In this document: positions 1 to 32,000 of the stretch, piece after piece
How positions within the stretch are numbered: position 1 is the stretch's first letter
Layout of the letters: the number at the start of each line of letters is the position of its first letter
DNA from: Massilicoli timonensis
GTDB taxonomy: Bacteria; Bacillota_I; Bacilli_A; Erysipelotrichales; Erysipelotrichaceae
DNA length: 32,000 nucleotides
Direction: 5' to 3'
NCBI RefSeq assembly: GCF_900199515.1
Contig: NZ_LT963434.1
Span: forward strand, 1,982,180 to 2,014,179
The notes under the pieces: generated by a model
Told to the model about the DNA's origin: nothing
Seen by the model: only the letters and a program-made list of their open reading frames with translations
The model's database searches: none
Made by a program: the position numbers and the translations under genes

Positions 1-1266
1 CAGTTCTGGATTAAAATGCAGATTGATGGTTATATGGAGTATGATGAACTTTTGCATAAGATTAATAACCTTTCAGAAAAACAAAGAAAGAAGTGGAATA
101 ATCTTAAATTATTAGAGGCTGCTGTCATTAGAAATCTGGATGATAAATTGCTGCCTTATCTACAATCTGTTCATTTTAGAGTGCTTGATGAAATGGACAT
201 TGAAAATGATAGGATATTTATGTCATTTGATGCACCTATAAGATATGAAGAATTATTAGACTATATTGAAGATCTTCGTAATCAAGAACTGCCAATTATT
301 TCAGCTATGAGAGGATTCTGGATAGATTATCAATTCTGTGATGAGTATGGTTGTCATGAAAATAGAATTTGTGTAGATTTCAAATATCAGCAGATTATGT
401 GCAAGGAATCCAGAGAAAGCATAGAGAAGATATTGGAAAACATAAATCAGGATTTTATGCCTAAGGAAATGCTAAGACATTATTATGAACAGATACAGGA
501 TATAAAGCTGAATATTATGCAAAATGAATCTGAAGGAATTTGTCAGATGGTTAAATTCATAGAATCAGTGAAAATAAGAGATGTCAATGAACTAAGAAAT
601 GAGATATTGAATCAAGAGGAGCTTAATGAATATACTCAGCATATTTCTAAAAATGGAGTTAGAGAACTCAAGATGTTTCTTGAAAACTATGACTCAGAAC
701 ATGTTCACGATTTCTATTATCTTAACGAATCCAATCATCTGGAAAGATTGGATAAAGAGCTGGCTTTGATTTTAATGGATGATGCTTCTTCCTGCATTTC
801 ATTTGACAGAGTAATGGGATATGAACAGACGAAAGATTATCTAAGTGATCTTTTGCCTAATGAAACAGAAGAGCTGATAAAGAAATGTCAGGAAAACCTA
901 TGGCTGAAAAAGGGTGGAATTCCATTTGAGGATGATGACTTGAGTGAAGAGGAGTACGGATATCATTTTCGCAGATGTGAAAGAAGAATGGATTTAATGA
1001 ATGCTATCAGTGATGTCAGCTGGGCAATTAGAGATGGATTTGTGTATAAGAATATGGCTTTCATTCAGCAGGTCAATGGAGGTGACGAGTACTGGACATT
1101 GATTCATGATGGTGATAAATGGATTGATTATGAGTCAGTAACCTTTCGCCCTTCAATTGAAAATGACAGATTTTATAGTCTAGTTGATGAGCTTAAAAAA
1201 GAAGGCCAGAAGGCAATAGAAAGGGAAAGAAGCAGAAAAGACAGAAACAGGGGTGAAAGACTATGA
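1..1266 (+). CDS. hypothetical acidic protein, probably 5'-truncated by the window edge
   Basis: Track ORF 16..1266. The frame is open from base 1 and there is no Shine-Dalgarno before the ATG at 16, so the gene may begin upstream. Its stop overlaps the next start (ATGA at 1263-1266). The C-terminal motif GFVYKNM (1036-1056) recurs in ORF 26525..27088. Confidence 0.6.
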   Translation, partial: QFWIKMQIDGYMEYDELLHKINNLSEKQRKKWNNLKLLEAAVIRNLDDKLLPYLQSVHFRVLDEMDIENDRIFMSFDAPIRYEELLDYIEDLRNQELPIISAMRGFWIDYQFCDEYGCHENRICVDFKYQQIMCKESRESIEKILENINQDFMPKEMLRHYYEQIQDIKLNIMQNESEGICQMVKFIESVKIRDVNELRNEILNQEELNEYTQHISKNGVRELKMFLENYDSEHVHDFYYLNESNHLERLDKELALILMDDASSCISFDRVMGYEQTKDYLSDLLPNETEELIKKCQENLWLKKGGIPFEDDDLSEEEYGYHFRRCERRMDLMNAISDVSWAIRDGFVYKNMAFIQQVNGGDEYWTLIHDGDKWIDYESVTFRPSIENDRFYSLVDELKKEGQKAIERERSRKDRNRGERL

Positions 1267-1931
1267 GGATTCCTAAAAGGACAGTTCGATTAATTCATAT
1301 CATGAGTGACAGACAGTTAAGTGAAGACCAGAAAGAAATCATTGAACGTGGTATTGATGCGGGTATGAATGATGATGAATTGACACTGCTAGCGAATAAG
1401 AATCTATCATGTGATCAGATCATGCAGGGATATTATGGAATCATGTGCGGACTATCAGTAGAGGAAGTTGCTACATATCTGAAGCCTGAAAAGAGTCTTG
1501 ATGTCATGCAGCAGATTCGTTTCATCTATTTCAAGCAGAGAGGAACAAAGATTCTTCCCCTTGTTTTAAATGACAATCTCACTAGCCAGCAGATTATAGA
1601 AATCCGAAAAGGTGCAGAACTCCCATTGCGTTATGTTAAGCTTTATGCTGATCCATGTTTCAGTGAAAAACAGATGGAGCAGATACGTATGGGTTTTGAA
1701 AAACATATCCCTTATAGCATCATGCAGTTTATATGTGATCCACGATTGTCGATAGAGCAGATGCGCTGCTTAAGAGAGATTGCATCCTTTGGAATATCTC
1801 CTGAAGAAATGAGAGAATTAGCACAGCCTGATATTCCAGAGGAATCCATGCAGTTCTATTTGAAAAAACTGAAGATTCGATATAGAAATAATGAAAAAAG
1901 AAAGCATATGATATATAATCTAACTATATAA
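1263..1931 (+). CDS. hypothetical protein built of tandem ~35-aa helical repeats (S-x2-Q-x3-I-R-x-G type)
   Basis: SD AGGGGTGA lies upstream of the ATG at 1263. Repeated segments: SEDQKEIIERGIDAGM, TSQQIIEIRKGAELPL, SEKQMEQIRMGFEKHI, SIEQMRCLREIASFGI. The same repeat type occurs in ORF 22945..24366. Confidence 0.7.
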   Translation: MRIPKRTVRLIHIMSDRQLSEDQKEIIERGIDAGMNDDELTLLANKNLSCDQIMQGYYGIMCGLSVEEVATYLKPEKSLDVMQQIRFIYFKQRGTKILPLVLNDNLTSQQIIEIRKGAELPLRYVKLYADPCFSEKQMEQIRMGFEKHIPYSIMQFICDPRLSIEQMRCLREIASFGISPEEMRELAQPDIPEESMQFYLKKLKIRYRNNEKRKHMIYNLTI

Positions 1932-1965
1932 AGCATTTATTTTAAGAAAATTAAGGAGTATAACA

Positions 1966-2637
1966 ATGAAAGAGAGCGTAAAAATAGAAGATTATGTCAA
2001 GAAAATTTCACAGATGATTGAAGAAGCCAAGGCTGAAGAAAAAGAGTATGTCGATGTCAATGCAGGAGAACTTCATAAAATGATGTCTAAGAAGCCAACA
2101 CTTCCTAGTTGCTGCATGGCAATGAGGAAAATGAAGCATAGTAATGATCAGGTCATTTCTGAAGCAAACACTAAAAGCGGGTATGGGGTTGCACTGACTA
2201 TCCGTTATTTTGTGACAGAAAGAGATGAAGCTGTGGTCATGGAGAAACGCAGAGGACGTCCAAAAGGTTCCAAGAATTCTGTGGAAAAGATCAAGGCAAA
2301 AAAGAAAACAGTAAATGTTGAAAAGTCTGTTGAAGAGTATCTCAGTGAATCTGGTATTATATATGAGAAAAAAGGCAATATGATCCTAGCTGACGGTGCC
2401 TATGGAAAATGGCTGATTCTGCTGGACGAACACAAGAGAGGACCAAAAGCAAGTTTTTCTTCTAAGGTAATGAAGTTATTGTCATATTATGATGATTCTA
2501 TTGAAAAATATTCACTTGCATTAAAGACGGATGCAAATATGGATAGTAGCTGGAAGGAGATATCTGATATAGCAAAAAAACGTCTGAATATGACCTTGCT
2601 TAAGATAACACTCGCCGGAAATATCAAAGAAATCTGA
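1966..2637 (+). CDS. hypothetical DNA-binding protein with a central AT-hook; possible PD-(D/E)XK-like C-terminal motif
   Basis: SD AAGGAG lies 8 nt before the ATG. The AT-hook core RRGRPKGSKN is followed by a K-rich linker. The C-terminal segment ADGAYGKWLILLDEHK fits a D-x13-E-x-K pattern, which is weak evidence only. Confidence 0.65.
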   Translation: MKESVKIEDYVKKISQMIEEAKAEEKEYVDVNAGELHKMMSKKPTLPSCCMAMRKMKHSNDQVISEANTKSGYGVALTIRYFVTERDEAVVMEKRRGRPKGSKNSVEKIKAKKKTVNVEKSVEEYLSESGIIYEKKGNMILADGAYGKWLILLDEHKRGPKASFSSKVMKLLSYYDDSIEKYSLALKTDANMDSSWKEISDIAKKRLNMTLLKITLAGNIKEI

Positions 2638-2710
2638 AATTAGAAATATATGAATATATTTTGCTGACAATATAGAACGAACATGACAAGATAGTCATGA
2701 GGTGATAACT

Positions 2711-3691
2711 ATGTGGAAAACTTTATGGAAAGAACACAAAAAAACAATTACAGGTATTATGGTTATTTCAGTTGGTTTTGCATGTCTTCTGATGTATGTT
2801 TTGTTTTCTCATCAGGAAACAGATGACATTCGAGTTGTCTTCAATTCTGATATACAAGTTGAAGAAGGAACTGTTTTAACGGAAAAAATGCTGATAAAGG
2901 AAACAAATGCAGATAAGATTGACATTCCTGAAGATAAAGCAGAGAATGTGGGAACGCAGACAGTTAAGATTATTGCAATGCTTAAGGATGAACAAAAGGA
3001 ATTCTCCACAAGGATAACTGTTCTAGAGAAGAAAACTGAAGAACCACAGGAACAGCAGGAAAGTGAAGAGAAACCATCTAAACAAGAGGATGAAGCAGAC
3101 AATGATCAGATTACTGACAATAGCAGAACCCAAGAGAAGATAACCGAAGCTACTGAAAGCAAAGCTTCCAGTCAGTCATCACAAAATACTGCAAAGAATG
3201 AAAACACTCAGAGTTCATCACAAAACAGCAATGACAGCCAGACACAAAAAGAAGAGAGTTCATCTGATTCACAGCAAGAACAGACGCCTTCACAGTCACA
3301 GATTTCAGAAACGGAATTTGCCAATCAGTTATTTGCTCTTGTGAATAACTACCGAACAGCTAATGGGCTTTCTGCACTGGGAACTAATGCTGTGATCCAA
3401 AGTCTTGCAAATCAGCGTGCACAGGATATGGCCGATATGGGCTATGCCAGTCATACACGTCCTGATGGATCAGTTGTTAATTCATATTGGGTTGAAACCA
3501 ATTATGGAATTATTGCAGGTGGTGAGAATGTTTTTGCTGGTACTCAGGGCTGGTCTCCGCAGGCTGTCTTAGACAGTTTTCTTGCTTCATCAGGACATAG
3601 GAGAACAATTATGGATGAAAACAGTTATATGGCGATTGGTGTTCGCTATGCTGATGGATTGGTATTTGTCTCAATGAATTTTCAACAATGA
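2711..3691 (+). CDS. membrane-anchored or secreted CAP (SCP/PR-1, YkwD-like) domain protein with Ig-like segment and S/Q-rich linker
   Basis: The track starts at GTG 2702, but the ATG at 2711 has a better SD (GAGGTGA at 2699-2705, 5-nt spacer). Order: N-terminal hydrophobic helix TITGIMVISVGFACLLMYVLF, low-complexity E/S/Q linker (about 3040-3310), then a C-terminal CAP signature (NNYRTANGLSAL ... GENVFAG ... SSGHRRTIMD). Confidence 0.8.
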   Translation: MWKTLWKEHKKTITGIMVISVGFACLLMYVLFSHQETDDIRVVFNSDIQVEEGTVLTEKMLIKETNADKIDIPEDKAENVGTQTVKIIAMLKDEQKEFSTRITVLEKKTEEPQEQQESEEKPSKQEDEADNDQITDNSRTQEKITEATESKASSQSSQNTAKNENTQSSSQNSNDSQTQKEESSSDSQQEQTPSQSQISETEFANQLFALVNNYRTANGLSALGTNAVIQSLANQRAQDMADMGYASHTRPDGSVVNSYWVETNYGIIAGGENVFAGTQGWSPQAVLDSFLASSGHRRTIMDENSYMAIGVRYADGLVFVSMNFQQ

Positions 3692-3701
3692 ATTATGATT
3701 C

Positions 3702-3727
3702 AAAAGACTCATGACGAGTCTTTTTTG
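3702..3727 (+). terminator. rho-independent terminator after the CAP gene
   Basis: AAAAGACTC - atgac - GAGTCTTTT followed by a T run, 11 nt after the stop codon. Confidence 0.7.
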
Positions 3728-3744
3728 CTTGAAAAGGAGAATGA

Positions 3745-4089
3745 AGAATAAAGAATAGCAAGGAACAATTAAAACAGAAATTAAATGAAAAGATTTCAAA
3801 AGAGTATGAGGCTTACAAGAAAAATATTCTAAAAAAAGGATCTGATGAAGTTTTTAGAGAAGCATATAAGATTTCTGCTTTATATGATATTGCCGAATAT
3901 ATTTATCAGACTTCATTTTCAGTACCAGAAATGCATCTATTTTTAAAAGAAAAGTGTCTTTTGGAATCGCTATATCAGGAATGGTTGGAAATAGATGATT
4001 CCAGAATGGAAGAAATAGGCAATATGGTCAATGAATATAAAGATTATCTGAAAAAGACAGAAAAACTAATATGGAGAAACGAGAGGTAG
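3745..4089 (+). CDS. ORF without canonical start; tentatively DUF3848-like helical protein (non-canonical ATA start or pseudogene)
   Basis: The frame is open for 114 codons (RIKNSKEQLKQKLNEKISKEYEAYKKNILKKGSDEVFREAYKISALYDIAEYIYQ...WRNER, stop TAG 4087-4089). There is no in-frame ATG/GTG/TTG until 3931, so it is absent from the ORF track. GGAG at 3736-3739 sits 8 nt before an in-frame ATA at 3748. An out-of-frame ATG at 3741 reads only MKNKE-stop. Confidence 0.45.
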   Translation, partial: RIKNSKEQLKQKLNEKISKEYEAYKKNILKKGSDEVFREAYKISALYDIAEYIYQTSFSVPEMHLFLKEKCLLESLYQEWLEIDDSRMEEIGNMVNEYKDYLKKTEKLIWRNER

Positions 4090-4099
4090 GTCCAAGAAA

Positions 4100-4396
4100 A
4101 TGGTTAGAGTCTGTTATCGATGTAAGCGAAAGGTTTATCCATCCAAGACAGAAACATATCCTTTCCAGTGCTTTATTCATGATGAAGATCTATTTGGCAT
4201 AGAAACAATTGAAGTTTCTGAAGAGGAATATATAAGTCTGCTTACAAAACGTCTTCATTGTACAAAAGAGGAAGCGCAACAGATAGATGAAGCATATGAT
4301 CGATATGTATATGACTGCATCGAAAGGGATTATCATCCTGTCAAAATGGAAAAATTTATTAAGTCTAGAGCTTTAGAACGAGAAGCGAGGAGGTAA
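4100..4396 (+). CDS. small hypothetical protein (Cys-rich N-terminus)
   Basis: 98-aa ORF starting MVRVCYRCKRKV...QCF, followed by a strong terminator. No family recognised. Confidence 0.55.
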   Translation: MVRVCYRCKRKVYPSKTETYPFQCFIHDEDLFGIETIEVSEEEYISLLTKRLHCTKEEAQQIDEAYDRYVYDCIERDYHPVKMEKFIKSRALEREARR

Positions 4397-4426
4397 TGAT
4401 TAATTATTATAAGGTAAGGTATACTT

Positions 4427-4447
4427 AGGGGCGTTTGCCCCTTTTTC
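4427..4447 (+). terminator. rho-independent terminator
   Basis: AGGGGC - gttt - GCCCCT followed by TTTTT, 30 nt after the stop at 4396. Confidence 0.8.
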
Positions 4448-4504
4448 AATGCATAAATCATTGATCACTATATGAAGGAAAACAAAAGAAAGGAAAGAGG
4501 AAAA

Positions 4505-7500
4505 ATGAGAGATAAGATCAAACGATTATTGCTGGTAATGATCACTGTTCTGATGACTTTTGTCAATGCTGTACCTATGAATGTCATGGCAAAAGATCTT
4601 TCAAATCCTGACAGGGCTGCCATCATCAAAGAAGCTGAAAAGCATGAGGGCAAACCGTATGTCTATGGAGGCAATGGACCAGACAGCTTTGACTGTTCGG
4701 GATTTACAAAATATGTATTTCAGCACTCGATAGGCTTTAAACTTGAAAGAACTGCGGAAGCTCAGCGTCAGCAGCTAATGGAATCAAAGCAGCAGTTAAG
4801 CACAACCAATAAGTCACAATGGAAGCCGGGTGATCTGGTTTACTTTGGAAATCATGGAATAGCAGAACACGCTGCTATCTATTATGGCGATAATGAATAT
4901 ATTCATGCTATAGGCGATAAGGTTCAGGTAACAGATGCAAGCTATCTGATTGACAAGGATGGAGAAGTCTATCAGATTTTGAATGTCTTCAAGATGGTAG
5001 AAGATCTAGGCGGATTTACAATCTTAAAGACGGATGAAGAAGGAAATGCATTGTCCGGTGCAAAGTTTAAAATTACTTATCCTGACGGTTCTACCGTAAC
5101 TAGAACAACTAATGATGATGGTAAGATAATTTTTAAGGAAGAAGCATCTGGAACATATAAAATTCAAGAAACCTACAGTCCGGAAGGCTTTCTCATTGAC
5201 GACACAGTAAGAACGATTACTGTAAAAGCTGGCGATGATCCATCAGATCATGTGTACAGTTTTGTCAACAAGCAGCCGACAGGAGAAATTACGCTAACCA
5301 AGTACAATGAAGATAAATCTTCTACTATTCCTGGAACGAAATATCACGTAACGAGCGATACAGGATATGAGGCAGACCATACGACAGACAAGAACGGCCG
5401 CATTCATTTGACAGGATTGAAGTTAGGAACATATACATTTACTGAAGTTCAGGCGGCAAATGGCTTTCTTCTAAATAAGGAACCTGTAAGCATCACACTG
5501 TCATACAAAGATCAGCATACAAGTGTTATAGTCGGTTCCATCGAACAGACAAATAAAGAACCAAGCGGAAAGATTGTATTGACAAAATATAATGCTGATA
5601 AGAGTTCAGTCATTCCAGGAACGACTTATCGTGTAACAGGTCCAAATGGATTTGATGAAACTGTTAAAACCAATTCAGAAGGAAAGCTTGTTATTGATGG
5701 CCTAAAGCTTGGAACTTATACATTGACTGAAGTACAGGCAGCAGATGGCTATCTTCTTGATAGCAAGCCAATCACTGTTTCCTTAAGCTATAAGGATCAA
5801 TACACTGAATTGATTACCGGTACAGCTGAACAGACAAATGCTGAACCTACGGCTACCATTAAGCTGAAAAAAGAAGATAAGGAAACAGGTGCAACTGCAC
5901 AGGGAGATGCAACCCTTGAAGGGGCTGTCTATGAGCTTGTTGCCGGTGAGGATATCTACAATAAGACAAAGACTAAAAAATACTACACAAAAGGTGATAT
6001 AGTCGCTACAAGAGAAACAGATACCTCTGGTGCTATGGATGATATTACCGGACTTCCATTAGGAAATTATCAGTTGAGAGAAAAGACGCCTAGTTTGGGG
6101 TATCTGCTTGATGAAAATGTCTATGATATTCGCTGTACTTATGAAAATCAGACTGTTTCAGTGATTACCCGCTCTCAGGTATCTAAGGAACAGGTAAAGA
6201 AGCAGGCTTTCCAGATTATCAAGATTTCAACTGATGAAACAGGAGAAGCTTCAAAGGTACCTGAAGCAGAATTTACAGTCAAGCTGGCATCCGATGTTGA
6301 AAAGAACGGATGGGATAAAGCAAAAGTTTATGATATTCTGACAACAGATGAGAATGGCTATGCTTTGTCTATTGAACTCCCATACGGACGATATCAGGCA
6401 AGGGAAACAAAAGTTCCTGAAAATCTGATGCCTGTTGCTGATTTCTTTATCGATATTACGGAAGACAGCAGGGAACCGCAGGTATGGCGTGTCATGAATG
6501 ACGCTTCCTTCAAAGCCTTGATAAAAGCAGTCAAGGTTGATGAAGAAACAGGAAAAACAGTGTTGCTTCCAGATGCTTCATTCAGGATTCACAATGTTGA
6601 AACAGGTGAATATGTAGGGCATTGGGTATGGTTTCCATTGCCTCATTATGTAGATACATATACAACAGATGAAACTGGTACTGTGATGACAGCAGATGTA
6701 TTGGAAGCTGGCGAATATGAACTGGTAGAGATAGAAGCACCGTATGGATACATCCTTAATGACGAACCAGTGAAATTTACTGTTACCAACAGAACTGCTT
6801 ATGAGATGGCTGAAGATGGAAAAACGCCGATTATTCGTGTTTCAATGAAGGATGTTTCCGCAAAAGGAAAGATTTCTGTAATCAAGACTGGAGAACACCT
6901 TACAGATGTAAGCAAGGATGATGATGGAAATATCCAGTTTATCTATGAAAACGGACCGATTGATGGAGCTTCTTTTACTGTAAAAGCAGCTGAAGATATT
7001 TTAAGTGCAGATCAGCAGGGCGACATCATATTCGAAAAAGGTGAAACTGTTGCTGAACTGACAACTTCCAGTGGGAAAGCACAAACCATAGAACTTCCTC
7101 TTGGTAAATATACTGTTGAAGAATCTGCTGCAGGCGAAGGGTTTGTATTGAACAAGGAAATAAAGGAAATTGAATTAAAGTATGCCGATCAGTACACACC
7201 TGTTGTATTTGAAGAAACAGAATATATCAACGAACGCCAGAAAGCTGAAATCAGTGTCATCAAGAAAGACAAGGATACAGCACAGCTATTAAGCGGTGCT
7301 AAATTTGGATTATACGCTAAAGAAAATATATATGCTGCTGGAAGTGAAAAGCTTCTGGTAGAGGAAGGACAGCTGATTGAAACTGCATTGACTGACAAGG
7401 AAGGAAAAGCTGTTTTTAAGGCAGACTTGCCATTATATAAATTTGAAATCAGGGAAATTCAACCGCCAATTGGTTATGTTTCCACAGATGCGGTATATGA

Positions 7501-8989
7501 AGCAGACTGTACATATCAAGGTCAGGATGTTGAAGTAATAAAGCTTACTGCATACTTTGAAAATGAAATCACAAAGACGGAAATTTCTAAAAAAGATGCA
7601 ACAACAGGAGAAGAACTTCCAGGAGCTCATCTGACATTAAAGGAAAAAGATGGAACGGTCTTTGAAACATGGATTTCTACGAATGAACCGCATATTGTTA
7701 AAGGACTTGAACCTGGAAAAACCTATGAATTGATTGAAACAAGCTCTCCTTATGGCTTTGCAATCAGCCAGACAGTTGAATTTACTGTAACAGATACTGG
7801 TGTTGTCCAGAAAGTCGAAATGATCGATGAAATGGTCATGGGAAAACTGAAATGGCTAAAGACGGGTGAAGTCTTTACAGGTACTGAAGAAGTGGAAACA
7901 GAATTTGGTATAGTGGAAAAACCAGTATTTGAAAAGAAAATCATTTCCAATGCTGAAATTGATATCTATGCAGCTGAAGAAATTAAACTAGCCAATGATA
8001 TTGTCTACTATGAAAAGGATGAACTGATTGAATCATTAACGAGCGGGGATGAGCCTGTTGAAAGCAAGGAACTTCCTGTAGGCAAATATTACTATGTTGA
8101 ACGTGTTGTGCCTGAGCCATTTGTACAGGATATGGAAAAGCATTATTTTGAGATTGAGGATAATCAGAAAAACGAACTTCAGATTATTGAAAGCGAACTT
8201 GAAAATACAAGAGCCAAGGTCAATCTGGAACTTCAGAAAATCATGGAAGAACATCCATATTATGCGGATGATTATAAGGAAGCCTATAAGAAAGTTGCTT
8301 TTGGAATCTATGCATCAGAAGATATCATGAATTATGCTGATGAAATAGGAATTGCTGAAAATACACTGATTGCAGTATGTGGTATTGATGAAAATGGACA
8401 TCTTATGGATGTACCTGAACTTCCAATTGGTTCATATCATATCGTCGAAATGGCAACGGATGATAATTACATCGTTAGTGGAGAAAGCTTTGATTTTGAA
8501 ATCACATATGAAGGCAAGGATGTTCCTGAATTGAATATCGCAATCAATGAAGGAAAGGAAATTGTCAATATGCTCAAGAGAACGGATATTGTCATCAGCA
8601 AGATTGACAAGATTTCCAAAGATCCATTGCCGGATGTAGAATTCACTCTATACGATCGAGATATGAATGTGATTGCTACAGCAGTCAGTGATAAAGATGG
8701 AATTGCTCGCTTTGAAGATATGCCTAATGGAATTTATTTCTGCAAGGAAACAAAAGCGCTGGAAGGCTATGCATTAAGCGAGGAAGTCATCAGAATAGAG
8801 CTGACTGGAGATTCAAAGGATAATGAATATCATGTAACAATGACGAATGTCCTGCTTCCTGCAAAAGGTGAGTCTGTACAGACCGGAGATACAAGCAATA
8901 TTATTCTATGGATAAGTGCTGCGGCTGTATCGGGTGTCATTGTACTGGCAACATTGAAGATCAGAAAAAGAAATGGTCGAAAGAAGTAA
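4505..8989 (+). CDS. giant cell-wall-anchored surface protein: signal peptide, NlpC/P60 (C40) peptidoglycan endopeptidase domain, about 12 Cna-B/SpaA-type repeats, C-terminal sortase signal
   Basis: The track starts at 4472, but the ATG at 4505 follows SD AGGAAAGAGG and begins a classic signal peptide ([29 protein letters not shown]). NlpC/P60 motifs: [24 protein letters not shown] and [24 protein letters not shown]. Repeated Cna-B-like units: [56 protein letters not shown], and others. C-terminus: SVQTGD, then a hydrophobic helix, then [10 protein letters not shown]. Confidence 0.9.
5276..5845 (+). repeat. tandem duplication of a 285-bp (95-aa) Cna-B-like module inside the adhesin gene
   Basis: [26 protein letters not shown]...[36 protein letters not shown] (5276-5560) aligns with [26 protein letters not shown]...[36 protein letters not shown] (5561-5845). 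The copies are diverged at DNA level, so the duplication is old. Confidence 0.85.
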
Positions 8990-9845
8990 GCTGATCATTG
9001 TATCTTTTTTGATGCTGCTGACTGGATGTGCGACAGGAGATGAAGAAATAGAATTTGTAGAGGATTTAACCATTCCTGCAGGTTCCCTCTTCAATTCTGC
9101 CGAACTTGTCAAAACCGTTAATGGGCAAAAGATAACTCAGTTTAATCTGGATGGTGACCGTATCATTTCGGATGAGGATACGGTCATCTGTCCTCTTATT
9201 GATACATCAAGGCTAGGTTCAAAGACAATACAGTATATTTACAATAACCATGAAATTGAACTGACAGTTGAAATTGTTGATGCCTCACCTCCTGTCTTTC
9301 AGGAAGAAAAGAATGAACTGACAGTTCAGGCAGGCATCTCTAAGGATGATCTGATTGAAATGATGAAAGTTAAGGATGAGTACAGTTCCTTTTCAGTGAT
9401 ACTGGAAGGAGATATGAATCTATCCAAGAGCGGAACTTATCATGTTGCAGCCATCGCAAAGGATGAAGTGGGCAATGAAGCAAGAAAAGAATACACAATT
9501 ATTGTTAGAGAGGAATCAAGTCAACAGGATAAGATAACGTCTGAAACAGAATCAGTTTCCAGACCAGCTCAAACCAGTCCTGAGCAGTCTGATGATATCA
9601 GCAGTTCTTCTCATAATGATCAAAATAAACAGGAGAGTTCCGAACCGACAAAGACAGAAATACATCTGACAGCAGAGAACAGAAGATTTCTTTTCAGTGA
9701 TGGGTATGATTATGAGAGCAGCTATCAGGCAGCTGTTACTTATGCCCAGCAGATGATAAAGGAACATAAAGCAAATGGATATAACTGCAATCCAATCAGA
9801 AATGATCGACAGGAGTATGTTGGATATGAAGTTGTATTCTATTAA
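8973..9845 (+). CDS. lipoprotein with Ig-like (DUF5011/Big-like) domains
   Basis: Signal peptide with lipobox [19 protein letters not shown]. Ig-like segments end in ...[26 protein letters not shown], followed by an S/Q/E-rich linker. The start overlaps the adhesin stop by 17 nt. Confidence 0.8.
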
Positions 9846-9853
9846 GAAAGTAG

Positions 9854-10252
9854 GTGAACATGAAAGTTGAGTTATCTGTCGATAACAACTATCTCAATTT
9901 ATGTAAAGTGAACGTCATAGTAAATAGAAATGGTAAAAAGAAAATTGATAGAGAATGGGAAAAGGTGGAGCGATTTATTGCCAACAGTAATTTTGCCGGG
10001 AAGAACAATCTGATTGTGAGTCTGAGCATTGACGATAAAACTATCTTCCAGCAGACAAAGGTCAAACATAAGGCAGAATGCTATCAAAGTGTTTTCCATA
10101 TGCTGGAGAGTTTTCTGATGGATAAGCTTCATTTTTATCACAAGCTGACACCTGAAGAAAGAACCAGTGAACTGGATGCTGAATATAGGCGAAACAGACA
10201 GTCTTTGCAGCTTTTAAAAAAGGTTGACAGAAAGATGAGGAGGCTGATGTGA
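9854..10252 (+). CDS. hypothetical protein
   Basis: 132-aa ORF (GTG 9854; alternative ATG 9860), in operon context. Its stop overlaps the next start (GTGA). Confidence 0.6.
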   Translation: MNMKVELSVDNNYLNLCKVNVIVNRNGKKKIDREWEKVERFIANSNFAGKNNLIVSLSIDDKTIFQQTKVKHKAECYQSVFHMLESFLMDKLHFYHKLTPEERTSELDAEYRRNRQSLQLLKKVDRKMRRLM

Positions 10253-10869
10253 AGCACAGTGAGATTCAAAGAAATGAAAGGGAAGAAATACGTAATGAGA
10301 TTATAAAGCTCCTGAAAATAAATCCTTCCTATATGGATGAAAAGGAAGCAGCAAGTCTTGAAGGTCATATTGATCGTATTCTTCTTGAACCTTATTCATC
10401 TGTGAGCAGACAGATAGAATCCTATATGAACCGACATCATGAAGATATGATGATCGATATTATGGATGCTTCAGCTGCATCTTTTCTTGACGAAGAAATT
10501 GAAGCTTTGAGAAAGAATGCAGGAACATTGGATAAGGAACTATCGATGATGCTTGAGTTTGATGCCATGAAATATAGAAAAGGTACAAAAGATGAGAAGA
10601 ATCAAATGCTCACTCGTGTGTTTGAGAAACTTATGATTGCCGGAATGATACTTCGTGATTACAGTGAGGTCATCAGCTATCTAAAAGCCAACCAGGATAA
10701 TGCAGAAGTACTCAAGGATATCGGACGAGAGATCAAAAAGGAACAGTACCGCATCGATAGAAAGTATTACAGCATTGAGGCTGTTGTCAATAAAAAGCAG
10801 ATTACTGTCCTGCAGTTTTCTCTTCGCGAGGGAACTATTCATCAAAGAACGCAGGACAGACAGATATAA
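10249..10869 (+). CDS. hypothetical helical protein
   Basis: GTG start preceded by SD GAGGAGG at a 5-nt spacer. 206 aa, no recognised motif. Confidence 0.65.
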   Translation: MKHSEIQRNEREEIRNEIIKLLKINPSYMDEKEAASLEGHIDRILLEPYSSVSRQIESYMNRHHEDMMIDIMDASAASFLDEEIEALRKNAGTLDKELSMMLEFDAMKYRKGTKDEKNQMLTRVFEKLMIAGMILRDYSEVISYLKANQDNAEVLKDIGREIKKEQYRIDRKYYSIEAVVNKKQITVLQFSLREGTIHQRTQDRQI

Positions 10870-10890
10870 AAGTAAAAGGAGGAGGAATGC

Positions 10891-11124
10891 TTGGAAAGAG
10901 TCGTTAGTGTCATTACCAATATTGTCAATGCTTTGCTGGGATATGCTCAGCAGCTGGCATTGCCTATTGCGATTTGTATGATTGTTGGCTATCTGGTTAT
11001 TTCACAGGTCAGCGATGAACAGAATCAGCAGAAATATTTAAGAAGGATCAGAATGATTGGTGCCATTCTTCTTGCTGTCTATCTCGCACCGGATGTCATC
11101 AACTGGCTGAAATCATTCGTCTAG
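10891..11124 (+). CDS. small two-helix membrane protein, VirB2/TrbC-like candidate
   Basis: TTG start after a strong SD (AAAGGAGGAGG). 77 aa with two hydrophobic helices (LALPIAICMIVGYLVI and MIGAILLAVYLAP) separated by a basic loop (KYLRRIR). It sits directly upstream of the VirB6-like gene. Confidence 0.55.
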   Translation: MERVVSVITNIVNALLGYAQQLALPIAICMIVGYLVISQVSDEQNQQKYLRRIRMIGAILLAVYLAPDVINWLKSFV

Positions 11125-11131
11125 CTAGCGT

Positions 11132-12685
11132 ATGTTTGATGGAATTATACAGACAATCAGCGATACGATTCGATCTATTCTTTTCGGACCGCTGGGTGCG
11201 ATTCTAGGCTGGATCATTGATATCGTAGATATCATTCTGACGGAAATATCAGGTTTTTCATTCATTGACCTGAGCTTTGTGACGAGCTGCTATTCAACCT
11301 GTATGACAATTGCGCTCGTCATACTTCCGCTGAAGCTGGTCTATGAGTGGATATGGCTGGTTATATCGAATGATATTGAAAAGTGGGGACATAAGATCTT
11401 TGCGGTCTTTCAGATTGTAGTCATCATTCTTGCCACGCCTCCATTATTAACGACCATAGGAGATGGAGTAACGCAGATCAACAAGGCTATACTTGCCGGG
11501 GATGTGATTTCAGGAGAATCATCAGCCAGCGGAGAGGATGCCGGAGAAGGGTTTGCAGTAACCATGCTAGTGGCAACGACGGGAATGGAGGAGGAAGAGG
11601 CTCAGACATTCATTGATGATTTTACAGGAGAAGACTTTGATATCAATGCAAGAGATGATGAAGAAAACTACATTTATGAATTTGACTTTATCATGCCGAT
11701 GTTTGTTGGGCTGGTCATGTGGATTATCATCTTCTTTATTGGATTGCAGATGGCAAGTCGTCAGGTATCTTTGGCTTTCTTTAAGATCATAACGCCACTT
11801 TGCGCGTTATCGCTGACCAATAAAGAGAATTCATCAGCATTTACTGTTTGGAAAAATAATATCATTGGACCGTTTCTGATGAATACAGTACAGATATTTC
11901 TGTTTCTATTCATGTTCAAGCTGATTGCTGAACTAGGAACAGAAGCATCCGGACTTGCAAAGCTGCTGTTTACGATTGCACTTCTTCTTGTAATCATAGC
12001 TATTCCAAATAAGGTCGCTGCAATGATAGGCGGATATAATGCTGGTATCATGGAAGGTCTGTCAAGTCTTCAGTCCTCTTTAATCATGACCAGCAGTGCA
12101 ATATCAACAGCAAAAGTAGTAGCTGGAGGAGCAGGTGCTATTGGAAACATGGCAAAAAGTGGTGTTTCCATGCTGGCTCATACACCGAATAACATTGCTC
12201 GAATGAGCGGTACAGCTGTTTCTCATGCAGGCGGAATGAAAGACTCCATCAACCGAAGTGCTTCCCATGTCAAAGAGGCTATGAAGTATGGCGGAGGTGT
12301 TGGCGGAGCCGCAACTATTCTAGGCAGTGATGCCTATCACGCTGTAAAGGATAAGGTTTCCAGAGGAACCGGAGGATTAGGTTCTCAGTTTAGGCAAGGC
12401 AAGAAGGAAGCGGATTTGAAAGCAGCGTTTTCTAAAGATAGTCCGTTAACTTCAAAGGATGTTTCTTCTCGTGAACGCACGATACATTCATCAGGGCAGA
12501 AAATGAAAGATAACGATTATTCATCGGATTCTAAGGAAGATATGAGTGAAAGAATGACTGGACAGACGGGGTCTTTCTCCAGAGATGGGAAAGAAAGCAG
12601 AAGCTCTGAAAATGGTTTTGGAAAGATCAATACAACCGGAAGGCTGAACAAAAGTAGAAACAGCAAGGAAAGGAGGTTCAAATAG
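11132..12685 (+). CDS. polytopic membrane protein, VirB6/TrbL-like T4SS channel component
   Basis: At least six hydrophobic helices (for example IFAVFQIVVIILATPPLL, IMPMFVGLVMWIIIFFIGL, IIGPFLMNTVQIFLFLFMF, LLFTIALLLVIIAIP) and a long G/S/K-rich disordered tail. Located just upstream of the PrgI-like and VirB4 genes. Confidence 0.75.
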   Translation: MFDGIIQTISDTIRSILFGPLGAILGWIIDIVDIILTEISGFSFIDLSFVTSCYSTCMTIALVILPLKLVYEWIWLVISNDIEKWGHKIFAVFQIVVIILATPPLLTTIGDGVTQINKAILAGDVISGESSASGEDAGEGFAVTMLVATTGMEEEEAQTFIDDFTGEDFDINARDDEENYIYEFDFIMPMFVGLVMWIIIFFIGLQMASRQVSLAFFKIITPLCALSLTNKENSSAFTVWKNNIIGPFLMNTVQIFLFLFMFKLIAELGTEASGLAKLLFTIALLLVIIAIPNKVAAMIGGYNAGIMEGLSSLQSSLIMTSSAISTAKVVAGGAGAIGNMAKSGVSMLAHTPNNIARMSGTAVSHAGGMKDSINRSASHVKEAMKYGGGVGGAATILGSDAYHAVKDKVSRGTGGLGSQFRQGKKEADLKAAFSKDSPLTSKDVSSRERTIHSSGQKMKDNDYSSDSKEDMSERMTGQTGSFSRDGKESRSSENGFGKINTTGRLNKSRNSKERRFK

Positions 12686-12720
12686 AGGAAAAGGAAATAT
12701 ATTTTATTCCTAAGAAGAAA

Positions 12721-13002
12721 ATGATCAAGGATAATTTTCTTCTTGGATTTTCATTAAAGGAAGTATTATTCATGGCTGTCGTCGGTGCAGTCTTTTTTTA
12801 TACAATACAGCTTTATGATAAAGGACTTGCTTATCAATGGACGGTTTCAGCCATTATATTTATAGGTGCACTTCTTCTCGAAGTGCCGACAACGCAGCAG
12901 AGGTTTCTTGATATTCTGATCAAAGCAGTAAGGTACATTTTTGTACAGAAGCTTTATTTTCAGGATACAAGAAACAAAGAAAAAGGGAAGGTGAAGAAAT
13001 GA
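12721..13002 (+). CDS. PrgI family / VirB3-like small membrane protein
   Basis: 93 aa with N-terminal FLLGFSLKEVLFMAVVGAVFF followed by a second helix (VSAIIFIGALLL). Both size and position upstream of VirB4 are typical of PrgI/VirB3. Confidence 0.7.
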   Translation: MIKDNFLLGFSLKEVLFMAVVGAVFFYTIQLYDKGLAYQWTVSAIIFIGALLLEVPTTQQRFLDILIKAVRYIFVQKLYFQDTRNKEKGKVKK

Positions 13003-13415
13003 TGGAAATGCTTGTACAGATACTCTCTCTTGCAGTCATGACGGCAGTAATAGTCTGCATGTATCTGCAGAGAAAACCGAAAAAAAGAAGGAATGGAGAA
13101 CCGCCTCTGATCGTTGATGTTGAGCTGGCTGAAGAAGATGTCACGCCAACATTGATTCAGGAGCTTATGGCATGCAATCTGGCAATGAAGAGAAGACTGA
13201 TTGCTGTTGCTGAAACAGGAAATACAGATGAATGCGAGGAGCTTCAGCGAAGAATCATGCAGAATAATCAGTTTATTATTGATTTGTTTCAATATGATGG
13301 AAAGCTAAAGGATATGATGAAGAGCAATCAGGAATCGAAACATAAAAAGGATGATAAGGACAATATTCCTGAGCTGAAAAAAGTCATCGGCAGACAGCAG
13401 AGATTGGATGTGTAG
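12999..13415 (+). CDS. hypothetical single-pass membrane protein
   Basis: ATGA overlap with the upstream gene. N-terminal helix ILSLAVMTAVIVCMYL followed by a basic stretch (RKPKKRR). Confidence 0.6.
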   Translation: MMEMLVQILSLAVMTAVIVCMYLQRKPKKRRNGEPPLIVDVELAEEDVTPTLIQELMACNLAMKRRLIAVAETGNTDECEELQRRIMQNNQFIIDLFQYDGKLKDMMKSNQESKHKKDDKDNIPELKKVIGRQQRLDV

Positions 13416-15858
13416 ATTGAAGAAGAAATTGAAGATACCTGATATTAAAATCAAAGCCAAGAGGAGAAAGCGAAATGAAACCAGCAGGGATTTCATGAAT
13501 CTGCTGATAGATGAAGAAAATGAGACCATACAGTTGGCTGATACTAAGGAATATATAGGAGCTATAGCTGTCAGTCCCTTAAACATCTTTGGAGTCAGGG
13601 AAAAGGAACAGACAAAATATATCAATGTTCTGGAAACATTCGTAAATAACAGAAAGTTTACCAACTATCAGATATTCAGTTCAGAAACTGGATCAGATAT
13701 CAATACCTATCTCCATCAGCTTTCTGATTTGCAAAAGAAAATGGAATTAAGCAATGATAGTGATCGCCTTCGTTTTGAGCTGATAGAAGATGAAAAGAAA
13801 TATATTCAGATGCAGACAGGAAATCGCGATCTTGTTGACAAATATTTTTATATCATCTTCCGTCATGAAGATAAGGAGGAGCTGGAACGTCTGAAACATG
13901 ATGCCATGTATCTGTTCAAGTCCATGTTTTCTGCAAGAGATGTGGATTTCTATGAACATCTACTGACAATCTATCGCTATTTCAATCCCTTTCGCAGTCT
14001 TTACGAAAGAAAGGATATCCGTCATCTGAAGGATCTGGAAGTCTGCGATTATATCAGTCCAATTGGCATCAAGGCAGATAAGGATAAGCTCTCGCAGTAT
14101 ATCTATATTGATGGTGTCTACTGTAAAACATTCCATGTTTATTCATATCCGGATTTTCCTTTTTTTGCATGGCTTTCCTATCTGACAGGATTTAAGGGTG
14201 TAGATTTTTCTCTGCATGTTGAAGACTGCGATTCTGCCAGACTGATGAAGACCTATGACAAGCAGTACAATAATCTGTGCAAGAATTATGACAAGGCAAC
14301 TAAGCGTTCAGAACAGGAAAAGCTAAAAAATGATATGGAATCAGTAGAACTGATGATTGAAAGCCTTTCAAGAGGAACAAAGAAGGCAGTGAGCTTTGTC
14401 GTAACGCTTCGCTTAGAGGCAAGTTCTCTTGAAGAATTAGTTGAATTAGAGAATCTTTTAGTGCAGGAAACAAGCAATCTAGACATGTTGATCAGACAGG
14501 GATTTTTTGATCAGAGGGAGCTTTTCTATTCATCTGCACCATTATGCTGTAACAGAATCAAGGAATACACCAAAGATGTTGTGTGTAATGTCATCAGCTG
14601 GGGTTTTCCTTTTGTATATGAATCACTGAGCGATGATAATCTTCCAATCCTGATTGGACGTTCAAGAAGCATGGGTGGAGCAATCTTCTATAATCATCTT
14701 GTCAAGTCCAAATCAAGAACCAATTCCAATGAGGTTGTCTTTGGATGTACCGGATCAGGAAAGACATATTTTCTCATGTATCTGATACTTCACAGATATT
14801 CCAGAGGAATGAAGCAGATCATAGTCGATGTTGAGGGAAAGCAGATGAACAAGCTGACAAAGCATCTGAATGGTGAAGTCATCAACTGTTCAAACGGAGT
14901 ACTTGGCATCATCAATCCGCTTCAGATCAGAATCACGATAGACGATGATGACTCAGGAGATAAGATTCCACTGCATCGTATCTTTCCGCTTGCTTCTCAT
15001 ATTCAGTTTTTGAGGACATTCTTTGGCATGTATTTTACAGGTCTGGATCGAGTTCTTCTATCTGAGGTTGAGGATGCTATAGAAGAACTTTATAAAAAAT
15101 GGGGCTATTCATTTGAAACAACAGCAGAAGAAATTGTCAAAAAGAAACCTGAAGACTTTCCTGTTATGAAGGATCTTTATGACATCATGGAAGAACGTTT
15201 TGAGAAGGCGGACAGGAATAATCTGGACAAGAAAAATCGCATGGAAATTGCAAAGAATTTCATTAAAAGAATGGCTGTAGGTGCTGACAGTCCGATGTTC
15301 AATGGGCATACAAATATATCTCTTGGTAACGATACGATCTGCTTTAATCTGGCTGGACTTCAGAACAAGGATACGACAGTGCTTCGTACGCAGTATTACA
15401 ATATTTTGAGCTATGTTCTTACGGAAGTCATCTCAGGGAGATTTTCAAAATGGATACAAATCTATGAGGATGAATGTCATGTCCTGATGAACAAGAATAT
15501 GCCTGAAGTCATGCAGTTCCAGAAGCTTCTGATCAAAGTGATTAGAAAATACAACGGAGGTTTGACAACATCTACACAGGAAATTTCTGATATGCTGAAT
15601 GAGTCTGTGAAGGAATTTGGAACAGCACTGATTGGAAACAGCAATTATAAGTTTTTCTTCAAGCAGGAAGCAGAAAGTATCCAGTATCTGAAATCAAATA
15701 AAATCATTTCAGATAAGGATGCTGAATATCTTCAGTATGCAGAAATCGGTCAGTGTCATATGAGTCTGGGAGCCAACGCTTTGCAGATTGAAGTCGTCCT
15801 TCCGGATAAATGCAAGGAACTTTTTGACAGCTTTATTCTGAATGAACAGAGGTCATAA
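13408..15858 (+). CDS. virB4: VirB4-family T4SS ATPase
   Basis: 816 aa. Walker A is VVFGCTGSGKTYF (about 14743-14766) and Walker B is IQIYEDECH. Length and operon position are as expected for PrgJ/TcpF/TraE-type VirB4. The exact start is uncertain (ATG 13408 overlaps the upstream stop). Confidence 0.92.
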   Translation: MCRLKKKLKIPDIKIKAKRRKRNETSRDFMNLLIDEENETIQLADTKEYIGAIAVSPLNIFGVREKEQTKYINVLETFVNNRKFTNYQIFSSETGSDINTYLHQLSDLQKKMELSNDSDRLRFELIEDEKKYIQMQTGNRDLVDKYFYIIFRHEDKEELERLKHDAMYLFKSMFSARDVDFYEHLLTIYRYFNPFRSLYERKDIRHLKDLEVCDYISPIGIKADKDKLSQYIYIDGVYCKTFHVYSYPDFPFFAWLSYLTGFKGVDFSLHVEDCDSARLMKTYDKQYNNLCKNYDKATKRSEQEKLKNDMESVELMIESLSRGTKKAVSFVVTLRLEASSLEELVELENLLVQETSNLDMLIRQGFFDQRELFYSSAPLCCNRIKEYTKDVVCNVISWGFPFVYESLSDDNLPILIGRSRSMGGAIFYNHLVKSKSRTNSNEVVFGCTGSGKTYFLMYLILHRYSRGMKQIIVDVEGKQMNKLTKHLNGEVINCSNGVLGIINPLQIRITIDDDDSGDKIPLHRIFPLASHIQFLRTFFGMYFTGLDRVLLSEVEDAIEELYKKWGYSFETTAEEIVKKKPEDFPVMKDLYDIMEERFEKADRNNLDKKNRMEIAKNFIKRMAVGADSPMFNGHTNISLGNDTICFNLAGLQNKDTTVLRTQYYNILSYVLTEVISGRFSKWIQIYEDECHVLMNKNMPEVMQFQKLLIKVIRKYNGGLTTSTQEISDMLNESVKEFGTALIGNSNYKFFFKQEAESIQYLKSNKIISDKDAEYLQYAEIGQCHMSLGANALQIEVVLPDKCKELFDSFILNEQRS

Positions 15859-15861
15859 TTT

Positions 15862-16800
15862 ATGCAGGAACTGGGCTTAAATGAACTCAAAAAAGTCATG
15901 GTGCTGCCTGTGATTGTCTTTGTTTTTACAGTCTTTATTTTCATTCTGGCAATGAGTTCCTTTGGAGCGTCATCCTCAGAAGAGCTTACATCAGTAAAGG
16001 GGCTTTTAACGACAGAGGAAGGACAAAGACTTTATGAAGAAGTGTGGAAAAAACCGATACAGGAAGTTTATGAGGAAACTCATATCAGCGTTCATATCGC
16101 ATGGGTTATCGTGCCTTCCTGTATGATTGATGATCCTTTCACGATTGGTCATGACAGGGCAAAAGAAATTGTTATGCTGGCAATGGACAGCGAGGGGGAA
16201 GAGTATGTAGAAACATCTCTGGTGAGCTTTGTTGAAAGACTCATAAGCCAGCCAGAATTTAGCGAACTGGATAAGGAAAAGGTTATTGAAATCATAGAAG
16301 CAAATGAGGAAAGTGCTGATATTACGACAATAGGAAATATTCCGGAAGAGCTGGGGGAATATATGAAATTGAATCTTTCTTTGCCAGTGGAAAAAGGAAG
16401 CTGGTCAGGCATTGGGGATGTTGGAATGTACAATCCATTTGGAGAATGGAGAATGCATTATGGAATGGATATTGCTGTGCCGACCGGCACTCCTCTCTAT
16501 GCTGCTGCTGATGCAACTGTTGAAGTGGTTTATCATTCGGAAACCGGCGGAAATACAATCATGATGCGTAATGGAACGCTTATTATCATATATTGTCATA
16601 TGAGAGAACTGTCATTTTTAAAATCCGGTGATACAGTAAAAGCTGGTGATCTTGTAGGATATAGCGGAGCCACCGGACGTGTAACAGGACCTCATCTTCA
16701 TTTTGAAACTTGGTCATCTGATGTTGCAGATGTAAGAGAAGGCTATAGCTATAAGGATAGTATTTTCTTTAACCCACGACTGCTTTGGAATTTTGATTGA
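15862..16800 (+). CDS. membrane-anchored M23 family metallopeptidase (T4SS peptidoglycan hydrolase)
   Basis: N-terminal helix VMVLPVIVFVFTVFIFILAM. M23 motifs: HYGMDIAVPTGTPLYAAADATV and GYSGATGRVTGPHLHFE. Confidence 0.9.
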   Translation: MQELGLNELKKVMVLPVIVFVFTVFIFILAMSSFGASSSEELTSVKGLLTTEEGQRLYEEVWKKPIQEVYEETHISVHIAWVIVPSCMIDDPFTIGHDRAKEIVMLAMDSEGEEYVETSLVSFVERLISQPEFSELDKEKVIEIIEANEESADITTIGNIPEELGEYMKLNLSLPVEKGSWSGIGDVGMYNPFGEWRMHYGMDIAVPTGTPLYAAADATVEVVYHSETGGNTIMMRNGTLIIIYCHMRELSFLKSGDTVKAGDLVGYSGATGRVTGPHLHFETWSSDVADVREGYSYKDSIFFNPRLLWNFD

Positions 16801-16849
16801 TTATTGCAATGTGTTAAAGAAATCAGTTATTTGAAAAAGGAGAAGCGAT

Positions 16850-17176
16850 TTGAAAAAAGAATATTTGAATGTTTATGAATGCAGATTTCGTCAGCCGATT
16901 TCTGATTTTCCAGTCGTGAGAATCGAAGCGGATCCGAAGAATATTGCTGCTTTTATAGTGATGGCAGATTATGAAAAGGACTATGCATTATATGATCAGG
17001 ATGGGAGATTCCTGTTAACAACAATGGGTAAATATGCGGATAGAATTCCTGATGAAAACTTAAGAAAAGATATCCTTGAATATCTGATTCCTATGCAAAT
17101 GGGAGAAGAGAAAATTCCAAAGGTCAGATATGTTTTGGAAAACAGGAAGAAAAAGGAAATGTTAAGAGAAAGATGA
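16850..17176 (+). CDS. hypothetical protein
   Basis: TTG start after SD AAGGAGAAG. 108 aa. ATGA overlap with the next ORF. Confidence 0.6.
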   Translation: MKKEYLNVYECRFRQPISDFPVVRIEADPKNIAAFIVMADYEKDYALYDQDGRFLLTTMGKYADRIPDENLRKDILEYLIPMQMGEEKIPKVRYVLENRKKKEMLRER

Positions 17177-17430
17177 TTAAGATTGTTAACTTTTTAGCAT
17201 TGAATTCTAAAGGAGAGAAGATTAAAAGGATCGCGGCTATAGATACGGAAACGCAGGAACTGACAGCGATAGACTATCAGGAAGATGAGAAGATTAATCT
17301 TTCAGACTATCTTAGCAAGAGAATTGAGATGAATGATGGAAGCGTATATTTTATCAGAAATGATGGCAAGATAGGCAGACAGATACGCAAAGGCAGAAAG
17401 AAGTTTTGTGAACATAAAAGAGGAAGGTAA
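17173..17430 (+). CDS. hypothetical small basic protein
   Basis: 85-aa ORF, apparently translationally coupled to the upstream ORF. Last gene before the non-coding gap. Confidence 0.55.
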   Translation: MIKIVNFLALNSKGEKIKRIAAIDTETQELTAIDYQEDEKINLSDYLSKRIEMNDGSVYFIRNDGKIGRQIRKGRKKFCEHKRGR

Positions 17431-17431
17431 A

Positions 17432-17664
17432 TTTGTATCATGTTTTTTATTATGAATGGTATTAGCATACAGATGTTCATATGTCGTGTGAATCGTATGG
17501 CAAACAACGAAGGAATGCATCAGCGATACAGGCTATTTTGTATCATGATGGGATGACTTGCATCATACGGCAGCTTCCATTCAAATGCACGATAGAAAAA
17601 GCATATACGCATGAGATGCACTCCAAAATAAGGATAAACACGATACCTGCGATACATGATACAT
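17432..17664. repeat. cluster of short direct and inverted repeats upstream of the candidate oriT
   Basis: TTTGTATCATG occurs at 17432-17442 and 17537-17547, with an inverted copy CATGATAC at 17655-17662. CGATAC occurs at 17524-17529, 17641-17646 and 17650-17655, and CGATAG at 17590-17595. Confidence 0.5.
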
Positions 17665-17694
17665 ATTTCACTAAACCCTTTATTTAAAAGGTAA

Positions 17695-17787
17695 AACTCA
17701 CTTCTAGTGAGTTGTTCAAGTCGGGAATTGGCGCATCATTGCGTCACATTCCCTTATCCTGCTAAAAAATCATGAAGTGATTTTTTT
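17695..17787 (+). other. candidate origin of transfer (oriT): two hairpins plus a MOBP-type nic core TATCCTG|C
   Basis: Perfect hairpin AACTCACT-tct-AGTGAGTT (17695-17713). Imperfect hairpin GGGAAT-t-GGCGCA-tcat-TGCGTC-ac-ATTCCC (17723-17753). This is immediately followed by TTATCCTGC (17754-17762), then an A/T hairpin AAAAAATCA-tgaag-TGATTTTTT (17764-17786). Confidence 0.5.
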
Positions 17788-17897
17788 AAGAATTATAGTT
17801 AGATATTTATTCTTTTTCAAAGCTTATCTATGTCGAAAAAAATCAATAAGATTGGCAAGATATAAGACAAATAGTTACTGAAACCCATTAATGATTA

Positions 17898-17906
17898 TGT
17901 TATAAT
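17898..17906 (+). promoter_or_regulatory. extended -10 promoter element (TGtTATAAT) for the AAA/PD-(D/E)XK gene
   Basis: TGTTATAAT lies at 17898-17906, 26 nt upstream of the ATG at 17932, with SD GAGGTG in between. No convincing -35 was seen. Confidence 0.5.
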
Positions 17907-17931
17907 GAAACTAGAAAAGTGAGGTGGCTAT

Positions 17932-19581
17932 ATGAAAAAAAGAGTTCCATTAGGTCAAAAAAGTTATGAAAAACTAAAAACCGGAAATTATTATGTAGTC
18001 GATAAATCTTTGATGATTAAGGACTACTTGGATAAAGGAAATGAAGTCACTTTAATCACTCGACCAAGACGATTTGGAAAGACCATCAATATGTCCATGA
18101 TGGCAGAGTTCTTTGATATTACAAAGGATTCAAAAGAACTTTTTAGGGATACCAAAATCATGAAAACAGAATGTGCTTCTGAGATGAATCAGTACCCAAC
18201 CATTTTTCTTTCTTTTGCGGATGTTAAGGGTAATAAACAAATGATGATTAACAACATTCAGCAGATTCTTGCGGAACTGTATCAGAAAAACAATGATGTA
18301 TTCAAAGATTTAGATGAATATGATTTACCTTTTTTTGAAAACATTAAAAGAAATTTTTCTATGCCTGATAAAACAGATTTGAATGGTCTGGATAATGCAC
18401 TATCTTTTTTAATGAAGCAAATGGAAAGATACTATAGGAAAAAAGTTATGATATTTATCGACGAATATGATACGCCGTTCATTGAAGCCCATATTAATGG
18501 ATTCTATAATGAGATTAGAGAAAATCTATCCTCTATGCTTCATCAAGCCTTAAAATCATCGAACAGCTTACAGTATGCAATGCTGACAGGAATTCAAAGA
18601 GTAGCGAAAGAAAATCTATTCAGTGATCTGAATAATCTTGTGGTATGTACCGTTGCCGATGAAAACTATTCTCAGTATTTTGGATTTACAGAATCGGAAG
18701 TCAGTGAACTGCTGGAATATTATGATTTGGAATTAAATGATACTGTCAAGATAATGTATAATGGCTATCATTTTGGAAATACGCAGATCTATAATCCATG
18801 GTCAGTTTTAAACTATGCTGCAACTGGTAAAGATAATCCATATTGGCTATATACCAGCAGCAATAAAATGATCAGAGAGGCTATGAGAATCAGAAACCAA
18901 TCTTTTGACAGAGATTATGAAAAGCTAGTTCAGACTGGATATTTAGAGACAACCATGTATCTGGAAACAAGTTTTTTTGAAATCAGTGAAATAGAGAACT
19001 TATGGGGACTGTTTGTCAATGCAGGATATTTGACGATTGAAAAAACAGTGGATAGGCAAAATAACCTCTATGTTTTAAAGATTCCAAATCAGGAAGTTCA
19101 GCAGGAATTTAGGAACCTTACTGCCTACTATTTAGATGTAAAGGAAACAGATTTCAATGGGTTATTCAATGCCTTAAGGCTTGAAAAGAAAGAAGACTTT
19201 AAAGACAGATATCAAAACATGCTGTTAATATTACCATCATATCATGACCTAAAGGATGAAAACAGCTATCATGTTCTGTTTCTAGGCATGTGTGCATGGC
19301 TAAAGAATGATTATAAAATCATCAGCAATCGTGAAGAGGGAAAAGGCAGATGCGATATCATACTTCAGGCGAAAGATGAAAACAAGACATCCTTCGTGCT
19401 TGAATTTAAGTACATTGGTTCAGACAGCGAAGCCAGTCAGGAAAAATTGCAGACAGCTGCAAAACAGGCAGTTGAACAGATCAGAGAGAGACAATATGAT
19501 ATCGAAATAGATGGAAAAGTTGTTTATATCGGGCTTGCACATCATGGCAAGGATGCAGCAATAGAGTGGCAGGAAAAGTGA
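17932..19581 (+). CDS. AAA-ATPase-like domain plus C-terminal PD-(D/E)XK nuclease domain protein (DUF1703/PDDEXK_9-type family)
   Basis: Family-typical N-terminus MKKRVPLGQKSYEKLKTGNYYVVDKSLMIKDYLD..VTLITRPRRFGKTINMSMM (P-loop). Walker B is KVMIFIDEYDTP. C-terminal nuclease core is GRCDIILQAKDENKTSFVLEFKY (D ... E-x-K). Confidence 0.88.
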   Translation: MKKRVPLGQKSYEKLKTGNYYVVDKSLMIKDYLDKGNEVTLITRPRRFGKTINMSMMAEFFDITKDSKELFRDTKIMKTECASEMNQYPTIFLSFADVKGNKQMMINNIQQILAELYQKNNDVFKDLDEYDLPFFENIKRNFSMPDKTDLNGLDNALSFLMKQMERYYRKKVMIFIDEYDTPFIEAHINGFYNEIRENLSSMLHQALKSSNSLQYAMLTGIQRVAKENLFSDLNNLVVCTVADENYSQYFGFTESEVSELLEYYDLELNDTVKIMYNGYHFGNTQIYNPWSVLNYAATGKDNPYWLYTSSNKMIREAMRIRNQSFDRDYEKLVQTGYLETTMYLETSFFEISEIENLWGLFVNAGYLTIEKTVDRQNNLYVLKIPNQEVQQEFRNLTAYYLDVKETDFNGLFNALRLEKKEDFKDRYQNMLLILPSYHDLKDENSYHVLFLGMCAWLKNDYKIISNREEGKGRCDIILQAKDENKTSFVLEFKYIGSDSEASQEKLQTAAKQAVEQIRERQYDIEIDGKVVYIGLAHHGKDAAIEWQEK

Positions 19582-19594
19582 ATTGAATGAACAT

Positions 19595-19628
19595 GAAACA
19601 GGGAGCAATCTCTGTTTTTATTTTCTTC
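19595..19628 (+). terminator. rho-independent terminator after the AAA/PD-(D/E)XK gene
   Basis: GAAACAGGGA-gcaa-TCTCTGTTT (one G-U pair) followed by a T-rich TTATTTTC. Confidence 0.65.
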
Positions 19629-19632
19629 GATG

Positions 19633-19673
19633 TTGAGATAGAAGAATTAAAAAGGTGAAATGATTTTACCTTT
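19633..19673 (+). promoter_or_regulatory. possible promoter with overlapping inverted repeat (operator candidate) for the XRE-RHH gene
   Basis: TTGAGA (19633-19638), a 17-nt spacer, then TGAAAT (19656-19661). The inverted repeat AAAGGT (19651-19656) / ACCTTT (19668-19673) spans the -10. Confidence 0.3.
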
Positions 19674-19684
19674 AAATTTAAGGA

Positions 19685-20290
19685 TTGGAGGAAAAGATCA
19701 AAGAGGAAACTTTTAAAATTGGAGATGTAATCCATGCACTTAGAACCAGAAACAAACTGAAACAGGAAGAACTTGCAATCATGACCGGACTTCCCAGATC
19801 AGTTATTTCTGCACATGAAACAGGACGCAGAACACCGACGAAATATCATATTCAAAAATACAATGAAGCCTTTGGATATGATATTACGGAATTTGCTCCT
19901 TTGGAAAAGAAGATGCCAATGACATCCAGATCCATTCGATTGCCTGAACAGTTATACTCTGAAATTAAAAGGGAAGCAGAAAAAAATGAAATGGATGTTT
20001 CCCAATACATTCGCATGATTCTGGAAAAAGGAATCCATGAAGAGTATATAACCAAATCAATGGATACAATCATTGTGATGATACAGGAAGCAGTTAGTCG
20101 AGCCATGAAAAAAGATATACAGCATAATCGTGAAATTCCAATTCAGATGCTTGAATGCATTTATATGGTCAAATATCTCATGAGAGAATCCTTGCATCTA
20201 AGCAGCATTGAAATTGATACATTAGTTGAAGACATCAGACACATGGCTAGGGAAGATTTTTATAGAAGAAAAGGAAAGGGTGATTCATGA
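19685..20290 (+). CDS. XRE-family helix-turn-helix protein fused to a ribbon-helix-helix (CopG/Arc-like) module
   Basis: HTH: IGDVIHALRTRNKLKQEELAIMTGLPRSVISAHETGRRTP. RHH: RSIRLPEQLYSEIKREAEKNEMDVSQYIRMILEKG. The start is uncertain: TTG 19685 has no spacer after AAGGA, while GGAGG at 19687-19691 precedes an in-frame ATC at 19697. Confidence 0.8.
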   Translation: MEEKIKEETFKIGDVIHALRTRNKLKQEELAIMTGLPRSVISAHETGRRTPTKYHIQKYNEAFGYDITEFAPLEKKMPMTSRSIRLPEQLYSEIKREAEKNEMDVSQYIRMILEKGIHEEYITKSMDTIIVMIQEAVSRAMKKDIQHNREIPIQMLECIYMVKYLMRESLHLSSIEIDTLVEDIRHMAREDFYRRKGKGDS

Positions 20291-20336
20291 AACAATATAA
20301 GTTTCAAAGCGAAGAAATAGAAAGTGGTGTGGATAT

Positions 20337-21287
20337 ATGAAAGTTCTGATAGTAGAGCCAGACAAGCTTCCATACCTTAAGGATATCAGGCAGGATTTAA
20401 GCACATATAGAGAAATAGTGGGCGGAAGTATTCAATGTACCTATCCATTTGAGGATATGGTTGGACTTGTATGCAATGATGAAGGAAAACTGGAAGGTCT
20501 TCCTTTGAATCGAGCACTTAGAACACGTGATGGAAATATCTATGATATTGTAGCTGGAACGTTTTTTATCTGTGGCTTATCAGAAGAGGATTTTACTGAT
20601 CTCAGTGATTATCAGGCAGCAAAATTCTATGAAAGATTTAAGAGCCCTGAAGTTCATTTTTATGGTCTGAATGGTCTGGAGACAAAAAAATATATGAAAA
20701 GAAATATTGAAAAAGAACTGTTTGAACCGGGTAAAAATGAAACTGTTGATTCAATTCTGGAACGAAGCGGTTTTAAACTATTGAATTCCAAGCCTGTACA
20801 TGAATGCACTGAAGCCGAAGAAAAGATTCACAATAAAGAAATAATTGGAATGCTGGAAAAATTATCTGATATTTCAGAATTTGAAAAATCAGTTATCGCA
20901 AAGATAGAGCGATATGATATCGCCAAGCGTCATGAAACAAGCTATTTTGCTTTTGCTGATGTTCATGCCATGCAGGATTTTATTATGAATCAGTATGATA
21001 TAAAAAATGGCATGGACATTGGAATCAGTCCAGATGGCGGACTGGCTATGGCAGCTTATGGCTCTGGATATGAAATCAATCATCATTATGATTTGATCAA
21101 GCACCGTATGACATTTCATCCGCTTGATTTTACCGTAGATGATTCTATAGGATTTTCGGACTGGCTTGTATATGAGAATACACAGAAAATAGACATAGAA
21201 CACGAACTACAGGAAATCGGCAGTCGTGCAAGAGAAACAGTTCAGCGCAGTTCAAAAAACAAAGCTAAAGAAGAAAGAAGCCGTTAG
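20337..21287 (+). CDS. DUF3846 domain protein with a C-terminal extension of unknown function
   Basis: N-terminus MKVLIVEPDKLPYLKDI...REIVGGSIQCTYPFEDMVGLVCNDEGKLEGLPLNRAL...YDIVAGTFFICG matches the DUF3846 pattern common in clostridial conjugative elements. Confidence 0.8.
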   Translation: MKVLIVEPDKLPYLKDIRQDLSTYREIVGGSIQCTYPFEDMVGLVCNDEGKLEGLPLNRALRTRDGNIYDIVAGTFFICGLSEEDFTDLSDYQAAKFYERFKSPEVHFYGLNGLETKKYMKRNIEKELFEPGKNETVDSILERSGFKLLNSKPVHECTEAEEKIHNKEIIGMLEKLSDISEFEKSVIAKIERYDIAKRHETSYFAFADVHAMQDFIMNQYDIKNGMDIGISPDGGLAMAAYGSGYEINHHYDLIKHRMTFHPLDFTVDDSIGFSDWLVYENTQKIDIEHELQEIGSRARETVQRSSKNKAKEERSR

Positions 21288-21299
21288 CGAGGTGCCTTA

Positions 21300-22559
21300 A
21301 TGAGTACCTTGTTTTTTAATACAAAATATAAGAAGATTTCCGGAATTACAGATTTTGATAAATGCATTGGATATTATGACCGTGATGATCGTGCCGATAA
21401 GAACCAGCTTTCAATGATGAAAGATGATGAAGCAAATGATATGTTCTCATATTATTTCTATCGTAAAGGAAGCAGCGGATGTTTTGATTTTCAGGGTGAT
21501 AAATCCTATGAAGATATCATGGAGGAATATCAGAATCATAAGCCGACATATATCTGGCAGAGTGTCATTTCCTTTACTAAAGAAGATGCTGCTGATTTTG
21601 GATTGAAGGATAAACGTGATTTTGCTGCACTGACAAGGAAAGTGGTTGTGAAGATGGCACAGGAGAAAAATATTCCATTGAAGGATGTCGCATGGGGTGG
21701 ATTCTATCATGTCAATACAGATCATCCTCATGTGCATTTCTACTTTTATGATAAAAGAAATCCGATTGACAATACACTTTTTTCTTCAAGAAGCATCAGC
21801 AGGATACGAGCTGCCATTGCCAGAGAAGCTGTTGACAGAAGTCTGCTGCTGAAAGGAAAGGAAGATGCTTCCAGACAGGTGCTTCTTCATATGAGAGAAA
21901 TCATCAATGATGACAAGCTTTTAAAAGAGCTTCAGTCATATCGAACGCTCAGGACAATAGAAGTGCAGAGATATGTAAATCCAAAATTTCATCTGACAAA
22001 GGAATTCTTTGACCAGTTTCAGAAACTGAATGAAATGCTGCCAACAACTGGACGACTGTCTTATAATGCCCATGCTTTGGAACCATATCTGAATGAAATT
22101 GACCATATGATTGAAATCATGCTGAAGCAAAAGGGACTAGCTGATGATTATCGTACTTACAGCAATATGCTGAAGGAAGTCTACCACTCCAATGAAGAAC
22201 TATATGGCAGCGGAGAACGACAATTGCAGTATCTAGATGATCAGAAGAAAAGATTATATGCCAGTCTGGGAAATTCCATACTGAAAATGCTGAAAGTATA
22301 TCGTCAGAGTGTCAGTGAACAGCCTATTATGCGATTTTCAAGGTTTCTGGCTGCAAAAGATATACGCAGGGAAACCAAAAAACTTGTGAGATGTCATGGA
22401 TATGATCTGATGCGTTTTTCTTTCTACTCTATGAAACATGAACTGTCGCAGCTTCGTCAGATGCAGCGAATTCGAGAGAGAAACCAGAGAATGATGATAA
22501 GAGAAACGGAAAAGGAACGTGAGGAGAGAGAATATGAAGAGGAACATAGAAATACATGA
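21300..22559 (+). CDS. conjugative relaxase, MOBP-like (RP4 TraI-type histidine motif)
   Basis: His motif HVNTDHPHVHFYFY (21708-21737) aligns with my recollection of RP4 TraI HTDTDNLHIH. N-terminal tyrosines Y25/Y26 (CIGYYDRDD) are catalytic-Tyr candidates. SD GAGGTG precedes the ATG. Located between DUF3846 and VirD4. Confidence 0.85.
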   Translation: MSTLFFNTKYKKISGITDFDKCIGYYDRDDRADKNQLSMMKDDEANDMFSYYFYRKGSSGCFDFQGDKSYEDIMEEYQNHKPTYIWQSVISFTKEDAADFGLKDKRDFAALTRKVVVKMAQEKNIPLKDVAWGGFYHVNTDHPHVHFYFYDKRNPIDNTLFSSRSISRIRAAIAREAVDRSLLLKGKEDASRQVLLHMREIINDDKLLKELQSYRTLRTIEVQRYVNPKFHLTKEFFDQFQKLNEMLPTTGRLSYNAHALEPYLNEIDHMIEIMLKQKGLADDYRTYSNMLKEVYHSNEELYGSGERQLQYLDDQKKRLYASLGNSILKMLKVYRQSVSEQPIMRFSRFLAAKDIRRETKKLVRCHGYDLMRFSFYSMKHELSQLRQMQRIRERNQRMMIRETEKEREEREYEEEHRNT

Positions 22560-22944
22560 TGTCCGATACATGATGACCTTAAAAGATATGCGAAGGAATA
22601 TCTGTTTTCGTGTATATGATTACTTTGGTCTGGATTGTCTGGAAATGATAAATAACAGACTGATGCACAGTGAATATAATCTTGACAGTACGTTTCTCTC
22701 TTATCTGAATGACCCATCCATCCGCATTGTATCTATGAGGATGGAGTGCATTGATGTACTGATGTTCAATCTTCTGCTTGAAATCAAATCAGGAATGATT
22801 ACACCTGATTTCATTGGCTATAACAGCAGAGGAATTGCTAAGCTTCTTTCATACTGTGGGAGACATCGTGAAACCAGAAGAAAAAAACTGAATCGTTATG
22901 TTATCCATTATCTTAATCATAGGATGCCAAAAAGAGGAGGATAA
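22534..22944 (+). CDS. hypothetical protein
   Basis: The track starts at GTG 22519, but the ATG at 22534 follows SD GAGGAGAGAG. Overlaps the relaxase 3' end by 26 nt. No motif recognised. Confidence 0.6.
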   Translation: MKRNIEIHDVRYMMTLKDMRRNICFRVYDYFGLDCLEMINNRLMHSEYNLDSTFLSYLNDPSIRIVSMRMECIDVLMFNLLLEIKSGMITPDFIGYNSRGIAKLLSYCGRHRETRRKKLNRYVIHYLNHRMPKRGG

Positions 22945-24366
22945 ATGAAATTGAGAAAGATAGAAGAAAACAGGATGTATATCGATCTGATTCATGGTCG
23001 TAAATTCAATAAAGGTCAGCGTGAATCCATCAGAAATGCTATTGCATCCGGACTAAATATGACGGTGCTAAAACAGCTTGTTTCAGAAAATTACAGCAGT
23101 CAGCATATAAATGAATTTGTACGTTTTTTTAAGAATGCTACATATAAGGATAACAAAACTCTGTATGCAATGTTTCGTAATCCTGATACGGAAATCGCAG
23201 TTCTGGATGAAATCAACAAGGGTCTTGAAGATGGAATGGATGAATCACGCATACTCCTGTACGCTCAGCCTAAGGTATATAGAGCGGATCAGATGGAAGA
23301 ACTTCGACTTTTTCTGAAACAGAATTCCTACACTGACGAATACTATGGCTATATATTCGATAGGGAAAAGTCGGCTGAATCAATGAAGGCTATACGCAGT
23401 GCCTGCATGATGGAGATTCCTTTTGAAGAAATCAGCTCTTTTGACTGTTATTCAAAGCTTTATCCAGCAATGATACATGCACTGACAGAAGGAATTCTTC
23501 CACAAGAAGTTCATATGATACTTGAAGTAACAGATGAGCCAAATGAATTCAATACTATCGTCAAAGGTATTTCTTTGGGATTAGATGATGAAGAAATCAA
23601 AGCGTTTCTGATGCCTGACATGAAGCATCTGGAATTTCATCTAGATCTGATGGGCGAAGTCCATGATACTGGTTTTGTGAAAAAGGTAGCGAATATCAGT
23701 GAGCTTGACAGAAGAGAACTTGTAGAAGGATTTGAAAGTGAAAAAAACTTTGAAGACTATCTGCTGCATCTTTATGGATTTTCAAAAATGGATAAGGATG
23801 AACAGATTGATGTTTTTTTGAGCGAAGCAGGAAAAATAAAAGAGAGCCGTCTTCTAGAATCAGGTTATCTGGAATCGTATATTGATGGTGCACTTCGTGA
23901 TGAGAAACGATTAAGAAAACTGGCATTGAATGGATATCTGTTAGAAGCTGTTTCTGAAGCATACCATATAGATCAGTTTCATCTTGATAGAGTTTCATTT
24001 CATCAAATTCTGGAGGACGTCTGCATGGAAAAATATGCAACATTGATTTCACAGAGAGAAACAATGACCTATTTTTTGAATCATTCCTTTAATATTCTGG
24101 AACTGATGAATGAGAATCTGCAAACCATCACGAAAGGCGATGGAATTTTGACTTTTGATATAAATGAGAACTTTAAGGTATTTCTTAAGGAGTACAAGGA
24201 CTTTTATGACATTGAGAAAGTTGCAGTAATGTATGGGAAGGATAATGGACAGATATGTGAATTATCAGCTTCTCAGCTGGAGAAGATGGCAAAGGAATCC
24301 AGAAAAATCCGACTTGATAGGGATGCTGAAATATCAAACAGATTGAAGGAAGGACGTGGAATTTGA
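22945..24366 (+). CDS. hypothetical protein with N-terminal helical repeats related to ORF 1263..1931
   Basis: SD GAGGAGG precedes the start. Repeats: NKGQRESIRNAIASGLNMTVLKQL, DTEIAVLDEINKGLEDGMDESRILLYA, RADQMEELRLFLKQN, EFNTIVKGISLGLDDEEIKAFL. Confidence 0.7.
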   Translation: MKLRKIEENRMYIDLIHGRKFNKGQRESIRNAIASGLNMTVLKQLVSENYSSQHINEFVRFFKNATYKDNKTLYAMFRNPDTEIAVLDEINKGLEDGMDESRILLYAQPKVYRADQMEELRLFLKQNSYTDEYYGYIFDREKSAESMKAIRSACMMEIPFEEISSFDCYSKLYPAMIHALTEGILPQEVHMILEVTDEPNEFNTIVKGISLGLDDEEIKAFLMPDMKHLEFHLDLMGEVHDTGFVKKVANISELDRRELVEGFESEKNFEDYLLHLYGFSKMDKDEQIDVFLSEAGKIKESRLLESGYLESYIDGALRDEKRLRKLALNGYLLEAVSEAYHIDQFHLDRVSFHQILEDVCMEKYATLISQRETMTYFLNHSFNILELMNENLQTITKGDGILTFDINENFKVFLKEYKDFYDIEKVAVMYGKDNGQICELSASQLEKMAKESRKIRLDRDAEISNRLKEGRGI

Positions 24367-26510
24367 AAAGATATGCTGGAACAGCATTATCGCTAGCTGT
24401 ACTGCTTTTATTCATTGGACCTATGGTAACGGTATATCTTTTTGACTGTTTTACTTTTTCCATACATCCATTCTATGATTATCTGAATCCGTTATATCTG
24501 TATGTCAAATTATTTTCAGAAACAAAATATCTAGTTGTATGTTTTTGTCTGGATGCAATGATCTTTATGCTGATGACCAGAAGACTAGGCTTTTTGCAGA
24601 ACAGGGATGAGCATGGAAGTGCCAAATGGGCATCTGATCATGAAATCAGCAGAATATTCAATAAGAGATCGCTTTATCGTCTGGGGATGCGAGGCGGAAA
24701 GAAAAGTCCGGGAGGTATGGTTGTAAAGAAGGTTGGACAGACAATTTGGTATGAAATGCAGTGTATTCATTCCATCATCATCGGAACGACGTCATCGGGA
24801 AAGACAAGAAAGACTCTTATTCCATCAATCATGATAGCTTCGCAGGCAGTTTCCAGTGAAGTAAAGGTGCTAAGAATTAAAGTGCTTTCCAGTCGAAAAT
24901 ATGCAAAGCATCTCGAAAGGATGCAATTCATTGAAACGTTCAGGATTGGAAACCTTGATGTTCTGTATTGTCTGATGCAGTGGAAACAGAGAAAACTAAA
25001 GAAGTTATATAAGATTTTTCATCTGGTCTATCCTAAGAAAATCGTAATTGAAAAAGGGAAGCAGATAGATCTGAACAGCTATTTTGACATACGAGATCTT
25101 GAGGATATTAACGTCAGATATTCCTTCGATGGAAATGCTCAGCTGATGGATGAAAGCATTTTGTGCTGTTCATCAGAAGGAAAGATAAGAGTCAGATTAA
25201 AGCTCGATATCAACAAGGAGTCATTCTTTGTCAATGACCCTAAAAAGGAATTATACAAGATGATGAGAAACTATCTGGTAAAGCAGGGATATGATGTCTA
25301 TCTGCTCGACCTCAGAAAACAGTGGACCGGTGATCAGTGGAACCCAATGACTTCAGTTGTTCGATGCCTAAAGGAAAATAAAACTGATGAGGCAGATATG
25401 TATGCGAAAGATATCGCAGCAGCACTCTGCCCGGAGTCTAAAATGTCAGAAAAATTATGGACAGATGGAGAGAGAGCAATTATTACAGCACTTATACTTG
25501 CAGTTGCAGGTGCAGACTGTGATGACAGCCAGAAGAATTTATATACTTGCTATCAGATTCTGAACACATTAGGACAGCCGGATGAAGATGATCATGTAGC
25601 GTTAAATGATTTCTTCAATAATCTTCCGGTGGGCAATGTTGCAAGGACAGCTTTTGGACCGGCAGCATTAGCTACGGACAGAACTCGAATGAGCTTTTAT
25701 GTATCAGCTTCAGCTACTCTTGGTATGTTTTCATCCTCACTGGTTGCTAAACAGACCTCACGCTCCTCATTTGACATTACAAAGTTTTCTTCCAGACCGA
25801 CTGCTATCTTCTTGATTAATCCTGATGAGAAATCAAGCATGGATTCATTGGCACGACTTTTTATAGATGAAATCTATCGTGTGCTGTCATTTGAAGCCAA
25901 TAAAACAGGTGGAAGGCTTCCTAGAAAATTTCATTATTTCTGGGACGAAACAGCTTCAACCGGGAAGCTGAATGACCTTCCCAAGAAGCTTTCCATCTCT
26001 CGTGGACGAAATCAGCAGTGGCATCTTTACCTTCAGGATTTCGGGCAGCTGGAAGAAATTTATGGCAAAGAGGTAACACAGACAATCAAAGCAAACTGCA
26101 ATCTTATGATTTATATTTCTACTCAGAATCTTGAAACAGCTAAGGAAATTTCAGATAAGATTGGGAGCAGGACGATTGAAACGGAAAGTGTGAGTGAGCA
26201 GACCGGAGAGTCGGTATTCATCATGCCGCATGGAAATGTCAGCCGTTCCCTTATGGCGAGACCGCTTCTAAATGCCAATGAACTGATGAAGCTGGAGGAT
26301 GGAAAAGCTGTCGTTATACGCATGCGCATGAATCCTATGCTGACAACACTGCCGGATTGCAGTGAGTATGATTTCTATGATCTTTTGGATTATTATCTGG
26401 AAGAACCGGAAAGACATGATGAAGCACTTATACCATATATTCCTGATATCAAGAATGAATTTGAAATTCCTAAACCGCTGCTGAACATGAGAATGAATAA
26501 AAAGATATAG
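24363..26510 (+). CDS. virD4: VirD4/TraG-family type IV coupling protein with an atypical insertion after the P-loop
   Basis: TTG start overlaps the upstream TGA. Two N-terminal helices. Walker A is IIIGTTSSGKTRK (about 24783-24809). FFVNDPKKELY is the DPKGE-type strand, and Walker B is HYFWDETAS. RGRNQQWHLYLQDFGQLEEIYG is typical of this family. Confidence 0.92.
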   Translation: MKRYAGTALSLAVLLLFIGPMVTVYLFDCFTFSIHPFYDYLNPLYLYVKLFSETKYLVVCFCLDAMIFMLMTRRLGFLQNRDEHGSAKWASDHEISRIFNKRSLYRLGMRGGKKSPGGMVVKKVGQTIWYEMQCIHSIIIGTTSSGKTRKTLIPSIMIASQAVSSEVKVLRIKVLSSRKYAKHLERMQFIETFRIGNLDVLYCLMQWKQRKLKKLYKIFHLVYPKKIVIEKGKQIDLNSYFDIRDLEDINVRYSFDGNAQLMDESILCCSSEGKIRVRLKLDINKESFFVNDPKKELYKMMRNYLVKQGYDVYLLDLRKQWTGDQWNPMTSVVRCLKENKTDEADMYAKDIAAALCPESKMSEKLWTDGERAIITALILAVAGADCDDSQKNLYTCYQILNTLGQPDEDDHVALNDFFNNLPVGNVARTAFGPAALATDRTRMSFYVSASATLGMFSSSLVAKQTSRSSFDITKFSSRPTAIFLINPDEKSSMDSLARLFIDEIYRVLSFEANKTGGRLPRKFHYFWDETASTGKLNDLPKKLSISRGRNQQWHLYLQDFGQLEEIYGKEVTQTIKANCNLMIYISTQNLETAKEISDKIGSRTIETESVSEQTGESVFIMPHGNVSRSLMARPLLNANELMKLEDGKAVVIRMRMNPMLTTLPDCSEYDFYDLLDYYLEEPERHDEALIPYIPDIKNEFEIPKPLLNMRMNKKI

Positions 26511-26524
26511 GAAGGTGATGCAAA

Positions 26525-27088
26525 ATGGATAATGGTAAATTCAATAAGATAAATACCCTGCTTGAGAAAAAAAGACTGATTGTTGATACAATCCTGCCTG
26601 ACGGTAACATCTTTCAGGTTTATGGCAGAAACGTTCCTCTTGAACTGGGAAAAGATGAAATCCTTATAATCAAAAGAGGAATGGATCAAAGAGAAACACT
26701 TGTTTATCAGGGATTATATACAAAAGAAATGAAAAGAGTACTTGATGAAATGCTTACAATTGGCGGCATAACAGGTATAGATAAATATGGTGAACCGATT
26801 TATGAACGAGGAACAACTGAGCAGGGTTTTGTCTATAAGAATATGTGGGCATATCTGAATCATTCTGATGAAGTCTGCTATATTCCCGAATTGAGTGATG
26901 ACCCGTATTGTTATCGTGACTTTATGAATATCTGCGGGTATGAAAAGGTTGCAGATGAGGTGTTTGGCACTGTGGACTGGCAGAGCCCGGAAGCCTATTT
27001 TAATGAACTGCAGGAAGATGAGGATTATTATAATCATTTGATAAAGGATAGCAGGAAGGAGAAAACTGTGGATGAAAGAAGCAGATAG
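26525..27088 (+). CDS. hypothetical protein
   Basis: SD GGAAGGTGA precedes the start. 187 aa. Shares GFVYKNM (26825-26845) with the first ORF of the window. Acidic C-terminus. Confidence 0.65.
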   Translation: MDNGKFNKINTLLEKKRLIVDTILPDGNIFQVYGRNVPLELGKDEILIIKRGMDQRETLVYQGLYTKEMKRVLDEMLTIGGITGIDKYGEPIYERGTTEQGFVYKNMWAYLNHSDEVCYIPELSDDPYCYRDFMNICGYEKVADEVFGTVDWQSPEAYFNELQEDEDYYNHLIKDSRKEKTVDERSR

Positions 27089-27818
27089 AACGGATATGGA
27101 CTACTGCAGAGAAATCGCAAAGCATTTTCTGTATATGGATGTTGAAACAAATCATCCGCTTGGAAGACCGTTTATCTATCATCCATATGCTAAATCAGAA
27201 TTTATTATTGATGAAAATGGAAATTTGAACAGCATTGTAGATGATACAGATACATTGGATTATTTTCGTCAGACTATTCTCAAAAGAATAGATAATACTG
27301 ATAGCTATACAGGATTCATATCTGTTTTATGCGATACCTACTTTATGGCTTTTCTAAGATTTACAAAAGATCATGTATCTAAAAAAGATCTATCTCTTTA
27401 TCTGCATCAGGCATGGATAAGCTGCGAATTTCCCAATGCTGATGCAAATCTGAAGAAAAGCCAGTTAGTGAAACTATTCAAAAAGACTGATCCTCGATAT
27501 TTAATGAATGAAGAGGATCTTGAGATGTATGGTTCATTTCAGGATATTCTTACTGTATATAGGGGAACAGGACAAAAAGATAATCAGCATGAAGCTCTTT
27601 CATGGACACTTGACAAAAAGACAGCTGAATGGTTTGCAACCCGATTCAGTGAACATGGATACGTATATCAGGCAAAGATACATAAGAAAGATGTCTTTGC
27701 CTTTTTTAACGGCCGAAATGAACAGGAGATTGTGCTGGATTACAGAAGTCTGCGAGATATATGCAGAAAAAAGGTAAAAAGAAAGGAGAGAAAAAGAAGC
27801 CTTGAGCTTCAGAAATGA
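27072..27818 (+). CDS. hypothetical protein with a C-terminal ADP-ribosyltransferase-like R-S-ExE motif set (tentative)
   Basis: SD AGGAAGGAGAA precedes the start, which overlaps the upstream gene by 17 nt. Motifs: VYRG (R164, 27561-27563), LSWT (S177, 27600-27602), NEQEIVLD (E217/E219, 27720-27728). Basic tail KKVKRKERKR. Confidence 0.7.
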   Translation: MKEADRTDMDYCREIAKHFLYMDVETNHPLGRPFIYHPYAKSEFIIDENGNLNSIVDDTDTLDYFRQTILKRIDNTDSYTGFISVLCDTYFMAFLRFTKDHVSKKDLSLYLHQAWISCEFPNADANLKKSQLVKLFKKTDPRYLMNEEDLEMYGSFQDILTVYRGTGQKDNQHEALSWTLDKKTAEWFATRFSEHGYVYQAKIHKKDVFAFFNGRNEQEIVLDYRSLRDICRKKVKRKERKRSLELQK

Positions 27819-28326
27819 TATGGCAAAAATAGGAAAAATTGAACTTATGAATTTAAAGGAAACCGATAAGGAACTGGAAGCAGATCTAATGTTGAATCAT
27901 GTCTATGTCGGAATGATAGTGATGAAACAGATGAATGATCATTGCAGCGGTATGGAGATAACGATAGGTAAGGAATATATATCTGCTGTTGAAAAGGAGG
28001 CTGAAAAATGTGTGAGGGCAGTAGGCTTTAAGAATTTTTCCAAAGGAAGAGCATTGTCCCTGCTGGCAAAATATATGCTTGGAATGGCGATACAGGAAAG
28101 AAGATATCAGGAAATCCAGTTATCATACGGTCTTGATTACTATCTGGAAGTCATATACAAAAATGATGGTCTAGCAATCTTGCCAGGGAGTGATAAAAAT
28201 ATACTGGATTTTATTGCAGTGATGCTGGATGCTGATGACTCCGTTGATTCAGTGAAGGTTGTTGGAGAAGATACCTTTACAATTGATGTTGATGAAAAGC
28301 ACACTGATGAAAGATATTTTAATTAG
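27802..28326 (+). CDS. hypothetical protein
   Basis: TTG 27802 lies 11 nt after SD AAAGGAGAG; an alternative in-frame ATG is at 27820. 174 aa, no motif recognised. Confidence 0.6.
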   Translation: MSFRNDMAKIGKIELMNLKETDKELEADLMLNHVYVGMIVMKQMNDHCSGMEITIGKEYISAVEKEAEKCVRAVGFKNFSKGRALSLLAKYMLGMAIQERRYQEIQLSYGLDYYLEVIYKNDGLAILPGSDKNILDFIAVMLDADDSVDSVKVVGEDTFTIDVDEKHTDERYFN

Positions 28327-28335
28327 GGAAAAGGA

Positions 28336-29313
28336 GTGATTGAGATAGCAGTTGACAAAACTAAAATTGACGAGCTTCTGAGAAAGAGAGATACAAAGAA
28401 AGATATCTATACCGCACATTCTGAAAAAGAAAATGAATATGTGCAAATGATACAGCCTGTGAGTAAGATTGATGAACCACTGACAATCATTATATGCAGT
28501 GAGGAAAAAGAAAATCAGTATACAGAAATCAGAGATACCTTAGAAAATGTGCTGACTTGCAGTGATATCAGATATCTGAACAGTGTCAATCATCTGGATA
28601 ATGTCAGAAGCCTGATTCTTGATTATTCTTCTTTTACAGATGCTAGTGAAGTTGCCTTTTTGATAAAGGTTTTTGAACTGCTGCACAGGAAAGCTGACAT
28701 TGTTATAGCATATGAGGAGTATACAGAAATCTCAAAGCTGCAAAAAATGATCAGGGATGAAAAAGCAGGGAATCGTGCATATGTTATTCTCTATAAAAAT
28801 CTGAAATCAGATTATGAAAGGCATATGATCATGCTTTCTGAAGCCAAAATACCTAAACAGAAACGAAAACTTCATCTTTCAGGCAGAATGAAAAAGATTA
28901 TGATCATTCTTATGATAGGCATTCTGACACTTCTGTTATTGGCAGGTGGGATTTACTTCTATATGCAGCATAATGTCGGGCAGAACATTCATAACAGGAA
29001 TCTGAATGTTCAGCTGGATATGGGAACAAGTACAATCCTGCCGATAGACAAGATATATGCAGATGATCAGGGATGCCATATCATCGTTGAAGAAATTATC
29101 GAAGGAGAAGAAACGGTGCAAATAGGATTGTACGATCAGGATCAAACAAAGATAGCTGCCGATGTACAGAAAATCGCATGTCCTGAGGAAAAGTGCAACA
29201 GTCACTATGAATTGATTTTCAGCAGAAATGAAGAAGTGAAGTATTATATTCTACAGCTGAGCAATTCCCAGACAACAAGAAATATAGAAATAGATCAGCT
29301 CTATTTCGAGTAA
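28336..29313 (+). CDS. hypothetical single-pass membrane protein
   Basis: 325 aa. About 190-aa N-terminal cytoplasmic part, transmembrane helix IMIILMIGILTLLLLAGGIYFYM, and about 110-aa C-terminal part. The start is uncertain because GTG 28336 overlaps the AAGGAG. Confidence 0.65.
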   Translation: MIEIAVDKTKIDELLRKRDTKKDIYTAHSEKENEYVQMIQPVSKIDEPLTIIICSEEKENQYTEIRDTLENVLTCSDIRYLNSVNHLDNVRSLILDYSSFTDASEVAFLIKVFELLHRKADIVIAYEEYTEISKLQKMIRDEKAGNRAYVILYKNLKSDYERHMIMLSEAKIPKQKRKLHLSGRMKKIMIILMIGILTLLLLAGGIYFYMQHNVGQNIHNRNLNVQLDMGTSTILPIDKIYADDQGCHIIVEEIIEGEETVQIGLYDQDQTKIAADVQKIACPEEKCNSHYELIFSRNEEVKYYILQLSNSQTTRNIEIDQLYFE

Positions 29314-29329
29314 AGACGAGGAGGAATAA

Positions 29330-30433
29330 TTGAATTTCAAAATTACGAAGAAACAGATCAATACAGTAATGGGTCATATATCGAAACTGTTTTCCGTAAC
29401 AGTCATTCTGCCCATATATCATTCTATCTTACTGGAAGTCAAAGAGAATGGAATCATAGTAACGGTAACAGATGGTACAGTCAGCATGAGAGAGTTCATT
29501 CAAGATGAGATTACCGTTTACGAAACAGGAAGCTGCGCCATTGATGGAAGGCTTTTTTATGATATTGTCAAAAAGGCGAATGATACAGTCATATGGATAC
29601 GTCAGGAAAATCATCAGCTGAAGCTCAAAAGCGACAAGGCGGAGATGAAGCTTGTCACTATTGATAGTGAGGCATTTCCACATATCAGCTTTGATTATCC
29701 CAAGACAAGATTCCAGATATATTCCAGAATGCTGACAGAAGCAATAAATAAGACAATTTTTTCAGCCAATGACCAGCAGACGCGACCTGTCCTTGGCGGA
29801 CTGAACTTCAAGGTTAATCAAGATAAGTGCATCATAACTGGAACAGATTCTTATCGATTGTCTCAGGTTGCCAGACCAGTTATCAGCAGCAACGAGATAT
29901 GCATTACGATTCCAAAGAAAATGCTGGGTATGCAGACAGCTTTGTTTGATGAAGACGAGGAACTGTATATCTATTTTGATGAGCACAAGGCATTGATGGC
30001 AAACGACGATATCATCATTCAAAGTGTTCTATTGGATGGAGTATTTCCTGATACGGAACTTCTGATACCAAAGCATTTTGATACAGAAATTTATTTCAAT
30101 CGCATGGCACTTCTGGAAGCTTTGGATAGAACATCCTTTTGTCGTGATGATGGCATTACGATTGTTACCTTTGACCTTCTTAATGATGAGATTGTTCTGA
30201 CAACAGAATCCAAAGAGATAGGTTCCTCTATAGAATCTATTTCTTATGAGAACGTATCAGGAAATAGAAAAGTCCATTTTTCATGTAATCAGCAGTATAT
30301 GATAGAAGCATTAAAGGCTTTTGATACACAAGTATGTGTTCTTCATTTCAATGAAGATTTGAAACCGTTCATTCTTACGGACAGTCAGGATGAAAGCCAT
30401 ATTCAATTGCTTCTGCCTACCAGAAGACATTAG
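29330..30433 (+). CDS. dnaN: DNA polymerase III beta subunit (sliding clamp) homologue encoded by the element
   Basis: TTG start 4 nt after SD GAGGAGGA. 367 aa, which is full clamp length. Collinear with my recollection of Bacillus DnaN: QTRPVLGGLNFKV...TGTDSYRLS; LLDGVFPDTELLIPKHFDTEI...LEALDRTSF; CNQQYMIEALKAF; KPFILTD...IQLLLPTRRH. Confidence 0.9.
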   Translation: MNFKITKKQINTVMGHISKLFSVTVILPIYHSILLEVKENGIIVTVTDGTVSMREFIQDEITVYETGSCAIDGRLFYDIVKKANDTVIWIRQENHQLKLKSDKAEMKLVTIDSEAFPHISFDYPKTRFQIYSRMLTEAINKTIFSANDQQTRPVLGGLNFKVNQDKCIITGTDSYRLSQVARPVISSNEICITIPKKMLGMQTALFDEDEELYIYFDEHKALMANDDIIIQSVLLDGVFPDTELLIPKHFDTEIYFNRMALLEALDRTSFCRDDGITIVTFDLLNDEIVLTTESKEIGSSIESISYENVSGNRKVHFSCNQQYMIEALKAFDTQVCVLHFNEDLKPFILTDSQDESHIQLLLPTRRH

Positions 30434-30442
30434 GGGTGATTG

Positions 30443-31540
30443 ATGTTGGAAAATACAATTGATTATAGAAATGTTTTTGGCAATCGTGAAGAGCAGCTGC
30501 TTCATTTTATGATGGATGACTTTACATATGGAATCATTCGCAACAGATATTCCAGACAGCAATCGGACTATCTGATGAAAAAATATATTGATGATCGCTT
30601 CTATACCCTACATATATTTGAAAATAGCGGGCTCTTGCTAAGAAAAGAGAAGGAATTTGTCGGACTGGTAGATATGAAAGAAAATGTTTTATATTGCAAC
30701 TATTATGGGATGCATAACTATAAGAGGATTCAAGAGGAGTTTACATTGAAGGCAAATGGTATTGAAGGCATAGAAGCAGATATTGAAAAAAGGGTTAATG
30801 AACAATTGAAGAATCTGATTTTTGATAGACGCCATGATCTTGCTAGTCATCGTATCGAAAATGAGGACTATGAACATATGAATACGATTGCCAGAAGAAA
30901 AGCATTGCGTATGTTTATGAAAGAGCCTGATTTTCATAACAAGATGGATGAAAAGACATTGCTTGATTACATGCATGACGAAGATGATTATTTCTTTGAT
31001 CTTGTGAAATCTGAAATGACCTTAAGTGATGATGATATTATTTCTTCATTTTATGATATGAATAAAATCGTTGCTGAAAAGGCGGAAGAGGCTTTTCATA
31101 ATGATAAAATTTTTAAATATCTTTCAAGAAAAGTATATAGAGCATTTAGGACATTGGACGTAATGGATGAAATTATACAGAACCGAAACCATGAATATGA
31201 TCAGTTCTATAAAAGACGAAAAATGATCATGTCGCTGTCAGATATAAATGCTAAAAATGTATCTGTTACAATTGAATACGATAATGATAGAATGACATTC
31301 AAATATGACAGAGAAAAGCTGATTCGCGAAATGTCTGATCCTACACTTATGGACAGTTTCAATTTTGGAAAGGCATTTGAACCTGTCAGGGAGTTTGTCG
31401 AAAACCATAGAAGCGGATACAGAAGCGATTTTGAGTTTTCACATATAGAAAGCATGTCATTCAAAGGAAAGACATTTTATGACAGTAAAGGAACACCTAA
31501 GATGAAGAAAAGAATGACAGAATTAGAAAGAGAAAGATGA
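30443..31540 (+). CDS. hypothetical protein
   Basis: The track starts at TTG 30440; the ATG at 30443 follows SD AGGGGTGA. About 365 aa, helical and charged, with no family recognised. An N-terminal EEQLLHF (30494-30508) weakly resembles a clamp-binding peptide. Confidence 0.65.
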   Translation: MLENTIDYRNVFGNREEQLLHFMMDDFTYGIIRNRYSRQQSDYLMKKYIDDRFYTLHIFENSGLLLRKEKEFVGLVDMKENVLYCNYYGMHNYKRIQEEFTLKANGIEGIEADIEKRVNEQLKNLIFDRRHDLASHRIENEDYEHMNTIARRKALRMFMKEPDFHNKMDEKTLLDYMHDEDDYFFDLVKSEMTLSDDDIISSFYDMNKIVAEKAEEAFHNDKIFKYLSRKVYRAFRTLDVMDEIIQNRNHEYDQFYKRRKMIMSLSDINAKNVSVTIEYDNDRMTFKYDREKLIREMSDPTLMDSFNFGKAFEPVREFVENHRSGYRSDFEFSHIESMSFKGKTFYDSKGTPKMKKRMTELERER

Positions 31541-31558
31541 TGTTCAAATTTGAACATC
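31539..31558. repeat. perfect 20-bp palindrome at a gene junction
   Basis: GATGTTCAAA|TTTGAACATC overlaps the TGA stop (31538-31540) and ends 4 nt before the SD AAAGGAGG (31563-31570) of the next gene. No T-tract follows. Confidence 0.85.
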
Positions 31559-31575
31559 TAATAAAGGAGGAATGA

Positions 31576-32000
31576 ATGGGTCAATATTATCTTGTTGCAA
31601 ATATTGATAAAAAGGAATATATGATTAGTCCTGATTTTGTGAAACTTATGGAATGGTCATATAACTATAACGATCTGATACTGGAAATGGAAAATCACAT
31701 GGCTATGGACTGGAAGGGTGATCATGTCTATGTGATAGGCGATTATGCAGGCAGCGGTGCAGATTGTAGATATACTGAACTGTTAAAAGAAATAGAAGAT
31801 AAGTTGAACATTGATACAGAAAGAGATTCTATCTTTGACAGAGTTTATAGTGAATTCAAGAAATTGCCAGTTCGCGAAGGTCTGAAAAAATATCGATATA
31901 TTGTGAATCATGCAGCTAAGGAATATATCGATAATGATCATTGCCCTTACAAGGAAAACATGGGGAGCTGGGAAGAAAATGGTAAGATTTTATCCGCAAC
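31576..32000 (+). CDS. hypothetical protein, 3'-truncated by the window edge (absent from the ORF track)
   Basis: ATG 31576 lies 5 nt after SD AAAGGAGG. The frame is open to the last base (MGQYYLVANIDKKEYMISPDFVKLMEWSYNYNDL...GDHVYVIGDYAGSG...). Confidence 0.7.
   Translation, partial: MGQYYLVANIDKKEYMISPDFVKLMEWSYNYNDLILEMENHMAMDWKGDHVYVIGDYAGSGADCRYTELLKEIEDKLNIDTERDSIFDRVYSEFKKLPVREGLKKYRYIVNHAAKEYIDNDHCPYKENMGSWEENGKILSA

Follow-up and report, generated by a model that had tools for sequence, protein, structure and literature searches.

What do seven closely spaced genes contribute to a conjugative element when they stand directly downstream of its VirD4 gene and encode, among others, a sliding clamp, a membrane protein and a candidate protein-modifying enzyme? 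The genes, here p1 to p7, close the 32,000-nucleotide stretch of DNA that we analysed (the window), and the initial annotation had proposed them as a candidate establishment or anti-defence unit on the early-entering side of the element. The host, an Erysipelotrichaceae genome, carries an integrative conjugative element (ICE) that is low in GC, measures ~47 kb and encodes a MobL relaxase (PF18555 in Pfam, E 6e-26). Both a helix-turn-helix/ribbon-helix-helix (HTH/RHH) gene and a DUF3846 gene precede MobL, and the large non-coding region upstream of the relaxase operon is a plausible oriT. Replication and partition genes are found on the same ICE: ParA, ParB, a DnaG-type primase, an HTH_36 protein and HU. 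The element resembles pLS20 of the Firmicutes (MobL/RelLS20 type; PMC5313138) in its MobL relaxase, the HTH/RHH gene before the relaxase, the long unidirectional conjugation array and the non-coding plausible oriT; while pLS20 is a plasmid, the present element is integrative and has two tyrosine integrases. Our reading, to which we assign a probability of about one half, is that the seven genes are part of a maintenance and establishment arm of this MobL ICE and not a new defined system.

Seven genes in the backbone of an ICE family

All seven genes lie on the plus strand and are anchored upstream by the gene for a VirD4-type coupling protein (24363..26510, plus strand; Pfam T4SS-DNA_transf, E 1.8e-46, and TraG-D_C). 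The spacings reported earlier from VirD4 onwards – 14, -17, -17, 9, 16, 6 and 35 nt – were all reproduced, and the last ORF does run out of the window: in the whole genome p7 is complete at 32247 and encodes 223 aa. It is the window edge that cuts the block, not the biology, as the whole genome shows the same-strand array continuing to the two tyrosine integrases (35214-37651 in window coordinates), with two orphan methyltransferases and HU between p7 and the integrases. The accessory arm from VirD4 to the integrases spans ~11 kb, and the seven ORFs are its first half. Since all ORFs of the block but p3 have clear homologues in related elements (22-59% identity), they are genes and not chance frames.

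Six diverged relatives of the element (L012, L013, L014, L016, L017 and L018) all keep MobL, a 141-aa and a 473-aa ORF, VirD4, p2, p4 and DnaN, with identities of 69-78% for VirD4, 54-59% for DnaN, 37-50% for p4 and 26-52% for p2. L016 has all seven genes in identical order; the methyltransferases are retained in five of the six, and L014, which keeps the clamp, is missing both of them as well as p6. Integration modules differ among the relatives: they are tyrosine integrases or, in L013, serine recombinases. The genes thus co-occur, and random cargo fails as an explanation because gene order is conserved across diverged relatives with different integrases. As five of the six relatives were retrieved through DnaN or p4 searches, the presence of the anchor gene in them is partly by construction; an unbiased survey anchored on VirD4 returned no close relatives.

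The idea of one indivisible seven-gene unit did not survive this comparison. The block is a mosaic in which p1 and p2 travel paired (in L017 the two are shifted together to downstream of p6), p4 and DnaN always adjoin, and the p3 and p7 positions vary in content. Members of the p2, p6 and p7 families are also found without a clamp in unrelated Firmicutes conjugative elements, beside ArdA, ToxN, orphan methyltransferases, DarA_C/DpnD-PcfM and DUF3846. DUF3846 is likewise found among the relatives, as are YodL, SUFU, PAPS-reductase-like and Schlafen-like genes, the latter four in the same arm. In 72,556 plasmid records, p2, p4, DnaN, p6 and p7 have no close-range match. The block, then, recurs in the backbone of a rare gut-bacterial ICE family, as a mosaic of sub-modules and not as one machine.

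The sliding clamp and the membrane protein encoded before it

The product of p5 (29330..30433, plus strand; 367 aa) is a full-length beta sliding clamp, DnaN. It scores 240.8 bits against TIGR00663 (NCBIfam cut-off 137.65), carries PF00712, PF02767 and PF02768 in one chain, all above their cut-offs, and matches phrog_947 (E 9e-54). An alignment with B. subtilis DnaN (4TR6) runs from one end of the protein to the other, with TDSYRL (TDSHRL), LLDGxxPD, N..Y, PF and QLLLPxR preserved, motifs that we take, from the E. coli and B. subtilis clamps, to map to the partner-binding cleft of domains II/III. The cleft-motif columns are invariant in the 14-member ICE clade, within which 74 columns are invariant in all. 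As judged by sequence, the clamp that the element encodes for itself is full length, and its partner-binding cleft is intact.

This clamp is only ~31% identical to the host's own DnaN and belongs to a separate clade of 13 clusters (49-97% identity) on a long branch from the Erysipelotrichaceae chromosomal clamps. Members of the clade come from one ICE family only: they make up 13 clusters among 5.8 billion proteins, and of 185,579 species genomes a single one has them. A full-length three-domain DnaN on a mobile element has parallels in the PHROG 947 clamps of phages and large plasmids, and a dnaN homologue is present on 220 PLSDB plasmid records, 29 of them predicted to be conjugative. However, none of the PHROG 947 and PLSDB clamps is closer to p5 than 32% identity, and it is the ICE clade that is always preceded by p4.

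The p4 gene (28336..29313, plus strand) encodes a 325-aa single-pass membrane protein with a predicted ~185-aa cytoplasmic domain, one transmembrane helix (residues ~187-210, preceded by KQKRK...RMKK) and a ~115-aa outside domain that looks beta-rich and has two conserved Cys residues. Both domains are conserved, and p4 adjoins DnaN in all six relatives; the family is tiny (9 clusters), with no sequence match in the PDB and no recognisable fold or family.

What we infer for the arm, in its biochemical activities as in the timing of its expression, is as follows. The host clamp loader would load the element clamp, which would recruit the host polymerase for synthesis of element DNA, both in rolling-circle replication after excision and on the complementary strand after transfer; in this the clamp would act together with the DnaG-type primase, the HTH_36 protein, HU and ParAB of the element. 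The p2 protein may modify a host target in the element's favour, and the two orphan methyltransferases probably shield the element from restriction. The p3 and p7 proteins (YodL or SUFU proteins in relatives) fill variable slots, and the p6 family is one shared with other conjugative elements. As neither p4 nor p6 has a recognisable fold or family, their place in replication or establishment is guesswork. ICEs such as ICEBs1 replicate using the host clamp, so a private clamp is not obviously needed.

The ADP-ribosyltransferase-like protein and the orphan genes

The p1 gene (26525..27088, plus strand) encodes a 187-aa orphan with no family in Pfam, PHROGs, NCBIfam or PADLOC; homologues with 41-47% identity are present in L012, L014, L016, L017 and L018. 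It overlaps by 17 nt with p2 (27072..27818, plus strand), which encodes a 248-aa two-domain protein with a C-terminal ADP-ribosyltransferase (ART)-like domain of the R-S-E type. In Pfam, NCBIfam and PADLOC the clamp is indeed the only product with a recognisable family, but p2 does match phrog_4776 (function unknown, E 9e-28). The p2 family comprises 71 clusters, its phage homologues are standalone or lie within ~1000-aa proteins, and a Gordonia phage protein matches over the full length (E 3e-12).

An alignment of 48 p2 sequences shows no variation at Y163-R164-G165, T179 and R191, and conservation of at least 90% at S177-W178, R215, E217 and E219. The AlphaFold model (pLDDT 94) places the triad residues on strands 159-166, 177-179 and 217-222, in the R-S-E order (Arg on strand 1, Ser-x-Ser/Thr on strand 2, (Q/E)-x-E on strand 5), and the modelled strand order around the triad is that expected for an ART core. 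PDB fold matches are weak (E 0.075-1.4, TM 0.2-0.3); most of the leading ones belong to the ART superfamily (Tpt1/KptA, CNFy fragments, PARP12, PARP1), cholera toxin A1 ranks 30th, and in BFVD a mycobacteriophage 'ADP-ribosyltransferase' is matched (E 0.034). No curated ART family in Pfam or NCBIfam was matched at E 0.1 or better, and a profile search against PDB sequences came back empty. Taken together, this points to an ADP-ribosyltransferase-like enzyme of the R-S-E type, its activity being a prediction.

Among known ARTs, p2 is most readily set beside the R-S-E enzymes of phages (T4 Alt, ModA and ModB; PMC5512222): it has Arg (strand 1), Ser-x-Thr (strand 2) and Glu-x-Glu (strand 5) in the same order and context, and its carrier, too, is an invading element. 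It differs from them in having no sequence match to a curated ART family, a weak fold match and an extra ~155-aa N-terminal domain. It also differs from the ART-PolyVal domains of conjugative elements described by Iyer et al., which are of the H-Y-D type. None of the seven proteins has a Pfam match to the polyvalent-protein repertoire of Iyer et al. 2017 (ART-PolyVal, YodL, ArdA/ArdC, LPDs); the likeness is one of neighbourhood and not of membership, with YodL in the p3/p4 slot of relatives and DUF3846 before MobL here. DUF3846 goes unmentioned in that paper. Type II toxin-antitoxin systems with an ART toxin (the ParST/DarTG kind) were also considered as a class for p2 and fit it poorly: across the distant contexts examined p2 lacks a consistent cognate neighbour, its pairing with p1 being limited to this ICE family.

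The remaining products are orphans. The p3 gene (27802..28326, plus strand; TTG start, 174 aa) has weak homologues (25-27% identity) in L016 and L017, and in the other relatives its position is occupied by a different ~182-aa protein and a YodL-domain protein. The 366-aa product of p6 (30440..31540, plus strand) belongs to a family with 43 representatives in 1.8 billion proteins. It had been described as helical, which is true of its long middle part, but the predicted model (pLDDT 87) adds an N-terminal beta domain and a C-terminal alpha/beta domain; no PDB fold match was found (probability 0.10 or less). A distant p6 homologue from another conjugative element has a methyltransferase and a DarA_C/DpnD-PcfM gene as neighbours, and the locus examined contains no DnaN. 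Finally, p7 (31576..32000 in the window, plus strand) has homologues in L014 (54%) and L016 (47%) and a partial one in L017; L012 and L013 hold in its place an unrelated SUFU-domain protein of equal length, and a further homologue (36%), from another conjugative element, is found next to VirD4 and an orphan methyltransferase.

Order of entry, competing explanations and cis signals

Were the block a leading-region anti-defence or establishment island, it would enter the recipient early, be expressed immediately and disarm restriction, CRISPR or abortive infection. We consider this unlikely, even though the block is conserved, unidirectional and tightly packed, is followed by orphan methyltransferases and HU, shares its arm in relatives with YodL, SUFU, PAPS-reductase-like and Schlafen-like genes, and has p2 and p7 homologues elsewhere that adjoin ArdA or orphan methyltransferases. 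MOBT elements are nicked on the coding strand, and a nick of that kind would place the block 9-15 kb from the putative oriT. However, pLS20, the sole MobL system characterised, is nicked on the template strand, with oriT upstream of the relaxase (PMC5313138). With a pLS20-like nick and the block downstream of the relaxase, the block would be transferred with the last third of the element, and by this analogy the early-entry premise of the initial annotation is doubtful. Samuel et al. 2024 (PMC11541004) took the oriT position relative to the relaxase gene; as we read them, the leading region lies across oriT from the relaxase, whereas the block is downstream of the relaxase. The block does share with the islands of that study a dense, unidirectional arrangement of genes, most of them without a known function, and the presence of orphan methyltransferases on the same conjugative element. 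Unlike the islands, it is found on the same side of the putative oriT as the relaxase, would enter late if the pLS20 precedent holds, and has no known anti-defence gene, SSB or ssDNA promoter that we could detect. Searches of the seven proteins against Pfam, PHROGs, NCBIfam and PADLOC gave no known anti-defence gene or SSB and no curated anti-defence family, PADLOC-DB 2.0 gave zero families for the seven and three neighbours, and there was no Rfam match. What remains of the establishment or anti-defence proposal are the surroundings – downstream, HU and the pair of orphan methyltransferases; in relatives, the YodL, SUFU and DUF3846 genes – but in these searches none of the seven matched a known defence family or a curated family indicative of anti-defence.

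The other alternatives turn on the clamp and on p2. Terminal peptides of the QL[SD]LF type, the clamp-binding pentapeptide consensus, tether Hda, MutS and translesion polymerases to the clamp. A similar near-N-terminal motif after a charged leader is seen in the 317-aa N4/N6 methyltransferase (33791-34744 in window coordinates), which has ...GIQLSLYDYF at its N-terminus; the orthologues have GIQMTLFDYF (L012, L013 and L018), GIQLSLFDYF (L016) and GIQMTLFNYF (L017), that is, Q-[LM]-[ST]-L-[FY] at residues ~10-14 after a short variable K/E/Q-rich leader in all five relatives having the enzyme. The private clamp could accordingly be imagined as a docking platform for element enzymes, with this peptide bound to it and element DNA methylated during synthesis, a replication-coupled evasion of restriction. 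The match to the consensus and its conservation in orthologues, its standing as the sole recurrent terminal motif of its kind in relatives and the preserved cleft of p5 fit this picture, which we nevertheless regard as doubtful. Unlike in the tethered proteins, the motif abuts a probable folded domain. It also occurs in the methyltransferases of L053 and G534, where the flanks examined (3-10 kb in L053, ~18 kb each side in G534) hold no clamp gene, which means that the motif does not depend on a private clamp. Because two plasmid homologues lack the motif and show a helix-like segment at the same place, it may correspond to the first helix of a winged-helix domain rather than to a free peptide. 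L014, moreover, has the clamp without the N4/N6 methyltransferase, a chance near-terminal 5-mer is not rare, and a looser pattern gave five terminal matches.

ART toxins paired with cognate antitoxins exist, and p1-p2 could be an addiction pair of this sort, with the antidote encoded ahead of the ART toxin in the manner of ParST; the other genes of the block would then be unrelated cargo. The 17-nt overlap, the relocation of both genes as a unit in L017 and the conserved catalytic-type triad of p2 are compatible with such a pair; its probability is small, as p1 is absent beside the distant p2 homologues examined, whose flanking genes are unrelated to p1 and to each other, which is not expected of a toxin needing a dedicated antidote. 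L013, too, keeps p2 with just a 52-aa ORF at the p1 position. Hardly any weight falls on the block being cargo anti-phage defence, or on the clamp standing in for replication when toxins poison the host clamp. Toxins that target the clamp are known (SocB and RipA, both acting at the partner-binding cleft; PMC12795458), the ICE clamp is highly divergent from that of the host, and a membrane protein with an ART-like enzyme resembles abortive-infection designs. Yet PADLOC gave zero matches, backbone order is conserved, unlike in a variable defence hotspot, and the cleft motifs of the ICE clamp are conserved and not altered; since the known toxins act at the cleft, the ICE clamp is probably still sensitive to them.

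As for signals in the DNA, the signature promoter of the ICE was not found in the window; in relatives, a promoter-like motif of this kind lies between DnaN and p6. Generic promoter-like sites at 21000-32000 were not above chance (42 found vs 39.4 expected), and the few plus-strand terminator-like sites in the block are all within coding sequence. The p6-p7 spacer contains a 16-bp perfect palindrome, TGTTCAAATTTGAACA (31541..31556), of which exact copies are present in L016 (likewise between p6 and p7), L012 and L014. In L014 a further copy, differing by one base, stands a short way upstream of the p7 homologue, and the parA promoter of the element has an imperfect copy upstream of it. By the recurrence of its sequence, the palindrome is a conserved cis element of the ICE family.

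The seven genes after VirD4 and the element that carries them

The initial annotation had described seven same-strand ORFs (here p1 to p7) directly downstream of VirD4 (24363-26510, plus strand, 715 aa), and an ORF listing of the window reproduced each of them with all of the spacings given. All lie on the plus strand: p1 (26525-27088, 187 aa) begins after a gap of 14 nt, the ART-like p2 (27072-27818, 248 aa) overlaps it by 17 nt, p3 (27802-28326, 174 aa) overlaps p2 by a further 17 nt, and the membrane protein p4 (28336-29313, 325 aa), the DnaN homologue p5 (29330-30433, 367 aa), p6 (30440-31540, 366 aa) and p7 (31576-32247, 223 aa) follow after gaps of 9, 16, 6 and 35 nt, respectively. As had been noted, p7 runs off the window; its end at 32247 comes from the genome sequence. 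The same-strand array continues with a truncated N6_Mtase-like protein (247 aa), a 131-aa ORF and an HU protein, and then with an N6_N4 methyltransferase (317 aa), a 144-aa ORF and two tyrosine integrases at 35214-37651, and the right limit of the seven-gene block is therefore the edge of the window rather than a biological boundary.

The region carrying the block is an integrative conjugative element (ICE), with a GC content of 33-40% as compared to 44.6% for the chromosome (genome size 2.5 Mb) and with all of its genes on the plus strand. Upstream of the window lie, in this order, ParA, ParB, a C5 methyltransferase, a DnaG-type primase and an HTH_36 protein; within the window come genes for an NlpC/P60-SpaA adhesin, a TrbL/VirB6-like protein, VirB4 and an M23 peptidase, and beyond them 750 bp without coding sequence (17176-17932). 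This stretch is followed by an AAA-ATPase/PD-(D/E)XK gene, an HTH/RHH protein and DUF3846, and then by the MobL relaxase, two unknown ORFs (141 and 473 aa) and VirD4. The element is flanked by an 11-bp direct repeat, TTTTATAGCAA, at about -9700 (just outside an integrase fragment) and at 37728 (77 bp past int2); we tentatively assign the two copies as attL and attR, which would make the ICE ~47.4 kb long.

Two further observations concern the surroundings of these genes. The AAA-ATPase/PD-(D/E)XK gene (17932-19581), which separates the putative oriT from the relaxase operon, is arranged differently in a nearly identical ICE copy from a metagenome (L003:1-2518), where one full gene is accompanied by a split pair of 353 and 190 aa, which suggests a duplicated, mobile or decaying cassette. 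Past the integrases, at window coordinates 38133-54000, there is a second island of even lower GC content (24-31%). Its first genes code for a Y-family polymerase-like protein, on the minus strand, and a LexA/S24-like HTH-peptidase, and the ICE is thus probably bordered by another element on the integrase side.

Conservation and mosaic make-up of the accessory arm

Six diverged relatives of the ICE were compared. L012, L013 and L014 are the contexts of three clusters related to the ICE clamp, and L016 and L017 were reached through p4 homologues. The sixth, L018, comes from a Coprobacillaceae genome and is the sole ICE-type match of the clamp-clade alignment in 185,579 species genomes, the other matches being chromosomal clamps; with the clamp as a single-protein query, the scan of the species genomes gave no match. 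An unbiased search, anchored on VirD4, covered 400 genomes of the class and the metagenome collection and recovered no close relative; the block DNA had no match among plasmids and phages. All six relatives share one layout: DUF3846, MobL, a protein of ~135 aa, a protein of ~433-473 aa, VirD4, accessory genes and integration genes. Methyltransferases are present in five, L014 being the exception.

When the window proteins were compared with the six relatives by tblastn, VirD4 (69-78% identity), MobL (55-62%), DnaN (54-59%), p4 (37-50%) and p2 (26-52%) were found in all of them, five of the six having come through DnaN or p4. Homologues of p1 (41-47%) and p6 (22-35%) are present in five, of p7 (47-54%) in three and of p3 (25-27%) in two. 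Of the genes for which co-occurrence and synteny were sought, p2, p4 and DnaN accompany VirD4 in every relative, and L016 carries p1 to p7 in unchanged order. In L013 serine recombinases replace the tyrosine integrases, which argues that the accessory arm, i.e. the genes from VirD4 to the integrases, moves together with the transfer backbone rather than with the integration module. The reading under which the seven genes would not keep company, random cargo, is excluded. The block forms an accessory arm, conserved and mosaic in make-up, of a rare Erysipelotrichaceae/Coprobacillaceae ICE family.

The mosaic character is evident from gene order and from several variable slots. VirD4 is followed in L017 by a PAPS-reductase-like gene, a p3-like gene, p4, DnaN, p6, p1 and p2, indicating that p1-p2 moves as a pair and that p4-DnaN-p6 remain together. 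Between p2 and p4, the slot is taken by p3 here and by an unrelated ~182-aa protein plus a YodL-domain protein in L012, L013 and L018 (for L018, as inferred from matching coordinates). The slot 3′ of p6 holds p7 here and in L016, and an unrelated SUFU-domain protein in L012 and L013; with 19-22% identity to the latter, p7 is not homologous to them, and its assignment as a SUFU-type protein was rejected. The position directly 3′ of VirD4 also varies, being taken by the PAPS-reductase-like gene in L017 (8522-9412) and by a Schlafen/AlbA_2 plus HATPase_c_4 gene in L014 (6422-7753).

Some of these families extend beyond the ICE family. Distant p2 homologues in other Firmicutes elements lie beside ParA/ParB, ToxN, ArdA, Rep3 and DUF3846, without p1 and without DnaN; a distant p6 homologue neighbours a methyltransferase and a DarA_C/DpnD-PcfM gene in another T4SS element; and a p7 homologue sits between an orphan methyltransferase and VirD4 in a further element. 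Given these homologues in unrelated elements, the p2, p6 and p7 families are roaming accessory genes of conjugative elements, and restriction to this ICE family is seen only for p4 (9 clusters) and the clamp clade. Among 72,556 plasmid records the sole match to p1 (window 26525-27085) is a partial homologue, a hypothetical protein 40% identical to it, which Clostridium baratii str. Sullivan carries on a plasmid of 185 kb. On the Ruminococcus albus megaplasmid pRUMAL01, YodL occurs in one region (393098-399904) together with a dnaG primase and a methyltransferase belonging to the same family; some of the accessory repertoire thus recurs on Clostridia plasmids.

The clamp, its companions and their possible roles

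The DnaN homologue is a complete clamp (three Pfam domains; TIGR00663 at 241 bits). Aligned over its full length with B. subtilis DnaN, it retains the motifs TDSYRL, LLDGxxPD, N..Y and QLLLPxR, the columns of which are invariant in the ICE clamp clade. Its ICE relatives form 13 clusters at 49-97% identity, after which identity drops to 36% or less, where chromosomal clamps start. The protein is ~31% identical to the host clamp and occupies a long separate branch in the clamp tree; in BLAST the host DnaN shares 70% identity with the protein of an uncultured Erysipelotrichaceae bacterium and 63% with that of Dielma. While element-borne clamps are already known – p5 matches phrog_947, and a dnaN homologue is found on 220 PLSDB plasmids – none of these plasmid homologues is more than 32% identical to p5. 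In every relative (6/6) p4 adjoins the clamp. The description of p4 as a single-pass membrane protein held up: one membrane helix separates two conserved domains, a cytoplasmic one with the motif YLNSVNHLDNV...LLHR and an outside one with two Cys residues. This architecture had suggested a VirB8-like or TraM-like T4SS part, which is unlikely, as the outside domain reads as all-beta.

For p2, 48 aligned sequences show Y163-R164-G165, T179 and R191 to be invariant and S177-W178, R215, E217 and E219 to be at least 90% conserved, and the AlphaFold model (pLDDT 94) places the conserved residues on consecutive strands in the order of the R-S-E ADP-ribosyltransferase core. The leading Foldseek matches in the PDB are mostly ART-superfamily folds, at weak E values of 0.075 or worse; searches of BFVD returned a full-length phage homologue (E 3e-12), segments of ~1000-aa phage proteins and weaker matches annotated as ARTs. 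No curated ART family was matched. Sequence and model together suggest that p2 is probably an active, ART-like enzyme. The p6 family is represented by 43 sequences in 1.8 billion proteins. It had been called helical, and while its confident model (pLDDT 87) does contain coiled helices, these are joined by a beta domain and an alpha/beta domain; the model has no match among PDB folds (probability 0.10 or lower), and the candidate assignment as a clamp-loader delta-like subunit was rejected on these grounds. Family profiles of p2, p4 and p6 retrieved nothing meaningful from PDB sequences. p1, p3 and p7 belong to no family in any library searched, and neither PADLOC nor Rfam gave a match. None of these searches lent support to the anti-defence role proposed for the block. 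Four or five orphan protein families (p1, p3, p4, p6 and p7) are brought to light here.

The block had also been placed on the early-entering side of the element. The 17.2-17.9 kb spacer contains repeated GATAC/GTATCAT motifs and a short inverted repeat and is a plausible site for the oriT. For MobL relaxases the sole experimental case is plasmid pLS20, nicked on the template strand (PMC5313138). Applied to an ICE with all genes on the plus strand, this polarity implies transfer of the minus strand from ~17.5 kb toward lower coordinates, such that the T4SS genes would lead, along with the primase and ParAB, and the integrases, methyltransferases, block, VirD4 and MobL would come last. Samuel et al. 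(PMC11541004), who take oriT position relative to the relaxase gene, place the leading region, as we read them, on the relaxase-distal side of oriT. Both the precedent and this rule point against early entry, which is thus not supported, and on this analysis the block probably does not enter early. Genes near a relaxase need not enter early, and for MobL the only experimental precedent says the opposite. The early-entry premise is not refuted either, since MOBT elements behave otherwise than the pLS20 polarity.

Gene transfer among gut Firmicutes relies mainly on ICEs, and to our knowledge little is known about what these need past the transfer apparatus. In this family, long-term selection has maintained a sliding clamp of the element itself, always next to one orphan membrane protein and accompanied by an ART-like enzyme and orphan methyltransferases. 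We read the arm as serving maintenance and establishment through a private clamp, an ART-like host-modifying enzyme and methyltransferases, with a probability of about one half; the clamp would serve the element’s own DNA synthesis and the ART-like enzyme would modify the host. Should the clamp support replication of the element or tether its enzymes, establishment of the ICE would partly depend on replisome parts supplied by the element.

A more specific reading, which we consider doubtful, is that the divergent clamp and its dedicated membrane protein form a private replisome hub, a landing pad for element enzymes. Its first client would be the orphan N4/N6 methyltransferase, bound through a conserved N-terminal QLSLF-like peptide, and the new ICE strand would be methylated, and perhaps otherwise processed, during synthesis at the membrane-bound transfer site; if true, this would be replication-coupled self-protection built into the ICE backbone. 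The lead comes from a scan of ICE proteins for terminal clamp-binding-like peptides. The 317-aa methyltransferase (33791-34744, outside the window) starts MVQKEQGIQLSLYDYF, and its orthologues have QMTLF or QLSLF at the same position after variable charged leaders, the segment Q-[LMI]-[ST]-L-[FYL]-D-Y-F matching the beta-clamp-binding consensus (L012:16322, L016:17099, L017:16726, L018:15509, L053:7996 and G534:C97:58136). It was the sole recurrent match of the scan in the relatives. However, L053 and G534 are other conjugative elements in which the methyltransferase has the motif and no clamp gene lies in the flanks examined (3-10 kb for L053, ~18 kb each side for G534), two plasmid homologues have a helix-like segment in place of the motif, and L014 has the clamp without a methyltransferase. 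We keep a link between this segment and the clamp as a lead of low probability.

Transcription and a conserved palindrome

Generic promoter-like sites between 21 and 32 kb are not above chance, and the plus-strand terminator-like sites in the block (27517 and 30141) both fall inside coding sequence. The ICE has a promoter-like signature motif, CTGACA-N17-CATAAT with the 12-mer GCACGACATAAT, which precedes parA, int1 and int2 (window coordinates -8363, 35173 and 36536). No copy lies within the window, which would fit one long transcription unit reaching from the relaxase region across the block. In L012, L013 and L018 (~11106) the motif stands directly 3′ of DnaN, before a 94-aa ORF and p6, indicating that in these relatives the arm is split 3′ of DnaN.

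The p6-p7 spacer contains a perfect 16-bp palindrome, TGTTCAAATTTGAACA (31541-31556), that is conserved among ICE relatives with proteins only 25-60% identical. It is identical in L016 (13239, again in the p6-p7 spacer), L012 (17316) and L014; palindrome sites in L014 are at 17515 and 11470, with a one-base variant just 5′ of the p7 homologue, and a palindrome of this type precedes p7 in three elements. Its outer arms resemble parS. An imperfect copy is located just 5′ of the ICE parA promoter (window coordinate ~-8384), and we consider the palindrome a candidate ParB site or operator.

What the first reader, a model, noticed from the sequence alone, without database searches (positions are those of the whole stretch)
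29330..30433. Full-length DnaN-type beta sliding clamp encoded inside a conjugative element
The 367-aa product is collinear with bacterial DnaN over all three domains (QTRPVLGGLNFKV, TGTDSYRLS, LLDGVFPDTELLIP, YMIEALKAF, C-terminal IQLLLPTRRH), yet it is clearly diverged. It sits in a block of unknown genes well away from any chromosomal dnaA-dnaN-recF context. Conjugative elements of Bacillota are generally thought to borrow the host clamp for rolling-circle and complementary-strand synthesis. A private clamp could mean host-independent replication or establishment. Alternatively it could act as a decoy that titrates clamp-binding host factors. The immediately downstream protein has EEQLLHF near its N-terminus (30494-30508), a weak resemblance to the QL[SD]LF clamp-binding peptide.
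Basis: partly seen in the sequence, partly recalled or inferred. Interest (0 to 1): 0.7.

Follow-up and report, generated by a model that had tools for sequence, protein, structure and literature searches.

The report
Conjugative element carries its own sliding clamp
An integrative conjugative element of gut Erysipelotrichales bacteria carries its own intact, selectively maintained copy of the DNA-polymerase sliding clamp (DnaN); it most likely supplies extra clamp for the element's own DNA synthesis while still depending on the host's clamp loader and polymerase.

Summary
ORF 29330-30433 (+) encodes a 367-aa, three-domain DnaN. It passes the NCBIfam dnaN equivalog cutoff and models onto the B. 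subtilis clamp at TM 0.96. It lies in a tightly packed plus-strand gene array with a MobP3/MobL relaxase and a VirD4 coupling protein, downstream of the type IV secretion genes.

Relatives end in integrases or serine recombinases. One sits inside a 425-kb Coprobacillaceae chromosomal contig, so this is an ICE.

The ICE clamps form a narrow monophyletic clade on a long branch next to chromosomal Erysipelotrichales DnaNs. They are under purifying selection (dN/dS 0.10-0.13). They keep the peptide-binding pocket, the ring-interface strands and a basic DNA channel.

A search by coupling protein, which avoids DnaN bias, found the clamp in 3 of 4 related elements. It always follows a homologous bitopic membrane protein.

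No polymerase, primase, helicase, SSB or clamp loader was recognised, so host-independent replication is not supported. The proposed clamp-binding motif (EEQLLHF) is not conserved.

Plasmid and phage dnaN genes are already widely annotated, so this is a new member of a known kind. Its function is untested.

The parts
29330..30433 (+). ICE-borne dnaN paralogue: a 367-aa, three-domain beta sliding clamp with a TTG start
   Evidence: Pfam, NCBIfam and PHROG matches. PDB sequence match. AF2 model plus Foldseek, TM 0.96 to 4TR6. dN/dS 0.10-0.13. Pocket, interface and channel conserved.
29318..29324 (+). Shine-Dalgarno sequence GAGGAGG, 5 nt upstream of the TTG start
   Evidence: Read directly from the sequence.
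28336..29313 (+). Conserved upstream partner gene, 325 aa. It encodes a bitopic membrane protein with a disordered N-terminus, a cytoplasmic five-stranded alpha/beta (receiver-like) domain, one TM helix (about 185-211) and an extracellular Ig-like beta-sandwich.
   Evidence: It lies immediately upstream of dnaN in every element examined, including L052 where DnaN is only 30% identical. AF2 model pLDDT 71.6. Only generic fold matches. No Pfam family.
30440..31540 (+). Downstream 366-aa protein of unknown function, variable across the family. It carries the non-conserved EEQLLHF at 30488-30508.
   Evidence: 24-26% identity to L001/L004 counterparts and absent in L002. Motif not conserved. No Pfam, NCBIfam, PHROG, PADLOC or PDB hit.
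24363..26510 (+). VirD4-type type IV coupling protein (CD1115 family)
   Evidence: Pfam T4SS-DNA_transf at E 2e-46. NF045973 at 278 bits against a cutoff of 250.
21300..22559 (+). MobL/MobP3 relaxase
   Evidence: Pfam MobL at E 6e-26. NF041499 MobP3 at 201 bits against a cutoff of 150.
20337..21287 (+). DUF3846 protein directly upstream of the relaxase
   Evidence: Pfam E 2e-35. Conserved in relatives.
19685..20290 (+). HTH_3 plus CopG/RHH regulator at the head of the DNA-processing gene block
   Evidence: Pfam and NCBIfam.
22945..24366 (+). Conserved 473-aa unknown protein between the relaxase and the coupling protein
   Evidence: About 40% identity across the family. No family hit.
26525..28326 (+). 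Three small unknown genes (187, 248 and 174 aa) between the coupling protein and the membrane-protein/dnaN pair. The 248-aa one belongs to PHROG 4776.
11132..16800 (+). Mating-pair-formation core: TrbL/VirB6-like protein, two small genes, VirB4-like ATPase and an M23 peptidase
   Evidence: Pfam and NCBIfam.

Best explanation
This is a working beta sliding clamp that was captured once, long ago, from an Erysipelotrichales-type chromosome by an ICE lineage and has been kept as a near-core gene.

Proposed mechanism:
1. It is transcribed with the relaxase and coupling-protein genes when the element is activated. This is inferred from the tight gene spacing.
2. The protein forms a ring-shaped homodimer.
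3. The HOST clamp loader places it on primed or nicked element DNA, and it tethers the HOST polymerase (PolC or DnaE) through its conserved peptide-binding pocket.
4. This gives the element a dedicated or extra clamp supply. The supply would serve rolling-circle replication from the nicked oriT after excision, replacement-strand synthesis during transfer, and possibly second-strand synthesis and establishment.

It is a supplement to the host replisome, not a private replisome.

Shown here: identity, fold, selection, conserved functional surfaces, ICE context, and phylogenetic origin and distribution.

Inferred: co-transcription, use of the host loader and polymerase, and the benefit to element replication.
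For: 1. It is a bona fide clamp by sequence and fold.
2. Purifying selection: dN/dS is 0.10-0.13 in four pairs.
3. All three surfaces a loaded clamp needs are retained, not only the pocket:
- Pocket residues R152, L155, T172, R176, L177, P242, N320, Y323, P363 and R365 (E. coli numbering) are conserved in all 14 clade members. Their pattern matches that of chromosomal Erysipelotrichales clamps.
- Column conservation within the clade is 0.89 for the pocket and 0.79 for the interface strands, against 0.68 overall.
- The channel helices carry a net charge of +6.5 in an overall acidic protein (-10.6). The chromosomal group shows +4.9 and -12.3.
4. It is about as conserved as the relaxase (54-56% against 57-60%) and far more conserved than neighbouring accessory genes at 24-47%.
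5. Ascertained by coupling protein, DnaN is present at T4CP identities of 78%, 65% and 54%.
6. The ICE clade is monophyletic (93-98.5% bootstrap). L052 is its sister at 79%. The clade groups with chromosomal DnaNs of the presumed host order, and a host was identified as Coprobacillaceae.
7. Gaps between consecutive genes from 19685 to 31540 run from -41 to +46 nt, and from -41 to +16 nt from the relaxase onward. The terminator-like sites listed in this interval lie within or at the edges of coding sequence, and none lies between the coupling-protein gene and dnaN other than inside genes.
8. ICEBs1 rolling-circle replication requires host PolC and DnaN (PMC5812530). Phage lambda raises host dnaN translation to aid its own replication (bioRxiv 10.1101/2024.10.31.621285). 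Clamp supply is therefore a plausible limiting resource for mobile elements.
Against: - There are no experimental data.
- A simple dosage model does not explain the roughly twofold faster evolution.
- It does not explain the 13 class-specific fixed substitutions, several of which flank the pocket (156, 158, 171, 320) or the DNA-contact loop (149, 150).
- It does not explain the deeply conserved pairing with a membrane protein.
- One related element (L053, T4CP 52% identical) has no clamp in the 5 kb available downstream, and more distant relatives have none. The conjugation module can therefore work without it.
- oriT and transfer polarity were not determined, so a donor-side role cannot be separated from a recipient-side role.
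- The part of the element to the left of the window was not seen, so other replication genes cannot be fully excluded.
Confidence: 0.5

Rival explanations
1. Decoy or titrator. The ICE clamp acts mainly by binding host proteins that carry clamp-binding motifs, without needing to support synthesis. Candidate targets are YabA and other DnaA regulators, MutL, translesion polymerases, and possibly defence or repair factors. The effect would be to reprogramme host replication initiation or repair in donors or new transconjugants.
For: The pocket is intact and of the host type, so host clamp-binding proteins should bind it. The gene lies next to typical establishment and counter-defence genes in relatives: orphan N6 methyltransferases, HU, ArdC-N, YodL and SUFU-like proteins. 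Overproducing a clamp-binding protein perturbs DnaA control in E. coli, as shown for Mu MuC (PMC12867686). Several class-specific substitutions surround the pocket.
Against: A pure decoy needs only the pocket. Here the ring-interface strands and the basic inner channel are also conserved. The conserved TTG start argues weakly against the very high expression expected of a titrator. No target is identified.
Confidence: 0.2
2. Spare, resistant clamp. The divergent clamp protects the element and its host against agents that target the host clamp. Such agents include phage clamp inhibitors, clamp-directed toxins and clamp-binding antibiotics. The ICE clamp would escape them while still working with the host replisome.
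For: The clamp is divergent and fast-evolving, with class-specific changes around the pocket. Phage proteins that bind Firmicute clamps exist, for example the Gp168-clamp complex 7EVP among the PDB matches. From my own knowledge, untested here: extra DnaN copies serve as griselimycin self-resistance in Streptomyces.
Against: There is no inhibitor gene, biosynthetic cluster or recognisable defence system next to it. PADLOC finds nothing in 8 neighbouring proteins. The core pocket residues are the same as the host type, so pocket-directed inhibitors would probably still bind. Conserved linkage to the relaxase and coupling-protein block fits an element-replication role better.
Confidence: 0.1
3. 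Partner-specific clamp. The clamp works with an element-encoded partner rather than the host polymerase. Candidates are the conserved upstream membrane protein, the relaxase or another unknown protein. It could couple replacement-strand synthesis to DNA export at the membrane, or activate element transcription as T4 gp45 and Mu MuC do.
For: The membrane-protein/dnaN gene pair is conserved even at 20% and 30% identity respectively. Several substitutions flank the pocket. Clamps have been co-opted for transcription in phages (PMC12867686).
Against: No canonical clamp-binding motif occurs in any element protein. The membrane protein's folds are generic and uninformative. No interaction was tested.
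Confidence: 0.12
4. Inert passenger. The gene is a decaying or neutral chromosomal fragment picked up by the element.
For: It originated from a chromosomal-type DnaN. At least one related element lacks it.
Against: The ORF is intact in all 17-18 clade members. dN/dS is 0.10-0.13. It is retained across element divergence down to 54% T4CP identity. Functional residues are conserved. The start codon and RBS are conserved.
Confidence: 0.03

Closest known systems
Chromosomal replicative DnaN of Bacillota (B. subtilis DnaN, PDB 4TR6; Erysipelotrichales DnaNs P0014-P0091)
   Same: Same three-domain fold (TM 0.96), same length, and the same pocket, interface and channel architecture. It passes the TIGR00663 cutoff.
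   Different: It is not in the dnaA-dnaN-recF-gyrB context (compared with the window). Identity is at most 36%. It lies on a long branch with about twice the root-to-tip distance. It has 13 class-specific fixed substitutions and a C-terminus QLLLP(V/T)R(H/R) instead of L(V/I)LPVRTY.
Plasmid-borne dnaN genes, e.g. B. thuringiensis HD-771 p02 (NC_018501) and Planococcus sp. MB-3u-03 plasmid
   Same: An accessory clamp on a mobile replicon. In Bt p02 it lies about 6 kb downstream of the TraG coupling protein in a run of unknown genes.
   Different: These are an independent capture, forming a separate clade in the tree. No other gene in the neighbourhood is shared. They are paired with a Rad52/Rad22 gene and a ThiF-family gene, not with the membrane protein. 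They sit on plasmids rather than an ICE.
Phage-encoded beta-type clamps (PHROG 947; Rhizobium phage 16-3 p081; Arthrobacter phages)
   Same: A mobile-element-encoded DnaN-family processivity factor. The window protein matches PHROG 947 at E 9e-54.
   Different: Identity is only 22-30%. The context here is conjugative, with no virion genes.
ICEBs1 / Tn916 autonomous rolling-circle replication
   Same: A Bacillota ICE whose relaxase-nicked oriT is expected to serve as a replication origin, so a clamp is required (PMC5812530).
   Different: ICEBs1 supplies only NicK and HelP and uses the host DnaN. This ICE family additionally brings its own clamp, and no HelP-like protein was recognised here.
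Extra dnaN paralogues with specialised roles (Streptomyces GriR griselimycin self-resistance; B. anthracis dnaN2). Recalled from my own knowledge, not tested here.
   Same: A second, divergent beta clamp alongside the essential chromosomal copy.
   Different: No antibiotic biosynthetic cluster is nearby. This one is carried on a self-transmissible element.

Membership tests
DnaN / bacterial beta sliding clamp (TIGR00663; Pfam PF00712+PF02767+PF02768) | Three tandem clamp domains over about 365 aa, scoring above the curated cutoffs | tested here: met
   All three Pfam domains exceed their gathering scores. TIGR00663 scores 240.8 bits against 137.65.
DnaN / bacterial beta sliding clamp | Clamp fold: three topologically identical beta-alpha-beta-beta-beta domains forming a half-ring | tested here: met
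   AF2 pLDDT 92.1. Foldseek gives TM 0.96 and rmsd 1.7 A to B. subtilis clamp 4TR6.
DnaN / bacterial beta sliding clamp | Hydrophobic peptide-binding pocket between domains II and III | tested here: met
   R152, L155, T172, R176, L177, P242, N320, Y323, P363 and R365 equivalents are conserved in all clade members. Pocket column conservation is 0.89.
DnaN / bacterial beta sliding clamp | Head-to-tail homodimer ring | not testable with these tools
   Only a monomer could be modelled. The interface strands are more conserved than average (0.79 against 0.68). Some interface positions differ from the chromosomal type (75, 108).
DnaN / bacterial beta sliding clamp | Basic inner channel for DNA in an acidic protein | tested here: met
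   The channel helices carry a net charge of +8 in the window protein and +6.5 on average in the clade. The whole protein is -16 in the window and -10.6 on average.
DnaN / bacterial beta sliding clamp | Loaded by the clamp loader and confers processivity on Pol III-type polymerases | not testable with these tools
   This needs biochemistry.
Chromosomal replicative dnaN orthologue | Located in the dnaA-dnaN-(S4)-recF-gyrB origin-proximal context | tested here: not met
   The window has T4SS, relaxase and coupling-protein genes instead. The nearest chromosomal homologues do have that context.
Integrative and conjugative element (ICE) | Relaxase, type IV coupling protein and VirB4 ATPase | tested here: met
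   MobP3/MobL relaxase, CD1115-type VirD4 and a VirB4-like ATPase.
Integrative and conjugative element (ICE) | Integrase or recombinase at an element end | tested here: inconclusive
   None lies inside the 32-kb window, which ends before that point. Near-identical relatives L005 and L006 (93-99% protein identity) continue into tyrosine integrases. L004, L013 and L052 continue into serine recombinases.
Integrative and conjugative element (ICE) | Integrated in a host chromosome with flanking host genes | tested here: inconclusive
   This is shown for relatives. L013 lies at 171-193 kb of a 425-kb Coprobacillaceae contig. L052 is followed by PTS and antiterminator genes. It is not shown for the window's own copy, and att sites were not mapped.
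Self-contained (host-independent) element replisome | Element-encoded polymerase and clamp loader (plus or minus primase, helicase, SSB) alongside the clamp | tested here: not met
   None was recognised by Pfam, NCBIfam or PHROGs in the window, or by precomputed Pfam in the downstream flanks of relatives. The region to the left of the window was not seen.
Antibiotic self-resistance DnaN (GriR-type) | Adjacent to a biosynthetic cluster for a clamp-targeting compound | tested here: not met
   No biosynthetic genes occur in the window or in related loci.
Known anti-phage defence systems (PADLOC) | Match to a defence-system protein model | tested here: not met
   No hits for DnaN or for 7 neighbouring proteins.

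The most novel reading that the evidence does not exclude
The clamp and the invariably adjacent bitopic membrane protein form a dedicated two-gene module. That protein has a cytoplasmic receiver-like domain, one TM helix and an extracellular Ig-like domain. The module would tether or regulate DNA synthesis at the conjugation apparatus, coupling replacement-strand rolling-circle synthesis to ssDNA export or licensing it on mating-pair contact. The pocket-flanking substitutions would tune the clamp to an element-encoded partner rather than simply adding to the host clamp pool.
Probability: 0.12. Interest if true: 0.75.

Novelty: new member of a known kind. Interest (0 to 1): 0.42.

Why it matters
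In the best-studied Bacillota ICEs (ICEBs1, Tn916), the element contributes only the relaxase and helicase-processivity factors and borrows the host's PolC, DnaN and SSB. Here a whole ICE lineage of gut Erysipelotrichales has kept its own clamp under purifying selection, with conservation comparable to its relaxase. That suggests clamp availability, or clamp specificity, can limit ICE replication, stability or establishment.

The system is experimentally tractable. A cultured Coprobacillaceae isolate (UN01-12pH3A) carries a family member. It could test whether mobile elements compete with the chromosome for clamps, a theme also emerging for phages such as lambda (raising dnaN translation) and Mu (using the clamp for transcription).

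It also flags an uncharacterised membrane protein that is strictly linked to the clamp. The practical impact is modest: accessory dnaN genes on plasmids and phages are already widely annotated, though essentially unstudied.

Tried and rejected
1. EEQLLHF as a clamp-binding motif: rejected. It is not conserved in orthologues and the gene is absent in L002. A scan for canonical and relaxed clamp-binding motifs in all window proteins gave no QL[SD]LF, only chance-level relaxed matches.
2. Defence-system membership: PADLOC found nothing.
3. Host identification with the single protein in species-representative genomes failed. The clade-profile scan succeeded.
4. Viral-contig scans with the clamp clade found nothing. 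With the coupling protein they found only relatives at 25% identity or less, none with a clamp.
5. The metagenome-contig scan with the coupling-protein alignment returned only 4 distant loci, none with a clamp.
6. Shared neighbourhood with plasmid dnaN loci (Bt p02, Planococcus, L. kefiranofaciens): only DnaN is shared.
7. Function of the upstream membrane protein: no Pfam or NCBIfam hit. The AF2 model has moderate confidence, and Foldseek gave only generic receiver-like and Ig-like matches at E about 1e-3. The afdb50 library was unavailable.
8. Function of the 366-aa and 248-aa neighbours: no Pfam or PDB hits.
9. oriT and transfer polarity: an inverted-repeat search of 17300-21400 found one unremarkable repeat, so polarity was left undetermined.
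10. Looking to the left of the window via the first gene's product: not on record.
11. Rfam and tRNA scans: nothing.
Neither the leading-region paper nor the polyvalent-protein paper mentions clamps.
13. The first bootstrap attempt timed out and was redone with a faster distance routine.
Full report
OBSERVATION. The ORF is at exactly 29330-30433 (+) and encodes 367 aa. It starts with TTG, preceded by a strong Shine-Dalgarno sequence (GAGGAGG, 29318-29324, 5-nt spacer). The protein contains all three Pfam DnaN domains above their gathering scores. It passes the NCBIfam dnaN equivalog model end to end, at 240.8 bits against a cutoff of 137.65. It matches PHROG 947 'processivity factor'. Its best solved-structure relative is B. 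subtilis DnaN 4TR6, at E 5e-48. An AlphaFold2 model built on 36 homologues is confident (pLDDT 92.1, pTM 0.87).

CONTEXT. Every called gene in the window is on the + strand. Recognisable functions, in order, are:
- a CAP-domain protein;
- a 1505-aa NlpC/P60 plus 12x SpaA surface protein;
- a TrbL/VirB6-like protein;
- a VirB4-like ATPase whose best model is the Mycoplasma-ICE Mbov_0397 family;
- an M23 peptidase;
- an AAA-ATPase_like/PDDEXK_9 protein;
- an HTH/RHH regulator;
- a DUF3846 protein;
- a MobL/MobP3 relaxase (201 bits against a cutoff of 150);
- a CD1115-type VirD4 coupling protein (278 bits against 250).

Gaps between consecutive genes from 19685 to 31540 run from -41 to +46 nt. 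The terminator-like sites found in this interval lie within or at the edges of coding sequence. I therefore infer that dnaN is co-transcribed with the DNA-processing genes. No polymerase, primase, helicase, SSB or clamp loader was recognised. Rfam and tRNA scans were empty.

IT IS AN ICE, AND THE CLAMP BELONGS TO IT.
- Homology search found a tight clade of 13 clusters at 49-97% identity, about 170 member sequences, almost all from metagenome or Logan assemblies. Identity then drops sharply to 36% or less.
- Contigs carrying clade members show the same synteny. The order is DUF3846, relaxase, a small gene, a gene of about 450 aa, the coupling protein, 1-4 small genes, a ~320-aa protein, DnaN, variable genes, and finally tyrosine integrases or serine recombinases. 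The variable genes include a ~366-aa unknown, SUFU-like and YodL proteins, N6 methyltransferases and HU.
- A clade-profile scan of species-representative genomes found one member. It shares 54% identity with the window and 94% with L001. It lies at 171-193 kb of a 425-kb contig of the cultured isolate Coprobacillaceae bacterium UN01-12pH3A (order Erysipelotrichales), with identical synteny.
- In L052 the serine recombinase is followed by host PTS genes.
The gene is inside an element that itself integrates.

ORIGIN AND EVOLUTION.
- The nearest non-clade homologues (P0014, P0017) sit in dnaA-dnaN-S4-recF-gyrB-gyrA. Sources name them Erysipelotrichaceae or Solobacterium.
- In NJ trees the ICE clade is monophyletic at 98.5% bootstrap, or 93% with extra taxa. 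It sits on a long stem (0.51) and has about twice the root-to-tip distance of the chromosomal group (1.06 against 0.56). Its exact attachment among the chromosomal sequences is unresolved at 26-42% support.
- The very divergent L052 clamp (30% identity) is sister to the core clade at 79% bootstrap. It shares 5 of the 13 class-specific residues. This fits one old capture followed by co-divergence with the element.
- Clamps on Bacillus, Planococcus and Lactobacillus plasmids fall elsewhere in the tree, so they are independent captures.
- With the clade profile against 1.84 billion 50%-identity representatives, the core clade collapses to one representative (646 bits). The next hits (296 bits or less) have chromosomal-type C-termini. 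The clade is narrow and rare.

IS IT FUNCTIONAL, AND AS WHAT?
- dN/dS is 0.10-0.13 in four pairs.
- Between elements whose coupling proteins are about 70% identical, DnaN is 54-56% identical. That is similar to the relaxase (57-60%) and well above the neighbouring accessory genes (24-47%).
- The peptide-binding pocket is intact in every member and has the same residue pattern as the chromosomal Erysipelotrichales clamps.
- The features a DNA-loaded ring needs are also kept. Interface strands have column conservation 0.79 and the pocket 0.89, against 0.68 overall. The channel helices are net basic (+6.5) in an acidic protein (-10.6), as in chromosomal clamps (+4.9 and -12.3).
- This favours a clamp that is actually loaded on DNA over a pure pocket decoy.
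- Thirteen positions are fixed differently in ICE and chromosomal clamps. Several flank the pocket (156, 158, 171, 320) or the DNA-contact loop (149, 150). Some change in partner or DNA handling is therefore possible.

CORE OR CARGO? All the first loci were found through DnaN itself, so I re-ascertained by coupling protein.
- Contexts at 78%, 65% and 54% T4CP identity all carry a DnaN in the same position.
- One at 52% (L053) has none in the 5 kb available downstream.
- Relatives at 38% or less have none.
- The clamp is thus near-core in this family but not required by the conjugation module as such.

A CONSERVED PARTNER GENE. The gene immediately upstream (28336-29313) is homologous in every element. 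This includes L052 (E 2e-7 to 4e-11), where the clamp itself is only 30% identical. It has just 9 clusters of homologues in 5.8 billion proteins and no family assignment.

The AF2 model (pLDDT 71.6) shows a disordered N-terminus, a five-stranded alpha/beta domain, one TM helix and a C-terminal beta-sandwich. Foldseek returns only generic receiver/CpaE-N-like and Ig-like matches at E about 1e-3. Its role is unexplained. It is the main reason to keep a partner-specific model alive.

- EEQLLHF in the downstream protein is not conserved: orthologues read NREISEF or NQMISEF. The gene is only 24-26% identical in L001 and L004 and is missing in L002. No canonical QL[SD]LF motif exists in any element protein.
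- 'Host-independent replication' is not supported, because the clamp is the only replisome part recognised.
- 'Establishment' remains possible. In relatives the clamp is followed by orphan methyltransferases, HU, ArdC-N, YodL and SUFU-like genes. These are typical establishment or counter-defence genes in Firmicute elements (PMC8708921; PMC5512222). However, neither those papers nor the leading-region survey (PMC11541004) mentions a clamp, and I could not determine oriT or transfer polarity.

BEST EXPLANATION (confidence about 0.5). This is a working beta clamp, expressed with the relaxase and T4CP genes. The host clamp loader loads it, and it tethers the host PolC or DnaE on element DNA. This supplies a dedicated or extra clamp pool for rolling-circle replication from oriT after excision, for replacement-strand synthesis during transfer, and possibly for establishment.

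The precedent logic is as follows. ICEBs1 replication needs host PolC and DnaN (PMC5812530). Lambda raises dnaN translation to help its own replication (bioRxiv 10.1101/2024.10.31.621285).

Rivals:
- decoy or titrator of host clamp-binding proteins (0.2);
- partner-specific clamp working with the membrane protein or another element factor, including replication-coupled transcription as in Mu and T4 (PMC12867686) (0.12);
- spare clamp resistant to clamp-targeting agents (0.1);
- inert passenger (0.03, effectively refuted).

COMPARISON WITH WHAT IS KNOWN, AND NOVELTY. Accessory dnaN genes on mobile replicons are already common in databases.
- 220 PLSDB records carry one (29 typed conjugative, 25 mobilizable), although some look like chromids or mislabelled chromosomes that start with dnaA-dnaN.
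- 76 phage records carry one.
- In B. thuringiensis HD-771 p02, an annotated dnaN lies about 6 kb downstream of TraG, next to a Rad52 gene. The same Rad52-dnaN-...-ThiF block occurs on a Planococcus plasmid. Nothing but the clamp is shared with our element.
- NCBI's pipeline would name this gene 'DNA polymerase III subunit beta' automatically.
- I found no functional study of an ICE- or conjugative-plasmid-encoded clamp in the held literature.

I therefore rate it a new member of a known kind. It is a distinct, narrow, ICE-specific clamp clade with a conserved unknown partner. That is interesting and testable but not categorically new. Interest 0.42.

Noticed in passing
window 27072-27818 (+): This 248-aa protein (PHROG 4776, function unknown) is conserved across the ICE family. 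It carries a Y-R-G ... (S)-W-T ... E-Q-E pattern reminiscent of the R-S-E triad of ADP-ribosyltransferases. YRG and WT are invariant in 5 of 5 orthologues and EQE is present in 4 of 5. There is no Pfam or PDB sequence hit, so this is only a lead.
   Followed up: partly
window 28336-29313 (+) and orthologues in L001, L002, L004, L013, L050, L051, L052: A bitopic membrane protein is strictly linked to the clamp gene. It has a receiver-like cytoplasmic domain, one TM helix and an Ig-like ectodomain. Its N-terminal K-x-K-[IV]-[ND]-[EQ]-[IL]-L helix is conserved, and so is an NRN[LM]NVQLDMG motif just outside the membrane. Only 9 homologue clusters exist in 5.8 billion proteins. Its function is unknown.
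   Followed up: partly
window 13408-15858 and 11132-12685 (+): The VirB4-like ATPase scores best against the Mycoplasma ICE model Mbov_0397 (365 bits, below the 590 cutoff). The TrbL-like protein weakly matches pLS20_p028 and the Mycoplasma MMCAP2_0566 family. This hints that the Erysipelotrichales ICE secretion module is related to Mollicutes ICEs.
   Followed up: no
window 17431-19581: A 500-bp gene-free stretch (17431-17931) contains repeated GATAC/GTATC-type words and the best promoter-like sites in the region, on both strands. It is followed by an AAA-ATPase_like + PD-(D/E)XK_9 gene (17932-19581). Relatives L050-L053 lack this gene at the equivalent position between the M23 peptidase and the relaxase block. 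It looks like an insertion or a variable cargo slot.
   Followed up: partly
window 4472-8989 (+): This 1505-aa protein fuses an N-terminal NlpC/P60 cell-wall hydrolase to about 12 SpaA/prealbumin-like repeats. It is probably a combined peptidoglycan hydrolase and adhesin of the mating apparatus. A related SpaA-repeat protein occurs in L048 and at the end of L002.
   Followed up: no
whole window 1-32000: GC skew is uniformly positive (+0.13 to +0.26 in every 2-kb bin) and AT skew is positive, with all genes on the + strand. This is compatible with purine-rich coding strands, with unidirectional (rolling-circle) replication co-oriented with transcription, or with both. It is not diagnostic.
   Followed up: no
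L012 (NC_018501.1, B. thuringiensis HD-771 p02) 6072-8113; L011 (Planococcus plasmid) 5886-8104: A conserved Rad52/Rad22-dnaN gene pair, followed several genes later by a ThiF-family gene, occurs on unrelated Bacillales plasmids. In Bt p02 it lies just downstream of TraG. This is an independent, equally unstudied case of a clamp in a conjugation-proximal block.
   Followed up: partly
window 29330; L001, L004, L005, L006 dnaN starts: The TTG start codon of the ICE dnaN is conserved in five elements that are only about 55% identical at the protein level. L002 instead has an ATG and a 4-residue N-terminal extension. This may reflect tuned, modest translation.
   Followed up: no
DnaN residues 75, 91, 108, 149, 150, 156, 158, 167, 171, 265, 317, 319, 320 (window numbering): Thirteen positions are fixed to one residue in ICE clamps and to a different residue in chromosomal Erysipelotrichales clamps. 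Several border the peptide pocket (G156, L158, G171, N320) or the DNA-contact loop (Q149, Q150). Two lie in interface regions (L75, L108).
   Followed up: partly
L005 10265-10549, L006 13904-14188, L050 21087-21374, L002 12953-13255: Relatives of this ICE also encode their own HU-like nucleoid protein and two orphan DNA methyltransferases (N6_Mtase, N6_N4_Mtase) between the clamp and the integrases. The window ends before this region.
   Followed up: no
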